This document shows positions 1 to 64,000 of a stretch of 64,000 nt of DNA, in pieces. Source of the DNA: an uncultured Acidobacteriota bacterium (GTDB lineage Bacteria > Actinomycetota > Acidimicrobiia > Spongiisociales > ZC4RG35); contig CAWKEI010000010.1 in the NCBI GenBank assembly GCA_963848695.1, positions 85,679 to 149,678 of the forward strand, written 5' to 3'. A model generated the notes under the pieces. The model was not told the DNA's origin and searched no databases. It saw nothing but the letters and a program-made list of their open reading frames with translations. The translations under genes and the position numbers were made by a program. Position 1 is the stretch's first letter, and each line of letters starts with the position of its first letter.

Positions 1-5
1 CAATC

Positions 6-992
6 ATGAGCGAGCCACTACGCATTGCCGTGACGGGAGCGGCCGGCCAGATCGGCTACAGCCTGGTGTTCCGGATCGCGGCGGGTGACATGCTCGGATC
101 AGACCAGTCGGTGATCCTCCAGATGCTCGAGATCCCGCCCGCACTCGCCGCCCTCGAAGGCGTCGTCATGGAGCTGGAAGACGGAGCGTTCCCATCGCTC
201 GCAGGTTCGCTAGCCACCGATGATCCCGAGACCGCATTTGCCGATGCCGACATCGCACTGCTGGTCGGCGCCATGCCACGCAAGTCGGGCATGGAGCGAT
301 CGGATCTCCTCTCGGCGAACGGCGCGATCTTCACCACACAGGGCAAGGCCATCGCTGCTGCGGCGAAAACGGACGTCAAGGTGCTGGTCGTCGGCAACCC
401 GGCCAACACCAACGCTTTGATCGCCATGAGCAATGCCGCGGGGATGAACAGTGCAAACTTCACCGCCATGACCAGGCTCGACCACAACCGGGCAGTGGCG
501 CAACTGGCGAAGCAGGTTGGGCGTCCCGTGTCATCGATCCGGAGAATGACGATTTGGGGCAACCATTCGTCGACCCAGTACCCGGACCTGTTCCATTGCG
601 AGGTCGATGGTGTGCCGGCCCTCGAGTTGGTCGACGATCAGGCCTGGATCGAATCCGAGTTCATACCGACGGTGGCCAAGCGGGGAGCCGCCATCATCGA
701 GGCACGAGGGGCATCATCGGCAGCATCGGCGGCCAATGCCGCCATCGGCCATATCCGGGATTGGTGGCTAGGCACGCCCGACGGCGACTGGGTGTCCATG
801 GGGGTCCCCTCAGATGGCTCCTATGGAGTGCCCGAGGGCCTGATGTCGTCCTTTCCTTGCATCTCCCGTGACCGAAGGTGGGAGATCGTGCAGGGCCTCG
901 AGATCGACGATTACTCACGTTCCCGGATCGATGCCTCCGTAGCGGAGTTGATCGAGGAGCGGGATGCGGTCGAGGGGCTCGGTCTGATCTGA
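6..992 (+). CDS. mdh: malate dehydrogenase
   Basis: 328-aa ORF. N-terminal Rossmann motif [17 protein letters not shown] and overall MDH-like architecture (LDH/MDH family). Confidence 0.9.
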
Positions 993-993
993 C

Positions 994-1305
994 TCAGGGG
1001 AGAAAGGCGAGACCGACCATCGCGCCCAAGATGACTACGAGGCCGCCGATCTCGGCGAGAAAGAGCCGGTCGATTCGAGCATTGACTGCGGCCAGGCCTT
1101 GCGTCAGGTCTGTCTTGAATTCGGCGCGGAGCCCCGCCATCTCGGCGTGAAGGTCGGTCCTGAGCACCGCCAGATCAGCCTTGGTGGCCAAATCCGATAG
1201 GGCATATGCCGGCAATGCTGCCATCAGCGTCTCCGCTCGTTGTGGCCCGAGCAACTCGCTCAAGCCATTGTAGAGGTCATGGCGGGCAGCTTCTGAAGCA
1301 GTCAC
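994..1305 (-). CDS. hypothetical coiled-coil protein with C-terminal TM helix (DUF1640-like)
   Basis: Repeated DLAxLRxDL heptads (DLATKADLAVLRTDLHAEMAGLRAEFK) followed by a hydrophobic tail. Start codon uncertain (GTG inferred). Confidence 0.35.
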   Translation of the reverse strand: MTASEAARHDLYNGLSELLGPQRAETLMAALPAYALSDLATKADLAVLRTDLHAEMAGLRAEFKTDLTQGLAAVNARIDRLFLAEIGGLVVILGAMVGLAFLP

Positions 1306-1370
1306 GCGGCCAACATGCCACGTTGACGACGACCCCGGTTTCAAGGGGTATGCCCGACGGGCGGGAGCCG

Positions 1371-1742
1371 TCAGGCCATTGGCCCCTCTTCGAACTCCAC
1401 CACCGGGCGAACCTCGACTCGCCCGTACCAGGCACCGGGGATCTGCTGCGCCCACTTCAGCGCCTCGTCAAGGTCTGCGACATCGAGGAGGTAGAACCCA
1501 CCCAAGACCTCCTTGGTCTCGGCGAAGGGACCGTCGGTGAACACCGCCTCACCACCCTTGCCGCTGGGGATGTGGATCGTCGTAGCGGTGTTCGTGTCGT
1601 GCAACGCCTCGCCGCCGGCGATCACGCCCGCTGCCCCCGCCGTCTCACTGAACTCGTTGTATTCGACCATCACTCGTTCCAACTCCTCGGGCGTTCCCTG
1701 GGTGTCGGCCGGGCCGTAGATGAGCGCTGCGTACTTTGGCAT
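1371..1742 (-). CDS. YciI-like protein
   Basis: About 120 aa from MPKYAALIYG, with the DGPF motif (VFTDGPFAETKEVLGGFYLLDVADLDEA) typical of the YCII-related domain. Confidence 0.7.
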   Translation of the reverse strand: MPKYAALIYGPADTQGTPEELERVMVEYNEFSETAGAAGVIAGGEALHDTNTATTIHIPSGKGGEAVFTDGPFAETKEVLGGFYLLDVADLDEALKWAQQIPGAWYGRVEVRPVVEFEEGPMA

Positions 1743-1814
1743 CCGTGGTTCCCTTCTCTCGGGGACGCCTGTCAACTCTATGTCGTGCGGCGTCGGCCGA
1801 TCTCGACACAGATC

Positions 1815-2349
1815 TCAGCCGGTGACGACACCGGGCTCGATGTGGAAGACGGCATCCTCCTCCCATTGGACCGAGCCAGTCCACCAGAGGAAATTCGTCT
1901 TCCACTCGTGGTCGACGATGACCTTGACCCCAAGCCAGTCCCGGGCGGAGCCGCTGTCCACCCGCGAGGAGGAGGGCCAGCCATTCGCCGACAGGAACCA
2001 GGTGCCTGCCGCTGCATTCCAGACCTACCTCGTCCTCGTTCGCCGGGCGGTACACCTGGCGGCTCAGACCCACGGTGCCGTTCGCGTCCGATTCGTAGAT
2101 CCAAAGCTCTTCCACGGCATTGCCTGCCACCGCGTTGAGAGAGCCGGCCGCGGCCTCGATTATCCGGCAATCGGCCGTGGGCAGGTCCCCGGCTGCACTC
2201 CCGACACGGGCGGCTTCCCGCACGGCCGAGGTCATGGCGATGCGGTCGGCGAACCCGGTGCCCCATTCGTAGGCGCCGAGGGCGAGCATCAGCATGATCA
2301 CGATCGCCATGGCCAGCTCGATGGCGGCTGTGCCCCGATCCTTTCTCAT
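1815..2349 (-). CDS. TadE-like pseudopilin, cassette 1, apparent +1 frameshift near 2000
   Basis: N-terminus MRKDRGTAAIELAMAIVIMLMLALG (TadE-like). The C-terminus is readable only in another frame (DWLGVKVIVDHEWKTNFLWWTGSVQWEEDAVFHIEPGVVTG*). That frame matches the C-termini of the paralogs at 7371-7928 and 10218-10757. Confidence 0.5.
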
Positions 2350-3849
2350 GGCGCCGGTTCTTCGGTGATGGGGTTGGGGATCAGTCGGACCGGGTTCCCG
2401 ATGACCCGGGCCCGCCAGGTGGTTCGCTCGTTGGGCTCGGAGAGGTCGAGATCCATATGCCAGAAACATTGGAGCTCGGCAGACTTCGACTCGTCACACA
2501 TCGCCTCCGGGTCGTCGGGAAGGTCGATGACAGCCACGATCCACTGATTGTTGAAGAGCTGGATGGTGGGTGGATCGGAGGTGACCCACGAGCAGCCCGA
2601 ACCGTTGCCCAACTCTGATGTCTGGTCGTGGTTCCACGCCGTCCACGTGCAGTCGGCAGGCATGTTCCCGAACGGGTCGCGGACACTCATCTGGGAGAAC
2701 CCCTGGGCGTCGCCGGCATCGAAGAACTCGAGCTCGAGCTTCTTCCCGGCGTGGTCTTCGCTGATCTCGGCCAGATAGAGCTGGGAGGCCGAGGTGAGGC
2801 GATTGGAGAAGATCGACATGTCGTTGATGCCGTAGACCTGGGGTTGGGGGCTGCTGCTGGTGGCGGCGGCGACGGAGTATTGATTCGACCCCGATCCCAC
2901 CCCGGACGACCAGACGTGGAGCATGTAGAGGCCTGGCGTCGGGCTCCCGATGCTGCAGAGCGTGCTCCAGGCGTTCTTCTGGGGCGAGCTCGACGGGTCC
3001 ACATTTGGGGTCAAGTCGAACGAGCACCCGCCTAGCGACGGATTGTCGGTGGGATCGGATGGTGAGGTGTCGACGTCGTGGAGCTGGAAATGGGTGGTGA
3101 CCCCCGGATTGCCGGCGCCACCGGGGTTGAAGCGGGCGTCGGCGCTCTCGATGTTCGGGTAATCGGGCCTCTCGTCGAATCTGGCGTCGTAGATCGAGAC
3201 AGTCAGATCCGATGCGCCGATCGGGACATCAACCGCGAAGTAATAGCCGTCATAACCCCCGGGCCCCCGGCTGAATGTCGGATTGCTCGAGGTGCACGAG
3301 GAGGCGCTGCTGTTGACGACACAGTTGGTCGAGTAGGGGTCCCCGTCCTCTTTCAGGGTGAACGGGGCCGACACCGCGCCCCAGAAATCGTTGATGTTGG
3401 CGGTGCAGAACCCCCCGGTCGGGTCCTGGCCGAAGCAGCGGTTCGGGCTGCCCAGGGGCACCGGCTTGACGTACTCGGCCGTCGCCTCCCGACTGATGTC
3501 GAAATGATCGAAGCCGAGCACCTTCAGGAAGAAGGTATCGACCTGCGTCTGCAGCTCGGCGTGCAGCCGATCCTCGTCGAGAGGTGTCACGATCAGGGTG
3601 TCGGCACCATCGGGGTCGTACCCGTTGGCCCGCGCCGCGTCTTCCGCATCCTCCTCGGCGAGGTTGGGGAAGCCGGGCAGATTCACCACTCCGGCCAGGG
3701 CGGCGGCATCGACGGCCTTCTGTGCCCGGGAAGTGTTGAGGAACAGCCATCCCAGATCGGTGCCGAACCCGGCCATTCCGATGAGCAAGACCAGGGTGAG
3801 GGCAAGCCAGACAAGGGTGATGCCCTCGTCTTTGGGTCGCTGCCTCATT
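2346..3849 (-). CDS. large TadG-like pilus protein, copy 1 (Tad N-terminal domain plus Cys-rich extracellular region)
   Basis: Begins MRQRPKDEGITLVWLALTLVLLIGMAGFGTDLGWLFLNTSRAQKAVDAAALAG, a TadE/G-like N-terminus. About 500 aa, many Cys. Its start overlaps the upstream tadE stop (ATGA). Confidence 0.65.
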
Positions 3850-4390
3850 CGAAGGCCTCCGGCTCGAGACGCTGCAGAGCGGTGCGGCTCACATTGATCG
3901 TCCCCCGCCACGGCGGAAACCCGGTCACCCACTGGTGGTCTTTGGCGATGGTCACGCCGAGGATGTCGAGACTCGTGGTTGCCCCGACGGTCACCTCGCG
4001 TGAGATGCTGGGCCAGTTCTCGGTGATCGACCAATCGGCCGGGTCGCAGGTGGTCGGGTCTCCGCTCGGGCGCAGAGCCCAGGTGTTGATCATCCCGGGC
4101 TCCGGCTCGCCGGATCCCTCATTGGCCTTGAAGATCTCGATGTCGACTTCACTGAGGTCACCGGGCCCGAAGGCGGCGACGATGCTCTGGATGATGTGAC
4201 AGTCGGCCTCGGGATCGTTGCCGGCCAATGAGCCAACCCGTGCCGCCTCCCGAGTCGTGAACGAGAGGGTGAGGAAGTCACGGAAGGCGAGCCCCAGTTC
4301 CAGGAGGCTGACCATCAGGAGGATGATGATCGGCAGTACCAGGGCGGCTTCGACCAGCGTTGCCCCGCTTTGCCCGTCCCTGCTTCCCAT
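3845..4390 (-). CDS. TadE-like pseudopilin
   Basis: N-terminus GATLVEAALVLPIIILLMVSLLELGLAFRDF. Overlaps the start of the downstream TadG-like gene, consistent with translational coupling. Confidence 0.7.
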   Translation of the reverse strand: MGSRDGQSGATLVEAALVLPIIILLMVSLLELGLAFRDFLTLSFTTREAARVGSLAGNDPEADCHIIQSIVAAFGPGDLSEVDIEIFKANEGSGEPEPGMINTWALRPSGDPTTCDPADWSITENWPSISREVTVGATTSLDILGVTIAKDHQWVTGFPPWRGTINVSRTALQRLEPEAFE

Positions 4391-4514
4391 AGATGCCCCC
4401 GTCGCGCGGTGAGCCCTTCGCTGCCACCCGGCGCCATTATCCCGTTGTCCCGAAGGGGACGCCAGGGGACTCCTGTGGAAAACCTGAAAGGACTACTCGA
4501 GCGCGATGTGTCGG

Positions 4515-4898
4515 TCAGTACTCCACGTCGAGCTCGGACACTGCCGAGCTCCACTGCTGGATTGCCCCCTGATGCATCATCAGCTTGGCCAGGTTCCCCG
4601 ACACCTTCAGCTTGCCCGTCATGAAGGCCGTCTGGGTGTTGAGCTCGCCCTTCGAGATGGCAGTGGCGGTGTCGTAGGTCTGCTTCACCGTCACGTCGGC
4701 GCCTTCAAGACTGCCGAGGGCCATCGTGGCGTTACCGCCACCGGCTTGGAGGTAGTAGTCGACCTCACCGTCCGGGGCGTCGGTGGTGTTGAACTGGATG
4801 CCCAACTCGGCCTCGCCGATGGCGTTCTTGAACCCCTGGTGGCCGTTGAGGGCCGAAGTGACCTCCGAGGCCCACTCGGCACTTAGAAACTTGGACAC
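4515..4898 (-). CDS. SCP-2 sterol-transfer domain protein
   Basis: 127 aa. C-terminal motif TAFMTGKLKVSGNLAKLMM is typical of the SCP2 fold. Confidence 0.65.
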   Translation of the reverse strand: MSKFLSAEWASEVTSALNGHQGFKNAIGEAELGIQFNTTDAPDGEVDYYLQAGGGNATMALGSLEGADVTVKQTYDTATAISKGELNTQTAFMTGKLKVSGNLAKLMMHQGAIQQWSSAVSELDVEY

Positions 4899-4980
4899 GC
4901 ACAGACTCCTTGGTGATTGGGGGGCCGAATGGTACAGGCCGACGCAATCATTGAGGAAAGGGCGATTCAGCCCGTTTGGC

Positions 4981-5832
4981 TCAGATCAGCTTGGCGATCG
5001 AGGTCTCGGCGCCCCTGGAGAGACGGGTCAAGGGCTCGCGCGGGTGCCCGGCGTCGAGCCCGGCCGCCTTTGCCGCCGCTTTGACCCCGGGCACGCCATG
5101 GGCTTCGACGTCGGAACTGATCGCGCTGAGACGCTTCTGCAGCTTCCTCGCCTTGGCCGGATCGGCCTTGGCGGCGGCCAGGGTCTGCAGCACCAACTCG
5201 GGGACGTAGTTGCCCGATCCTGTGATCGCCCCGTGACAACCCACGGCCATCGCCGCGGTCAGGGCCCGCGACGAGCCCGAGTAGAGGATGAACTCGGACG
5301 GCGAAGCGTCGATGATGGACTGGAGTCTGACGACGTCTCCGCTCGAGTCCTTCATTCCCACCACGTTCTTGTGCCGGGACAGCCTCCACACCAGCTCTAC
5401 CGGGAGGTTGTAGGCGGTCACGCCGGGTACCGAGTACAGGAAGACCGGCACTGTCGAGGTCTCGGCGATGGTCAGATAGAAACGGAGGACTGCATCGTCC
5501 CTTCCCCGGGTCATGGTGGTGGGGGTCATCACCAGCACAGTGTCTGCGCCACCTTCGACTGCCTCCTCGATCTGGTTGATCGCGACGCGAGTCGACTCGG
5601 CCGCGATGCCAACCATGAAATGAGCCTTGCGACGGCGCCCGGCCTTGACCAGGCGATACCGCTCACCCGGTTCCAGATACGGCCCCTCCCCGTTGGAGCC
5701 ACCGATGACGAAGCCGTCGATCCCGGCATTGGAGAGAAGGCGGAGATTGGTGGTGTGAGCCCTGGTGTCGATCTCCCCGCCCCGGGTGAACGGCGTGATC
5801 AACGCGGGCATGTACTCGGGTGGTGGCAGCAC
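4981..5832 (-). CDS. dihydrodipicolinate synthase / N-acetylneuraminate lyase family aldolase
   Basis: 283 aa. Segments ALITPF, GFVIGGSNGE and a conserved Lys region (NVVGMKDSSGD) indicate a DHDPS-family TIM barrel. Exact substrate not assignable. Confidence 0.75.
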   Translation of the reverse strand: MLPPPEYMPALITPFTRGGEIDTRAHTTNLRLLSNAGIDGFVIGGSNGEGPYLEPGERYRLVKAGRRRKAHFMVGIAAESTRVAINQIEEAVEGGADTVLVMTPTTMTRGRDDAVLRFYLTIAETSTVPVFLYSVPGVTAYNLPVELVWRLSRHKNVVGMKDSSGDVVRLQSIIDASPSEFILYSGSSRALTAAMAVGCHGAITGSGNYVPELVLQTLAAAKADPAKARKLQKRLSAISSDVEAHGVPGVKAAAKAAGLDAGHPREPLTRLSRGAETSIAKLI

Positions 5833-5860
5833 CGGGGAAGATTAGGAGGACCGAGCGTGG

Positions 5861-7374
5861 TCAGTCGATGAGGTGGATCGGGTTCCCGATCATGTAGGCA
5901 CGCCAGGTGGTGGTGTCGTTCACCGCCGTCGGATAGGCGTAGCTCATCTTCCACCAGCAGTTGGTGCACGAGTACGCCGCAGGTAGATCCATCTCGAACT
6001 TGAGCCAGCGCCCGTTGTACTCACCGGGGGTCACCGTCTCCTGACAGTTTGAGCCACTGGGGATGGTCTGTTGCAGGTTCCAGGCCACGGTCGGGTTGTT
6101 GCGGCTGTAGATCCGGCACTGGCCGTCGTTGAAGACCGCTGGTCGAGGGATCGACCACGGCAAGGGTCCCATTGGCGGCGGACTCGCCGGCGTCGTACAA
6201 CTCCACAACGAAGGTCTTCCCGTGGTAGTAGGTGGGCACTTCTGCCAGGTAGAAGGAGGTTGTGGTGCCGCTGGCGTTGTTGTAGATCGAGAAGTCACCG
6301 AGGGCGAACAGCTTGGCCCCGTTGTTGGTCGCTCTGACCGAGTAACGATTCAGACCGGCGCGGTCGACCGTGGTGCCGGGGTCTTGCACTGCGATCTGGA
6401 GGACATAGATCCCGGCTGCCGGATGGGTCCAGCAGGAGGCCGGAGAGTCCAGTGGCGTTGGCGGCGTTGCCCAGTTGTAGGCGGCGGCGGGCAGCACCTG
6501 CCCGGTGGGGGTGAGGGTGGCCGTGCACAAGGGGGCGGCATTGTCGGAGAGGTCGAGTGGGGTGGGGTCCGGGGCGTAGAGCTTGACCAGCATGGTCGGC
6601 CCACAGGTGGCGGCGGCGCTCGGGGTCCAGTCCTCGCATCCACGGTCACCGGTGCGGATGGTGTCACTGGTGGGATTGCCCCCGGAAGTGTTGAAGAATC
6701 TGAGATCGATTCCCTGGATCGTGAAGGGCCCGGTCCCCCTCTCGATTCCGTAGAGATAGCCGCCCGGTCGGGCGATCGGGTTCGCGGTGCAGGTGGGGAC
6801 ATCCGAGGCTCCCACGCAGTGCGAGGTGTAGGCATCACCCATGCCGGTGTCGGTGAACCATCCATGGATGTTGGCCCAGAAGTTGGGCTGCCCGGAAGGG
6901 CAGCCGGTCTGAGCCCGGGGCGCAGCCGTTGCCGAAGTCGCCGGCTGGACTCCCCAATTTCAAAGGCGGTATGTACTCGGCGATCGCCGATCGCTCGATT
7001 TCCATCGTGTCGACCCCGAGGACACTGAGGAAGAAGGTGGGCACGACGTCACTGACGGAGACTTCGAGTTGGTTCTGTTCCCCGGTCACGACGGCGGGCG
7101 AAACCGCGATGTCGGGTGCGCTGTTGTCGTACCCGTTCTGCAGTGCGACGGCTTGCGCCGTCGAGATGGCGGTGCCGGAGGCGCCGGGGAGCCAGACCAC
7201 CCCTCCGAGGGCGGCGGCATCGGCGGCGCGCTGCACTCGGCTCGCGTTGAGGTAGAACCAGGCGAGATCGGTGCCAAATGCGGCCATTCCGAGCAGGACC
7301 ACCATCGACATCGCCACCAGGACCATGGCCGCGCCCCGGTCGTTGTCACGAGCCCTCTCGATCAACTTCCTCAC
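5861..7374 (-). pseudogene. large TadG-like pilus protein, copy 2, split into three frames (two apparent 1-nt frameshifts)
   Basis: ORFs 6835-7374, 6021-6842 and 5861-6298 are collinear with the intact paralogs. Junctions lie at about 6860-6880 (ccccggg run) and about 6150. Confidence 0.55.
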
Positions 7375-7928
7375 TGGGTGCCCCTCGTGTCAGGCTCGAT
7401 CCGCATCACTGCGGTTTCCGTCCAGTTGACCGTCGGGAACGGAAAGAACCCGGTGAGGTCGGTATGCGAGAAGGTGATCTCCACGCCGAGCGAGTCGAAG
7501 GTCGGCGGTACCCGATCCCGGGTAGATGGGGCCCATGGACAGCCGTTGTCGCATCCGAGGTTGGTGGCGGCGCTGTCACAGGCAAGAGCGGCTGTTGGGG
7601 AATAGACGTTGACCGCTCCGGACATCGGGTTCCCTGCCGAATCCGCCTTGAAGATCCGGACTTCCTCGAGGTCACCAAAATTGAGGTTGCAGGCCGATTC
7701 CTCGACGGCGGCGAGGATCAGGTCATCGGCATCGGTGCCGGTGACGGTGTCGTTGAAATTCGCCGCAGCTGCCCCGGTCCGGGCCCCTTCACGGGCCGAG
7801 TTGCTGACCGTGAGATAGTCGACCACCAAGAACCCGACCTCGGAGAGGCCGATGGCGAGCAGGATCAGCATGGGGAGGAGGATCGAGGCCTCGACGAGGC
7901 TGGCGCCCTTCTCGAGTCGTCGTCTCAT
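7371..7928 (-). CDS. TadE-like pseudopilin (cassette 2, gene a)
   Basis: MRRRLEKGASLVEASILLPMLILLAIGLSEVGF, C-terminal GCDNGCPW Cys motif. ATGA overlaps with both neighbours. Confidence 0.7.
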   Translation of the reverse strand: MRRRLEKGASLVEASILLPMLILLAIGLSEVGFLVVDYLTVSNSAREGARTGAAAANFNDTVTGTDADDLILAAVEESACNLNFGDLEEVRIFKADSAGNPMSGAVNVYSPTAALACDSAATNLGCDNGCPWAPSTRDRVPPTFDSLGVEITFSHTDLTGFFPFPTVNWTETAVMRIEPDTRGTQ

Positions 7929-8512
7929 GATGAGCCGAACACCTGTGGCTCGACCTGGAAGTCGGTGGAACTGGTGAAGTCGGTGGACGGGGTGAAATAG
8001 CTGGTGAGCCACTGGTGGGTGAAGTCGACCTCGACCCCGACTCGGTCCGTCGTGGGCGCCTCCACGTCTCGGTCGGAAGGATCCCATACGGGAGTCACGT
8101 AGTTGGTGCGGAAAGGTTCAGGGCACGGCGACCAGTCACAGCACCCCGGGAGGGCGGGAAGGACCGTGCTGGAGCAGCCGGTGCCGGGGGCGTAGGAATA
8201 GGTGGTCGACTCGCCGGAAGGTGCTGCTTCATAGATGCGTGCACTCATCCCGGCGGAGATGCCGGCCGGATTCAGGGTTTGCTCGATGTCGCGGAGAATC
8301 TGGATGTCGGCCCGCGGGTCGTCGCCGTAGGTCGCTCCGGCTCGGGCACCCTCACGGGCGGCGTGGCTGACGGAGAGCCAGTCCTTGAAGGCGAGCCCGA
8401 ACTCGACGATTGCGAACAACGAGAGGAAAAGAAGGCCGTACACGATCGAAGCCTCGAGGAGCGTTGACCCGCGTTCGCGAGAACGATCTGTGCCGCTCTG
8501 GTTGCCCCTCAT
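7925..8512 (-). CDS. TadE-like pseudopilin (cassette 2, gene b)
   Basis: MRGNQSGTDRSRERGSTLLEASIVYGLLFLSLFAIVEFGLAF, C-terminal GCCDWSPCPEPF motif. Confidence 0.7.
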   Translation of the reverse strand: MRGNQSGTDRSRERGSTLLEASIVYGLLFLSLFAIVEFGLAFKDWLSVSHAAREGARAGATYGDDPRADIQILRDIEQTLNPAGISAGMSARIYEAAPSGESTTYSYAPGTGCSSTVLPALPGCCDWSPCPEPFRTNYVTPVWDPSDRDVEAPTTDRVGVEVDFTHQWLTSYFTPSTDFTSSTDFQVEPQVFGSS

Positions 8513-8723
8513 GTTCACTGCTTTCACGTCTTTCCACCCACCGAGCACGCTGCCTCGTCGAGGTGATGCTGATCGAATGCTCATCGACCAGGGTTCTTCG
8601 GCAGAAAGGGCCAACTACTTGAAGCAGAAATTGCCGATCGGGGCCGATTCGGGTCGATCGGCCCAGCCGGTGACCCTGAGTGGGCATTCGTGACCGAGGG
8701 TGTTCAGATTGGGGCGATTGCCG

Positions 8724-10221
8724 TTATTCGACCAGATGGATCGGATTGCCGATCATGTAGGCCCGCCAGGTGGTGGTGTCGTTCACCGGCGACGTGTAGA
8801 CGTAGTTCATCTTCCACCAGCAGCCAGGAATACCTCCCGCGACGCAGGCATACTCGGGGGGCAGCTCCATCTCGAACTTGAGCCAGCGACGGTGGTACTC
8901 CTGCGGGGTGACCAGCTCCTGACAATCACTTCCGGCGGGGACGACCTGCTGCAAGTTCCAGTTCGGGCTGGTGTGGCTCCGCTCGTAGATGCGGCACTCC
9001 CCGTCATTGAACGTGTTGCCACTCGGGTCCTTGACCTGGAGGGTGCCGTTGGCCGACTGACTCACCGGCGTCGTAGAGCTCGATTACGAAAGTCTTGCCG
9101 TGGTAGTAGGTCGGGACCTCGGCCAGATAGAACGAGGTGACCGAGCCGCTGAAGTTGTTGTAGATGGAGAAGTCGCCGAGGGCGAACAGGTTGCCGGTCG
9201 AGGACCTCACTGAGTACCTGTTGAGACCCGATCGGTCGACAACCGCGCCGGGGTCGACGTGGCGAATCTCCACCACGTAGATGCCGGTGCCGGACTGGGT
9301 CCAGCACCCCTGGCCGTCCGGGGCAGTGAACGCGTACGGGTCGGTCTCCAGTCCCTGGGGGAGGGGTGGGATCGTGGCCTGGCAAAGGAGAGGGTTGTCC
9401 GAGACTTTCAGTGGTGTCGGGTCCGGCGCGTAGAGCGCCACATACATCGACGGCCCGCAGTCTGGCGCCGGGTTCGGGCCCCAGTCCTCACATCCCCGGT
9501 CGCCGGTGCGTACCCCATCGTTGGTCGGGTTGCCTCCGGACTGGTTGTGGAAGGCCAGGTCGTTGAACTGGAGAGTGAAGCTCGACGTCGATTCGATGCC
9601 GTAGAGATAACCCGTGCTTCGGGCGGTGGCGTTCTGAGCACACCCAGGGGCGTCGTTGGCGTTGTCGCACCACGACGAGTAGGCGTCGCCCATGCCTCGG
9701 TCGGTCCATTTCCCATGGATGTTCGCCCAGAAGTTGGCCTGCCCGGTGCACCCTGGCTGTTCCGGGTCACATGTGTTTCCGAACTGGTTCTCCGGGCTGC
9801 CCAGCCTCAGTGGGGGGATGTATTCGGCCACCGCTGTCCGCGAGATCGCCATCGTGTCGAAGCCGAGGACTTTGGCGAAGAACGTGGGGACCACGTCCCG
9901 AATGGTCACCTCTAGCTTGTTCGGCTCACCGGGCACGGCGGCCGGGACCACATCGACGTCGGTGAGGGTGTCGTCGTACCCGTTACGCGTGGCGATGTCC
10001 AGGGCGGTGGCGTCGGCAGTGCCTGGCTCGGCGGGGAGCCAGATGACACCACCGAGGGCGGCGGCGTCGGCAGCCCGCTGCATTCGGCTGGCGTTGAGGT
10101 AGAACCAGGCGAGGTCGGTCCCGAACGCGGCCATTCCCATCAACAGCACCAGCGAGCCGGCCACCAATGCCAGCGCGGCCCCGCGGTCGTCCTCTTTCGC
10201 CCGCCGGAAGATCCGTCTCAC
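8724..10221 (-). pseudogene. large TadG-like pilus protein, copy 3, one apparent frameshift near 9040-9065
   Basis: ORF 9004-10221 (N-terminal 405 aa) and ORF 8724-9065 (C-terminal 113 aa) overlap. Together they are collinear with copies 1 and 2. Conserved C-terminal tail WRAYMIGNPIHL. Confidence 0.55.
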
Positions 10222-10757
10222 TGGGTTCCCCTGGTGTCGGGCTCGATCTGCATCACCGCGGTCTCGTCCCAGTCGACGGTGGGGAACGGGAAGATCCCGG
10301 TGACGCTGGTGTGGGAGAAGGTGACTTCGACACCGAGGACGTCGAGACCCGGAGGCTCACGGTCGCGTCCGGCGGCAGCCCAGGGACAAGTGTTGTCGCA
10401 GTTGAGGGAGTTACCAGGGGCGTCGCAGGTCAGGCTTCCGCTCGGCGAGTACTCGTTGATCGACCCGACGATGGGCTGCCCGGTCCCATCGGCTTGAAAG
10501 ATCCTCACCTTCTCCAGAGTCCCGAACCGGAGGTTGCACGACGCCTCCTCGACCGCGTCGAGGATGATCTCGTCGGCGGTGGGAAAGTTGGCAGCCGCGG
10601 CGCCGGTGCGGGCCCCCTCTCTGGCCGCATTGGTGACGGTCATGTAGTCGACGACCAGGAACCCGATCTCCGAGAGACCGATCGCGAGCGTGATCAGGAT
10701 GGGGAGGATGAGACCAACCTCCACGAGCGAAGCTCCGCTCTCGCCCCGGCGCCTCAT
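10218..10757 (-). CDS. TadE-like pseudopilin (cassette 3, gene a)
   Basis: MRRRGESGASLVEVGLILPILITLAIGLSEIGF. Paralog of 7371-7928. Confidence 0.7.
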   Translation of the reverse strand: MRRRGESGASLVEVGLILPILITLAIGLSEIGFLVVDYMTVTNAAREGARTGAAAANFPTADEIILDAVEEASCNLRFGTLEKVRIFQADGTGQPIVGSINEYSPSGSLTCDAPGNSLNCDNTCPWAAAGRDREPPGLDVLGVEVTFSHTSVTGIFPFPTVDWDETAVMQIEPDTRGTQ

Positions 10758-11332
10758 GATTCGAACACCTGGGGCTCGATCTGGAAATCGGTGACGGTGC
10801 TGAAGTCGCTCGATGGGACGAAATACCCCGTGAGCCACTGATGGGTGAACACCACCTCGACTCCGATGCGGTCGAGATCGGGGGCCCGCACATCACGGCT
10901 CGAGGGATCCCAGCCCGGCACGGCGTAGGTGTCCCGGAACGGCTCGGGGCACGGCGTCCAGTCACAACAGCCGGTGAGGGGTGGCACCCCAACGGGTGTG
11001 TTGCTGGTGCAGTCGCTGCCCGGCGCGTAGGAGTAGTCCTCCCCGATTCCTGGGGATTCGCCGTTGAAGATGCGCACATCTATCCCGTTGGCGATCCCGG
11101 CCGGAGCCAGTGTCGCCTCGACGTCGCGGAGGATCTGGATGTCGGCGGTCGGGTCATCACCATATGTGGCTCCTGCCCTGGCCCCTTCCCGGGCAGCATG
11201 GCTCACCGACAGCCAGTCCTTGAAGGCGAGACCCAACTCGACGACCGCAAAGAGGGCGAGGAAGAGCAGGGCGTAGACCATTGCCGCCTCGACGAGGGTG
11301 GCCCCTCGCTCGTCACGTCTTCCAGTTGTCAT
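10754..11332 (-). CDS. TadE-like pseudopilin (cassette 3, gene b)
   Basis: MTTGRRDERGATLVEAAMVYALLFLALFAVVELGLAF. Paralog of 7925-8512. Confidence 0.7.
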   Translation of the reverse strand: MTTGRRDERGATLVEAAMVYALLFLALFAVVELGLAFKDWLSVSHAAREGARAGATYGDDPTADIQILRDVEATLAPAGIANGIDVRIFNGESPGIGEDYSYAPGSDCTSNTPVGVPPLTGCCDWTPCPEPFRDTYAVPGWDPSSRDVRAPDLDRIGVEVVFTHQWLTGYFVPSSDFSTVTDFQIEPQVFES

Positions 11333-11504
11333 TTGCCCCCATCCCGATCCTGGTCCCAGCAACCACCGTTCGTGAGTTCCGACTACCCAGAGTGGTCGCC
11401 AAGGACGCAAACCGGGCACGAGAGTGCTCGCGAATCCCGCTCAGGCTACGTCGCAGATTTTCGCTGACAAGGGGGGTTCGGCCAAAAAAACGCCGAGTGA
11501 ACCG

Positions 11505-12259
11505 CTACTGGGCGACCAGTCGGCGGTTCTTCATCTTGGCCTTGAGGTAATCGGAGTTCATCATGGCGATGAAGTCGATCGAGATCGACTTCGGGCAAGC
11601 CTTCTCGCACTCGCCATGGTTGGTGCACGAGCCGAAGTACTGCTCCATCATCTCAACCATGTCTTCGGTGCGCGACCAGCGCTCCGCCTGACCCTGGGGG
11701 AGCAGGTTGAGATGGCTGATCTTGGCGGCCGTGAAGAGATTGGCAGCACCGTTCGGGCATGCCGCTACGCAGGCCCCGCACCCGATACACGCGGCCGCGT
11801 CGAAGGCGATGTCGGCGGCAGGCTTCGGCACCGGGGTCAGGTTGGCGTCGGGTGCCGAGCCGGTGTCGACCGTGATGTATCCGCCGGCTTCGATGATGCG
11901 GTCGAATGTGCTGCGATCGACCACCAGATCCTTGACGAGGGGAAAGCCGGCCGCCCGCCACGGCTCGACGGTGATCGTCGCCCCGTTCTCGAATTTCCGC
12001 ATGTGGAGCTGGCAGGTGGCCGTGCCCAGCTGTGGGCCGTGTGCCTGGCCGTCGATCATGACTCCGCACGACCCGCAGATCCCCTCGCGGCAGTCGTGGT
12101 CGAAAGCGACAGGCTCGTCACCCTGGTTGGCCAGCCGCTCGTTGAGGACGTCGAGCATCTCCAGGAACGACATTTCCTCTGAGATCCCGGCCACCTCGTA
12201 TGTCTTGAACCCGCCGGGTAGGTCCGGGCCCTCCTGACGCCAGATCTGGAGCGTGACGT

Positions 12260-12263
<4 letters not shown>
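11505..12263 (-). CDS. sdhB: succinate dehydrogenase / fumarate reductase iron-sulfur subunit
   Basis: Three Fe-S cluster Cys motifs are present: [22 protein letters not shown] and CxxxGxCxxxCP. GTG start overlaps the sdhA stop. Confidence 0.85.
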
Positions 12264-14178
<1,915 letters not shown>

Positions 14179-14182
<4 letters not shown>

Positions 14183-14919
14183 CCGACGAACCCGAAGTAC
14201 ACCGCAAGGGGCATGATCGAGTTGCCCACGGTGACCAGCACCGCCAGCCCGATCGCGAACCACCGCCGCAGCGGGTTGAAGCGTGGGTGGTTGATCCCGA
14301 GGCTCTGGAACATCGACCAGGCGCCGTGATAGAGATGGAGGCCGAGTAGCACCATCGCGATCACATAGAAGGCGGTGACCGGCGCCCGGGAGAAAGAGGC
14401 GACGAAGTTGGCGTAGACCTCGCCCCTGGCCCAGACCTCGGGGGCGGCCGGCTGGATCCCCCAGGTGAGGTCGGCGAGGTGGAAGAGGAGGAAGGCGGCG
14501 AAGATCACGCCGCTCCAGCGCATGGTCCGGCTGGCGTAGTTGGCGGCGACATAGGTGCGGGGCCCCTGGTAGTTCTCGGGTCGGGCCTTGCGATTCATCA
14601 GAGTCAGGGAGTAGGCGGCGTGGATATGGAAGAGGAAGGCCACGATCAACCCGGTGCGGAGGATCCAAAGAGCGACATGGGCGGGTAGGAAGGGGACCAG
14701 CAGTTCACGCAATGCCTCGGCGTAGATGTCGATGTCCGGCACGCCGTTGACATCGGGCAGGAAGATCTTCCAGTTGCCCACCATGTGCGCCAGGACGAAG
14801 ACGATGATGCCGAGACCGGTGAGCGCCATCACCCATTTCTTGCCGACCGCCGATCGATAGAAGCTGACCGGCCAGGGCGCTTTTCTCTGCTCGATCGTGG
14901 CGGACACCGCACCACCCAT
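14179..14919 (-). CDS. sdhC: succinate dehydrogenase cytochrome b membrane subunit
   Basis: About 246 aa, five predicted TM helices. Immediately upstream of sdhA and sdhB in the same orientation. Confidence 0.65.
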
Positions 14920-15045
14920 TATGGCAACTCTTGGTCTCCGGGGAATCACTCGGCGCCACAAGGAGAAATTCGGCACTCCGGGTTGACGGCGCGCGCGGGT
15001 GGTCGTAATCTCAAACGTGTAATTACACGGTTGTGAGGAGACCTG

Positions 15046-15321
15046 ATGCAGAGCAAGCTCATCCAAGCCTTGGCTATTGGTGAGCTTTCCTGGCAGGACT
15101 ACGCCAACTGCCGAGGCGCCGATGCCGACCTCTTCTTCCCCGAGCGGGGGGCTTCCACCCGGAAGGCGAAGGCGATCTGTGCCGCATGCGAGGTGAAGGC
15201 GGAATGCCTCGACTATGCGGTCGACATGGGCGAGAAATTCGGCATCTGGGGTGGTCTCAGTGAGCGCGAGCGCCGTCGGGTTCGGCGCGAGCGAACGCAA
15301 CGGGAACGCAAGGTCGGTTGA
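15046..15321 (+). CDS. whiB: WhiB-family transcriptional regulator
   Basis: 91 aa with four Cys (C-x22-C-x2-C-x5-C) and the C-terminal GIWGG turn plus a basic tail, the canonical Wbl architecture. Confidence 0.8.
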   Translation: MQSKLIQALAIGELSWQDYANCRGADADLFFPERGASTRKAKAICAACEVKAECLDYAVDMGEKFGIWGGLSERERRRVRRERTQRERKVG

Positions 15322-15363
15322 CACGTACTTGGTACCTGGTACCTGGTACCAGGTATTCGGTAC

Positions 15364-15828
15364 CTAGAGGTAGAGACCGGTCTGGTCCTCGCCTGGATTC
15401 GGGGTCGTGGGCGGGACCAGGGCTCTCTTTTGCATCTCCGCCAGCTGTGATTGCGCCGCCATCTGCTGACTCCACAAGGATGCCTGGATCCCGTGGAACA
15501 GCCCTTCGAGCCAGCCGATGAGCTGGGCCTGGGCGATACGCAGCTCGGCCTCGGTGACACCGGCCTGGTCGAGGGGGACCATGATCTCGTCGAATTCGTC
15601 GAGTAGCTCCGGGGACAGGATCTCCCGCAGCTCGTCGAGAGATCGGGAGTGAACGTTCGCCAGCCGCTTCCGTCCCCCGTCGTCGAGTGGGGCGTGTCGC
15701 ACCTCTTCGAGCATGGCCCGGGTCATCGAGGCGATCCGGATCAGCTTGGTCGGTTGGGAGACGGGTGGCTCCGACTGCTCCTCGTCAGGCGCTTCCTCCA
15801 CCGCATCCGGCTTAACCGCTTCTTCCAT
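15364..15828 (-). CDS. bpa: bacterial proteasome activator Bpa/PafE-like (DUF2587)
   Basis: Core AELRIAQAQLIGWLEGLFHGIQ and a C-terminus ending ...GLYL. Recalled similarity to mycobacterial Rv3780. Not verifiable without a search. Confidence 0.6.
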   Translation of the reverse strand: MEEAVKPDAVEEAPDEEQSEPPVSQPTKLIRIASMTRAMLEEVRHAPLDDGGRKRLANVHSRSLDELREILSPELLDEFDEIMVPLDQAGVTEAELRIAQAQLIGWLEGLFHGIQASLWSQQMAAQSQLAEMQKRALVPPTTPNPGEDQTGLYL

Positions 15829-15907
15829 GACCTCAGCCTAAAGCCAATCCATTCTCGCGCGCCGATGTCGACCTATAGACCGACATCGCCGCGCCAAAAG
15901 GGTCGGG

Positions 15908-16906
15908 TCAGGCCCTGACCTCGTCCCGCATGAAGGCGATGTAGGCGGCGGCGAACATCACCGCGGTGAGGGCGACCAGGATGGCGATCTGGGGCCAGAC
16001 CACGGCGAGACTCTGGGTGAGGTTGAGCTCGGAGACGATGGCCCGGTCGACCTGCTCCTGGGTGACCAGCCCGACGGTGCGGACCTCCGGGTCGAGCAGC
16101 ACGCTCGACACCTGCTGGAACAAGGTCACCGGTGAGAGCTGGGACACGGCTTGCTGGGTCTGGAGGTAGGCCACCTCGGCCGCCTGCGACCCATCCCGCG
16201 GGCTGAGGACACTGGCGATGGCGCCGAAGATGAATGATCCGAACAGGGTCAGGACCAACCAAACCCCGATCGGGATCATCGCCGAGGTCGAGGCCCTTTT
16301 GGCGAGAACCGAGCTCAGAGTGGCGAGTGCCTGCCAGAAGCCGACGTAGATGATGGCAAAGACCAGCCACACCGCGAGGCGCGAGATCTCGGTAGGAGTG
16401 GGCACCAGCCCGAGCCTCACGATCCCGATGCCGGACACGAAGAGCACCAGCGCGGTGAGCATGATCGCCACCACCGTGAGGCCGGCCACGAACTTGCCGA
16501 GGATCACCTCGTCGCGATGGATCGGTTGGGAGAGGAGCCGTGGGAGCGTGCCCTGCGATCGTTCGCCGCTGACCGCGTCGAACCCGAACATGATCCCGAG
16601 GAGCGGGGCGAGAAAGCCCACGAACACGATCAGCGGGAACGGGACCGGGTCTGCGGTGACGGTGAACAGCTTCAAGAAAAGCGCCGTGATCCCCTGGGCG
16701 TTCGGGGCGACGTCGCGAATCCCACCGGAGGCGGCGAACACCGCAGCCGCGGTGGCGATCCCGAGCACTCCCATGAGGACGACGAACCGCCCCGAGAGCA
16801 GGTGGTCGGCGATCTCTTTCCTGGCTACCGCTCTCCAACCTCCCACCCGGGGGGTCGGCTCGGCGGCGGGCACCTCTTCGGCAGCGACTTCGGTTTCGTT
16901 GGTCAC
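15908..16906 (-). CDS. ABC-2 family transporter permease
   Basis: 332 aa, 6-7 hydrophobic segments. Start overlaps the upstream ATPase stop. Confidence 0.7.
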   Translation of the reverse strand: MTNETEVAAEEVPAAEPTPRVGGWRAVARKEIADHLLSGRFVVLMGVLGIATAAAVFAASGGIRDVAPNAQGITALFLKLFTVTADPVPFPLIVFVGFLAPLLGIMFGFDAVSGERSQGTLPRLLSQPIHRDEVILGKFVAGLTVVAIMLTALVLFVSGIGIVRLGLVPTPTEISRLAVWLVFAIIYVGFWQALATLSSVLAKRASTSAMIPIGVWLVLTLFGSFIFGAIASVLSPRDGSQAAEVAYLQTQQAVSQLSPVTLFQQVSSVLLDPEVRTVGLVTQEQVDRAIVSELNLTQSLAVVWPQIAILVALTAVMFAAAYIAFMRDEVRA

Positions 16907-17856
16907 GCCGGCACCTCCTCGACCTCGTTCTCCACCTCGAAGTAGCGGCGATAGATGGTCTCCAGGTCTTCATCGAGCCGGTGGACCCCGATCACATCTG
17001 CACCCTGGGACACCAGACCGCTGACGGCCGGCGCCAGCGAACCGGCCTCGAGATCCGCCACCCAGGAGCCGGGTGCCCGGCCCGGGGTGACGCCGCTGAC
17101 GGTCCCCAGCGACTCCAGCTGGGCCTTGCCTTTCGAGGGCTCTCCGCCGAGACGGAATTCGACCCTGATCTGACCACCCTTGTCCACGGCCGCCAGCTCA
17201 TGAGGCGTGCCCTGAGCGACGACCTTGCCACGAACGAAGATGGCGACCCGGTCGCAAACGGTCTGGACCTGGTGGAGCAGATGGCTGGCGAGGAGGACGG
17301 TCACCCCTTCCTCCTTGGCCAGGCGCTGGATCAGTGCGAGCATCTCGACCACGCCCTCGGGGTCGATGGCAGTGGTGGGCTCGTCCAGGATCAAGACCGA
17401 TGGTCCTTTCACCAGTGCGTCGGCCACGCCGAGCCGCTGCTTCATCCCTCGCGAGTACTCGCCGGCGGGCTGGTCGGCGGCATCGGCCAGGCCGACCAGG
17501 CCGAGGAGCGACTCGATCAGGTCCTCGAAGTCTTCCAGCCCGTTGAGTCGGGCAGTGAAGCGCAGGTTCTCCCGTCCCGTCATCGGGTCATAGAACCCGA
17601 CCGCGTCCGGCAGATAGCCCACCTTTCGCTTGACCTCGATCGGGTTCCATCTCGGGTCGAGGCCCAGAACCTCGATCTTCCCCTTGGTCGGCTCGATGAG
17701 ACCGAGCAGCATGAGGATGGTCGTCGTCTTGCCGGCTCCGTTCGGGCCGAGCAAGCCGAAGACCTCTCCGGCGTCGATTTCGAGGTCGAGCCTGTCGACC
17801 ACGGTGTGCTCGCCGTAGGTCTTGGTCAGCTTCCTGGAACGGATAGTCGTAGCCAT
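16903..17856 (-). CDS. ABC transporter ATP-binding protein
   Basis: Walker A GPNGAGKTT, signature YSRGMKQRL, Walker B VLILDEPT. Confidence 0.85.
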   Translation of the reverse strand: MATTIRSRKLTKTYGEHTVVDRLDLEIDAGEVFGLLGPNGAGKTTTILMLLGLIEPTKGKIEVLGLDPRWNPIEVKRKVGYLPDAVGFYDPMTGRENLRFTARLNGLEDFEDLIESLLGLVGLADAADQPAGEYSRGMKQRLGVADALVKGPSVLILDEPTTAIDPEGVVEMLALIQRLAKEEGVTVLLASHLLHQVQTVCDRVAIFVRGKVVAQGTPHELAAVDKGGQIRVEFRLGGEPSKGKAQLESLGTVSGVTPGRAPGSWVADLEAGSLAPAVSGLVSQGADVIGVHRLDEDLETIYRRYFEVENEVEEVPA

Positions 17857-17858
17857 TG

Positions 17859-19076
17859 TCAGCGACGGCCGAAGCGCCGGAACACCCAGGCCAGCCCGGC
17901 GAGCGTCAGAGCGATGACCGCGATGCCGACGAATCCCCAAATCGCCGAGGGGTTGACCGTCGTGCGGATCTCCATCTCGGCGTCAGCCTCCTCGTGGGTG
18001 GCGGTGAAGGTGATCACATAGTCGCCGGCGACCGCTTCCTCCGAGGGGGTGATGGTTGCCGTGACCGGCACGGACTCTCCCGGGCCAACCGCGACTGTGT
18101 CGTTGTCGAAGACGACATCCCAACCGCTCGGGGGGGTGACACCCATGGTGACCGCCTCGAGAGGGGCCGTACCGGTGTTGGTGAGAAGAATCTGGAAGTC
18201 GCTGGAGCTTCCCACCGTCACCTCGGCGTTGAGACGCTGGTCTGCGGTGGACATCTCCAAGGCGAACGAGCCGACGACCTCGACGATCATCTCGGTCTCG
18301 ACCGTGGTTCCCGGGGCAGTCGCCTGGAGGGTCACCGGGTACTGGGCAGCCTCGGCACTGAACGGCGGAGTGACCGCGACATTGATCGTCTGCGTGCCCC
18401 CGGCCTCGACCAGGACGGTGGAGGCCTGGGCCTGCCCGGAGAGCTCGGCGGTGACATCCCACCCGGAGGGGGCGGTCGGAGTGAGCTCGAATTCGAGATC
18501 GGCCGGCGTGCTGTTGGCCAACTCGACGTCAAAGGTCACGGCCTCACCAGCGGGGGTGCGGAGACCGGGGAAGTTGGGAGTGAGTGTGACCTCACCTCCG
18601 GCCTGTGCCGACACCCGGACTGCAATCGGGAGCGTGACCGTCTCACCCCCACCTGAGGCGGTGATCGTCATCGGGTAATCGCCTTCGGTCGCGCTGGTCG
18701 GGACGGTGACGTCGAAGGTGAGCTCCGGCTCCAGCCCTGGCCCGGCGGTCACCGAGTCGACTTCGAAGCCGCCGCCACGGAACGCGGCTGTCCACCCTTC
18801 AGGAGTGCCGTCGACTGCCAGGGTGACCGGGACCTGGGCCGGGGCACTGACGGTCAGAGCGAAGCTGACCTGGTCCCCGGGCTCGACCGCCACCGACGGG
18901 AACGGTGTGCTGACGGTCAGGGCGGTGGCCGGGAGCGTCGTCGGTGTCTCTTCGGTCTGGGCGAGGGCGGCAGGCGCTACGGCCAGCGTGGACACCACGG
19001 CCAACGCCACCAACAATTGCCTCTTCGACGCCAACGTGATCAGAGCTCCTTCTTCATCGGTTTTGGGCACAAACAC
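17859..19076 (-). CDS. secreted repeat protein with C-terminal membrane anchor (NEW3/CARDB-like beta-sandwich repeats)
   Basis: Signal peptide, three to four repeats of about 90 aa (PSGWDV...VTPP/ITPS), C-terminal TM helix plus RRFGRR. Gene sits 5' of the ABC-2 ATPase and permease. Confidence 0.45.
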   Translation of the reverse strand: MFVPKTDEEGALITLASKRQLLVALAVVSTLAVAPAALAQTEETPTTLPATALTVSTPFPSVAVEPGDQVSFALTVSAPAQVPVTLAVDGTPEGWTAAFRGGGFEVDSVTAGPGLEPELTFDVTVPTSATEGDYPMTITASGGGETVTLPIAVRVSAQAGGEVTLTPNFPGLRTPAGEAVTFDVELANSTPADLEFELTPTAPSGWDVTAELSGQAQASTVLVEAGGTQTINVAVTPPFSAEAAQYPVTLQATAPGTTVETEMIVEVVGSFALEMSTADQRLNAEVTVGSSSDFQILLTNTGTAPLEAVTMGVTPPSGWDVVFDNDTVAVGPGESVPVTATITPSEEAVAGDYVITFTATHEEADAEMEIRTTVNPSAIWGFVGIAVIALTLAGLAWVFRRFGRR

Positions 19077-19178
19077 TGGAAATGACCGCAGAGACCCTAA
19101 AACGATGATAAATCCATTGAGAAAACCGTTCCTAATGCTGGCGTCATGGATATGCGACGCACTGCGTTCGGCCTGGCC

Positions 19179-20057
19179 CTATTGCTCGGCCATCTGGGAG
19201 AGTCGTTCGCTGCTGATCCGGACCTCGACACCGAGCTCGTGCTCGGCACCCCCGTGGTAGACGCCACGCAAAGGCATCACATCCTGATAGTCCCGGCCGT
19301 GGCCGATCTTGACATGCAGCTCACCGACAGGCTGGGCATTGGTGGGGTCGAGGGCCCACCAGCCGTAGCCGGGAATGAAGACCTCGATCCAGGCGTGGGT
19401 CTGAACGCTGAGCTCGGGCTGGTCTGGGGCCACGGCCGCTGTCTGGTCGGCGGCATATAGATAGCCGGACACGTAGCGGGCCGGGATTCCAACGCTTCGA
19501 TACATGGCGATGCCGAGATGGGCGAAGTCCTGACAGACCCCTTTGCCCTGAGTCAGCACGTCGCCGACGTCCATCCCCACGTACGTGGCCCCCGGAACGT
19601 AAGCGAGCTGGGAGGTGACGGTATCCGAGACGGTTGTCGCCACCTCGACCATGCCGTCGGATCGCCCGAGCGCTTCTCGAGCAATCGCCTCGATCTCGCC
19701 GTCCCAGGCGGCATGTGGCGAAGGCCGGAGATAGGTCGACAATTCGCCGCGCACCGTGTCCAACGAGTCAATGGGCGCGTCGTCCTCAGGGAACGTGGGT
19801 GCGCTGGTCTCGACCGTCGACTCTGCCCTGACCCTGAGCAATTCGTGCGGTTGGACGATCCCGAATTCGTCTACCCGCGTCCCCCAGTAGTCGGTGTAGG
19901 TGTGAACCTGAGTCACCGGGTCCACGTCGACCCGATAGCTCACCAGCCGCTGGTTCTCGGTGCTCGCCGGGCATGCCCTGAGCAGATTGTGCGACTCCCA
20001 CGCCGGCTCGCTGTAGTTGAACTCGTTCAGGTAGCGGATCTCGAGCCTCATGCCCAC
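19179..20057 (-). CDS. transglutaminase family protein (N-terminal bacterial TGase-like domain plus Cys-protease core)
   Basis: GKGVCQDFAHLGIAMYRSVGIPARYVSGY and HAWIEVFIPGYGWWALDPTN form the Cys-His-Asp transglutaminase core. Confidence 0.8.
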   Translation of the reverse strand: MGMRLEIRYLNEFNYSEPAWESHNLLRACPASTENQRLVSYRVDVDPVTQVHTYTDYWGTRVDEFGIVQPHELLRVRAESTVETSAPTFPEDDAPIDSLDTVRGELSTYLRPSPHAAWDGEIEAIAREALGRSDGMVEVATTVSDTVTSQLAYVPGATYVGMDVGDVLTQGKGVCQDFAHLGIAMYRSVGIPARYVSGYLYAADQTAAVAPDQPELSVQTHAWIEVFIPGYGWWALDPTNAQPVGELHVKIGHGRDYQDVMPLRGVYHGGAEHELGVEVRISSERLSQMAEQ

Positions 20058-21001
20058 CTCTGCGAATGGAGCTGCAGGTCGGTGCCGGCACGGAAGAAGT
20101 GGTCCTCCACCTCCTCGGAGACCTGATAGATCTCCTTCTGCAGCAATTCGAGGAAATGGTCGAGCCGCTCACCGAGAATGCTGGGGATGTCGGTGAACTC
20201 GGCCTGGGCTCGTACCTTTCCGATCGCTCGCTCCATGCTGGTTTGATGACTCGAACCGGCGAGGCGGTCGATCAGGCGCTCGACCTGTTGGAGGCAATAG
20301 AGGACGCTGCGGGGGAACTCCGGGTCGAGGAGGAGGAACTCGAGAACATCGGTCGGGTCGAGAGATGCGTCGTGCGCCTTGAGGTATGCCTCGTAGGCAG
20401 ACACCGACTTGAGCACCGAGACCCAGGAGTGGAACTCCGACTGCTCCTCGCTACCGGCGAGCCGCGCATAACGGACGGAAAGCAGGCGGCAAGTCATCTC
20501 CGCACGTTCCAGCAAGAGCCCGAGCAGCATGAAGCGGTAGCCCTCGTCCCGGGGCATGGTCTGGGCGGCGACACCGCTGATGAGCTGGCACCGGCGCTTG
20601 ATGGTGCCGAACACCTCGTAGGCGCGGCGATCCAGGTCGAGATGGAAGTCGGCATGGGTCAGCTCGAGATGGAATACGTTGATCGCCTCCCACAACTCGG
20701 TCGAGATGCGGTCCCGCAGCCCGCGTGCGTTGTCTCGGGCGCGGTCGACTGACGAGATGATCGAACCCGGGTTGGTTCGGTCGGCGACCAGGTAGGTGCT
20801 GACCGCTCCACTCTCCATCGGACCCTCGTAGAGCGCGTTGACATAGAGGACCTCGAGCAGCTCGCCCCAGGTGGTGGCCGCCCGGTCTCCGGGCGACTCG
20901 AGCAGGTTGTGATAGGTCACGTCGAGCATTCGTGCGGTGTCTTCGGCCCGCTCGACATAGCGGCCAACCCAGAACAGGTCTTCAGCGTGCCGTGACAGCA
21001 C
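20048..21001 (-). CDS. alpha-E domain protein (DUF403)
   Basis: N-terminus LSRHAEDLFWVGRYVERAEDTARMLDV is characteristic of alpha-E proteins that partner with circularly permuted ATP-grasp enzymes. Confidence 0.75.
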   Translation of the reverse strand: MLSRHAEDLFWVGRYVERAEDTARMLDVTYHNLLESPGDRAATTWGELLEVLYVNALYEGPMESGAVSTYLVADRTNPGSIISSVDRARDNARGLRDRISTELWEAINVFHLELTHADFHLDLDRRAYEVFGTIKRRCQLISGVAAQTMPRDEGYRFMLLGLLLERAEMTCRLLSVRYARLAGSEEQSEFHSWVSVLKSVSAYEAYLKAHDASLDPTDVLEFLLLDPEFPRSVLYCLQQVERLIDRLAGSSHQTSMERAIGKVRAQAEFTDIPSILGERLDHFLELLQKEIYQVSEEVEDHFFRAGTDLQLHSQRWA

Positions 21002-22418
21002 GACCCACCCCGTTGTTCAGCACCCATGTGTCCTTGGAGCCGCCACCCTGTGACGAGTTCACGATCAACGATCCCTCCCTCAGTGCCACCCGGGTGAGCC
21101 CGCCGGGCACCACCTCGATCCGCTCCCCACTGATGACGAAGGGGCGTAGGTCGACGTGGCGCGGCTCGAGATGCCCGCCCACGAAGGTGGGATGGGTGGA
21201 GAGCTGGACGATCTCCTGGGCGACGTATCCGCGCGGGTTGGCCCGGAGGGCGGCGGCCGTCATCTCCAGGGTCGCCTCATCGGCCACGGTGCCAATCACG
21301 ATCCCGTAGCCGCCGGCCTCGGCGACAGGCTTCACCACCAGCTGGTCGAGCCGGCTCAGGATTAGCTCGAGCTGTTCGGGCTCCCAGGGGAGATAGGTGG
21401 TGACATTGGGGAGGATCGGTTCTTCACCCAGGTAGTAGCGGACCAGATCAGGAATGTACGGATAGACGCCCTTGTCGTCGACCGCTCCGTTCCCGATCGC
21501 ATTGGCGATCGTCACCGATCCCGCCCGGGCCGCGCCATGGAGACCGGGGACACCGAGCAGGCTGTCCTGACGGAATACGACCGGATCGAGGAACTCGTCG
21601 TTGACCCTTCGGTAGATCACATCGACCTGCTTGAGGCCCTGGGTGGTGCGCATGAACACTTGCCGGTCGTCGACGAGCAGGTCGCGGCCTTCGACCAATT
21701 CGATGCCCATCTGCCGGGCGAGGAAGGCATGTTCGAAGTACGCCGAGTTGGACACGCCAGGGGTGAGCACGACGACGGTGGGATCGGTGACGATCGGTGG
21801 GGCGATGGAGCGCAAGGCGCGCAACAGCGAGGCCCCATAGTGGTCCACCGGGCGAATGGAGTGGCTGGCGAATCCGACCGGCAGGATCCGGGTCATCGCC
21901 ACCCGGTTCTCGAGGACATAGGAGATGCCGCTGGGGACGCGCAGGTTGTCTTCGAGCACCCGATAGGTGCCCTCGTCGTCGCGGACGATGTCGATGCCGG
22001 CGACAACACAACGCGAGCCCTGCGGGGCGGGGATCCCGTGAGCCTCCCTGACATAGCCATCGGCGGTCTCGACCAACCATCGGGGGATGACGCCATCGAG
22101 GATCGCCTGCTGACCGCCGACGTAGAGGTCGTCGAGGAAGCGGTTGAGCACGGTGACCCGTTGAACCAGCCCGGCCTCGATGTGGTCCCACTCGTCGGCG
22201 GGGATGATCCTCGGCACCAGATCCATCGGCCAGGTGCGCTCGAGCCCGCTCTCATGACCGGTGACGGCAAAGGTGATGCCGAGGGTGCGGAAGAACGAAT
22301 CGAGCATCCCGAGCCGGTCGGAGAGCTCTGCATCACCGATCTCGCTGAGCCGATTCATCAGCGCCCGGTAGTGGGGACGAACCCCGTCGGGGCCGTGAAC
22401 CTCGTCGAAGCTGCCCAT
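20982..22418 (-). CDS. circularly permuted ATP-grasp protein (DUF404/DUF407 type)
   Basis: 478 aa. Family assignment from conserved gene order with the alpha-E and transglutaminase genes and from N-terminal GPDGVRPHYRAL. Confidence 0.75.
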   Translation of the reverse strand: MGSFDEVHGPDGVRPHYRALMNRLSEIGDAELSDRLGMLDSFFRTLGITFAVTGHESGLERTWPMDLVPRIIPADEWDHIEAGLVQRVTVLNRFLDDLYVGGQQAILDGVIPRWLVETADGYVREAHGIPAPQGSRCVVAGIDIVRDDEGTYRVLEDNLRVPSGISYVLENRVAMTRILPVGFASHSIRPVDHYGASLLRALRSIAPPIVTDPTVVVLTPGVSNSAYFEHAFLARQMGIELVEGRDLLVDDRQVFMRTTQGLKQVDVIYRRVNDEFLDPVVFRQDSLLGVPGLHGAARAGSVTIANAIGNGAVDDKGVYPYIPDLVRYYLGEEPILPNVTTYLPWEPEQLELILSRLDQLVVKPVAEAGGYGIVIGTVADEATLEMTAAALRANPRGYVAQEIVQLSTHPTFVGGHLEPRHVDLRPFVISGERIEVVPGGLTRVALREGSLIVNSSQGGGSKDTWVLNNGVGRAVTAR

Positions 22419-22467
22419 CGGCCGAGTGTATTGAGCGAGATGTTCCCGCTCTGCGTCGGCCGGTGCG

Positions 22468-22845
22468 TCAGACGCTACTGAGCGGGTGGCCGGTGTCGGG
22501 CCTGACCTCCGTGCCGCACAGCTGGCAGTTGCGCAGTCCCGGCGCCACCTTGGATTGGCACGATGGGCACTCGACGATCTGCTCTCGCATCCGGTCGTCG
22601 TCGGTCCCGTCCTGGAGATCGAGCTCTTCGATCTTCGCCATCAGCCGCTCCGGGGTGATCCCCTGCTCCTCGAGGAGGGAGAGCGTCGCCCGGAGGATCA
22701 TCACCAGCCGATCGACCCGCTCGTTGAGGTCCTCGATCCGATTGGTGTGGAGGGTTCCATCGGCAACGGCCGCGCTGCGTGCAAGTGCGGCGGCGCGACT
22801 AGCCGTACCTTGACCCATGCTGTATCCGAGATAGAACTCGAGCAT
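22468..22845 (-). CDS. zinc-ribbon domain hypothetical protein
   Basis: C-terminal CPSCQSKV...CQLCG (CxxC-x14-CxxC). First gene 5' of the ATP-grasp operon with a 50-nt gap. Confidence 0.4.
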   Translation of the reverse strand: MLEFYLGYSMGQGTASRAAALARSAAVADGTLHTNRIEDLNERVDRLVMILRATLSLLEEQGITPERLMAKIEELDLQDGTDDDRMREQIVECPSCQSKVAPGLRNCQLCGTEVRPDTGHPLSSV

Positions 22846-22940
22846 GGTGGGGTTATCGGCTAATTAGCCGGATCCGTTAAGCAACCGGACCGAAAGCGAA
22901 ACTCGCCGTCACCCGGTGACGTTGACCTGGCAGCCGACTC

Positions 22941-23381
22941 TCAGGGCTGACGGACGTAGTACTCGGTGAACTCCGAGCAGCGCCCGTCGTCAGCGAACAT
23001 CATCAGGAAGCAGTTGTTATAGGTGCGCTCGGGCTTGTCGGCCGTCGCCAGATATCGACTGGTACCAACACCCACGCCGCGATCGCCTTCCACCGCCCAT
23101 GCCTCATAGGCCGCCTCCCAGGTGCCCGGGTCGTCGGGTTCCTCCAGCCAGGCGGCGACTATCCCGTCTCGGCCGACGACCATCTCATCACCCTCGTCAT
23201 AGGGATGGAACCGATATCTGGCGTCTTCGGTGAACAGCTCCGCGATGGCTGTCGTCGTGTTCGCCCGCCACGCCAGGATGTAGCGGTCGAGCCAGCTCTG
23301 GAGATCGGTCTTGGTCATCGGTCGATCGTACGCGTCTCTGCTGAAGCGGCCGGATCGAACCCATTCCAACCCAACCGTCAA
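22941..23381 (-). CDS. SnoaL/NTF2-like domain protein
   Basis: About 125-146 aa. Pattern WLDRYILAW...ELFTEDARY is typical of SnoaL-like polyketide cyclase or NTF2 folds. Confidence 0.45.
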   Translation of the reverse strand: MTVGLEWVRSGRFSRDAYDRPMTKTDLQSWLDRYILAWRANTTTAIAELFTEDARYRFHPYDEGDEMVVGRDGIVAAWLEEPDDPGTWEAAYEAWAVEGDRGVGVGTSRYLATADKPERTYNNCFLMMFADDGRCSEFTEYYVRQP

Positions 23382-23419
23382 TGCCGTACTCTCGTTTCGA
23401 GTAACGATGAGGACGACAG

Positions 23420-23620
23420 ATGGCTGAGGACTACCCCCCGATCCTCGACGCGGCGCAGGTAGCGGAGCTATTGGGCATGAACGTGCAAATGGTGAGGCGC
23501 TATGCGAGAGAGGGGCGGTTGCCCGCCTACAAACTCCCCGGCGGCCGGACCTTCAAGTTCTTCCGGGACGAGATCTATGAGTTCGTCCGGTCCCATCCGG
23601 TGTACCGCGGAGACCGATGA
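23420..23620 (+). CDS. helix-turn-helix excisionase-family DNA-binding protein (HTH_17)
   Basis: LDAAQVAELLGMNVQMVRRYAREGRLPAYKLPGGRTFKFFRDEIYEFV matches the Xis/MerR-like HTH_17 domain pattern. Confidence 0.6.
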   Translation: MAEDYPPILDAAQVAELLGMNVQMVRRYAREGRLPAYKLPGGRTFKFFRDEIYEFVRSHPVYRGDR

Positions 23621-24178
23621 TGTCAGAAGCGAGATGTAGAGCGGACCACCGCGACAATCAAACGGAGTGGGATGACAAGGCTGTTCCCGTCCTGGATCAC
23701 CTCGACATGATCCGTCGCCACCAGCGTCGATCGATCCCACGATCGCCTTCCCATCCGAGACGATCATCCGCACCGACTCCCCGGAAGCCGAGATCTCGGA
23801 GAGCCGGGCCCGAAAGGTGAGCGGGTCGCCGCTCTGGTCGTGGCCGCCCGAGTCAGTCCGCTCGAGGGTCCAGACCGCGGCCGCGAAGACGACTTCCACC
23901 ATGTCGTCGCCCCGGTCCACGGTGGCGAAGTCCGCCCCGGCGTACACCAGATGACCCGAGAAAGTGTGTGCGCCAATCTCGGCGCGAACCCTTTCACCCC
24001 TATGGACGATCTCGATGGCGCGACCGGCCAGGTCGAGCTTCCTGCGCCGCAACAACTCGGTGAGTCTCTCGTCCTCGGCAGCCTCCTCCAGCCACTCCCT
24101 TCCGGCTCCTTGGCGGAGGTCTGTTTCCATCTCGCGATCCGGCGTTCTCTCCACGATCTTCTTTCGCGCTCTCGACAT
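23468..24178 (-). CDS. hypothetical protein (questionable; 3' end overlaps the HTH gene)
   Basis: Long ORF with charged, protein-like composition from MSRARKKIVERTPDRE. No recognisable domain. May be a high-GC artefact. Confidence 0.25.
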   Translation of the reverse strand: MSRARKKIVERTPDREMETDLRQGAGREWLEEAAEDERLTELLRRRKLDLAGRAIEIVHRGERVRAEIGAHTFSGHLVYAGADFATVDRGDDMVEVVFAAAVWTLERTDSGGHDQSGDPLTFRARLSEISASGESVRMIVSDGKAIVGSIDAGGDGSCRGDPGREQPCHPTPFDCRGGPLYISLLTSSVSAVHRMGPDELIDLVPEELEGPAAGEFVGGQPPLSRIAPHHLHVHAQ

Positions 24179-24245
24179 CAACCGAAGCCAAGACGATAGG
24201 TTCAAATCGATAGGTCCACCGGAAGTGGCGAGTACTCCCTCCATC

Positions 24246-24906
24246 ATGGCGAGGGAAGCGGGCACCTCGGCACCGACCTCCAGGTCGGCTCGGTATCGAC
24301 CGTCGCTATCGCACATTGCCATCGCTCTGGCGGCCATTCTCGCCTTCTCACTCAACTACCTCGCGTTGCAGAATCGGGATGCCACCACCTTGGTGGCGAT
24401 CGCCGATGGCCCGATTTCCGAGGGCGCCCCGCTGTCGGCGAACCTGATTCGGCTCGTCCCGCTGCCCGCAGATTTCGAGGGTCTCCAACATCTCGTCAGT
24501 GAGGACGATCTTCCGAACCTGGAAGGCTGGATAGTCGGTCGATCCATCGCAGAAGGGGAGTTGATCGACAGGACGATCGTGATCGAGCCTGGATCGGGCA
24601 GCGGTCTCCCGCGCGATGAGCATCCCCGTGCCGTCGGAGCATGCGGCAGGCGCCACCCTGGTCGCCGGAGATCGGGTGGACGTGATCTCGATGGTCGGGG
24701 AGCAACCTCAATTCGTCGCCTCGGATCTGGAAGTGGTCAGCATCGCGGACACGACACAGGACGGGCTCTCCGGGATTTCTCCGTATCACGTGGTAGTGGC
24801 GGTGTCTCCTGAGGAAGCCCTCGCCCTAGCGAGGGCCATCTCCGAAGGATCGCTGGAGATCCTTCGTGCCACTGGTGCCCGGGCTCTAGACGAGGTGGGC
24901 GAGTGA
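24246..24906 (+). CDS. cpaB: Flp pilus assembly protein CpaB/RcpC, apparent 1-nt frameshift near 24605
   Basis: N-terminal TM plus SAF-like region (IAIALAAILAFSLNYL...VPLPADF) in one frame. C-terminal RAMSIPVPSEHAAGATLVAGDRVDVI in another. Junction in tctcccgcgcg. Confidence 0.6.
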
Positions 24907-26003
24907 AGCCCGGGCCGGAACTTGCCCTGGCCGCCTCGGCGCGAGCTTGGCCCGACCGTGTGCATCGCTTCTTGTTGGACCACGGCGGAGGCAGAGTTCG
25001 GTCACGGGTCATGGGGCCCGACCAGGCCGTGAGTGATCGGTACGACATCCTCTTCATCGATGATGTCTGCTCCTTCCTCACCCCACGCCTCGTCAGGAGA
25101 ATCCGGGATCTGGGTCGAGAGATCGTGGGCGTATACGACCCTGCCGATGCCCCTGACGCCAAGCGCCATCTCCTCGAATGCGGGATCACTGACGTGATCG
25201 AGGAGGGTGCGGCTCCCGAGGAGTTCATGGCCGTGGCCGAAATGATGCTTCTTCACCGAAGCGACCCATCGCCAATTGTCACGCCGGCACTTCGGTCCTT
25301 CCGCGTAGGTGTGCTTGGGCCCGTAGGCGGCGTGGGTTGCACCGAGATCGCCACAGGCATCGCGGCGGTCATGTCTCGTTCCCGACCGACAGTGTTGATC
25401 GACCTCGACCAGCAGGCGCCCTCGGTGGCGCAGCGTCTCGATCTCCCTCTCCACCCGAACCTTCTGACGGCGGTGGATGCGGCCCATCACTCGGTTGGTG
25501 CAGTCAATGAAGCCATCTTGAGTCATGAGGCTGTCGACGTGATCGGTGGGCTGGTCAACCCTGTCACCACTCAAGACCTGCCACCGATCGAGATCGAGGC
25601 CGTGCTCGATGAGGTCGGCGCCGCCGGGTATGAGGTCGTCATCGCGGATCTGGGGACCGCTCGATTGGATCGCTTGGACTTCGTCCGCTTCCACGTCCTG
25701 ATCGTCGTCGGTCAGGCCAACCCGGTGGGGATGGCAAGGCTGGTGCGGACCGTCAACGATCTCTCCTCGAACTCCGACATGACCGACACTGTTGCCGTGG
25801 TCAACCGGGTCGCACCCGGGAGCCGGCGCCGCCTGGAGATCAGGGCCGAGATGGCCCGGCTGCTCCCAGGTATGCCCGTCGTCCTGTTACCGGAGGACGG
25901 ACGTTTGGAGAGAGCCTCGTGGGATGGCACTCGCCCATCACGAGGAGGTTTCGCCAGGGCGATCACGCGTGTCGCCTTGTTGATCGATGAGGCGGTCCGG
26001 TGA
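24903..26003 (+). CDS. tadZ: CpaE/TadZ-like pilus localisation protein with atypical ParA/MinD ATPase domain
   Basis: N-terminal receiver-like domain followed by a MinD-like domain. The P-loop is degenerate, GPVGGVGCTEIA, where canonical KGGVGKT has Lys replaced by Cys. Confidence 0.7.
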   Translation: MKPGPELALAASARAWPDRVHRFLLDHGGGRVRSRVMGPDQAVSDRYDILFIDDVCSFLTPRLVRRIRDLGREIVGVYDPADAPDAKRHLLECGITDVIEEGAAPEEFMAVAEMMLLHRSDPSPIVTPALRSFRVGVLGPVGGVGCTEIATGIAAVMSRSRPTVLIDLDQQAPSVAQRLDLPLHPNLLTAVDAAHHSVGAVNEAILSHEAVDVIGGLVNPVTTQDLPPIEIEAVLDEVGAAGYEVVIADLGTARLDRLDFVRFHVLIVVGQANPVGMARLVRTVNDLSSNSDMTDTVAVVNRVAPGSRRRLEIRAEMARLLPGMPVVLLPEDGRLERASWDGTRPSRGGFARAITRVALLIDEAVR

Positions 26004-27271
26004 CGGTCGATGCCTATCGGGAGATCAGGAAGCGGGCCCTCGAGCGGATCGATGGCTCGGGGCTCGATCCCCAACGCGACACGGCCCGGCTGGTGGAACT
26101 GCTGCGGTCGACCGTGGATGACTACCAACGTCACGCCCACATGGGCGAGTCCAGGTCTTTGGCCGATCCCGACGCGACCGTGCGTCGTCTCCTCCAGTCG
26201 GTTTCGTACTACGGCCCATTGGGAGATCTCCTCGACCGGGATGACATCGAGGAGATATTCATAGAGGGTGACAGAGTCACCTACCTGGAGGCAGGAGGCT
26301 CGTTGCGCGGGCTAGACGTTCCCAGTTCCGAGGCCGAGAACCGCCAGGTCGTGGAGAGGTTGATGGCGGCAACCGATCGGCGGCTCGATGCATCACACCC
26401 TGTGTCACAAGCGCGGATCCTCGACGGGTCAGCTCGGCTCACGGCTGTGATCCCTCCGGTGGCGGACCATCTCTCGGCGACGATCCGTCGATACGCGCTC
26501 CGCCGCGAGACGCTCACCTCCCTGGTCGAATTGGGGTCGCTGACCAGGGGTTCCGCCGACTTCCTGACCCTTGCCATGCGCGCTTCGACGTCGGTGATCG
26601 TCAGCGGCCCACCTGGTGCGGGAAAGACCTCCTTTCTCTCGGCGCTCATCGCCGCCGTCCCATCCGATCACTGCGTCCGGGCGTGCGAGGAGATCCGTGA
26701 GCTCCACGTGCCGATCGTCCATGGGTCCTATTACGAGGCACGACCCCCCTCCCTCGACGGCGGCGGGGAGATAAGCCTGCGGCACCTGGTCAAGGCCACA
26801 CTCGCCATGAGGCCCGACCTCATCGTGGTTGGCGAGGTCCGTGGCAGCGAGGCCTTCGAGTTGACCAGGGCAGTCAATGCCGGCTGCGGTCTGGCGTGCA
26901 CCATTCACGCCAACTCGGCGCCCGACGCTCTGGATGCACTGGTGAACGCAGCTCTCATGGCAGGGGAGAACATCCCGGAGCGGGTCGTGCGAAAGGTTTT
27001 CTCTTCGTCGATCGACCTCGTGGTCCATCTGGAGCGTGACATCGATCCGAAGGAAGGAGGCATCCGCCGCCAGACCATGGAGATCCGGGCTCTGGTCCCC
27101 TCCCTTCACGACGACTTCTCATCCGAGCCGCTCTTTCAACGCGATCGGCTGGGGAGCCCGCTCGAGTGGACCGGCTCATTACCACCCGAGAGCTTGGGGC
27201 GGCGGCTGGAGCGAGCTCTGCCGCGAGGGGCAAATATCGCGGGGTTGTTGGAAGGTGGAGGGCAGTGGTAA
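26000..27271 (+). CDS. cpaF: Tad pilus assembly ATPase CpaF/TadA
   Basis: Walker A GPPGAGKTS, Walker B DLIVVGEVRG, His box. 423 aa, secretion-ATPase fold (type II/IV). Confidence 0.9.
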   Translation: MTVDAYREIRKRALERIDGSGLDPQRDTARLVELLRSTVDDYQRHAHMGESRSLADPDATVRRLLQSVSYYGPLGDLLDRDDIEEIFIEGDRVTYLEAGGSLRGLDVPSSEAENRQVVERLMAATDRRLDASHPVSQARILDGSARLTAVIPPVADHLSATIRRYALRRETLTSLVELGSLTRGSADFLTLAMRASTSVIVSGPPGAGKTSFLSALIAAVPSDHCVRACEEIRELHVPIVHGSYYEARPPSLDGGGEISLRHLVKATLAMRPDLIVVGEVRGSEAFELTRAVNAGCGLACTIHANSAPDALDALVNAALMAGENIPERVVRKVFSSSIDLVVHLERDIDPKEGGIRRQTMEIRALVPSLHDDFSSEPLFQRDRLGSPLEWTGSLPPESLGRRLERALPRGANIAGLLEGGGQW

Positions 27272-28131
27272 CGGCCCTTGCAGCCTTGTGCTCGGCCGTC
27301 GCCGTTGTGCTCGTGTTGAACAAGGTGATGGTTAGGGCAAAGGACCGCGGGAGGCCTCGGGTCCCAAAGGGGAATTGGCTCCGGGAATCCGGGCTCGACG
27401 TGACACCTGCTCAATTCTGGGTTGCTTCGATCGGCGCGGGCGTCGGCACCTACATCGTCGTATTCGCGTTGACCTCACTTCCGATTGTCTCGCTGATGCC
27501 ATCGGTAGTCGTCGCCACCCTGCCCAAGGCATATTTCTCCAGGAAGAGGGCTCAGCGGCTCGACGAAGTTCAACGCGCCTGGCCGGACGGGCTTCGGGAT
27601 CTCCTGGCGTCAGTTCGATCGGGAGCATCGCTGCCAACAGCGATGGAGAGCTTGGCGGATTTTGGCCCGGCGCCACTCCGACGGGCCTTTCAGGAATTCT
27701 CCGTCTATTCGCACAGTCTCGGAGTTGTTCCGGCCCTCGAGATGATCAAGTCAGACCTATCCGACCCCACTTCGGACCGGGTGATCGAGGTGCTGATCCT
27801 GGCCTATGAGCGTGGTGGAGCAGTGGTCCCCGAAATCCTCTCCGATTTGGCGGACGCGACCACTAAAGATCTCTGGACCCTCGAAGAGATTCGGACTGAT
27901 GCGCTGGAGCAGAAGATCAACTCGCGGATCGTGTTCATCCTGCCCTGGCTGGTCCTGGTGGCGTTGACGGCTCGGGCAGGGGCATTCCGCGAGTTCTACG
28001 CGTCTCGGGCCGGGGTGCTTGTCGCGGCAATTGGCGGCGTGATGAGTGTGGTCGGGGTGGTCATCGCCTCCAGGCTTGGTTCGCAACCGGCCGAGCCTCG
28101 CGTGTTCGTATCGGCTCGAGGTGGCGATTGA
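27265..28131 (+). CDS. tadB: Tad pilus inner-membrane platform protein TadB (T2SS F-domain)
   Basis: GTG overlaps the cpaF stop. Multiple TM helices plus GspF-like cytoplasmic domain. Confidence 0.75.
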   Translation: MVTALAALCSAVAVVLVLNKVMVRAKDRGRPRVPKGNWLRESGLDVTPAQFWVASIGAGVGTYIVVFALTSLPIVSLMPSVVVATLPKAYFSRKRAQRLDEVQRAWPDGLRDLLASVRSGASLPTAMESLADFGPAPLRRAFQEFSVYSHSLGVVPALEMIKSDLSDPTSDRVIEVLILAYERGGAVVPEILSDLADATTKDLWTLEEIRTDALEQKINSRIVFILPWLVLVALTARAGAFREFYASRAGVLVAAIGGVMSVVGVVIASRLGSQPAEPRVFVSARGGD

Positions 28132-29054
28132 CCATCACACCGTTGATGCTCGTCGCTGCGATCACTACTGCGTTTGCAGCTGCCTTGGTGGTTCATGCGC
28201 TGTTTCCGCCAGCTCGCAGTCTCGCCTCGAGGATCAACCCGTACGTCGGCCCGGCGAGGGTGGTTGCCAGGTCCCGATCTGTAACTGGCCCTCTCGGTGC
28301 CGTGTTCGGGCCGATTCTCCGCTCATTGGCCGCATCCGTGGGAAGGCTCTTGGAGAGATCTGGAGAGCAGGTGACGATCCTCCAGCTTCGACAAGCCGCT
28401 TGGTATCGGGATCTGCCTGAGGAGGAGACCGTGCCCGTCTTTCGGATGGCCCAACTGCGGTCGATCGCCATCGGTGTCGGGGTCGCGTTTCTCATCGGGC
28501 ATTTGCTGGGGCTGTCCCCGATCCAACGGATCGTGCTCGTCGCTCTTGGCATAGTGGTCGGGGCCACACGGCAGCGGGCGTCGTTGCACGCGGCGATCGA
28601 GCGGAGGCGGGAGAAGATGTGCATCGAGATCTACACGGTGAACCAACTTCTCGCCATGCGGGTCCGAGCCGGTGGTGGGGTTGTCCACGCGGTGCAGGAC
28701 GTCGTGCGTCGTGGTGAGGGAGAGGTCGTGAGCGAGCTCGCCGACGCCCTTCGGCTCCATAGGTCTGGGTGGCGGGCCGGTGACGCGTTTCGGAGGATGG
28801 CCGAGCTGACCCCTGAGCCGTTTTGTGGCCGTACCTATCGCCTGTTGGCGACCGCCGAGGAGCGCGGCGCCGACCTTGCCCCAGCACTCCTCGACCTCGC
28901 TGAGGACGTTCGGGAGACGCGACGTGAGACCCTGCGAAGGTCGGCGACCAAACGGAGAGCGGCGATGCTCGTGCCAACCATCGCCATCCTGGCCCCAGTC
29001 CTCCTCCTCTTTGTGGCGGCACCTCTTCCGTACCTGATAACCGGCTGGCGATGA
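28128..29054 (+). CDS. tadC: Tad pilus inner-membrane platform protein TadC (T2SS F-domain)
   Basis: Paralogous GspF-domain membrane protein directly after tadB. Confidence 0.75.
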   Translation: MTITPLMLVAAITTAFAAALVVHALFPPARSLASRINPYVGPARVVARSRSVTGPLGAVFGPILRSLAASVGRLLERSGEQVTILQLRQAAWYRDLPEEETVPVFRMAQLRSIAIGVGVAFLIGHLLGLSPIQRIVLVALGIVVGATRQRASLHAAIERRREKMCIEIYTVNQLLAMRVRAGGGVVHAVQDVVRRGEGEVVSELADALRLHRSGWRAGDAFRRMAELTPEPFCGRTYRLLATAEERGADLAPALLDLAEDVRETRRETLRRSATKRRAAMLVPTIAILAPVLLLFVAAPLPYLITGWR

Positions 29055-29066
29055 AAGGAGGTTGAC

Positions 29067-29246
29067 ATGCTGGCCCTCAAGCAGTGGTTCCACGACGTGT
29101 GGGGCGACGACCGGGGACTCAATACCGCCGAGCTCATGGGAAATGCCGCACTGGCGATTGCGGCTCTCGTAGTCATCTGGGGCGCACTCCAGGCGCTCGG
29201 TGTGGACATCGTCGGGTGGATCCGCTCTCAGCTCATCGGAGGCTGA
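29067..29246 (+). CDS. flp: Flp-family pilin (59 aa)
   Basis: Not in the ORF track. AGGAGG RBS 6 nt upstream. MLALKQWFHDVWGDDRG/LNTAELMGNAALAIAALVVIWGAL gives a leader, then G then xxxxE, then a hydrophobic helix (Flp prepilin architecture). Confidence 0.65.
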   Translation: MLALKQWFHDVWGDDRGLNTAELMGNAALAIAALVVIWGALQALGVDIVGWIRSQLIGG

Positions 29247-29608
29247 ACGACCGGGGCGTCACCTCGGTCCAGTTCCTCTTGGCCAGCGGGCTTGGACTGC
29301 TGCTCTTTCTCGCCCTGGCCAACCTCGTCGTAGTCGAATACGGGCGGGGCGCTCTCAGGTCCGCGCTCGATCAGGGCGCCCGGGTCGGATCGGTCAACTC
29401 GTCGGCGGAGGAATGCCAGCGGAGGATTGGTCAGGTCTTGGATCAATTGCTCGGAGGGAGGATGGGTGACACGGTGGTGACCGACTGTGTGATTGGGCCT
29501 GTCTCGGTCAGGGCCTCCGGACAAGGAGTCTTCTCCTCCTGGACTCCCCTGACGCCGGACTTCGTCGTCGAGATCACCGCTCAGGCCACACGGGAGCTCC
29601 CGCCGTGA
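29243..29608 (+). CDS. TadE-like pseudopilin
   Basis: NDRGVTSVQFLLASGLGLLLFLALANLVVVEY, the TadE-like N-terminal domain. Start codon uncertain (CTG or near-cognate just after the flp stop). Confidence 0.5.
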   Translation: MNDRGVTSVQFLLASGLGLLLFLALANLVVVEYGRGALRSALDQGARVGSVNSSAEECQRRIGQVLDQLLGGRMGDTVVTDCVIGPVSVRASGQGVFSSWTPLTPDFVVEITAQATRELPP

Positions 29609-30033
29609 TGGACCGCGGTCACGCCGCCGTCGAGCTCGGGTTGGCGGTCGGTCTTCTCCTCCTTCCCGTAGCCATTGCGGTGCTGGCGTTCGGGCCATGG
29701 TCAGAGCGACGGGTGTTCGCCGAGGCGGCCGCCGCGGAAGCGGCCCGAGCGGCGGTGATTCACCTGGATACATCTGCCGGTGCCTTGGTATTGGCGGAAA
29801 TGGCGGCCAATCACGGCCTCGGATCTGACCTGGTCCGTCTGGGTTGGTGCGGTGCCGGCGCGCAGGAAAAAGACGACAGGCCCGATTCTTGCTCCTTCGA
29901 GCGAGGGACCGAGGTGATCGCCGAGGTCGAAGTCTGGGTACCTCTCGTCGCAACGCCCTGGGGTGAGATCGGGGGTCTTTGGGTCGGAGCTACCCACTCC
30001 GAGCAAGTCGACCTGTACCGGAGCCTGCCGTGA
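29605..30033 (+). CDS. TadE-like pseudopilin
   Basis: DRGHAAVELGLAVGLLLLPVAIAVLAFG. Overlapping GTGATG start. Confidence 0.6.
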   Translation: MMDRGHAAVELGLAVGLLLLPVAIAVLAFGPWSERRVFAEAAAAEAARAAVIHLDTSAGALVLAEMAANHGLGSDLVRLGWCGAGAQEKDDRPDSCSFERGTEVIAEVEVWVPLVATPWGEIGGLWVGATHSEQVDLYRSLP

Positions 30034-30446
30034 GCTCGGACCGCGGCTCGGTCACATTGTGGACGCTGGGGCTCTCGATGCTGCTGCTTCTTTTTGGTGG
30101 GCTCGCGGTGGACTTCTGGCGGGCTCTCGCATTGCAGCGTGAGCTGGCGGCGATTGCCGATTCGGCCTCGGTGGCGGCCGCCTCGGGCATCGACGAGGAG
30201 CACTATCGGGACACCGGTGAGGTGGTCATCGATCCGGATCGCGCCGCCGACCTCGGCTCGGCGTATGCGGCATCACAGGATGTGGTCCTTTCGGCGTTGG
30301 TTGTGAGCACGTTTCCTGGAGGGGAATCGGTTTCGGTGCTTGTCGAAGGCCGTTTGGATTTGGGGCTGATCGGGGTGTTCGTCGATCAAAACGAGCCCGT
30401 CACGGTGCGAGCGGAGGCGACCGCCGAGCCCGTATTGGTCCCCTGA
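30030..30446 (+). CDS. TadG/TadE-like pseudopilin (small)
   Basis: DRGSVTLWTLGLSMLLLLFGGLAVDFWRA matches the N-terminal pattern of Tad pilus-assembly TadE/G-like proteins. Confidence 0.6.
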   Translation: MSSDRGSVTLWTLGLSMLLLLFGGLAVDFWRALALQRELAAIADSASVAAASGIDEEHYRDTGEVVIDPDRAADLGSAYAASQDVVLSALVVSTFPGGESVSVLVEGRLDLGLIGVFVDQNEPVTVRAEATAEPVLVP

Positions 30447-30618
30447 GGTCGACTTCGCACTGGACCTACTGTCGATTATCCTTAGCTCCTACCCTGCATC
30501 GCCTTCGGGTGTGCGCGTTCGGGGGTGGTGTAATAGGTAACACGGCAGGTTCTGGCCCTGTTATTGAGGGTTCGAGTCCTTCCCCCCGAGCCAGGCCGGC
30601 GATGAGCCGACCCAACCT

Positions 30619-30691
30619 GGTCCCGTCGTCTAGTGGTCTAGGACGCTGGCCTCTCAAGCCAGAAACGGCGGTTCGAACCCGCTCGGGACTG
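30619..30691 (+). tRNA. tRNA-Glu (anticodon CTC)
   Basis: Cloverleaf GGTCCCG/TCGTCTAGTGGTCTAGGACG/CTGGC-CTCTCAA-GCCAG/AAAC/GGCGGTTCGAACCCGCT/CGGGACT plus a G discriminator. No encoded CCA. Confidence 0.85.
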
Positions 30692-30728
30692 CAAAACCCC
30701 TGGTAGAGGGCTATTTTTCCAGATCCTG

Positions 30729-31469
30729 TCAACCAGTCTTCTTGAACTTCGGAACGTCTTGAGGCACGCCTGTCCTACGGATGGCCCAGGAACCGATCTC
30801 TGGGGCGTATCGGGCCAACATTTCGATGCTGAATGCAACGACGTCCTCAACACGCTGACCCTTCGGGTGTGAGGTGAGCCATAGCTCCAGGTTCTCGATT
30901 CGATTGTCGGTTCGATTCCCGTTGAGGTGGTGAACCACTTCCTCCGACCGTAAAGGGCGCCCCAGGTGCAGGGCCATGACGAGTCTGTGCTCGCCGACCG
31001 AAGGGGAGCCTCCCACCAGATATCGAAGCTCGGGCGGCACAGGGATGTTCAAGTAACCATGACTGAGGCTGCCTTCCCCAGTGGTCTCCCGAATCGGTCT
31101 TTCGGGCTGAGGGTCTCCGGTGGCGATTACCCGTTTGTAGTGGGCGGCGCAAAAGCCATTGGCCTTGTGCAGTCGTGGGCAGTCATGGACCGAGCAGAGT
31201 CGCCCCGGTTTCCTCAGCGGCTCCTCGCTCACCGCTCCGTTTCGAAGCAAGCGCTGATAGTGACCATGGCAATAGCCCCAGGCCTCTGCGTCCTCGTCAC
31301 AATCCACCGCTACACACATTGATCGCTCCCTCGTGATCGGACCCGGCGGACCCGGTTCGCCGCTTCGGAGGACCCGTCTGTAGTGCATCTCGCACATGCC
31401 TCGGGTCCGCGCATCGCGAGGACAGTCGATAACCGAGCAGCCAGCCATGACGTCAACGTATCGGTGCAA
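30729..31469 (-). CDS. HNH endonuclease with three CxxC-HxxHY-R zinc-finger-like repeats
   Basis: Three repeats (CxxxC...CxxHYxRVLRSG) and a C-terminal HNH_3 core HHLNGNRTDNRIENLELW. Confidence 0.7.
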   Translation of the reverse strand: MHRYVDVMAGCSVIDCPRDARTRGMCEMHYRRVLRSGEPGPPGPITRERSMCVAVDCDEDAEAWGYCHGHYQRLLRNGAVSEEPLRKPGRLCSVHDCPRLHKANGFCAAHYKRVIATGDPQPERPIRETTGEGSLSHGYLNIPVPPELRYLVGGSPSVGEHRLVMALHLGRPLRSEEVVHHLNGNRTDNRIENLELWLTSHPKGQRVEDVVAFSIEMLARYAPEIGSWAIRRTGVPQDVPKFKKTG

Positions 31470-32310
31470 TAGGACAGAAACCGGTGCGCGGTATCTTCCG
31501 ATCGTGGCTCCAGAACCTTCCCCGATCCGGATCGATGTCTGGTCCGACGTCGCTTGCCCGTGGTGCTACATCGGCAAGCGAAATCTGGAGAGCGGCATCG
31601 CCGGCTTCTCCGAGACGCCTATCGAGGTCGTCTATCACAGCTTCGAGCTGTCTCCTGACACCCCGGTCGAGTTCGCCGGGTCTGAGGTCGAGTTCTTGAT
31701 GAGCCATCGGGGCGTGTCGGCCGAGCAGGCCCAGGCGATGATCGATCGGGTGGTGGGCATTGCCCGGACGGCGGGGCTCGACTACGACTACGAGTCGCTG
31801 CAACATACCAACACCATCAAGGCGCACCAACTTCTCCATTTCGCCAAGGAACGGGGTCTCCAGCTGGAGATGAAGGAGCGGTTGCTCAGCGCCTACTTCG
31901 TCGAGGGACGGCATGTGGGACGGGTTGAGATCTGGCAGATCTCGCCGCCGAGGTCAGGCTCGACCGAGCGGACGTCATGCAGCTCGCTCGAGGCCGATGA
32001 GTACCTACCGGCGGTGCATGCCGACATGGCCCAAGCGCGCCAATACGGGATCAACGGTGTCCCGTTCTTCGTCATCGACGGTCGCTACGGGATCAGCGGA
32101 GCCCAACCACCTGCAGTCTTCGTGGAGGTCTTAATCGGGTCGCCGCCGATCGCGCCGGCCAGCCGGTCTGATTCTCAGGCGCTTGCCAGACCCGCCTTGG
32201 CTCTCTCCACCGGCGGGGCGGCGCAGTTGCAATCGTTGAAGGGATCCTGTGACGGACGGGTATGCAGCCACATCGCCACGATCATCGGGATGAACACGAT
32301 CAGGTTGTAG
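31444..32310 (+). CDS. DsbA/FrnE-like thiol-disulfide oxidoreductase, internal compensated double frameshift
   Basis: IDVWSDVACPWCYIGK (CPWC active site), GINGVPFFVIDGRYGISGAQP. Residues about 31929-31995 read as family-like sequence (DLADLAAEVRLDRADVMQL) only in an alternative frame. Confidence 0.6.
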   Translation, partial: AMTSTYRCNRTETGARYLPIVAPEPSPIRIDVWSDVACPWCYIGKRNLESGIAGFSETPIEVVYHSFELSPDTPVEFAGSEVEFLMSHRGVSAEQAQAMIDRVVGIARTAGLDYDYESLQHTNTIKAHQLLHFAKERGLQLEMKERLLSAYFVEGRHVGRVEIWQISPPRSGSTERTSCSSLEADEYLPAVHADMAQARQYGINGVPFFVIDGRYGISGAQPPAVFVEVLIGSPPIAPASRSDSQALARPALALSTGGAAQLQSLKGSCDGRVCSHIATIIGMNTIRL

Positions 32311-32759
32311 ACCAGGTGCAGCTCCGGTCGGGGGATGAACGGCTGGAGGAAGCTGGTCGGGACCGGGGAGCCGAAGAGGTTGGTCCCGACGATCGCCTGG
32401 ATCTGCAGCGTGCTGTGCTCGATCAGGTGCCAGCCCTGGATGATGGTCGAGGCCAGCCACCAGCCACGGGCGGCGCCGCGGAAGCCGGGGAGCAGGAGCA
32501 CCAGGCCGGTGAACATGATCAGGGCATATCCGAAATGCATCACCTCAGACTTGACCAGCCATGGCCACACGTAACCGAGCGCGCCGAGCGCCTCAGGCCG
32601 CGGCATCTCGAGGATCCAGATCTGGGCGGCCTGGAAGAGGTGCTCGATCCAGTGGAGGACCACGATGGCCAGGTAGATCCACAGCGCTCGCTCGTGCCAC
32701 GGGCCGTTCAGTTTCTGCATGAAGCCCAGCTCCGCGGTCTGCTCAGGTGTCCGAACCAT
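32175..32759 (-). CDS. hypothetical polytopic membrane protein with paired HxIEH motifs
   Basis: Five to six TM helices. LHWIEH and WHLIEH motifs. No family assigned. Confidence 0.4.
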   Translation of the reverse strand: MVRTPEQTAELGFMQKLNGPWHERALWIYLAIVVLHWIEHLFQAAQIWILEMPRPEALGALGYVWPWLVKSEVMHFGYALIMFTGLVLLLPGFRGAARGWWLASTIIQGWHLIEHSTLQIQAIVGTNLFGSPVPTSFLQPFIPRPELHLVYNLIVFIPMIVAMWLHTRPSQDPFNDCNCAAPPVERAKAGLASA

Positions 32760-32781
32760 TCCCTTGTCCTCCCGTGTCTGT

Positions 32782-33306
32782 TCAGCCTTCCAAGCCAACG
32801 TTTCGATACGTGATTGGCCTCCGCCAGGCCTGTGCGGCACGGCCTCCGATCCACCAGGCCACCGCGGTGGCGAGGAATATAGATAACGCGATCAATGCAC
32901 GCATCGGAAGCACCGAGGTGAGTGGCGCCGGGATCAAAACATTCGGCGTGCTCCATGACTCCCCGCCGTCGGAGACAGTGACGGTCACGATGTCGTCGGT
33001 TTCCACTCCGGTCGCAGTTTCCCAGGCGCCCGGGCTGGTCATCGAGGGCATCATCTCGACACTCTCCGCATCGACCGTTGCGGTGATCACAGCATCCGGG
33101 CCGGCCGGCGCGTCGTCGAACATCACGATGAGGTGCGGGGTCATTGCCGACCCGACATCCGGGTAGACCTGCCAGAGCGAAACGGTGTAGGGACCGAGCG
33201 GGGCATGGCGGAGGAGGGGGCGGGCGTCGTGGTCGCCGTGGCCAAGCGCAGGCAGGGGGATGGCCAGCAGCACGACGATCGCCAGGGTTCGGAAGGCCAC
33301 CTTCAT
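32782..33306 (-). CDS. hypothetical secreted protein (signal peptide, C-terminal TM anchor, His-rich mature N-terminus)
   Basis: Signal peptide ...PLPALG then HGDHD (mature protein probably begins with His). Acidic beta-rich middle, C-terminal TM helix. Confidence 0.4.
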   Translation of the reverse strand: MKVAFRTLAIVVLLAIPLPALGHGDHDARPLLRHAPLGPYTVSLWQVYPDVGSAMTPHLIVMFDDAPAGPDAVITATVDAESVEMMPSMTSPGAWETATGVETDDIVTVTVSDGGESWSTPNVLIPAPLTSVLPMRALIALSIFLATAVAWWIGGRAAQAWRRPITYRNVGLEG

Positions 33307-33408
33307 GCGGCGGGTGACTCTAACGCTGCACTAAGCCATCTCCCAGCGATGGGGGGAGAAACGGCGCCTCCTACGTCGAGGAAGCGGTACCTACAATCCC
33401 GCCCCCCT

Positions 33409-35496
<2,088 letters not shown>

Positions 35497-35545
35497 GTGA
35501 TACGACTGAGATTCCGCCCCGTTCGACCTGAGGGCATGTCCCCGC

Positions 35546-36778
35546 ATGACTGAAATAACTCTCATCCGCCACGCCGAGTCGCAGGCGAACATCGACGGTG
35601 TCTGGAACGGCCAGATCGACGGGCCGCTCAGCTCGGCAGGGGAGGCCAGCCTCGACGCGATCGGCAAACGGCTTCACGACCGAAAATTCGATGTCGTGAT
35701 GTGCTCCCCCCTGGAGCGCGCTCAACGCACTGCTGTATCCTTCACCTCCGACTTCGAGATCTGGGATCAGTTGGCCGAGCTCGACATCGGTCGATGGGAG
35801 GGCAAGTCCAGGGAGCAGATCTTCTCCGAGGACGGCGACTACCTGAAAGAGGCGATCCGCGACCGCCGGCTCCCGATGGGGAAGAACGGGGAGAGCCTCG
35901 AGGACTTGCACCGGCGTGCCACCGGGGCCATCGACGCTCTTGCCGCCGATATCGGTGAGGAGGGTCGGGCGGCCGTGGTCACCCACGGCGGCTTCATCCA
36001 GGAGGTCCTGCAACGCCATCTGGCCAACCGGGGTCACCGGGTGCACAGCTTCGCCGGCAACACGTCTCTAACCAGGCTGGTCTGGTCCTTCGATCGCCCC
36101 CGTCTCGCGGGCTTCAACGACCTAGCCCATTTCGGGCCACGCCCCACCGCCGTGAGCGAGCATCTGGAGAACGGTGAGCCGGTACTGGCGCTGGTCCGCC
36201 ACGGCCAGACCCGGGCCAACACCGAGGGGCGGTGGCAGGGTCAAGGAGACTGGGGTCTCGACGATCTCGGGCATCGCCAGGCGCGAGCATTGCGCGATTG
36301 GTATGGCACGGCCGAAACCGTCTACACGTCGCCGTTGGGGCGCGCCCTCTCCACCGCGGAGTACGTCGCCTCAAATGGGATGACCACCCTCGACGGCCTC
36401 AAGGAGCTCGACATGGGCAAATGGGAGGGCCTCACCTCGGACGAGATCTACGAGACCTGGCCCGACCTGATGAGCACGATCTATCGCGATGGGGTCGACC
36501 TGAAGCGAGGCGAGACCGGGGAGAGCTGGGGAGAGCTCACCGGCCGCTTCCGGGCGGCGATCCATGGCCTCGAGCCGGTCACTGGGGAGCCGACACTGGT
36601 GGTGGCCCACGGCGGGGCGATCCGGGCCTACGTTTCCTCTCTGACCACCACATCGGACTCACACTCCGAGTCGCTGTACACCCCGGCCAACACCGCCGTC
36701 ACCCATGTGGCGCTCACCCCCGACGGCCCTCTCCTCCTGGACTACGCCGTTTCGGCCCATCTCGAAGGCCTCTCCTAG
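35546..36778 (+). CDS. histidine phosphatase family protein (tandem PGM-like domains)
   Basis: Two RHG-type catalytic motifs, LIRHAESQAN and LVRHGQTRAN. Confidence 0.7.
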   Translation: MTEITLIRHAESQANIDGVWNGQIDGPLSSAGEASLDAIGKRLHDRKFDVVMCSPLERAQRTAVSFTSDFEIWDQLAELDIGRWEGKSREQIFSEDGDYLKEAIRDRRLPMGKNGESLEDLHRRATGAIDALAADIGEEGRAAVVTHGGFIQEVLQRHLANRGHRVHSFAGNTSLTRLVWSFDRPRLAGFNDLAHFGPRPTAVSEHLENGEPVLALVRHGQTRANTEGRWQGQGDWGLDDLGHRQARALRDWYGTAETVYTSPLGRALSTAEYVASNGMTTLDGLKELDMGKWEGLTSDEIYETWPDLMSTIYRDGVDLKRGETGESWGELTGRFRAAIHGLEPVTGEPTLVVAHGGAIRAYVSSLTTTSDSHSESLYTPANTAVTHVALTPDGPLLLDYAVSAHLEGLS

Positions 36779-36788
36779 CCTCCCGTCG

Positions 36789-37379
36789 ATGTCCGATTAC
36801 GACTCACGTCGTTACGCGCTGGTCAACCGTTGGGATCCGTCCCATCTCAAACGGATCGACCGATTGCTGCCCTTGCGGCCGGGTGAGCGGGTGCTGGAGG
36901 TCGGTTGCGGCCAGGGGCATCTCACCACTCGGCTCGCCGCCAGAGGGATCGACGTGATCGGGATCGACGCCAACCCCAATGCCCCCGAAGTCTCCGGGTC
37001 CGATCGGGTGGTGCACATGATGGCCGAGAACCTCGGTTTTGATGACGGCGAGTTCGATGCCGTTCTCTCGGTCCACGCCATCGAGCACATCCCCCAGCTC
37101 GACGAGGCGGCTTCGGAGATGGCCAGGGTGCTCAAGCCGGGAGGAAGAGCCCTGCACATCTATCCCGCCGAGCCGATTCAGGGCCTGTTCGCCATCCCCA
37201 CCTCGGTGATCCTCTACGGGACTCCGTTGAAAGCGACGACGGTCCATTGCCACCGATTGACACCTTCGAAGGTTCGCCGTCTGATGGAGCCGAATGGGCT
37301 AACCGAGACCCATCACGAGTTCAACTTGTTCAAGTCACCCCAGTTCATCTCTCGTTTCTCCAAGGACGGAAAGGTCTAG
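36789..37379 (+). CDS. class I SAM-dependent methyltransferase
   Basis: Motif I VLEVGCGQG. Post-I acidic residues IDVIGIDAN. Confidence 0.7.
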   Translation: MSDYDSRRYALVNRWDPSHLKRIDRLLPLRPGERVLEVGCGQGHLTTRLAARGIDVIGIDANPNAPEVSGSDRVVHMMAENLGFDDGEFDAVLSVHAIEHIPQLDEAASEMARVLKPGGRALHIYPAEPIQGLFAIPTSVILYGTPLKATTVHCHRLTPSKVRRLMEPNGLTETHHEFNLFKSPQFISRFSKDGKV

Positions 37380-37382
37380 GCG

Positions 37383-38036
37383 GTGTTCACCTGTCAGACC
37401 TGTGGGCGGGAGTTCGAATTGAGCCAATCGGTGCTCGATCGCTATCCCGGTTGGGTCCCTCGCCAATGCATGGATTGCCGGGATGGCAGTGGGCGCTCCG
37501 CCACGTCGAGCGGGCCGGCCCGCAGCCCGAAGCCGGCGAGCCGTACCAAGACCAGGGATCTCACCGTTGCCGAAGTCCTCGCTTCCTTCACCGACGGCCC
37601 TGAGAGCGGGGTCTTCACCGACGGCGCCTCCGAGGGCAATCCCGGGCCGGGAGGCTGGGGCGCGGTGTATGTCGTCGACGGGGAGGTGGTCGATGAAGCG
37701 CAAGGCGCCGACCCGCACACCACGAACAACAAGATGGAGCTGACCGCCTTGATCGCAGGGCTCCGCATGATCCCTCCCGACACCCCGGTCGACGTGTACA
37801 CCGACTCCCAGCTGATCGTCAACATCCTGACCCAGTGGGCGGCCGGCTGGGAGGCGCGTGGTTGGACGAAGAAGTCATCCGGCCCGATTGCCAACCTCGA
37901 CCTGGTCAAGGAGGCCTATGCCCTCCATAAGCAACGGCCGAATGCCCGCATCCAGTGGATCAAAGCGCACAGCGGCTACCGGTGGAACGAGTACGCCGAC
38001 GCCCTGGCCACTTCGTATCGCCGCCAGGTGCACTAG
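37383..38036 (+). CDS. rnhA: ribonuclease HI with N-terminal zinc ribbon
   Basis: CxxC...CxxC N-terminus. RNase H core TDGASEGNPGPGGWGAV...ELTALIAGL...VYTDSQLIVN...WIKAHSG...NEYADALA, with DEDD catalytic residues. Confidence 0.8.
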   Translation: MFTCQTCGREFELSQSVLDRYPGWVPRQCMDCRDGSGRSATSSGPARSPKPASRTKTRDLTVAEVLASFTDGPESGVFTDGASEGNPGPGGWGAVYVVDGEVVDEAQGADPHTTNNKMELTALIAGLRMIPPDTPVDVYTDSQLIVNILTQWAAGWEARGWTKKSSGPIANLDLVKEAYALHKQRPNARIQWIKAHSGYRWNEYADALATSYRRQVH

Positions 38037-39037
38037 TGCCCAAGCCCCTCGTGGACGCGGAGTATCTCCGGGACTGGGGCAAACACACCCACGGGTCGCC
38101 CCTCTACTCCGAATTGGTCGAGGTGGTCGCCGGAGATCTCGAGCTGCTCCGGGTGATGAACCGGATCGAGCACCTCCCACCACCCAATCTCATGTTCGCC
38201 GCCGTCCAGTGCCTGCTCATGGACGGTTCGGGCGACCCGCTATCCCGGTATTACCGCTCGGTGGTTTCCAATCCGCGACCACCGGAAGGGGTCGGCCCGG
38301 AGTTCCGCCGGTTCGTCCTCGATCACGAGGAGGAGATCGTGGTGATGGGCAACACCCGCTTCACCCAGACCAACGAGTGCCGGCGGTGCGTCGCCCTCCT
38401 CCCGATGGTGATGATGTCGGGGTTCGAGTCATTCCACCTGATCGATGTCGGTGCCAGCGCCGGGCTCAATCTGGCTCTGGACCTATACGGGTATCGGTGG
38501 GACGGCGTGGAATTCCACGCCGACTCGGACTTGGTCCTGGAGGCGGAATCCCGCGGCGGGTCGGTGCAGGTGCACGAGATCGAAGTGCTCAGTCGCATCG
38601 GGCTCGATCTCAACCCTCTCGACCCGTCTGACGAAGACGCCCGTCGCTGGCTCGAGGCGCTGATTTGGCCCGAGCGTGTCGAGCGGCGACAGCGGCTCAG
38701 GGCCGCCCTCGAGATGATGGCGGGGCTCGAGATCGAGATGATCGGTGGGGACGCACTCGAGACTCTTCCCGGCGCTCTCGACCGGCTGCCTCGAAGCGAC
38801 CCGGCCGTTGTGATGAGCTCCTTCGCCCTCAATCAGTTCGACAAGGCGGGAAGAGGGCGGCTGGAGTCGACGGTGTCGGAGGCACGTGCGGCGGGGAGGC
38901 CGATCTATCGGGTGTCGATGGAGGTGCTCCACAAGGCGGACGACTGGGCCCAGCTGGTGGTCGACGATGGATCCGGTGCTGTCACGGTGGGTCAGGCGCA
39001 TCCCCACGGGGAGTGGGTCGAGTTGTTCCCGGTCTAG
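38036..39037 (+). CDS. DUF2332-like hypothetical protein
   Basis: About 330 aa soluble protein. Assignment from recalled family pattern, low certainty. GTG start overlaps the rnhA stop. Confidence 0.4.
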   Translation: MPKPLVDAEYLRDWGKHTHGSPLYSELVEVVAGDLELLRVMNRIEHLPPPNLMFAAVQCLLMDGSGDPLSRYYRSVVSNPRPPEGVGPEFRRFVLDHEEEIVVMGNTRFTQTNECRRCVALLPMVMMSGFESFHLIDVGASAGLNLALDLYGYRWDGVEFHADSDLVLEAESRGGSVQVHEIEVLSRIGLDLNPLDPSDEDARRWLEALIWPERVERRQRLRAALEMMAGLEIEMIGGDALETLPGALDRLPRSDPAVVMSSFALNQFDKAGRGRLESTVSEARAAGRPIYRVSMEVLHKADDWAQLVVDDGSGAVTVGQAHPHGEWVELFPV

Positions 39038-39738
39038 GCCCGCCCGTACACCGGGATCTCGGCGCCGTTGATCACGCCGGAGTCGTCGCTGAGCAGAAAG
39101 TGCGCCACGGCTGCGATCTCGTCCGGGGTCGGCCAGGTCACGTAGTCGGCGTAGGGGAGTGACCGACGAGTGGCGGCGGTGTCGATGACCGAAGGAAGCA
39201 GGACGTTGGCGGTCACCCCAGTGCCTTCGAGCTCCTGAGCGATGGACCTGGTCAGCGCCACCACACCCGACTTAGCCACATTGAACGCGGCCTGGCCGGT
39301 CGGGAAGTCGACCGTGGCGCGGCTCCCCACGGTCACGATTCGCCCCCAGCCGGCCTCGACCAGATACGGCGCAGCGGCGCGCACCGAATAGAAGGTGGAG
39401 CGCAGGTTCAGGTCGATCATTCGCTCGAACCTGACATCGTCGGTCTCGCCGACATCCCGCCCGCCGGCCCATCCGCCCACGAGGGCGACAAGGCCGTGCA
39501 AGGCCCCCCACCGGTCGGCGACGCTCTTCATGAAGGTGTTGACCGCTTCGGCGTTAGTGGCGTCCACGCGCACCAGGAGAACCCGGTCCTCGTCGATGTC
39601 GAACTCCTGCTCGAATTGCTCGGCTTCATCGGGAAGCAAGTAGGTGATCGCCAGCCGGTAGTCCTCGTAGATGAGGCGGCGCACCAGGGCGGTGCCGAGC
39701 CCGCCGGTGCCACCGGTGATCACAAGTGTCTTTTCCAT
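39034..39738 (-). CDS. SDR-family oxidoreductase
   Basis: TGGTGGLG cofactor motif. Catalytic region contains NVAKSGV. Confidence 0.8.
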   Translation of the reverse strand: MEKTLVITGGTGGLGTALVRRLIYEDYRLAITYLLPDEAEQFEQEFDIDEDRVLLVRVDATNAEAVNTFMKSVADRWGALHGLVALVGGWAGGRDVGETDDVRFERMIDLNLRSTFYSVRAAAPYLVEAGWGRIVTVGSRATVDFPTGQAAFNVAKSGVVALTRSIAQELEGTGVTANVLLPSVIDTAATRRSLPYADYVTWPTPDEIAAVAHFLLSDDSGVINGAEIPVYGRA

Positions 39739-39866
39739 CTCCCGTGCTCCTCTCCCACTCTACGGGCAGCTTCGACACCTACGCCAGAGAATCCAGAGAT
39801 CGGGTAGTTCGGCTCTAGCGCCAAGCCACCGGGCGCCAGGATGCGATAGGAATGGAGGTGTCGTCG

Positions 39867-40349
39867 ATGACGATCGAATACATCCACGCCTCGAAATTCG
39901 GAAACGGGGCGATGGTCGCCGAGGAGGTCAAGGACCGAATGGCCGCCGAAGGGATCACGGTCAACGTCCATCACATCCGCGAGCTGCGGCCGAACCAGCT
40001 ACCCCCGGCCGATCTCTACATGTTCAGCTCGCCGGGTCGGTTCGGCAAGCCCATCTCCAGCATGCGCCGCTTCCTGATGAAGCTGGACTTACCGGCAGGC
40101 ACGAGGTACGCCCTCCTCACCACGGAGTTAGGACCGAAGCCCGACGAGAAAACCGAAACCAAGCCCAGCACCGAGGAACAGGACAAATGGCAGCGGGTTA
40201 TCCCCGTGATGAACGAGATCCTCCAGGGCAAGGGCCTCGTCGAAGTGGCGGAAGGCAAGGTGCTGGTGACCGGGATCAAGGGGCCGCTGGAGGAGGGCTG
40301 GCGGGACAAGGTGGCGGCCTTTCTCACCCGCATCACCGTTTCATCTTGA
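39867..40349 (+). CDS. flavodoxin-like fold protein
   Basis: MTIEYIHASKFGNG..., about 160 aa with alpha/beta pattern. Weak assignment. Confidence 0.35.
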   Translation: MTIEYIHASKFGNGAMVAEEVKDRMAAEGITVNVHHIRELRPNQLPPADLYMFSSPGRFGKPISSMRRFLMKLDLPAGTRYALLTTELGPKPDEKTETKPSTEEQDKWQRVIPVMNEILQGKGLVEVAEGKVLVTGIKGPLEEGWRDKVAAFLTRITVSS

Positions 40350-40973
40350 TGCCGCCATCCTCGCCGGGCCGGCGTATCAATAGGCTGGTGAGCCATGCGC
40401 CACTGGGGTGGCTGCGCGCCGACTCGAGGTCGGCGACGGTGTCGATGTCATGGAGCAGGCCGGTGCGGGTGATGATCGCCGCTTCCGGGCATCGGGCGAG
40501 GTGGCGATGGAAGCTGCCCGGCCCATAGGAGAACGCCAACGGGCCGGAGTCCCGAGGGCCGAAGTCCCACCGTCGGCCGAAGGAGCGATCACGGCGCCGT
40601 GACGAGACAGCGCCTCGTCCAGCTCTTCCAGCTCATATTTGGTGAGGAGGGGAAGATCGGCGTGGATGACGATCCAATCGCTGGCCGCTTCGCCCGCCCA
40701 TTCGGCCCCAACCCCGGCGGCACCGTCGAGCCCGCCAGCCTGGTCCGGGATCGAAGGGAATCCCTGGAGCAAGGCCCACTCCGCGACCTCAGGGTCACCG
40801 GCGACCAGCACCGGGATGAGACCGGCCTCGACCGCGAGTGCCGCGGTGCGCTCGGCGAAGGCGCGGCCCAGGCTCGAGCGTGCCCCTCCCGAAAGAGCAT
40901 CCGCCATCCGACCCTTGCCCAGTCGAAACGACTTGACCGGGAGGATGGCGACGGTCGGCACTGTGATGCCTAC
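40333..40973 (-). CDS. cofC: 2-phospho-L-lactate guanylyltransferase (CofC-like), apparent 1-nt frameshift near 40555-40565
   Basis: VAILPVKSFRLGKGRMA...IHADLPLL...APSADGGTSAL in one frame. C-terminal FSYGPGSFHRH...IDTVADLE in the adjacent frame. Confidence 0.5.
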
Positions 40974-41058
40974 GTTTCTAGCACGGGTGACAGAGAGAAA
41001 AGGAGGATGGCCCGACCGGTGTTCCAACCCAACCGAGCCTCCCTTATCGGCCCTTCCC

Positions 41059-41283
41059 CTAGCTTCTGTAAGAGAGGAGTTCGCCTGGCTGGCACCCAAG
41101 GAACTCGCATAGCGCCGAGAGGGTGGAGAAGCGGATCGCCCGGGCCCGGCCGTTCTTCAGAATGGAGAGGTTGACGATGGTGATGTCGACCGCATCTGCC
41201 AGCTCGGTAAGGGTCATTCCTCGACTCGCCAGCAACTCATCCAAATGCACCACGATGTTGTAATCGGCTTCGGCAGGAGCCAT
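41059..41283 (-). CDS. XRE-family HTH transcriptional regulator
   Basis: 74 aa, with the Cro/C1 HTH segment LASRGMTLTELADAVDITIVNLSILKNG. Confidence 0.7.
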   Translation of the reverse strand: MAPAEADYNIVVHLDELLASRGMTLTELADAVDITIVNLSILKNGRARAIRFSTLSALCEFLGCQPGELLSYRS

Positions 41284-41288
41284 CTCGG

Positions 41289-41906
41289 TTAGACCGTGGC
41301 TTCGACGTCTTCGCGCAGCCCAATGCCGTATCGAAAGACTTCTGCGAGAACCAACATGCAGAGTCCGCCCAGGATCGCGCCCAAAGAAATGATTGGGAAG
41401 CCTATGACCAAGCCATCAGCTAGCTCAGGACTGTGCTCGTTTGAGAAGAACCAGTTTGTGAAGAAGCCCCCGATGATCACTGCGAGTGGATAGCCGATCA
41501 ATAGGAGCACGCCGATCCAACGTAAGCGCCGCACGTTTGTTTGGTGGAACGGATTGCCCCGTCTGATCGAGGCGGCGACCCTTTGGATCAACCAGAGGAC
41601 ACCGACGACCAGAAGAAAGTCGGCGGCCCTCGACCCGACCAACAGAAGAAACTGGGAAATAGGAGGATCATCCATCGTGACGCGAACCGGCAGTACCCCG
41701 GCAACCTCCCACCCGTCAGGAAGAGACACAGGTGATTCCACCGACACTGTCGTCTCCATCGCCACTTGAAGTTCCCCGTTCGCCGCCTGCACACCGCTGA
41801 GAACAAGCCACACCACAGCCGGCAAGATCACCAGCCCCAAGGCAATGCACGCGATTAGCCAGGCACTCCAAGCGCCACGAAAGCCGATGGTTGCTGTCAC
41901 TCTCAA
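41289..41906 (-). CDS. DUF2975-like membrane protein
   Basis: Four TM helices. Placed directly 3' of the small XRE regulator with a 6-nt gap, a conserved pairing. Confidence 0.45.
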   Translation of the reverse strand: MRVTATIGFRGAWSAWLIACIALGLVILPAVVWLVLSGVQAANGELQVAMETTVSVESPVSLPDGWEVAGVLPVRVTMDDPPISQFLLLVGSRAADFLLVVGVLWLIQRVAASIRRGNPFHQTNVRRLRWIGVLLLIGYPLAVIIGGFFTNWFFSNEHSPELADGLVIGFPIISLGAILGGLCMLVLAEVFRYGIGLREDVEATV

Positions 41907-41995
41907 CTCCTCATCTACCTATCGAATAGCGATAATAACGATTATCGATAAGATGTCAAGAGATGAGCGACGCAGCTAGGTGGCGGTGACCCGGA

Positions 41996-42436
41996 TCAGG
42001 GGACGACCATCACCGGGACCGGCGAGTGATGACAGAGGCGATCGGCGACGCTTCCCAGCATCACCCGCTCCGCCAGGCCCGCCCCCCGCTTGCCGATGAC
42101 GATGAGCCCTGCATCGCGCTCCTCGGCTACCGCGATGAGCCTGGAGGTCGGGTCGCCGAGCTCCTCGGCTGTCTCGTAATCGACGCCGTCGAGACCGAGA
42201 TGCTCCTCGGTCTCTTTGAGGACCTGCTGTTGGCCCTCGACCAGAGCAGCCGACAGTGCCTCGGGTGTGGGAGGTGCGCCACCGATACCCCACCAGCCTT
42301 CCGGCGGCCGCACGACGGTGACCAACACCAGCTTGGCTTGCCGGGAACGCGCGATCTCGGCGGCGATCTCGGCCGCGCGTATGCTCGTCTCCGAGCCATC
42401 GACGCCAACGACGATTGCTTTCGGGTTCCAATCCAT
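41996..42436 (-). CDS. universal stress protein
   Basis: 146 aa. KAIVVGVDGSETS...GLIVIGKRGAGLAERVMLGSVADRLCHHSPVPVMVV includes the UspA ATP-binding motif. Confidence 0.8.
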   Translation of the reverse strand: MDWNPKAIVVGVDGSETSIRAAEIAAEIARSRQAKLVLVTVVRPPEGWWGIGGAPPTPEALSAALVEGQQQVLKETEEHLGLDGVDYETAEELGDPTSRLIAVAEERDAGLIVIGKRGAGLAERVMLGSVADRLCHHSPVPVMVVP

Positions 42437-42490
42437 CTGCTCTGATACCTCCGCGATAGACCATACGCAGGTTCTCCGAGGCCGGCGCCG

Positions 42491-42946
42491 TCAGAAAAGG
42501 GTGGCGTTGATCAGATGGCCGATGGCCAGTGCCCACACCCCCGCCACCAGGTCGTCGAGAACGATCCCGGTGCCACCCCCCATGGAGTCGGCCTGTAGGA
42601 CGCCTGGGAACGGTCGTTTGGTGATGTCGGCGACGCGGAACATCACGAAAGCGACTATCGCCGGCCATCCCAACAACCCGATCGTGGAGACGAAGGTGCC
42701 TGCCCCTTCGTCGATCACGATCCAGCCTGCGTCACCCGCCTCTGCTGCGACGGCGGACGATGACCAGAGGGCGGCCGCGGTAAGAGCCGCGGTTGCCACC
42801 AGCTGTCCCGGCCATCCCCATGTCTCGCCAATGAGGAGGCTGAAGGGAAGCGCCACCAGACCACCGATGGTCCCTGACCCTGCATCCGACCCACGCACCC
42901 TCCGCAGGATCAAACCGGCGCCGAACATGGAGGCCACGAGTCGGTG
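42491..42946 (-). CDS. pgpA: phosphatidylglycerophosphatase A
   Basis: SMFGAGL...GSGTIGGLVA...IVIDEGAGTF...DITKRPFPG pattern of PgpA. Confidence 0.65.
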   Translation of the reverse strand, partial: HRLVASMFGAGLILRRVRGSDAGSGTIGGLVALPFSLLIGETWGWPGQLVATAALTAAALWSSSAVAAEAGDAGWIVIDEGAGTFVSTIGLLGWPAIVAFVMFRVADITKRPFPGVLQADSMGGGTGIVLDDLVAGVWALAIGHLINATLF

Positions 42947-42960
42947 CATCGGCGTCGAGG

Positions 42961-43887
42961 CTACTTGTGGCCCTCCCACCCATCGAGGACTCGCATCGCT
43001 CTCAGCGTGTTCCATCGGCTCGGTTCACCGACCGTCTCCATCTCGAACCAGGTCTCTCCGGGCCAGCGTTGCTGGAGCGGCCATCGACCGCCGCCGTCCT
43101 CTTTTCGCATCACCACGTCGATTGCGTCGCCGAGACGAGGGTCGGCCAGGCTGCCCGCCGACCAGAAGTAGTCGAGCCCGCGCAGAAGGTCGTAATGCCA
43201 ACGGGGCGGGAAAGAGAAGCGGAGGTACCGCCCGTCGACCACTTCGCCGCTCCGATGGGAGCGGAACAACCGGTGTTGAAGGAAGAACTCCTGGCCCCGG
43301 GCTTCGGCCCCCTCGATCTCTTCCTGGCCCGAGGCGCCGGCGACGGCACATTGGCGCAGGGCCTCGAGGGCAGTGCAGGTGGTGTGGAACGACCCATGCG
43401 TCGACTCGTCGTCGCAGTTCCAGCCCCCGTCGTCGAGCTGCAGGCCGAGCACCTCCTCCAGATAGGGCTCTCGCAACCCGTCGTCCACCTCGAACCAATA
43501 GAGGAGGGCCAGCACCATTGCCGCGACGCAGGTGTCCCTGGTGAGCCGAATCCCGAGCCCTTCCTCGACGAATAGATGACAGGACTTGACGGCTCTCGGA
43601 TCGGAGCGGGCAAGTCCCATCTGTCTGAGCAGCACCATGGAATAGGTGGTCGAGATCCACTTCTTTCCGTAGAGCCGTTGCGTCCATCGGCCTTCGCCGT
43701 CCTGATGCTCGAGCAGCCTGGCCCCCCAGCCCTCGGCGGCGACGCGCTCTTGCTCCCGCTGCCACCCCGACCGGTTCGCCCCAGCTAGGTCACGCAGGGT
43801 CTGCCATCGGATGGACGGGTCACCGTCGAGCAGCCACTCGATCGTTGCGGCGCGATTCCGGGCAGCCACGGGCATGGATTGATTCAA
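42961..43887 (-). CDS. hypothetical protein with alpha/alpha-toroid-like repeats (Trp-rich, prenyltransferase/terpenoid cyclase-like)
   Basis: Repeated GW/WxxxGxW segments (DGEGRWTQ, DDGGWNC, DGGGRWP). Speculative fold call. Confidence 0.3.
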   Translation of the reverse strand: MNQSMPVAARNRAATIEWLLDGDPSIRWQTLRDLAGANRSGWQREQERVAAEGWGARLLEHQDGEGRWTQRLYGKKWISTTYSMVLLRQMGLARSDPRAVKSCHLFVEEGLGIRLTRDTCVAAMVLALLYWFEVDDGLREPYLEEVLGLQLDDGGWNCDDESTHGSFHTTCTALEALRQCAVAGASGQEEIEGAEARGQEFFLQHRLFRSHRSGEVVDGRYLRFSFPPRWHYDLLRGLDYFWSAGSLADPRLGDAIDVVMRKEDGGGRWPLQQRWPGETWFEMETVGEPSRWNTLRAMRVLDGWEGHK

Positions 43888-43950
43888 CCACCGGAGTCGG
43901 AATCGCGAATCGTTGGTTCCGCTCCGGCGGACACCAGTTAGCCTTCAGGG

Positions 43951-44865
43951 ATGGAACCGGCAAAGAAGATCTGGGTCGATGGTGACTTCGTCGATTGGGA
44001 CGATGCCACCGTCCATTTCCTGTCACACTCCCTTCAGTACGGAACCGGTGTCTTCGAAGGCATTCGCGCCTACAAGACACCCGAGGGAACCGCCGTATTC
44101 CGTCTCCACGATCACATGGTCCGCCTTGTCGCCTCGGCTCGGGCATACGGCCTCCCTATCGAGGAAACCGCCGAGGAGATGAACGAGGTCTGTCTCGAGC
44201 TGCTTCGGGTGAACGAGCTCGAGTCGGCCTACATCCGCCCCTTCGTGTTCTATGGATTGGGCGCATTCGGAATCAACCCGAAGTCGAGCCCGGTCCACAA
44301 CTACATGGCCGCCTTCTACCTGGGCAGCTATCTAGGTGAGGATGGGATGGAGAAGGGGATCACGACGATGGTGTCGAGCTGGCGCCGCATCTCGCACACC
44401 AGCTTCATCCCCACCGCCAAAGGCTCCGGTCAGTACCTGAACTCGGTCCTGGCCAAACAGGAGGCTCTGAGAGCCGGCTATGACGAGGCGATCATGCTCA
44501 ACGATGCAGGTCTCGTTTCAGAAGGCAGTGGCATGAACCTGTTCACCGTCAGCCGCGGAGTGGTCTTCACACCGCCGGTCTCGTCGGGGATCCTCGAGGG
44601 AATCACCCGCAACACTGTCATCGAATTGCTGACCGGCGAGGGTGTCGAAGTGGTTCAGAGCGATCTGGCCAGGGGCAGCCTGTACACCGCCGACGAGGTT
44701 TTCCTGACCGGGACCGCAGCGGAGGTGACTCCGGTGAGGGAGATCGATGGTCGCGTCATAGGCTCCGGTGAGCCGGGACCGATCACACGGAAGGCACAGG
44801 ACCTCTTCTCGGACCTGGTCGCAGCCAAAATTCCCGAGTATCGCCACTGGCTCAGCTTCGTCTGA
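43951..44865 (+). CDS. ilvE: branched-chain amino acid aminotransferase (class IV)
   Basis: FEGIRAY, catalytic Lys region TAKGSGQYLNS, EGSGMNLF and LTGTAAEVTPV motifs. Confidence 0.85.
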   Translation: MEPAKKIWVDGDFVDWDDATVHFLSHSLQYGTGVFEGIRAYKTPEGTAVFRLHDHMVRLVASARAYGLPIEETAEEMNEVCLELLRVNELESAYIRPFVFYGLGAFGINPKSSPVHNYMAAFYLGSYLGEDGMEKGITTMVSSWRRISHTSFIPTAKGSGQYLNSVLAKQEALRAGYDEAIMLNDAGLVSEGSGMNLFTVSRGVVFTPPVSSGILEGITRNTVIELLTGEGVEVVQSDLARGSLYTADEVFLTGTAAEVTPVREIDGRVIGSGEPGPITRKAQDLFSDLVAAKIPEYRHWLSFV

Positions 44866-45353
44866 TGGGCCAAGAGCCCAATATCGAACTGACCGAGGCG
44901 GAACGCCCCCGCACGGTTCTTCAACCCCCGCCGGCACGACGCTGGAAGCCGAGTATCAAACCGGGGATCCCGACCTCACCGGAAGAAGTTCCCAGCGGGG
45001 GCCGCTTCGGGCAGGTGACCCCCGACGGTGGATGGGCGTTGCGTCTGGTCAATGCCGTCGATTTGCCCGACGACGACCCGGACCTGAAGTCGGTGATCGC
45101 GGCTTTGACAATGGCCCGCGCCGGGGCGCTGGGACGTGGCCCGGTCCCCGAGGACATCGAAGTTGCCCTGGCGATCTGCGGCTACGGCTATGACGCCTCC
45201 GAAGAAGTGATCGAGCGGCGCGAGCGATGGAAGGCGGCGGTGCCCCATGAGGTCAGACCAGGGCAGACCGCGGTCGGTGAGGTCGATCGCCAGCTGATGG
45301 TGAAGAAGCCGAACGAGGTCAGGGGCGCCCTGGCTGCTTCAGGTTCGGGATAG
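44865..45353 (+). CDS. hypothetical protein
   Basis: 162-aa ORF starting exactly at the ilvE stop. No recognisable domain. Confidence 0.3.
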
Positions 45354-45378
45354 CACCGCCACTAGCTTTCCCCTCCTC

Positions 45379-46143
45379 ATGAAGCTCGTCCGCATCAAAG
45401 CCGGAGACGACATCGCGTACGGCGTGGCCGACACCGAGGGCGTGCTCGTCTACCGGGGCTCGCCATTCGTCGCCTGGGAGCCGACCGAGACCGTGGTGCC
45501 ATGGGAATCCGCCCAGCTGTTGGCGCCGGTGCTCCCCTCCAAGGTGGTGGCGGTAGGCCGCAATTACGAGGATCATGCAGCCGAGCACGGGGCGGCGCTC
45601 CCTGAGGAGCCCCTGATCTTCCTCAAGCCGGCCACCTCGGTGGTCGGGCCGGACGCCAGCGTTGTTCACCCGGCCATCTCCGAGGATGTTCAACACGAGG
45701 CAGAGCTGGCCGCGGTGATCAGCCGCGTGGCCCGGCATGTCAAGGCCGAAGACGCCTCCGCCTATGTGCTCGGATACACCGCAGCCAACGACGTCACAGC
45801 CCGGGACCTGCAGGCGAAGGACGGTCAATGGTCGCGGGCCAAGGGCTTCGACACGTTTTGCCCATTGGGACCGGCCATCGAGACCGAGCTCGATCCTCTG
45901 GAGAAATTGGCCGTCATTTGCCGGGTGAACGGCGACGTTCGTCAGGCAGGCTTCACCTCGGACATGGTGTTCGGGGTCGCCGAGATCATCGAGTTCGTGA
46001 CCGAGGTCATGACTCTTTTGCCCGGTGACGTGATCATGACCGGCACACCCGCCGGGGTTAGCAAGGTGGTCCCGGGAGACGTCATGGAGGTGGAGATCGA
46101 CGGCATCGGCGTCCTGCAGAATCGCGTGGTCGCAGGACGATGA
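45379..46143 (+). CDS. fumarylacetoacetate hydrolase family protein
   Basis: [15 protein letters not shown]...EAELAAVI...[14 protein letters not shown]...GTPAGV pattern of FAH-family hydratases and isomerases. Confidence 0.8.
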
Positions 46144-47567
46144 GTGTGCGCCTGCGGGTTGCACCCTCGCCCACCGGTCATCTCCACGTCGGGACCGCCC
46201 GGGCCGCACTCTTCAACTGGCTGTATGCACGGCATCAGGGCGGCACCTTCATCCTCCGGATCGACGACACCGATCGGGAGAGGTCGACGGACGCGTTCGA
46301 AGCGGACATCCTCGGTTCGCTTCGTTGGCTGGGGCTCGACTGGGACGAGGGAGTCGGCGTCGGTGGGCCGCATGGCGACTACCGCCAGTCCGGTCGACAT
46401 CAGCGCTATCAGCAGGCTGCAGCGTCGCTGGTCGAGTCGGGCGCCGCCTATTACGACGACCGGTCACCGGACGAGTTGGAGGCCCTCCGCCAGCAGGCCA
46501 CAGCGGAGCGAGCCCACCCCGGTCACTACATCAGACGCCCGGAGAGGCCAGCTTCGGAAGGCCCCATCAGGCTGTCGGTGCCCCAGGATCACCCGGTGGT
46601 GTTCGAGGACGTGGTCAGGGGGACGGTGAGCTTCGAGGCCCGTGATATCGACGACTTCGTGATCCTGCGGACCGACGGGAGCCCGACGTATCACCTGGCC
46701 TCGACGGTGGACGATGTCGATTATGAGATCACCCATGTCGCTCGTGGCGAGGACCTGCTCCCCTCGACTCCCAAGCACATCCTCCTCACGAGGGCGCTCG
46801 GGGCGACCGAACCGACTTACGCCCATCTCCCGCTTCTGTTCGGGACCGACGGCAAGAAGCTGTCCAAACGACATGGCGCCATCTCGCTCGTCAGCTATCG
46901 CGACCAGGGGTATCTGCCCGACGCTGTCTTCAACTACCTATCGCTGTTGGGCTGGTCTATCGACGGCGATCGGACCGTCTTCTCGCGGGACGAGGCCGTC
47001 GCCGCCTTCGATCTGGCCGATGTCTCCCGCAATCCGGCGATCTTCGACCCCGACAAGCTGGCTTGGCTCAACGGCGAGTACATCAGGGCAATGGACCCGG
47101 ACACCTTTCAGGAATCTGCGCTGCCACACGTCGAGGCGGCGGTGGGACGACCGCTCGACGCCGATGAGTGGGGGCGGTTCAGTTCAGTCGCCGGCTTGGT
47201 CCAGGAGCGAACCCGGCTGCTCCCCGAGGCTGGGGAGCAGGTCGTGTTCTTGTTCTCCGACTTCGATGAGTACGACCAGGCGGCGTGGGACAAAGTGATG
47301 ACCAAGGACGGGGTCACCGTGATCCTCACCACGGCGCGGGAAAGACTGAGCGAAGTCGACGTATGGAGCTCGGAGGACATCGAATCGGCGTTGCGGGGGA
47401 TGCTCGACCAATTGGAGATCGGAGCGGCCAAGGGCCTCCAGCCGCTCCGGGTGGCGGTGACCGGGTCCTCGGTCAGCCCGCCACTCTTCGAATCGCTGGC
47501 GGCCCTGGGCAAGGAGAAGACCCTGGAGCGTCTGGAGCGAGCCCAGCATCTGCTCACGGAGGGGTAG
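46140..47567 (+). CDS. gltX: glutamate--tRNA ligase
   Basis: Class I HIGH motif ([19 protein letters not shown]) and KMSKS-like KLSKRHG. 475 aa. Confidence 0.9.
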
Positions 47568-47602
47568 GCCCCCTTCGACGGGTAACCTGGCTCGATCCAC
47601 GA

Positions 47603-47675
47603 GGTCCCGTCGTCCAGTGGCCTAGGACGCCGGCCTTTCAAGCCGGAAACGCCGGTTCGAATCCGGTCGGGACTG
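47603..47675 (+). tRNA. tRNA-Glu (anticodon TTC)
   Basis: GGTCCCG/TCGTCCAGTGGCCTAGGACG/CCGGC-CTTTCAA-GCCGG/AAAC/GCCGGTTCGAATCCGGT/CGGGACT plus G. Lies 35 nt downstream of gltX. Confidence 0.85.
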
Positions 47676-47691
47676 CCCAGTTTCGCTCATG

Positions 47692-47721
47692 AACGGGGCC
47701 GGACGACCGTCCGGCCCCGTT
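47692..47721 (+). terminator. GC-rich hairpin downstream of tRNA-Glu (putative intrinsic terminator)
   Basis: AACGGGGCCGGACG-AC-CGTCCGGCCCCGTT is a perfect 14-bp inverted repeat followed by TCTCTCC. No clear U-tract, which is common in high-GC actinobacteria. Confidence 0.4.
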
Positions 47722-47849
47722 CTCTCCTCCGAATCACCAGAAACCGATCTTCGGCTTCAGGTGTCTTCTGTCCGGATGGCGCTGACGGTTGACAGATTTC
47801 AGGACGACAATCCATGTCATTTCCGTGTGGAGGCGGACATTAAGGATTG

Positions 47850-48416
47850 ATGGCAAAGGTTCCGTCAGAAGACGAGCGGAGGCACTTCGAGTCCCTGTAC
47901 AAGGAGTACTGCCTTCGGGTGCTCGCCTACTGCACCCGGCGAACAAACTCTTTCGATGCAGCTGATGTTTGTTCGGAGACTTTCCTGGTGGTTTGGCGCC
48001 GTCTGGACGAGATTCCCCCACCACCCGAAACCCTTCCCTACATCTACGGCATAGCTCGCAAGCGGCTCACGAATCAGATGAGGACCGCGGATCGTCGGTC
48101 TCGTTTGGAGGCCAAGCTGCACAACCTGGGTGTGGCCACGGTTCCCGACCCTTCCATCGTCGTTCTGCAGAGCGCCCGCAATCGGGAATTGGTGACCGCC
48201 TTGCGCAAGCTCAAGCAGAAGGATCGTGAAATCGTGATGCTCTGGCTGTGGGAGGAACTGCCCCATGCGGTTATCGCCCAAATGATGGGGATGACCAAGA
48301 CGGCCGTCGACCAACGAATCCACCGCTCCTATCGACGTCTGGCACGGATCCTCGATCCCGCTCTCGATTTACCGACACCGAATTCTCCTCCGGTTGCCGA
48401 GAAGGGAGGGACATGA
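47850..48416 (+). CDS. ECF-subfamily RNA polymerase sigma factor
   Basis: Sigma-70 region 2 (FESLYKEYCLRVLAYCTRR...DVCSETFLVVW) and region 4 HTH (ELPHAVIAQMMGMTKTAVDQRIHRSYRRL). Confidence 0.8.
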   Translation: MAKVPSEDERRHFESLYKEYCLRVLAYCTRRTNSFDAADVCSETFLVVWRRLDEIPPPPETLPYIYGIARKRLTNQMRTADRRSRLEAKLHNLGVATVPDPSIVVLQSARNRELVTALRKLKQKDREIVMLWLWEELPHAVIAQMMGMTKTAVDQRIHRSYRRLARILDPALDLPTPNSPPVAEKGGT

Positions 48417-48982
48417 CACCGGAACAGATCGAACGGCTGATCTGGGAGGCGAACCCGGTTCCCGACGTGAACGCGCTCGAACCATTGGACGTGTCTCTCC
48501 TTGTGCTCGAACCGCGAAGGAGGACGGACATGCCGAGCAACGACCGTGTGGAAACGGAACCGGGGACGCAGAAGAGACGTACCGGCACGCTGACCGGGGT
48601 GACCGCTGCCGCCTTGTTGGTGATTGGAGGACTGGTCGCGATCGGGCTGTTGAATCGGGAGCCGGTGGCAGCACCTACGACCACCGCTGTCACCACAACA
48701 ACTACCCCAGCGACCACTACAACAGATGCACCGACTACTACTGCACTGGCAGGCCCGAAGGAAGCCGAGATGTTCCCCGCAGGACAGGGTCCAGGCACCA
48801 CCCTGACATTGAGCCTGCCCGAGGGATGGAGGAATCTCGGCTGGGGCGTCTTGAGAGGCTCCACGCGAGTTCACAAGACGTCGTTGCAGGCGCCGTCCTA
48901 CCGACGGCGCCTGCGTCGGATAGGCCGCGTTAATAACGCGTTAGGACCCTCGTTCAGGGGCCACGGTCGCGCTAAGCAATAG
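48413..48982 (+). CDS. putative anti-sigma factor (single TM, Thr/Pro-rich extracytoplasmic segment)
   Basis: ATGA overlap with the sigma-factor stop. TM helix LTGVTAAALLVIGGLVAIGLL followed by a TTTAVTTTTTPATTTTDAPTTT low-complexity linker. Confidence 0.45.
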   Translation: MTPEQIERLIWEANPVPDVNALEPLDVSLLVLEPRRRTDMPSNDRVETEPGTQKRRTGTLTGVTAAALLVIGGLVAIGLLNREPVAAPTTTAVTTTTTPATTTTDAPTTTALAGPKEAEMFPAGQGPGTTLTLSLPEGWRNLGWGVLRGSTRVHKTSLQAPSYRRRLRRIGRVNNALGPSFRGHGRAKQ

Positions 48983-49086
48983 AAGAGCGCGCCGTTCGGT
49001 GGGCGGCGCGTCGTTTTGCGCGGCATGCCGGCCTTGGTTGAAGTCAGAGGTGAGGGATTCTGTCCCAAGTAAATCTCAAGCACAGG

Positions 49087-51348
49087 TTGTTCGGGAGACC
49101 GTTCGCCACTGACGAAGAGCACAATCAACTCCTTCCGAAGCGGCTGGCTCTTCCGGTATTCGCCTCCGACCCCTTGTCCTCGGTGGCCTACGCGACCGAA
49201 GAGGCGATGCTGGTATTGGCCCTCGCCGGGACTGCTGCGTTCGCACTGCTGACGCCGCTCTCGCTCGCTATTGCCGCTCTGCTGCTGATCGTTATCGTCT
49301 CCTACCGACAGACGATCAAGGCCTACCCGGATGGGGGCGGGGCCTTCATCGTCGCCAACGACAACATCGGCATCCGCACAGGTGCAGTGGCGGCTTCCGC
49401 GCTGTTGATCGACTACGTGTTGACGGTTTCTGTCTCGGTGGCTGCGGGTGTCGCCGCCATCACCTCGGCGGCGCCGGGCCTGATTCCCTGGCGGGTGGAA
49501 ATTGCACTCGGGTTCGTGGCTCTCTTGACCATCGCCAACCTGCGTGGTGTCAAGGAGGCTTCCACCCTGTTTGCCCTTCCCACGTATCTGTTCGTGGCCA
49601 CGGTCGGGACGATGCTGTTAGTGGGCTTCGCCAAGTGTCTCGATGGCGTTTGCCCCACCGCGATCTCGGCGGGTGCCGATCTGGAGGCGGAGGTGGGGGC
49701 GGTTGGCCTCTTCCTCATTCTGAGGGCCTTCGCATCCGGTTCGACCGCTCTCACTGGTGTCGAGGCTGTCGCCAATGGTGTCCAGGCATTCCGTGAGCCA
49801 AAGGCGCACAACGCCTCGGCAACGCTGGGAATCATGGGGGCGATATCGATCACGATGTTCCTCGGTATCTCGACACTGGCGCTGTGGTTCGACGTGCGGA
49901 TATCGGAGGACACGATCGACCAATACGGGACAGTGATCTCCCAGATCGGTCGAGCCGCCTTCGATGGCGGTATTGGTTTCTATATCTTGCAGGTATTCAC
50001 GGCCGCGATACTGATTCTCGCCGCCAATACCGCCTATCAAGACTTCCCCCGCCTTTCGGCGATTCTGGCCCGGCACAAGCTGGTCCCCCGTCAGTACCTG
50101 AACCGGGGTGACCGCCTGGTCTTCTCCAACGGGGTCATCACCCTTGCCCTGGTCGCCTCGGCGCTCCTCGTCGTTTTCAACGCCGAAGTCAGTCGGCTGA
50201 TTCAGCTCTATGTTGTCGGGGTCTTCACCGCCTTCACCCTGAGTCAAACCGGGATGGTGCTCCACTGGCTCAAGACGAGAGAGCAGGGGTGGAGAAGGTC
50301 GGTGGCGATCAACACGGTCGGCGCCATCACCACCGGGGTGGTGTTGATCGTTGTGGCCACGGTCAAGTTCGCCCACGGGGCATGGATCGTGATCCTGATG
50401 ATGCCGATCCTGGTCGGTCTGATGCTGAGCACACGCCAGCACTACCTGGGGGTGGCGGCACAGCTCAAACGGGTGCCGGTCGAGGCCGAGCCACGCCCGA
50501 CGAGGATCATCGTGCTCGTGGCTCACCACGACGAAGGAACCGACCGGGCTCTGCGTTATGCGGAGTTGGTCAATGCCGAAGCTGTCACATGTGTGCATGC
50601 CGAAGAGCCTGCGTCCGACGACCTGATCTACACATGGGATGCGGCGCATCCAGGGCACATCCTGGAGATCATCCCGGGGGAGAAGGATTCGATCTCGAGA
50701 CGGGTTGTGCGGCGGATTCGCCGGGAGCGGGACGACCACCCCGACGCGATCATCACGGCCATCCTCGCCGACCGGGTGCGCACCCGGTCGATCCTTGCAC
50801 CATTCGCTCACCGGCACAGCCTTGCCATCAAGTCTCGCTTGCTCTTCGAGCCGGGTGTCGCGGTGACCGACCTCAACGTCCCCGTGCGCTCACGACGCAG
50901 CAGGCTGCCCCGGGTGCCGACTCGCAAGATCGAACAGGTAGTGCTCGTCTCGGACATGACCCGCCCGATCAGGGAGGCCCTCACCTATGCCCAGAGCCTC
51001 GGGCAACCGGTCACCGCGATTCACCTCGACGTCGATCTCGCTCAGCGTGAGCGACTGGAGAGACAATGGGATGAAGCCGGGTACGAGTTTCCTCTCGTCA
51101 TCATTCCCAGCCCGTACCGGGGCATCGTCGGTCCGCTGGTGGGGTACTTACGTGAGAGAAGACGGGCCGCCAGCCCGGGAACCCTCATCTCTGCCGTGAT
51201 CCCCGAATTCGTGGTTCCAGGTCGGGTCACCCAACTCCTCCACAATCAGACCGGGCTCGCCATCAAAGGCATTCTCGCTGGAGAGCCCGGGATCGCGGTC
51301 ACGAGCGTTCCCTTCCATCTCCAGACCAACGGGGACCGCGGCGACTGA
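49087..51348 (+). CDS. APC-superfamily permease with about 300-aa C-terminal cytoplasmic domain
   Basis: About 12 TM helices with amino-acid/polyamine permease-like N-terminal signature. Long soluble C-terminal extension. Confidence 0.6.
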   Translation: MFGRPFATDEEHNQLLPKRLALPVFASDPLSSVAYATEEAMLVLALAGTAAFALLTPLSLAIAALLLIVIVSYRQTIKAYPDGGGAFIVANDNIGIRTGAVAASALLIDYVLTVSVSVAAGVAAITSAAPGLIPWRVEIALGFVALLTIANLRGVKEASTLFALPTYLFVATVGTMLLVGFAKCLDGVCPTAISAGADLEAEVGAVGLFLILRAFASGSTALTGVEAVANGVQAFREPKAHNASATLGIMGAISITMFLGISTLALWFDVRISEDTIDQYGTVISQIGRAAFDGGIGFYILQVFTAAILILAANTAYQDFPRLSAILARHKLVPRQYLNRGDRLVFSNGVITLALVASALLVVFNAEVSRLIQLYVVGVFTAFTLSQTGMVLHWLKTREQGWRRSVAINTVGAITTGVVLIVVATVKFAHGAWIVILMMPILVGLMLSTRQHYLGVAAQLKRVPVEAEPRPTRIIVLVAHHDEGTDRALRYAELVNAEAVTCVHAEEPASDDLIYTWDAAHPGHILEIIPGEKDSISRRVVRRIRRERDDHPDAIITAILADRVRTRSILAPFAHRHSLAIKSRLLFEPGVAVTDLNVPVRSRRSRLPRVPTRKIEQVVLVSDMTRPIREALTYAQSLGQPVTAIHLDVDLAQRERLERQWDEAGYEFPLVIIPSPYRGIVGPLVGYLRERRRAASPGTLISAVIPEFVVPGRVTQLLHNQTGLAIKGILAGEPGIAVTSVPFHLQTNGDRGD

Positions 51349-51379
51349 CCCAGAATCCCCACGGTCCGATCAGAAGACG

Positions 51380-51748
51380 TCAATGCTCCTGGTCACGACT
51401 CCGTTGGAGCTCCCGTCGCACCCGCAGGGCGCCGAGCTCGCTGGTGGCTATGCCGGCGATGAGGAGCAACACCGCTGTGACGATGTCATGGCGGTCAGTG
51501 ATGACGAGGCGCAGATAGGGCTCGGTGAAGAAGAAGTCGAACGAGAGTGCAGCGACGATCGCTGCCAGGATCCCGCCTTGTCGACCCCCGATGATGGCGA
51601 CGACCTGAACTCCGAGGAGCAGGATGATCGCGACGTTGGCGGCACCCAGGAAGTCACGCAGCGGGACCAAGAACATCGAAAAGACGAGAAGCGCCAGGGA
51701 ACCCAACGAGGCTCCCAACATCGACTGATCCGATGCCCTACTCGTCAT
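51380..51748 (-). CDS. DUF4118-like membrane domain protein
   Basis: Three to four TM helices similar to the KdpD-type sensor membrane module. No kinase domain. Confidence 0.4.
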   Translation of the reverse strand: MTSRASDQSMLGASLGSLALLVFSMFLVPLRDFLGAANVAIILLLGVQVVAIIGGRQGGILAAIVAALSFDFFFTEPYLRLVITDRHDIVTAVLLLIAGIATSELGALRVRRELQRSRDQEH

Positions 51749-51919
51749 CTGATGGACCGTATGCCCCTTCACGATGACGTCCACGGATCCTGACAGAGAA
51801 TTAGCGATGCGGCCGGGCATCTTGACGTGACGAGGGCAGATCCGTAGTCGCGTACGCAGGACCGGCATTCGCCCTGATTGTCGTTAGTCTCCGTCGCCGG
51901 TTGGCCCTCAGGAAGGCGC

Positions 51920-52447
51920 ATGTCGGCGGAGACCATCATCTTCTTCAACAACCTCTATGCCATCCTGACCCTGGTCGCCATCGCGGGGGCGATCGGCTTG
52001 TTGGTCTATCGAGTGGTGAAGGGCCCGGAGGCGGCCGTCCTTCTCGGCGACAAGGCAATATGGCTCGCCTTCGCCGTGGCGTTGGTCTGCACCGTGGGGT
52101 CTCTGATGTACTCCGAGGCCTTCCACTACGTGCCCTGCCGGCTGTGCTGGTTCCAGCGCATCGCCATGTACCCCCTATCGATCATCTTGCTGGTGGGAGC
52201 GATCCGCCGAGAGGCGGTGGTCAGGTATTACGCGCTTCCCATTGCCCTCATCGGTCTCGTCATCTCGATCTACCACAACTTCGTGCAGTTCTTCCCCAGT
52301 CTCGAGGGCGGGTCTTGTGACCCGGCCGTCCCCTGCTCGGCCCGCAGCATCGAGGTGTTCGGCTTCATGGACCTGCCGTTTATGGCCGGGGTCGGGTTTA
52401 TCGTTATCTCCGTCTTGCTCGCCTTCTACACGAAAGCTTCGGAATGA
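51920..52447 (+). CDS. dsbB: disulfide bond formation protein B (BdbC/DsbB family)
   Basis: Four TM helices. CRLCWFQRIAMYP first periplasmic Cys pair and a second pair GGSCDPAVPC. Confidence 0.6.
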   Translation: MSAETIIFFNNLYAILTLVAIAGAIGLLVYRVVKGPEAAVLLGDKAIWLAFAVALVCTVGSLMYSEAFHYVPCRLCWFQRIAMYPLSIILLVGAIRREAVVRYYALPIALIGLVISIYHNFVQFFPSLEGGSCDPAVPCSARSIEVFGFMDLPFMAGVGFIVISVLLAFYTKASE

Positions 52448-53100
52448 CACAGACCAAGAAGCCCAAGCCGGGGGCCAAGAACACCAGGAGCAATTCCACC
52501 CTGTGGTGGATCATCGGTGGCTTGGTCGGCCTCGGTTTGATCGTCGCCCTGGCCATGTCGATCGCCGGCGAAGAGCCGATCGATGCGAGCATCGGTTACG
52601 GCGATCCCACCGTCGAGGGCGACCCTCTGCCCGTCTACGCCGCCGGGCAAGACGATGTCGGCGTCGGTCTCACCGCCCCATCCGTGACGGGCGCCGACTG
52701 GAACGACAACGAGGTCACGATCGAGCCCGACGGGACACCGAAGATCATTGTGTTTCTCGCCCATTGGTGTCCTCACTGCCAGGCCGAGGTCCCGGTGATA
52801 CAGGACTGGGTCGATGCCGGCAATCTCCCGGACGACGTCGAGCTGGTCTCTGTGGCCACTTCCACGGACCGACTGCGCCCCAATTGGCCCCCGCAGACTT
52901 GGTTGGAGGAGGAAGGCTGGACCGCCCCGGTGATCATGGATGACCAGATCGGGACCGTCGCCGGCAACTACGGCATGGCAGGCACACCGTTCTACGTCGT
53001 CGTGGACGGGGAGAACCAGAACCTGGGCCGTGTGTCCGGAGAGATCGGGACCCAGGGCTTGGATGCCTTGGTCGCCCTCGCCCAGTCTGGGGGCCAGTAG
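52444..53100 (+). CDS. TlpA/ResA-like thioredoxin-fold thiol-disulfide oxidoreductase (membrane-anchored)
   Basis: N-terminal TM anchor then IIVFLAHWCPHCQAEVPVIQ (WCPHC active site). Confidence 0.75.
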   Translation: MTQTKKPKPGAKNTRSNSTLWWIIGGLVGLGLIVALAMSIAGEEPIDASIGYGDPTVEGDPLPVYAAGQDDVGVGLTAPSVTGADWNDNEVTIEPDGTPKIIVFLAHWCPHCQAEVPVIQDWVDAGNLPDDVELVSVATSTDRLRPNWPPQTWLEEEGWTAPVIMDDQIGTVAGNYGMAGTPFYVVVDGENQNLGRVSGEIGTQGLDALVALAQSGGQ

Positions 53101-53106
53101 AGCCCT

Positions 53107-53547
53107 TCAGGCCTCGAGCGACCTGATCTTCTCCAAGCGTCGCACATGACGATCCTCACGGGAGAAGCGCGCCTCGAGGAACGTCGTGACCAGCTCCTCG
53201 GCCAGGGCCTCGCCGATGACCCTCGACCCGAGGCTGATGATGTTGACGTCGTCGTGCTCCACCATCTGATGGGCCGTGTAGGTGTCGTGCGCCACCGATG
53301 CCCTGATCCCCTGGAGCTTGTTGGCAGCCACGGCGGCTCCAGCGCCCGAGCCGCAGATGAGGATGCCCCGGTCGGCGCGCCCGTCGAGCACCGCCTGCGC
53401 GACCGCCGCCGCGTAGTCGGGGTAGTCGACTGGTTCCGGCGAATGAGTGCCCAGGTCGTACACCGCGTGGCCCGACTCGGCCAGCCATGTGGACAGGTGT
53501 TCTTTCAAGGGGAAGCCGGCGTGATCGGCGCCGAGTGCGATTCTCAT
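53107..53547 (-). CDS. rpiB: ribose-5-phosphate isomerase B
   Basis: [16 protein letters not shown]...[16 protein letters not shown] is the RpiB/LacAB signature. 146 aa. Confidence 0.85.
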
Positions 53548-53619
53548 CTCCGGCGGCAGGGTAGCCAGGGCGGCTATGCCTACATGGGGTTGGCCCCGCA
53601 CCTCACTACATTCGCCTGA

Positions 53620-54870
53620 ATGTCCAAACTCGTTGTCGAGGGCGGAGCGCGTCTGCAAGGCACCGTCGGCGTCCTGGGGGCGAAGAACGCCGTCCTCAAG
53701 GAAATGGTCTCGGCGCTGCTCGCCCCGGGCCGGCATCGTCTCACCAACGTCCCGTCCATCCTCGACGTCGGGCTCATGTGCGAGGTCTTGGAGCACACGG
53801 GATGCCGGGTGGAGCAAGGCGACCACGAATTGTGGGTGGTCGTCCCCGACCAACTGCTTCCCGAGGCTCCCATCGAACTGGTTCGGCAGATGCGGGCGTC
53901 GATCGTCGTCCTCGGACCCCTGCTCTCCAGGTGTGGGGAGGCCAGGGTCGCCCTGCCCGGTGGGGATGACCTCGGTGCCCGGCCCATCGACATGCATTTG
54001 AACGGCCTCGAGGCGATGGGGGCCGATTTCGAGCTGGTGCATGGAGAACTGGTGGGACGGGTGGACGGGCGTTTCAAGGGCACCGAAGTCGAGCTTCCAT
54101 TCCCTTCGGTGGGAGCCACCGAGAACCTGTTGTTCGCCGGGGTTCTCGCCGAGGGTGAGACGGTCATCGTGAATGCAGCCCGGGAACCCGAGATCGAGGA
54201 CCTGATCACACAGCTGACCGAGATGGGCGCAAAGATCGCCGGCGGTGGGACCTCTCTGGTGACGATACGCGGCGTGGATCAGCTGTCGCCTGCCGAGCAT
54301 CACGTCGTCCCTGATCGCCTCGAGGCGGGGACATATGCCGCCGCTGCCGCCATCACTGAAGGGGACGTCACGGTGACCGGTTGCTTGCCGGAGCACCTCC
54401 GCATGGAGTTGAGAAAGCTCGAAGAGGCAGGGTGCGAGGTCGAGCAGGGAAATGGCTGGCTCCGCGTCAAAGGCCCGGATCGGCCGACAGCGTTGGATTT
54501 CGCCACGCTGCCGTTCCCTGGCTTTCACACCGACATGCACCCCCAGATGGTTGCCCTGCTCTCGATCGCGTCAGGGACTTCGGTGATCACCGAGAACCTG
54601 TACGACTCCCGATTCCGCTATGTCGGCGAGCTGGCCCGCATGGGCGCCGACATCACCACCGAGGCGCAGCACGCCATCATCCGGGGGGTTGAGAGGCTCT
54701 CCGGTTGCCCAGTCCTCGCCCCAGACATCCGGGCCGGCGCCGCACTCGTGTTGGCCGGTCTCCGCGCCGATGGCACGACCGAAGTCGGCGAGGCCAGTCA
54801 CATCGACAGGGGCTACGAAGAGTTCCCGGAGCGGCTCCGGGCTCTGGGAGCGAGAATCGAGCGGGCGTGA
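53620..54870 (+). CDS. murA: UDP-N-acetylglucosamine 1-carboxyvinyltransferase
   Basis: 416 aa EPT family. The active-site loop reads [13 protein letters not shown], with Asp at the position of the fosfomycin-target Cys. Confidence 0.9.
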
Positions 54871-56159
54871 GATTCGGCCGAGCGGTGCTCGCCGTTCTGA
54901 CGTTCGTCCTGTTGTTCGCACCTCCGGCCTTGGCGGTCCGGCCCGAGGGCTCCACCGTCGAGGTGTCGGTGGCCGGCGACGGCTATCTCGAGTTGAACGG
55001 TCGCCGATATCGAGGGCCTTTTCGCATCATCGCGGCATCGGACGGGGCCGCAGTTGTCGAGGTCGCCTCACTCGACGCCTATCTGGAGGGGATCCGGGAG
55101 GTTCCGTTCAGCTGGGACCAGGAAGCCCTCGCCGCCCAAGTGGTGGCCGCCCGGACCTATCTCGCCTGGACCCTCCAGGGTGGCCGGACCGAGAACGGTC
55201 GGCGCATCGGATACGACATCTGTGCCACGGCGGCCTGTCAGGTCTATGCCGGGGTCGAGGCTGTGTTGGGGGAGGATGGGGATCGCTGGCGTGAGGCCGT
55301 GGCCCGGACCTCGGGCGAGATCCTCGTCCACGAAGGAGAGCCCGCCCGGGCGTTCTACTCCTCTACGACGGGTCTCCGGACCAGGAACATCGAGGACATC
55401 TGGGCCGGGTCCGACCCGGCGCCCTACCTGGTCGGGGTTCCCTCGCCGGGTGAGGACAGCCCATTTGTGAGCTGGTCCTGGGAGCTGCCCGGCTATCTGA
55501 TGGAGCAGCTCCTGCGAGAGGCCGACGTCGCCGGAGGCGAGGTCCGGTCGATCGCCACCAGAACGACCGAGGACGGTCAGGGCCCGTGGATGGTCGACAT
55601 CGTCTCCGACACCGGGACCGTGTCGATGGATACCTGGTCGCTCAGATCCAGAATCAACGAGGCCGCGGCCATCCTGCCCGATCTGCTGCCGGCGAAGAGG
55701 CCGAACGGAGTGCCCTATCCGAACACACTTCTCAGCCCGGAGTACTCGATCCGGCGGGAGACGAGGACCAGCAGTGTCGGTGGCGGCGCCCTGGCGATCG
55801 CCCTTCCCTATTACGTGGTCGAGGGAGCCGGCTGGGGGCATCTGATCGGGATGTCGCAGTTCGGGGCTCAGGCAATGGCGGAGGCCGGCTCGACCTATCC
55901 CGAGATCCTCGGCCACTATTACGGCGGGCTAACTCCGGTCCCCGGAGCCGAATTCCTGCCCCAGGAGCTGGCGGTAGGTCTCGTGGTGGGCGCCAACTCG
56001 ATCAAAGTGTCCTCCGAATCGCCTCTGAGCGTGGCCGTTGACGGCGTGCCGGTCGAGGCCACGCAGACCGGGCCCTGGAACTTCATCTGGGTCGATGGTG
56101 TGCTCCAGGTCGCCCCGCCGGTGCGGTACGTGCCATGGGGGCTCCCGGACGAGTTCTGA
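54867..56159 (+). CDS. SpoIID/LytB domain protein
   Basis: Signal/TM then the SpoIID amidase-enhancer domain (FSWDQEALAAQVVAARTY...FYSSTTGLRTRNIEDIW). GTG overlaps the murA stop. Confidence 0.65.
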   Translation: MRFGRAVLAVLTFVLLFAPPALAVRPEGSTVEVSVAGDGYLELNGRRYRGPFRIIAASDGAAVVEVASLDAYLEGIREVPFSWDQEALAAQVVAARTYLAWTLQGGRTENGRRIGYDICATAACQVYAGVEAVLGEDGDRWREAVARTSGEILVHEGEPARAFYSSTTGLRTRNIEDIWAGSDPAPYLVGVPSPGEDSPFVSWSWELPGYLMEQLLREADVAGGEVRSIATRTTEDGQGPWMVDIVSDTGTVSMDTWSLRSRINEAAAILPDLLPAKRPNGVPYPNTLLSPEYSIRRETRTSSVGGGALAIALPYYVVEGAGWGHLIGMSQFGAQAMAEAGSTYPEILGHYYGGLTPVPGAEFLPQELAVGLVVGANSIKVSSESPLSVAVDGVPVEATQTGPWNFIWVDGVLQVAPPVRYVPWGLPDEF

Positions 56160-56218
56160 GCAGCCGACCGACGGTAGAATCCGGAACATCCCCCACTAGG
56201 CAAGGGTTCTTCAAGGCG

Positions 56219-56557
56219 ATGTCAGACACAACACCGGTGACGATCTCGAGCAGCGTCAGGTCCGATGAGGGCCCGATCGACGCCGAGAAGCTGAGAGAGA
56301 CCCTCGAATACATCCGTCCAGCCGTTCAGGCCGACGGTGGAGATCTCGTCTTGCTCGGTACAGACGGCGGCCGGGTCGACATCCAGATGGTTGGCGCTTG
56401 CGGCGGTTGCCCTCTCTCGATGATGACCCTGAAAGCGGGTATCGAACGGATCCTCGTAGATCGGGTCCCCGGTGTGGTCGAAGTGCATGCCAGCGCTGAT
56501 GCTCCCGGTCTCGAAGAGACCGACAGCCCCAACGGCATCACCCTCCCCGCTCTCTGA
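56219..56557 (+). CDS. NifU-like Fe-S cluster scaffold domain protein
   Basis: NifU C-terminal domain motif GACGGCPLSMMTLKAGIERIL. Confidence 0.65.
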   Translation: MSDTTPVTISSSVRSDEGPIDAEKLRETLEYIRPAVQADGGDLVLLGTDGGRVDIQMVGACGGCPLSMMTLKAGIERILVDRVPGVVEVHASADAPGLEETDSPNGITLPAL

Positions 56558-56578
56558 CCTTCCTTAACCTGTCGCCCG

Positions 56579-57290
56579 ATGAGCGACACCGATCTGGCCG
56601 GCCGCGTCCGCGCCGGTGACCGCCGAGCACTTGCTCGCCTGATCAGCGCCATCGAGGCCGGAGACCCTGCCGGCGCGTCGGTGGTCGCATCGCTGGTCGA
56701 ATCTTCGGCCCCGACCCGACGTGTCGGCGTCACCGGGCCTCCCGGAGCGGGGAAATCGACACTGGTCGAGCGCGATGATCGCGGAGCTCAGGTCGAGAGA
56801 GGCCACGGTGGCGGTCCTGGCGGTCGATCCCTCCAGCCCGATCACGGGCGGCGCCCTGCTCGGGGATCGAATCCGGATGCAGGATCACGTTGGAGACCCG
56901 GGCGTCTACGTCCGCTCGATGGCGTCGCGCGGGCACCTCGGCGGCCTCTCCGCTGCTGCGGCCCCCACGATCGCCACGTTGGCCCGGGCCGGTTTCGACA
57001 TCGTCTTGGTGGAGACGGTGGGCGTTGGCCAGTCGGAGTTGGAGGTCATGGACCATGTCGACATCGTGGTCCTCGTCCTCGGGCCCGGTTGGGGTGATCA
57101 GATCCAGGCGGACAAGGCCGGGATCGTCGAGATCGCCGACATCTTCGTCATCAACAAGGCCGACCGCCCCGGAGTAGACATGGTCCACCGAGCCCTCCTG
57201 GACAGGTTGGGCAGCTCTGATGAACCGGTGCTGGTGACCGCCGCCATCAGTGGCGAGGGTGTGCCCGCCCTGGTCGACCTGATCAGATGA
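56579..57290 (+). CDS. meaB: methylmalonyl-CoA mutase-associated GTPase MeaB/ArgK, apparent frameshift at 56780-56790
   Basis: P-loop GVTGPPGAGKSTLVE in frame 1. Continuation IAELRSREATVAVLAVDPSSPITGGALLGDRIRM...VLVETVGVGQSE...INKADR in frame 2. Junction in gagcgcgatgatcgcg. Confidence 0.6.
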
Positions 57291-57291
57291 G

Positions 57292-59929
57292 TCAGATGTC
57301 GCCGCGGTCTGGGTCCAGGGCAGCCTGGGCCGCAGCGAGGCGGGCTCCCTCCACCCGTGGCGGGCTGCACGACACGTAATCCAATCCCAGATCGTGGACG
57401 AAGTAGATCGACGCGGGATCGCCGCCGTGCTCGCCGCAGAGACCGACCACCAGATCCTTGTTGGCCTCCCGACCTTCTTTGGTCGCCACCCGGATCAGGC
57501 GCCCCACCCCTGCCCTGTCGAGGGTCTGGAACGGGTCGGTACTGAAGATGCCCTGCTCCAGGTAGTCGCGGAGGAAGAGACCCTCGGCGTCGTCGCGGCT
57601 CAGCCCGTAGGTCATCTGGGTCAGGTCGTTCGTGCCGAACGAGAAGAAGTCGGCGACCTCGGCGATCTCGCCGGCGGTCAGCGCGGCCCGAGGCAGCTCG
57701 ATCATGGTTCCGATGGGTATGTCCAGGGCAACTCCCGAGTCGGCGGTGGCCTTGGCGATCTCGTCCTCGATCATCTCCCGCATCCGGATCAGCTCCTCGG
57801 CCGCGGCCACCAGCGGGATCATGATCTCGAGATGCGGGGCACCGCCCGCCTGTATGCGTCGGGTCAGGGCAGTCGTGGCAGCGCGGGCCTGCATGCGATA
57901 GAGGTCCTTCAGCATGAGCCCGAGGCGAACTCCGCGCAGCCCCAGCATTGGGTTGTCCTCTTCCCAGCGGGCGACCTGGTCCGACATGGCCTGGAGGTCG
58001 TCGATCGGCCGGCCCGCTCGCACCCGGCGCAGCATCTCCTGCTCGAGCTCGAGGCGGGACGGTAGGAACTCGTGGAGCGGCGGGTCGAGCAGCCTGATCA
58101 CGACCGGCAGCCCGTCCATCGCCTCGAGCAGGCTCTCGAAGTCGCCGATCTGCTGACGCTCGAGGTCGGCGAGCGCTGCGTCTCTCTTCGTCTGGTCGGT
58201 GGACAGGATCACCCTTTGCACGATGGCCAGGCGCTCGCCGAGGAACATGTGCTCGGTCCGGGCCAGCCCGATTCCCTCGGCGCCACGGCTCCGGGCCAAG
58301 GAAGCATCTTCGGCGGTGTCGGCATTTGCCCGGACCCCGAGCCGGCGGTAATCGTCTGCCCACTTCAACAGGTCTTCGAGCTCGGCCGGGACCTCGGGGG
58401 GAACGAGCTCGATCTCCCCCTGGAAGACGGCTCCCGACGTCCCGTCGATGGTGATGATGTCCCCGCGTCGGATATCGATCGGATTCGGTGGAAGCCAGTC
58501 CGGCGCCCGAATCCACCTGGAGCTTCGCTGCCCCGGTGACCGCCGGTTTGCCCATCCCCCTGGCGACAACCGCCGCATGCGAAGTCTTGCCGCCGTGGCT
58601 GGTGAGGATGCCTATCGCGGCCGCCATCCCGTGGATGTCGTCAGGTGTGGTCTCGGAGCGAACCAATATCACTGCCGTCCCGTTCCGAGCCTCTTCGACG
58701 GCTTCGTCCGCGGAGAAGACAACGGCCCCGGTCGCAGCACCGGGTGAGGCGGCCACTCCGATCACCAGTGACGACGAGGTCTTGACCCGGTCGGCGATGC
58801 GGGGCCGATGCAGCTGTTCGAGCGAAGCCGGCTCGACCCTGGTGACTGCCGTCTCCTTGTCGATCAGCCCCTCTCCGACCATCGCCACGGCCATCTTCAC
58901 TGCAGCTGGTGCCGTCCGCTTGCCTGCCCGGGTCTGCAGGATGTAGAGGACATCTCGTTCGATCGTGAACTCGATGTCGCACATGTCCCGATAGTGGGAT
59001 TCGAGCCCGTCCATGATCTCCAACAGCCGCCGATGGCATTCAGGGTGGAGACCGGCCAGCTGGTCGAGGGTCAGCGTGTTGCGGATCCCGGCCACGACGT
59101 CCTCGCCCTGGGCCCGGGGCAGATAGTCCCCGTAGATCGCTCTTTCGCCGGTGCTCGGGTCCCTGGTGAAGCAGACGCCGGTGCCGGAGTCGTCGCCGAG
59201 GTCGCCGAAGACCATCATCTGGACGTTGGCCGCTGTCCCCAGGTCGTCGGGGATGGAGTTGATCCGGCGATATTCGACCGCCCGCTTCGTGTTCCATGAC
59301 CGAAACACCGCGGTGATCGCGCCTCGAAGTTGCTCCATTGCGTCTTCGGGAAGCTCGCCCGGCCGCTCCTCCTCGACGATCTCCCTGAAACGTCCGGTAG
59401 CCGTCTCCAGGTCCTCGGCGGTGAGCTCGGAATCGTCCTCGACCCCCCGTGCCTCCCTCAGCTCGGTCAGGACCTCCTGAAACCGGTGCTCGTCGACGCC
59501 GAGGACCACATTCCCGTACATCTGGATGAAGCGGCGGTAGGCATCCCAGCCGAAGTGGGCGTCACCCGACCAGTCGATGAGAGCCTTGACGACTTCGTCG
59601 TTGATCCCCAGGTTGAGGACGGTGTCCATCATCCCTGGCATCGAGAACTTGGCCCCGGAGCGCACCGAGAGCAAGAGCGGGGCGGCGCCGGTGCCGAACC
59701 CTCGTCCGCTCGCCTGCTCGAGACGGTCGACCGCGGCGTCCACCTCCGGCCACAGATCGGACGGGATTTCCCCGGTGGTCATGGCGGCCCGGCAAACATC
59801 GGTGGTGATCGTGAAGCCCGCCGGCACTGGCAGCCCCAGAGAGGTCATGCGGGCCAGCCCCGCCCCCTTGCCGCCGAGCAGGTCGCGGTCAGACCCGTCG
59901 GTGGCCGAGAAGTCGTACAGATGCGGCAT
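57292..59929 (-). CDS. ppdK: pyruvate, phosphate dikinase, apparent frameshift near 58500
   Basis: N-terminal ATP-grasp half and phospho-His domain (GGKTSHAAVVARGMGKPAVTG) in one frame. C-terminal PEP-utilizing TIM barrel (ORF 57292-58578: RRGDIITIDGTSGAVFQG...GLCGEHGGDP) in another. Confidence 0.75.
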
Positions 59930-60030
59930 CAGGCCATGAAGTTAACGGTCGCGTGCCGTTCGTCGACAGGGCCGATCGCGAAACATCGACGGGTCTTTCG
60001 TCACATGAATCCGAAGTTGGCGGTGGGGCC

Positions 60031-61180
60031 CTAGGTTCTGAGCCCGACGAGCTCTCGGAGTCGGGGGTCGAGCCCGGGTCGGGTGGGCGGATAGTTCTGT
60101 CCGTCGGGTTTGCGGAAGACGGGTTTGTGGTCGGGGTCGTGTTCGATCCGCCATCCGTGTTCATGGAGGAACCGGTGGTGATAGCCACACAACAGGATCA
60201 GATTGTCCAGATCGGTCGGTCCCCCGTCCGCCCAATGTCTGCATGTGGTGGGCGTGAACGAAGTTTCTGGTGCCACAGCCGGGGAATCGACAGCCTCCAT
60301 CCCGGAACCAGAGCTGGTGACGTAACCAGGCTGGGATCAACCGGGAACGACGTCCGATCCCCAACAGTCTCTGGCATGGTGATAGACGGTGCATTCCACG
60401 ATCGGGTCACAGGACAATCTTCGGGCGGTCTCATTGGGAATCACCGGACCACCCTCGATCTCGGCCACCCCGGTGGTGGCCGGATCCTCGGTCAATGCAT
60501 CCGAGATCGGCATGAACGATGATCTGGGTCGGGGATGAGGTGTTCTCATCACCGGTGGTGGTAGCCAGAGTTCGACCAACCCGTCGGCGAGTCGTTGCGG
60601 ATACGGATCGAAAATCCCTGATTCGGGATTCACCGGAATCCGATCCGCTTTCTCCCGGATCGCCGATTCGACCAGATGACAAATCAGGACCGGGTAGATC
60701 GGCGTGGAGACTGCCCCGGATCCCGTCCAGGGTGTATTGGATCGAGAGCCACCGATCCCGCCACGATTCGAGCTCATCCTGAGAAGAAGGAGGATCCGCT
60801 CTCCGGGCAGCACGGTCCAGAGCCGGATTGGACAAACCGAGACATGCGGCGATCACCGCCTCCTCGGTATCCGGGGTGGCCAGCTTCGAGATCGCATCCA
60901 CCTGATCCAACGACAACTCGCCGGCAGCGAACCGTTCCCGCAACACAGGCAGATCCTGGAGCCGACGAGCCACCCGAACCAGTTGCGCGGCAGTCGAGTG
61001 GCGGAGACCGAACCGGGCCGAAACCCACTGGACCAGATTCGGGGAACCATCGGCCAAGAACAGTTGGCCCCGATCCGCCTCCAAGATCCACTCACAAGCC
61101 GCCGCCAAAGCAGCAGCCGAAAGACTCAGAAACTGGCCGATCCCCTCATCGACCTGATCACTCGAATACTCCCTCTCCAT
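60031..61180 (-). pseudogene. degraded DUF222-HNH endonuclease (REP13E12-like) element
   Basis: N-terminal DUF222-like region (ORF 60431-61180). HNH pieces CRFPGCGTR...HAHH (60161-60394) and LILLCGYHHRFLHEHGW (60031-60300) sit in different frames, implying at least three frame breaks. Confidence 0.5.
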
Positions 61181-61266
61181 GGCTCCAACCTACAAAACGG
61201 GTGTGACAGAAACGGGTCAGAAACCGAGCATCCGCAAAGAAATCTGAGGATTTCTCAGGACTCGAT

Positions 61267-62808
61267 TCAGCCCTTGGCGAACAGCTCTTTCAGCGCCTCC
61301 TGATCCTGATTGGCCATGGCATGCTCGGCTTTCAGTGATTCCAGGTCCCGGTAGATCGATGCAACCGCTTCGGTGACACCGCCCTTTCGATAACCGATCA
61401 TCACGTCGTGATCGGCCGGGTCGCCGCGCACGATCTCCTCGTCCCAGTCCTTGGTGTGGCCGACGACGTTGATCGGAATGTCGTAGTGCTGGCTCCAGAA
61501 GAACGGGGGGTCGGTGAAGGAGGTGTCGTGCCCGAGGATGTTCCGGGCTGCGGCCTGCCCTTGCCGTTCTGCCAGGACCCAGTGCTCGATGCGCACCCGG
61601 CCCGAGTTCTGGTCGGGATAGGAGGCCACGTCACCGGCCGCCCATATGTTCGGGTCGCTCGAACGGAGGCGGTCGTCCACGACGACCCCATTGTCGACGT
61701 TCAGCCCGGCCTGCTCGGCCAGAGCGGTGTTGGGGACCACACCCACTCCGATCACTACGAGGTCGGCGGGGAGGGTGCTCCCATCGTCGAGGACCACCTC
61801 CTCGGTCTTGATCTCCGAGACCGTCTTCCCGAGGCGGAACTCGACACCGTGCTCCTCGTGCAGTTGCTGTACGAACCGACCCATCGTCTCGCCGATGATC
61901 GGCACCAGAGGGATGTCTTCGGGGGCGACGACCGTGACCGGGATCTCGCGCTGGCGAAGCGAAGCCGCCACTTCGAGACCGATGAACCCGGCGCCGATCA
62001 CGATGGCGTGGTTGGTTCGGTCCAGTGCGGAGATGATCGACCGGCTGTCTTCCAGCGTTCTCAGATAGTGGACATGGGGCTGGTCCGACCCGGGAATGGG
62101 GAGACGTCTTGGCTCGGCCCCTGGTGCGAGGAGGAGAGCGTCGTAGCCAATGGAACGCCCGTCCTCGAGGGCGACCGCCCGCCCCTCGCTGTCGATCCCG
62201 GTGACCTGTGTCCCGGTGATCAATTCGATGTCATGCTCTTCGTAGAAGGCCTGACTGCGAAGCGGCATCCACTCCTCGGGAGCCGTGCCGGCGAGATAGT
62301 CCTTGGAGACGTTGGGTCGATCGACCGGGGCCTCGAGCCCGATCATGGTGACCGGGCCGGTGTAGCCGAGACGGCGCAGCATCTCGGCGGCGGCCGCCCC
62401 GGCGGCTCCGGAGCCCACGATCACCACTGATTCGGGAGTGACCGGTGGCTCTCGGTCGGGGATAGGAGCATCTACCGGGCCGGTCACATACACCCGCCCG
62501 TCCCGTTCCGACGGCTCGTAGACCTTCAGCGGGTTCAGCGCCGGCGCTCCGACTGCCTCGCCCGTGGCCAGATCGAAGATGGCGTGGTGCCAGGGGCAAT
62601 GGACCTGGCCGTCGACACAGAGCCCGTCGCCGAGTGGGCCGCCGTAATGGGTGCAGGTCCCTGCGACCGCGCACAGCCCTTTGCCGGTGCGAACCACGAT
62701 CACCTGCTTGCCGTCGACCTGGCCCTTCACCGGGGCGTCGGTCTCCAGCGAAGCCAAAGGAATGCCCTCGTTGACCAGGTCGGGCCCGGTCACCTTCGTC
62801 TCCGCCAT
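61267..62808 (-). CDS. Rieske [2Fe-2S] domain fused to FAD/NAD(P)-dependent ferredoxin-reductase-like oxidoreductase
   Basis: Rieske motifs CTHYGGPL and CPWHHAIF. Then GSGAAGAAAA FAD-binding and IVIGAGFIGLE NAD-binding Rossmann motifs, and GDVA. Confidence 0.7.
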   Translation of the reverse strand: MAETKVTGPDLVNEGIPLASLETDAPVKGQVDGKQVIVVRTGKGLCAVAGTCTHYGGPLGDGLCVDGQVHCPWHHAIFDLATGEAVGAPALNPLKVYEPSERDGRVYVTGPVDAPIPDREPPVTPESVVIVGSGAAGAAAAEMLRRLGYTGPVTMIGLEAPVDRPNVSKDYLAGTAPEEWMPLRSQAFYEEHDIELITGTQVTGIDSEGRAVALEDGRSIGYDALLLAPGAEPRRLPIPGSDQPHVHYLRTLEDSRSIISALDRTNHAIVIGAGFIGLEVAASLRQREIPVTVVAPEDIPLVPIIGETMGRFVQQLHEEHGVEFRLGKTVSEIKTEEVVLDDGSTLPADLVVIGVGVVPNTALAEQAGLNVDNGVVVDDRLRSSDPNIWAAGDVASYPDQNSGRVRIEHWVLAERQGQAAARNILGHDTSFTDPPFFWSQHYDIPINVVGHTKDWDEEIVRGDPADHDVMIGYRKGGVTEAVASIYRDLESLKAEHAMANQDQEALKELFAKG

Positions 62809-62869
62809 CGGTCTACCTTTCGCTCCGGTTTCTTTCAACCATAGCGATAGCTTTTAGAAGGAGATCACG

Positions 62870-63634
62870 TCAGGTTTCTGCCCGATAAACCAGCCCCTGA
62901 TCGCCGAGGGCAGTGAGCGTCAACACGTCGCCTTCGACCATGGCCCGGAACCCGTCGCCGAGCACTGTCACCACGTGGCTGTCCTGCGACTCGAGCTCCG
63001 GCGTGCATTCACCTTCGGCCGCCAGCTCCGGCATGTCCACGTCGGCGCCGTTGACCGCAAAACGCCCGTGGAGGGTACGACAGCCGGTCGACCCCAGCAT
63101 GGACCCATCGGTGAACAGCTCGAGCGTGGCTCGTTCGCCGCCCACACTCGACACCGCATCTTCATCGACCATGCTCTCCAGCACCCACACGGTCCCGGTC
63201 AGCTCTGCCGCCGGCACTGCTGGGAGCGCCGCGAACACCAGATCCACCCCCTCACCGGTCAGAGTGAGGCTGTCGTCGGTCGTCGAGAACGTGTCCACCA
63301 TGAGGAGACTCTCGAGATACGTCTGCTCGGATTCCATCACCCCGTCGGCCACGCACGCCATCGCGGTGCCGAACAGCTCGGAGAGGGTGATTTGGTCCCC
63401 AGCGATCTCATAGATCCCCCCGTAGCCGTTGCAAGCAGCGGTTCCGTCGAAGCCCTCGTCGGTAAACGAGATAGTGATCGGGTACCCGTCGACGAGAGGG
63501 ACCGGCTCGCCGTCCACTGTCCCCTCGGTCAGCTCCCATGCGACGCCGGTCGGGTCGCCACCCGGTTCACCCGGCTCGGCACAGGCCGTCATCAACGCCA
63601 CGGCGCAGCCGAGGGCGAGGAACGTCCGGCGCAT
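62870..63634 (-). CDS. lipoprotein with tandem META (HslJ-like, DUF306) domains
   Basis: Lipobox LALGCAVALMTAC. Two repeats each with ACN-Y-G ... L-T-AMAC-style motifs (AACNGYGGIY...AMAC and TGCRTLHGRF). Confidence 0.55.
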   Translation of the reverse strand: MRRTFLALGCAVALMTACAEPGEPGGDPTGVAWELTEGTVDGEPVPLVDGYPITISFTDEGFDGTAACNGYGGIYEIAGDQITLSELFGTAMACVADGVMESEQTYLESLLMVDTFSTTDDSLTLTGEGVDLVFAALPAVPAAELTGTVWVLESMVDEDAVSSVGGERATLELFTDGSMLGSTGCRTLHGRFAVNGADVDMPELAAEGECTPELESQDSHVVTVLGDGFRAMVEGDVLTLTALGDQGLVYRAET

Positions 63635-63645
63635 GCCGAATCAGG

Positions 63646-64000
63646 TCAGGACTGGGCCGACTCGTCGACGACGAACAGGAGGTCGACAGCTTCGCCGGAG
63701 AGGTTGAGCTCGTCGCCCTCCATGGTGAAGATCTCGACCTGCATGAGTGCGTCCAAGTAGGCGGCCTCGGAGTCCATGATCTCGGGCGGATCGCAAGCCA
63801 TCATCGTCGACCCGAGCCCGTCGAAGGTGAGCGTGTTGCCGGAAAGTTCGTAGGCACCGAAGTATTGGTTGCAGGCGGATGTGCCACCGATCGTTCCCTC
63901 ATCTACGTTGAAGGTCAGGGTGATGGGGTGATCGGCGACCAGAGGTATGTCAGCCCCGTCGAGAGTTCCGGCCTGAAGCACCCAGGAATTGGCGGTGGGG
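63646..64000 (-). CDS. META-domain protein, 5'-truncated by window end
   Basis: TSACNQYFGAYELSGNTLTFDGLGSTMMACDPP is paralogous to the neighbouring META domains. The ORF runs off the window. Confidence 0.45.
   Translation of the reverse strand, partial: PTANSWVLQAGTLDGADIPLVADHPITLTFNVDEGTIGGTSACNQYFGAYELSGNTLTFDGLGSTMMACDPPEIMDSEAAYLDALMQVEIFTMEGDELNLSGEAVDLLFVVDESAQS

Follow-up and report, generated by a model that had tools for sequence, protein, structure and literature searches.

The window analyzed here, 64,000 nucleotides of a soil Acidimicrobiia genome, contains three gene cassettes next to the succinate dehydrogenase genes, each of which probably encodes the three subunits of a tip-initiation complex for a Tad (type IVc) pilus, so that the cassettes would supply alternative tips. 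We base this assignment on family matches, the distribution of Glu5 residues, the predicted domain layout, and the multi-Tip clusters published for Myxococcus, and the same evidence favors the minor-pilin or pilus-tip role suggested in a preliminary description of this DNA. Together, the cassettes comprise nine minus-strand genes, six for TadE-family proteins and three for Tad/TadG-family proteins of ~500 aa.

All nine genes are found within the boundaries first described, with ORF calls placing the cassette starts at 4390, 8512, and 11332 and the corresponding ends at 1815, 5861, and 8724 (Table 1). Start–stop overlaps of 4 nt (ATGA or GTGA) occur at all six internal junctions, in agreement with the translational coupling that had been proposed; gene 3b, for example, overlaps 3a through ATGA and TadG3 through GTGA. 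The tadE–tadE–tadG order ascribed to every unit holds for cassettes 2 and 3 (E-E-G), but cassette 1 has the order E-G-E. The gene content also agrees with the statement that only an SCP2 gene and a DHDPS-family gene intervene between the cassettes.

Table 1. Coordinates in the window of the cassette genes and of the core tad operon
Feature	Position	Strand	Matches and remarks
tadE-like 1b, 177 aa	1815..2349	-	PF07811; closes cassette 1; length after removing the extra base near 2007
tadG-like 1, 500 aa	2346..3848	-	PF13400; middle of cassette 1; intact
tadE-like 1a, 181 aa	3845..4390	-	PF07811, E = 2e-9; opens cassette 1
tadG-like 2, 503 aa	5861..7374	-	PF13400; length after removing the extra bases near 6910 and 6140
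tadE/tadF-like 2b, 185 aa	7371..7928	-	PF07811
tadE-like 2a, 195 aa	7925..8512	-	PF07811, E = 1.3e-9; opens cassette 2
tadG-like 3, 498 aa	8724..10221	-	PF13400; length after removing the extra base near 9056
tadE/tadF-like 3b, 179 aa	10218..10757	-	PF07811, E = 1.8e-11
tadE-like 3a, 192 aa	10754..11332	-	PF07811, E = 1.3e-10; opens cassette 3
core tad/flp operon	24246..30446	+	RcpC, CbiA/ParA, T2SSE, and two T2SSF matches
cpaB/rcpC	24246-24906	+	frame-broken near 24600
tadZ-like	24903-26003	+	ParA-like
tadA/cpaF	26000-27271	+	T2SSE
tadB	27166-28131	+	T2SSF
tadC	28128-29054	+	T2SSF
Flp-like pilin, 59 aa	29067-29246	+	
three small pseudopilins	29243-29608, 29608-30033, 30030-30446	+	Tad PF13400 on the last

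Predicted subunits of the cassettes

The six small proteins all match the TadE family (PF07811) at 33.5–44.4 bits, relative to a gathering cut-off of 22.9, which upholds their earlier designation as TadE-like pseudopilins. As judged from the sequence, each has a predicted Flp-type prepilin peptidase site in which a Gly is followed by a hydrophobic stretch with Glu at position +5: G/ATLVE and G/ASLVE are each found twice, and G/TAAIE and G/STLLE once. Protein 3a, which has a G/ATLVE motif, contains four Cys.

The Tad N-terminal helix that had been recognized in each large protein is borne out by matches to PF13400 (Tad) in all three (27.4–38.4 bits; cut-off 22.3). PF13400 is likewise matched by 46 of 46 family members, in 45 of which PF09977 (Tad_C) also matches over the pilin-like module (E ≤ 0.05). 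None of the three N termini (RG/AAMVLV, RG/AALALV, and EG/ITLVWL) has a Glu at +5, and the absence of Glu5 is characteristic of apical subunits of the PilK/GspK/CpaL type (PMC13533445). In the models, a long helix at the N terminus is followed by a small pilin-like module and a beta-sandwich region of ~350 aa, a topology common to the predicted structures of all paralogues (the AF2 model of TadG3 has a pLDDT of 85). The C-terminal tail is predicted to form beta-strands at residues 480–490 and 494–497. Tail residues 481–498 and helix residues 41–60 are the most conserved blocks, with mean identities of 0.88 and 0.85, respectively. Among 45 aligned type-A sequences, 8 of the 12 Cys are present in 44–45 and the other four in 36–39. 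The Cys motifs GDRGCEDW and CGP and the tail WRAYMIGNPIHL, previously attributed to every copy, are found in TadG2 and TadG3, but TadG1 lacks both motifs and ends in the related tail WRARVIGNPVRL.

The distal region of the large proteins matches no family in Pfam or NCBIfam, the latter giving only a sub-threshold, TadE-like match at the N terminus, and a profile search of PDB sequences with this region returned no matches at E ≤ 1. With Foldseek, the only PDB matches, at TM ≤ 0.2, are to double-jelly-roll proteins (PHM, SIDT1, and PNGase F), which for these predicted models we take as a hint of fold class and not of homology. As stated in the preliminary description, the databases assign no function to the C-terminal domain, but a role of the conserved tail has been shown by experiment in an analogue: CpaL/TadG is the counterpart of PilK, and piliation depends on the C-terminal strand of CpaL (PMC13533445).

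Candidate tip-initiation complexes and known systems

In the mechanism that we propose, each cassette would contribute two Glu5-bearing minor pilins of the TadE/TadF type and one large TadG/CpaL-type apical subunit lacking Glu5. The N-terminal helix of the apical subunit would anchor it in the membrane and lead into the small pilin-like module, and the insert, a disulfide-rich region of ~350 residues forming approximately two beta-sandwich halves, would be placed at the top of the pilus. If the analogy with CpaL and GspK holds, the final beta-strand would return to the pilin-like module, complete its sheet, and thereby license filament assembly. TadZ, TadA, TadB, and TadC, together with Flp, would act from 13 kb away to polymerize the filament beneath whichever tip complex had formed, so that a cell, in addition to having the small pseudopilins of the core operon, could present as many as three alternative tips. 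We infer the heterotrimer, its location at the tip, strand addition in cis, the use of the neighboring Tad machine, and the different binding specificities of the tips, with the 33–65% divergence between paralogues being the one observation that suggests the last of these.

The core tad operon, described beforehand as separate and ~13 kb away, is found complete 12.9 kb from the cassettes on the opposite strand (+). It is the presumed assembler of the filament; inspection of the ORF translations by eye revealed no prepilin peptidase gene in the window. With a pseudopilin trio present in the core operon itself, assembly may proceed without the large cassettes, or these may work with a different filament.

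It is unlikely that the cassettes instead encode surface proteins anchored in the membrane, or a short pseudopilus that is independent of the Flp filament, serving either to display a binding or enzymatic beta-sandwich domain on the surface or, as a pseudopilus for DNA uptake or secretion, in a manner comparable to the Tad-like competence system of Micrococcus luteus. Such a role would suit genes that are unlinked to the core operon, with its own small pseudopilins, and that lie among the metabolic genes sdh, DHDPS, SCP2, and mdh. Carbohydrate-binding modules and protease C-terminal domains are among the fold matches, and transformation that depends on Flp is known from Actinobacteria (PMC4322843). 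However, two Glu5 pilins combined with a large pilin lacking Glu5 and a conserved terminal strand constitute a signature specific to the initiation complexes of type IV filaments (PMC13533445), and neither Pfam nor NCBIfam matched a catalytic family in the large proteins. Moreover, unlinked tip clusters serve a single Tad machine in Myxococcus (PMC12075869).

The Myxococcus clusters are four paralogous TadE/F/G-like KilLMN "Tip" clusters (Herrou et al. 2025, PMC12075869). Like the cassettes, Kil Tip1–4 of M. xanthus are paralogous three-gene TadE/TadF/TadG-like clusters within one genome, some of them unlinked to the core tad genes, and the large Kil subunit resembles our TadG-like proteins in having a distal domain with many Cys and no PDB homologue. 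The Kil Tips are proposed to be interchangeable on one Tad filament, and we liken the cassettes to them on the basis of their genes and the published description. The two systems differ in that the Kil host is a diderm predator whose tips are tied to a needleless T3SS and prey killing, whereas the Acidimicrobiia are monoderm. Among the window genes that were looked at, none resembled part of a T3SS, nor would such a system be expected in a monoderm. Unlike the Kil clusters, the cassettes stand in tandem at one conserved site, use two gene orders, and encode an all-beta distal region. The cassettes would therefore work like KilLMN, but membership in the KilL, KilM, or KilN families is unlikely because these are restricted to Myxococcota according to the authors (PMC12075869).

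Caulobacter crescentus CpaL shares with the TadG-like proteins an N-terminal pilin module followed by a large insert and, at the extreme C terminus, a beta-strand (PMC12607857; PMC13533445), and CpaJ–CpaK–CpaL has been modeled as a tip complex (PMC12607857). CpaL is also similar in its two small minor-pilin partners, its lack of Glu5, and its length of ~500–600 aa. The insert of CpaL holds a vWA domain with a MIDAS site, whereas no such domain and site were recognized in the TadG-like inserts here. A vWA domain with a MIDAS site is present in the insert of many proteobacterial TadG proteins. In Aggregatibacter actinomycetemcomitans, the tadE–tadF–tadG genes, on which the Pfam TadE and Tad N-terminal families are defined, form the end of the flp-tad operon, occur in single copy, and encode two proteins of ~190 aa and one of ~500–560 aa. 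Cassettes 2 and 3 match this gene order and the sizes are similar, but the genes here are detached, triplicated, and accompanied by a separate small pseudopilin trio in the core operon.

A minor-pilin trimer also caps and primes the filament in the T2SS (GspI–GspJ–GspK) and in T4aP (PilV/W/X–PilY1), where, as would be the case here, the complex is locked by a terminal beta-strand and has an apical subunit without Glu5 (PMC13533445). A sequence relationship between these complexes and the cassettes is not detectable, and the T4aP adhesin is a separate, non-pilin protein (PilY1/PilC), whereas here the corresponding part is an insert within a pilin. The cassettes broaden a type of system already known from other bacteria; they do not represent a new one.

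Divergence, selection, and frame breaks

Cassettes 2 and 3 are homologous end to end (blastn, 70.8% over 2.6 kb, E = 1e-132). Their proteins are 63–68% identical by BLASTP and 65–69% identical in global alignments (2a and 3a, 68%; 2b and 3b, 66% by BLASTP and 69% globally), and TadG1 aligns with TadG2 and TadG3 at 33% over ~520 aa (E = 1e-69). Because third-codon identity between cassettes 2 and 3 is only 0.50–0.55, with synonymous sites saturated, the duplication is old, as had been supposed. A stretch reported as near-identical between these copies does lie in a similar tail region, but positions 5861–5930 and 8724–8793 agree at only 60 of 70 bases (86%), and the sequence points to tail conservation as the source of this similarity and not to recent exchange. 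Gene conversion between the two cassettes was considered and rejected, as third-position identity is flat at ~0.5–0.6 along the three gene pairs.

With the extra bases removed, dN/dS is 0–0.12 for all nine cassette genes relative to 0.05 for sdhA and sdhB, and by these comparisons all nine are under strong purifying selection. The distal region is approximately as conserved as the rest of the TadG-like protein and is not hypervariable. The antigenic diversification envisaged in the preliminary description is not borne out: the dN/dS values, which resemble those of sdhAB, and the even conservation along the protein speak against antigenic or diversifying selection, which we reject, and the paralogue lineages are old and stable. 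Strain differences do cluster at one distal loop (residues ~310–319) in TadG2 and TadG3, encoded in TadG2 at ~6417–6461.

Across Acidimicrobiia, the order of the site is sdhB-[cassettes]-DHDPS-SCP2-[cassette]-mdh. In 31 species-level relatives, this same site carries an intact array of between one and three cassettes, drawn from four old paralogue lineages; this is not the pattern that the preliminary description had named as refuting, a single copy in close relatives with the others absent or decayed. Relative L001 has three clusters, as in the window, and many relatives have one cassette. A homologous cassette also occurs in a cultured relative, Aquihabitans sp. McL0605.

That one cassette suffices in many relatives, that all paralogues share one topology, and that the distal region is so evenly conserved would all suit cassettes differing mainly in expression timing and not in binding, with paralogy as a regulatory back-up. 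We nevertheless find this distinctly unlikely. The lineages are old, at 33–65% identity with saturated synonymous sites; purifying selection has kept each of them separately in different species, an unusual outcome for genes that are purely redundant; and the strain differences concentrate in the distal loop. Neither distinct cassette promoters nor regulatory RNAs were detected: a promoter and terminator scan gave no excess over shuffled controls, and Rfam searches of the whole window, which returned three tRNAs, placed neither a riboswitch nor a regulatory RNA close to the cassettes.

TadE1b, TadG2, and TadG3 are not encoded intact in the deposited sequence. Four single-base insertions, at ~2007, 6910, 6140, and 9056, shift the frames of TadE1b, TadG2 (twice), and TadG3, and the preliminary description, which took the large ORFs as continuous, had translated through these breaks unnoticed. 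In L001, which is 96% identical at the nucleotide level, all nine cassette genes are intact, including those for TadE1b (177 aa), TadG2 (498 aa), TadG3 (498 aa, 99% identical), and 3a (99% identical). Breaks of the same kind occur elsewhere in the window in the genes for pyruvate phosphate dikinase (PPDK), CpaB, CofC, MeaB, and a DsbA-like protein, the last with two compensating shifts 60 nt apart. Given the intact relative, the low dN/dS, and the similar breaks in unrelated genes, it is almost certain that the four cassette breaks arose as errors in the assembly consensus, and on the same grounds we reject real pseudogenization as the main explanation. Four of the ten detected breaks fall within the cassettes, which make up 15% of the window (~3.8-fold denser than in the rest; binomial P ~0.05), although detection is less sensitive outside the cassettes and the reference reaches only to 20.3 kb; given this marginal enrichment, the breaks may have some biological component.

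The least probable of the readings that we weighed is that the frameshifts are real and that accessory Tad tip genes, and perhaps piliation as a whole, are being lost or have been lost in this strain: every cassette has at least one break, the core-operon cpaB has another, and homopolymer runs, in which sequencing errors classically arise, contain none of the four insertions, but the frame downstream of each break is still conserved (dN/dS 0.015–0.10 relative to a relative at dS 0.1–0.2), so that any inactivation would have to be extremely recent and to have arisen four independent times, and other long-read MAGs of the clade also give split mdh, DHDPS, and tadG matches. In practical terms, the window comes from an assembly with approximately one indel error per 6 kb, and apparent pseudogenes within it are therefore not to be trusted at face value.

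Possible Tad pilus tips in Acidimicrobiia

Tad pili are widespread attachment organelles, and how their tips are built and specialized became clear only in 2025–2026, through work on the Myxococcus Tips and on strand addition in Caulobacter CpaL. If the cassettes do encode tip complexes, the same modular-tip design would be present in a class of soil Actinomycetota that is abundant and has hardly been cultured. The family of the large putative tip subunit comprises ~1,000 clusters at 50% identity (E ≤ 1e-30), and its diverged paralogues offer a natural set for testing the C-terminal strand-addition model.

More tentatively, the sdhB…mdh site may hold a swappable repertoire of tip cassettes, each providing the single Tad pilus with a different adhesive head that is substrate-specific, perhaps glycan-binding, and built on an unclassified double beta-sandwich fold, a possibility that we consider rather doubtful at present. 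If it is correct, a multi-tip Tad system would be seen here for the first time in Actinomycetota and, more broadly, in any bacteria other than predatory diderms. The one to three cassettes that a genome carries, drawn from four ancient lineages, would then determine the targets to which the cell attaches, and cassette content would provide a handle on what these bacteria adhere to.

Composition and setting of the three cassettes

Nine tad-type genes lie on the minus strand of the window sequence between 11332 and 1815, in three groups, with a 4-nt ATGA or GTGA start-stop overlap at each internal cassette junction. All six small proteins match Pfam TadE (PF07811) above threshold, and all three large proteins match Tad (PF13400). 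The open reading frames, junctions and Pfam matches thus bear out the cassette boundaries, overlaps and family assignments of the preliminary description. Its claim of three copies of one unit fails because cassette 1 has its large gene in the middle, in the order E-G-E (E, TadE-like; G, TadG-like).

Coordinates of the cassette genes, the core tad operon and other window genes with frame breaks
Feature	Coordinates	Strand	Remarks
TadE3a	11332-10754	-	cassette 3, gene 1 of E-E-G
TadE3b	10757-10218	-	cassette 3, gene 2 of E-E-G
TadG3	10221-8724	-	cassette 3, gene 3 of E-E-G
TadE2a	8512-7925	-	cassette 2, gene 1 of E-E-G
TadE2b	7928-7371	-	cassette 2, gene 2 of E-E-G
TadG2	7374-5861	-	cassette 2, gene 3 of E-E-G
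DHDPS-family gene	5832-4981		between cassettes 2 and 1
SCP2 gene	4898-4515		between cassettes 2 and 1
TadE1a	4390-3845	-	cassette 1, gene 1 of E-G-E
TadG1	3848-2346	-	cassette 1, gene 2 of E-G-E
TadE1b	2349-1815	-	cassette 1, gene 3 of E-G-E
Core tad operon	24.2-30.4 kb	+	cpaB/rcpC, ParA-like tadZ, tadA/cpaF, tadB, tadC, Flp-like pilin, three small pseudopilins
cpaB/rcpC, core tad operon	24246-24906	+	+1 shift ~24600 (24590-24610)
DsbA/FrnE-like gene	31396-32310	+	two compensating shifts ~31935, ~31990, about 60 nt apart
CofC-like gene	about 40380-40976	-	split, -1 shift ~40600
MeaB/ArgK-like GTPase	about 56204-57287	+	split, +1 shift ~56770
Pyruvate phosphate dikinase	57295-59935	-	+1 shift ~58480 (58470-58500), split into two frames

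The paralogous cassettes 2 and 3 are colinear, with 65% identity between TadG2 and TadG3 and 68-69% between the TadE pairs in global alignment (63-68% by BLASTP). The tail stretch earlier called near-identical is 86% identical over 70 nt. Third-codon identity is flat at 0.5-0.6 and contains no tract of recent exchange between the two cassettes, a possibility that we rejected. TadG1 aligns with TadG2 and TadG3 over their full length at 33% identity (E = 1e-69), and the six TadE-like proteins are homologous across their whole ~180 aa, beyond the N-terminal helix. The GDRGCEDW and CGP motifs and the exact C-terminal tail, previously ascribed to all three large proteins, are present in TadG2 and TadG3, with WRAYMIGNPIHL as the tail, but not in TadG1, whose tail reads WRARVIGNPVRL.

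Upstream of the cassettes, on the same strand, is sdhA-sdhB; a YCII gene follows them, and mdh lies farther out on the opposite strand. Within the core tad operon, the Flp-like pilin gene (29067-29246) encodes 59 aa; the three small pseudopilins are 121-141 aa long, and the last one has a Tad (PF13400) N terminus. With the three cassettes outside it, the genome therefore carries four trios of minor pilins, one small within the core operon and three large outside. Inspection of the translated open reading frames showed no prepilin peptidase within the 64-kb window.

Directly 3' of the core operon are two plus-strand tRNA genes (30519-30590 and 30619-30691). Beyond them, a minus-strand gene (30732-31469) codes for an HNH endonuclease with zinc-finger-like repeats, possibly a small element that is mobile or associated with integration. 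Between ABC transporter genes and the tad operon lies a minus-strand gene trio (19182-22418) made up of transglutaminase-core and Alpha-E genes, named from the Pfam annotation of their orthologues in L001 (the corresponding locus of a relative), and a 478-aa open reading frame (20982-22418) that, from its sequence, may be a circularly permuted ATP-grasp. An intergenic segment at 15327-15346 carries a short GGTACCA-type tandem run ('GGTACCAGGTACCAGGTACCAAGTAC'); the L001 spacer at this position is shorter and unrelated.

Frame breaks within the cassettes

As written, the window sequence encodes no intact TadE1b, TadG2 or TadG3, which are interrupted by +1 frame shifts near 2007 (TadE1b), 6910 and 6140 (TadG2) and 9056 (TadG3). 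Searching proteins with repaired TadG3 retrieved an unbroken 498-aa orthologue at 99% identity, encoded on a metagenome contig of 659 kb. This contig, CAWILU010000006.1 of a Microflora Danica MAG (L001/L002), matches the window at 96% identity over 20 kb in the same gene order, and all nine of its cassette genes are intact. Base-by-base comparison with L001 reduced each break to one surplus base in the window sequence, none of the four in a homopolymer run, and the remaining ~10 kb of aligned genes contain no frame-changing indel. With the four bases removed, all nine genes have dN/dS values of 0-0.12 relative to L001 (dS 0.05-0.20); sdhA and sdhB give 0.05, and the cassette genes behave the same.

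A codon-usage scan of the whole window detected further frame breaks, bringing the count to at least ten in the 64 kb. Pyruvate phosphate dikinase is split so that '...GMGKPAVTGAAKLQVDSG' continues into '...IRRGDIITIDG', and such a broken housekeeping gene is a sign that the assembly contains consensus indel errors. Joined across its break, cpaB/rcpC matches Pfam RcpC (E=6.7e-9), and between the two shifts of the DsbA/FrnE-like gene the correct reading, 'LADLAAEVRLDRADVMQ', lies in another frame. Split matches to mdh, DHDPS and tadG also occur in other MAGs of the clade, many of them from Microflora Danica, a project that used Nanopore sequencing (PMC12313526). The cassettes, 15% of the window, hold four of the ten breaks detected, an excess that is marginal (P about 0.05); detection was less sensitive elsewhere in the window, and we therefore consider real pseudogenisation improbable. 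The low dN/dS after repair, the similar breaks in other window genes and the split genes in clade MAGs argue that the four cassette breaks are consensus errors rather than biology.

Distribution among Acidimicrobiia

Profile searching of 1.84 billion representative proteins returned 4,180 clusters with E <= 1e-10, of which 1,016 reached E <= 1e-30, and full-length matches predominate among the best 150 listed. Scanning GTDB species representatives gave at least 402 loci; the best 80 are almost all titled Acidimicrobiia. One of them is from a cultured organism, Aquihabitans sp. McL0605, whose homologous cassette lies at around 4.13 Mb of NZ_CP188252.1. Seven Microflora Danica records with an Acidimicrobiia-type locus (L002, L005, L006, L010, L015, L016 and L018) are titled 'uncultured Acidobacteriota bacterium', which looks like a labelling error. 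The related Microflora Danica MAGs come from Danish soil samples. A WhiB gene adjoins the cassette locus in L001/L002, and together with the titles of nearly all relatives' records it assigns the organism to the Acidimicrobiia (Actinomycetota); a few records carry other labels, mostly Acidobacteriota.

Using tblastn with the nine proteins and flanking genes, we found a conserved site, sdhB-[1-2 cassettes]-DHDPS-SCP2-[0-1 cassette]-(YCII)-mdh. The 31 loci with full flanks carry one (~12 loci), two (~15) or three (4) cassettes. Their recurrent unit types are E-E-G, with about 20 units if both fused EEGEGE strings are included, and E-G-E, with about 14. Four of the lineages resolved by neighbour joining of 114 TadG-like sequences are relevant here: one of TadG3 type, one of TadG2 type and two of E-G-E type, with TadG1 in one of the latter. 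The combination of lineages differs from genome to genome. Neither single copies throughout the relatives nor decayed extra copies, the patterns named in the preliminary description as evidence against an expanded set, emerged from the flanked loci and the tree.

Architecture of the large proteins and a candidate role at the pilus tip

The AlphaFold2 model of a TadG3 orthologue, built on a 46-sequence alignment, is confident (pLDDT 85, pTM 0.76) and that of TadG1 is usable (pLDDT 79, pTM 0.71); the two share the same order of secondary-structure elements. Both begin with an N-terminal helix of ~45-60 residues, followed over residues ~60-142 by a short helix and three or four strands, a module that Pfam Tad_C matches weakly in 45 of the 46 family members. 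About 350 residues of beta structure follow in roughly two halves, with two terminal strands at the end. The likeness of this beta region is to generic sandwiches and jelly-rolls (CBM27, CBM15, GOLD, protease C-terminal/PPC domains, HA70 and an Epf adhesin domain), and Foldseek matched double-jelly-roll proteins at TM <= 0.2, with nothing better. We found no PDB sequence match to the distal region and no Pfam or NCBIfam family covering residues ~143-498.

Each of the three proteins has an even number of cysteines (12, 12 and 10). Of the 12, eight are kept in 44-45 of 45 aligned type-A sequences and the other four in 36-39, as would fit an exported, disulfide-bonded protein. Within the family, conservation peaks in helix residues 41-60 and in the final 18 residues. 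Conservation is lowest in a loop around 281-320, which also holds most window-versus-L001 differences (TadG2 310-319 plus a 5-aa indel; TadG3 312 and 319). The TadG2 stretch 6417-6461, with a cluster of small indels relative to L001 (net +15 nt), has the appearance of a surface loop in the distal region that varies between strains.

This pattern corresponds closely to what recent studies describe for the tips of type IV filaments. PilK/GspK, the apical subunit of initiation complexes, lacks Glu5, and in Tad pili TadG/CpaL takes the apical role. Piliation requires the strand at the very C terminus of CpaL (A0A0H3C404), which closes the sheet of the protein's own N-terminal pilin module; the middle region of CpaL, ~470 residues, is a dispensable adhesin insert (PMC13533445). 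CpaJ-CpaK-CpaL is modelled at the pilus tip (PMC12607857). Four paralogous clusters of TadE/F/G-like genes, KilL/KilM/KilN, occur in Myxococcus (Herrou et al. 2025, PMC12075869); the distal domain of their large subunit has many disulfides and no PDB homologue, and genetically the tips can replace one another on a single Tad filament (PMC12075869). In the window, the TadE-like proteins carry G/xxxxE, the TadG-like proteins lack Glu5, and models and conservation give the latter a module-insert-conserved terminal strand layout. From these features we infer, by analogy, the trimer, its location at the tip, strand docking and ligand specificity: each cassette would supply one tip-initiation trimer to the neighbouring Tad machine, with the beta-sandwich insert exposed at the apex, and the 'WRAYMIGNPIHL' tail would be a licensing strand rather than part of a functional domain yet to be named. 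The cassettes would work like Caulobacter CpaJKL and like the Kil Tips. The TadG-like proteins lack the vWA domain found in CpaL, and we claim no membership of the KilLMN families, which are reportedly restricted to Myxococcota (PMC12075869).

The genes themselves are members of the Pfam TadE and Tad families, and relatives already bear the PGAP name 'TadG family pilus assembly protein'. None of the papers searched names both 'Acidimicrobiia' and 'TadG', and the Myxococcus Tip paper (PMC12075869) makes no mention of Actinobacteria; on this basis the host group is new. So are the family of beta-sandwich inserts, the E-G-E gene order and a cassette site of variable content. With these, the cassettes extend an already described design.
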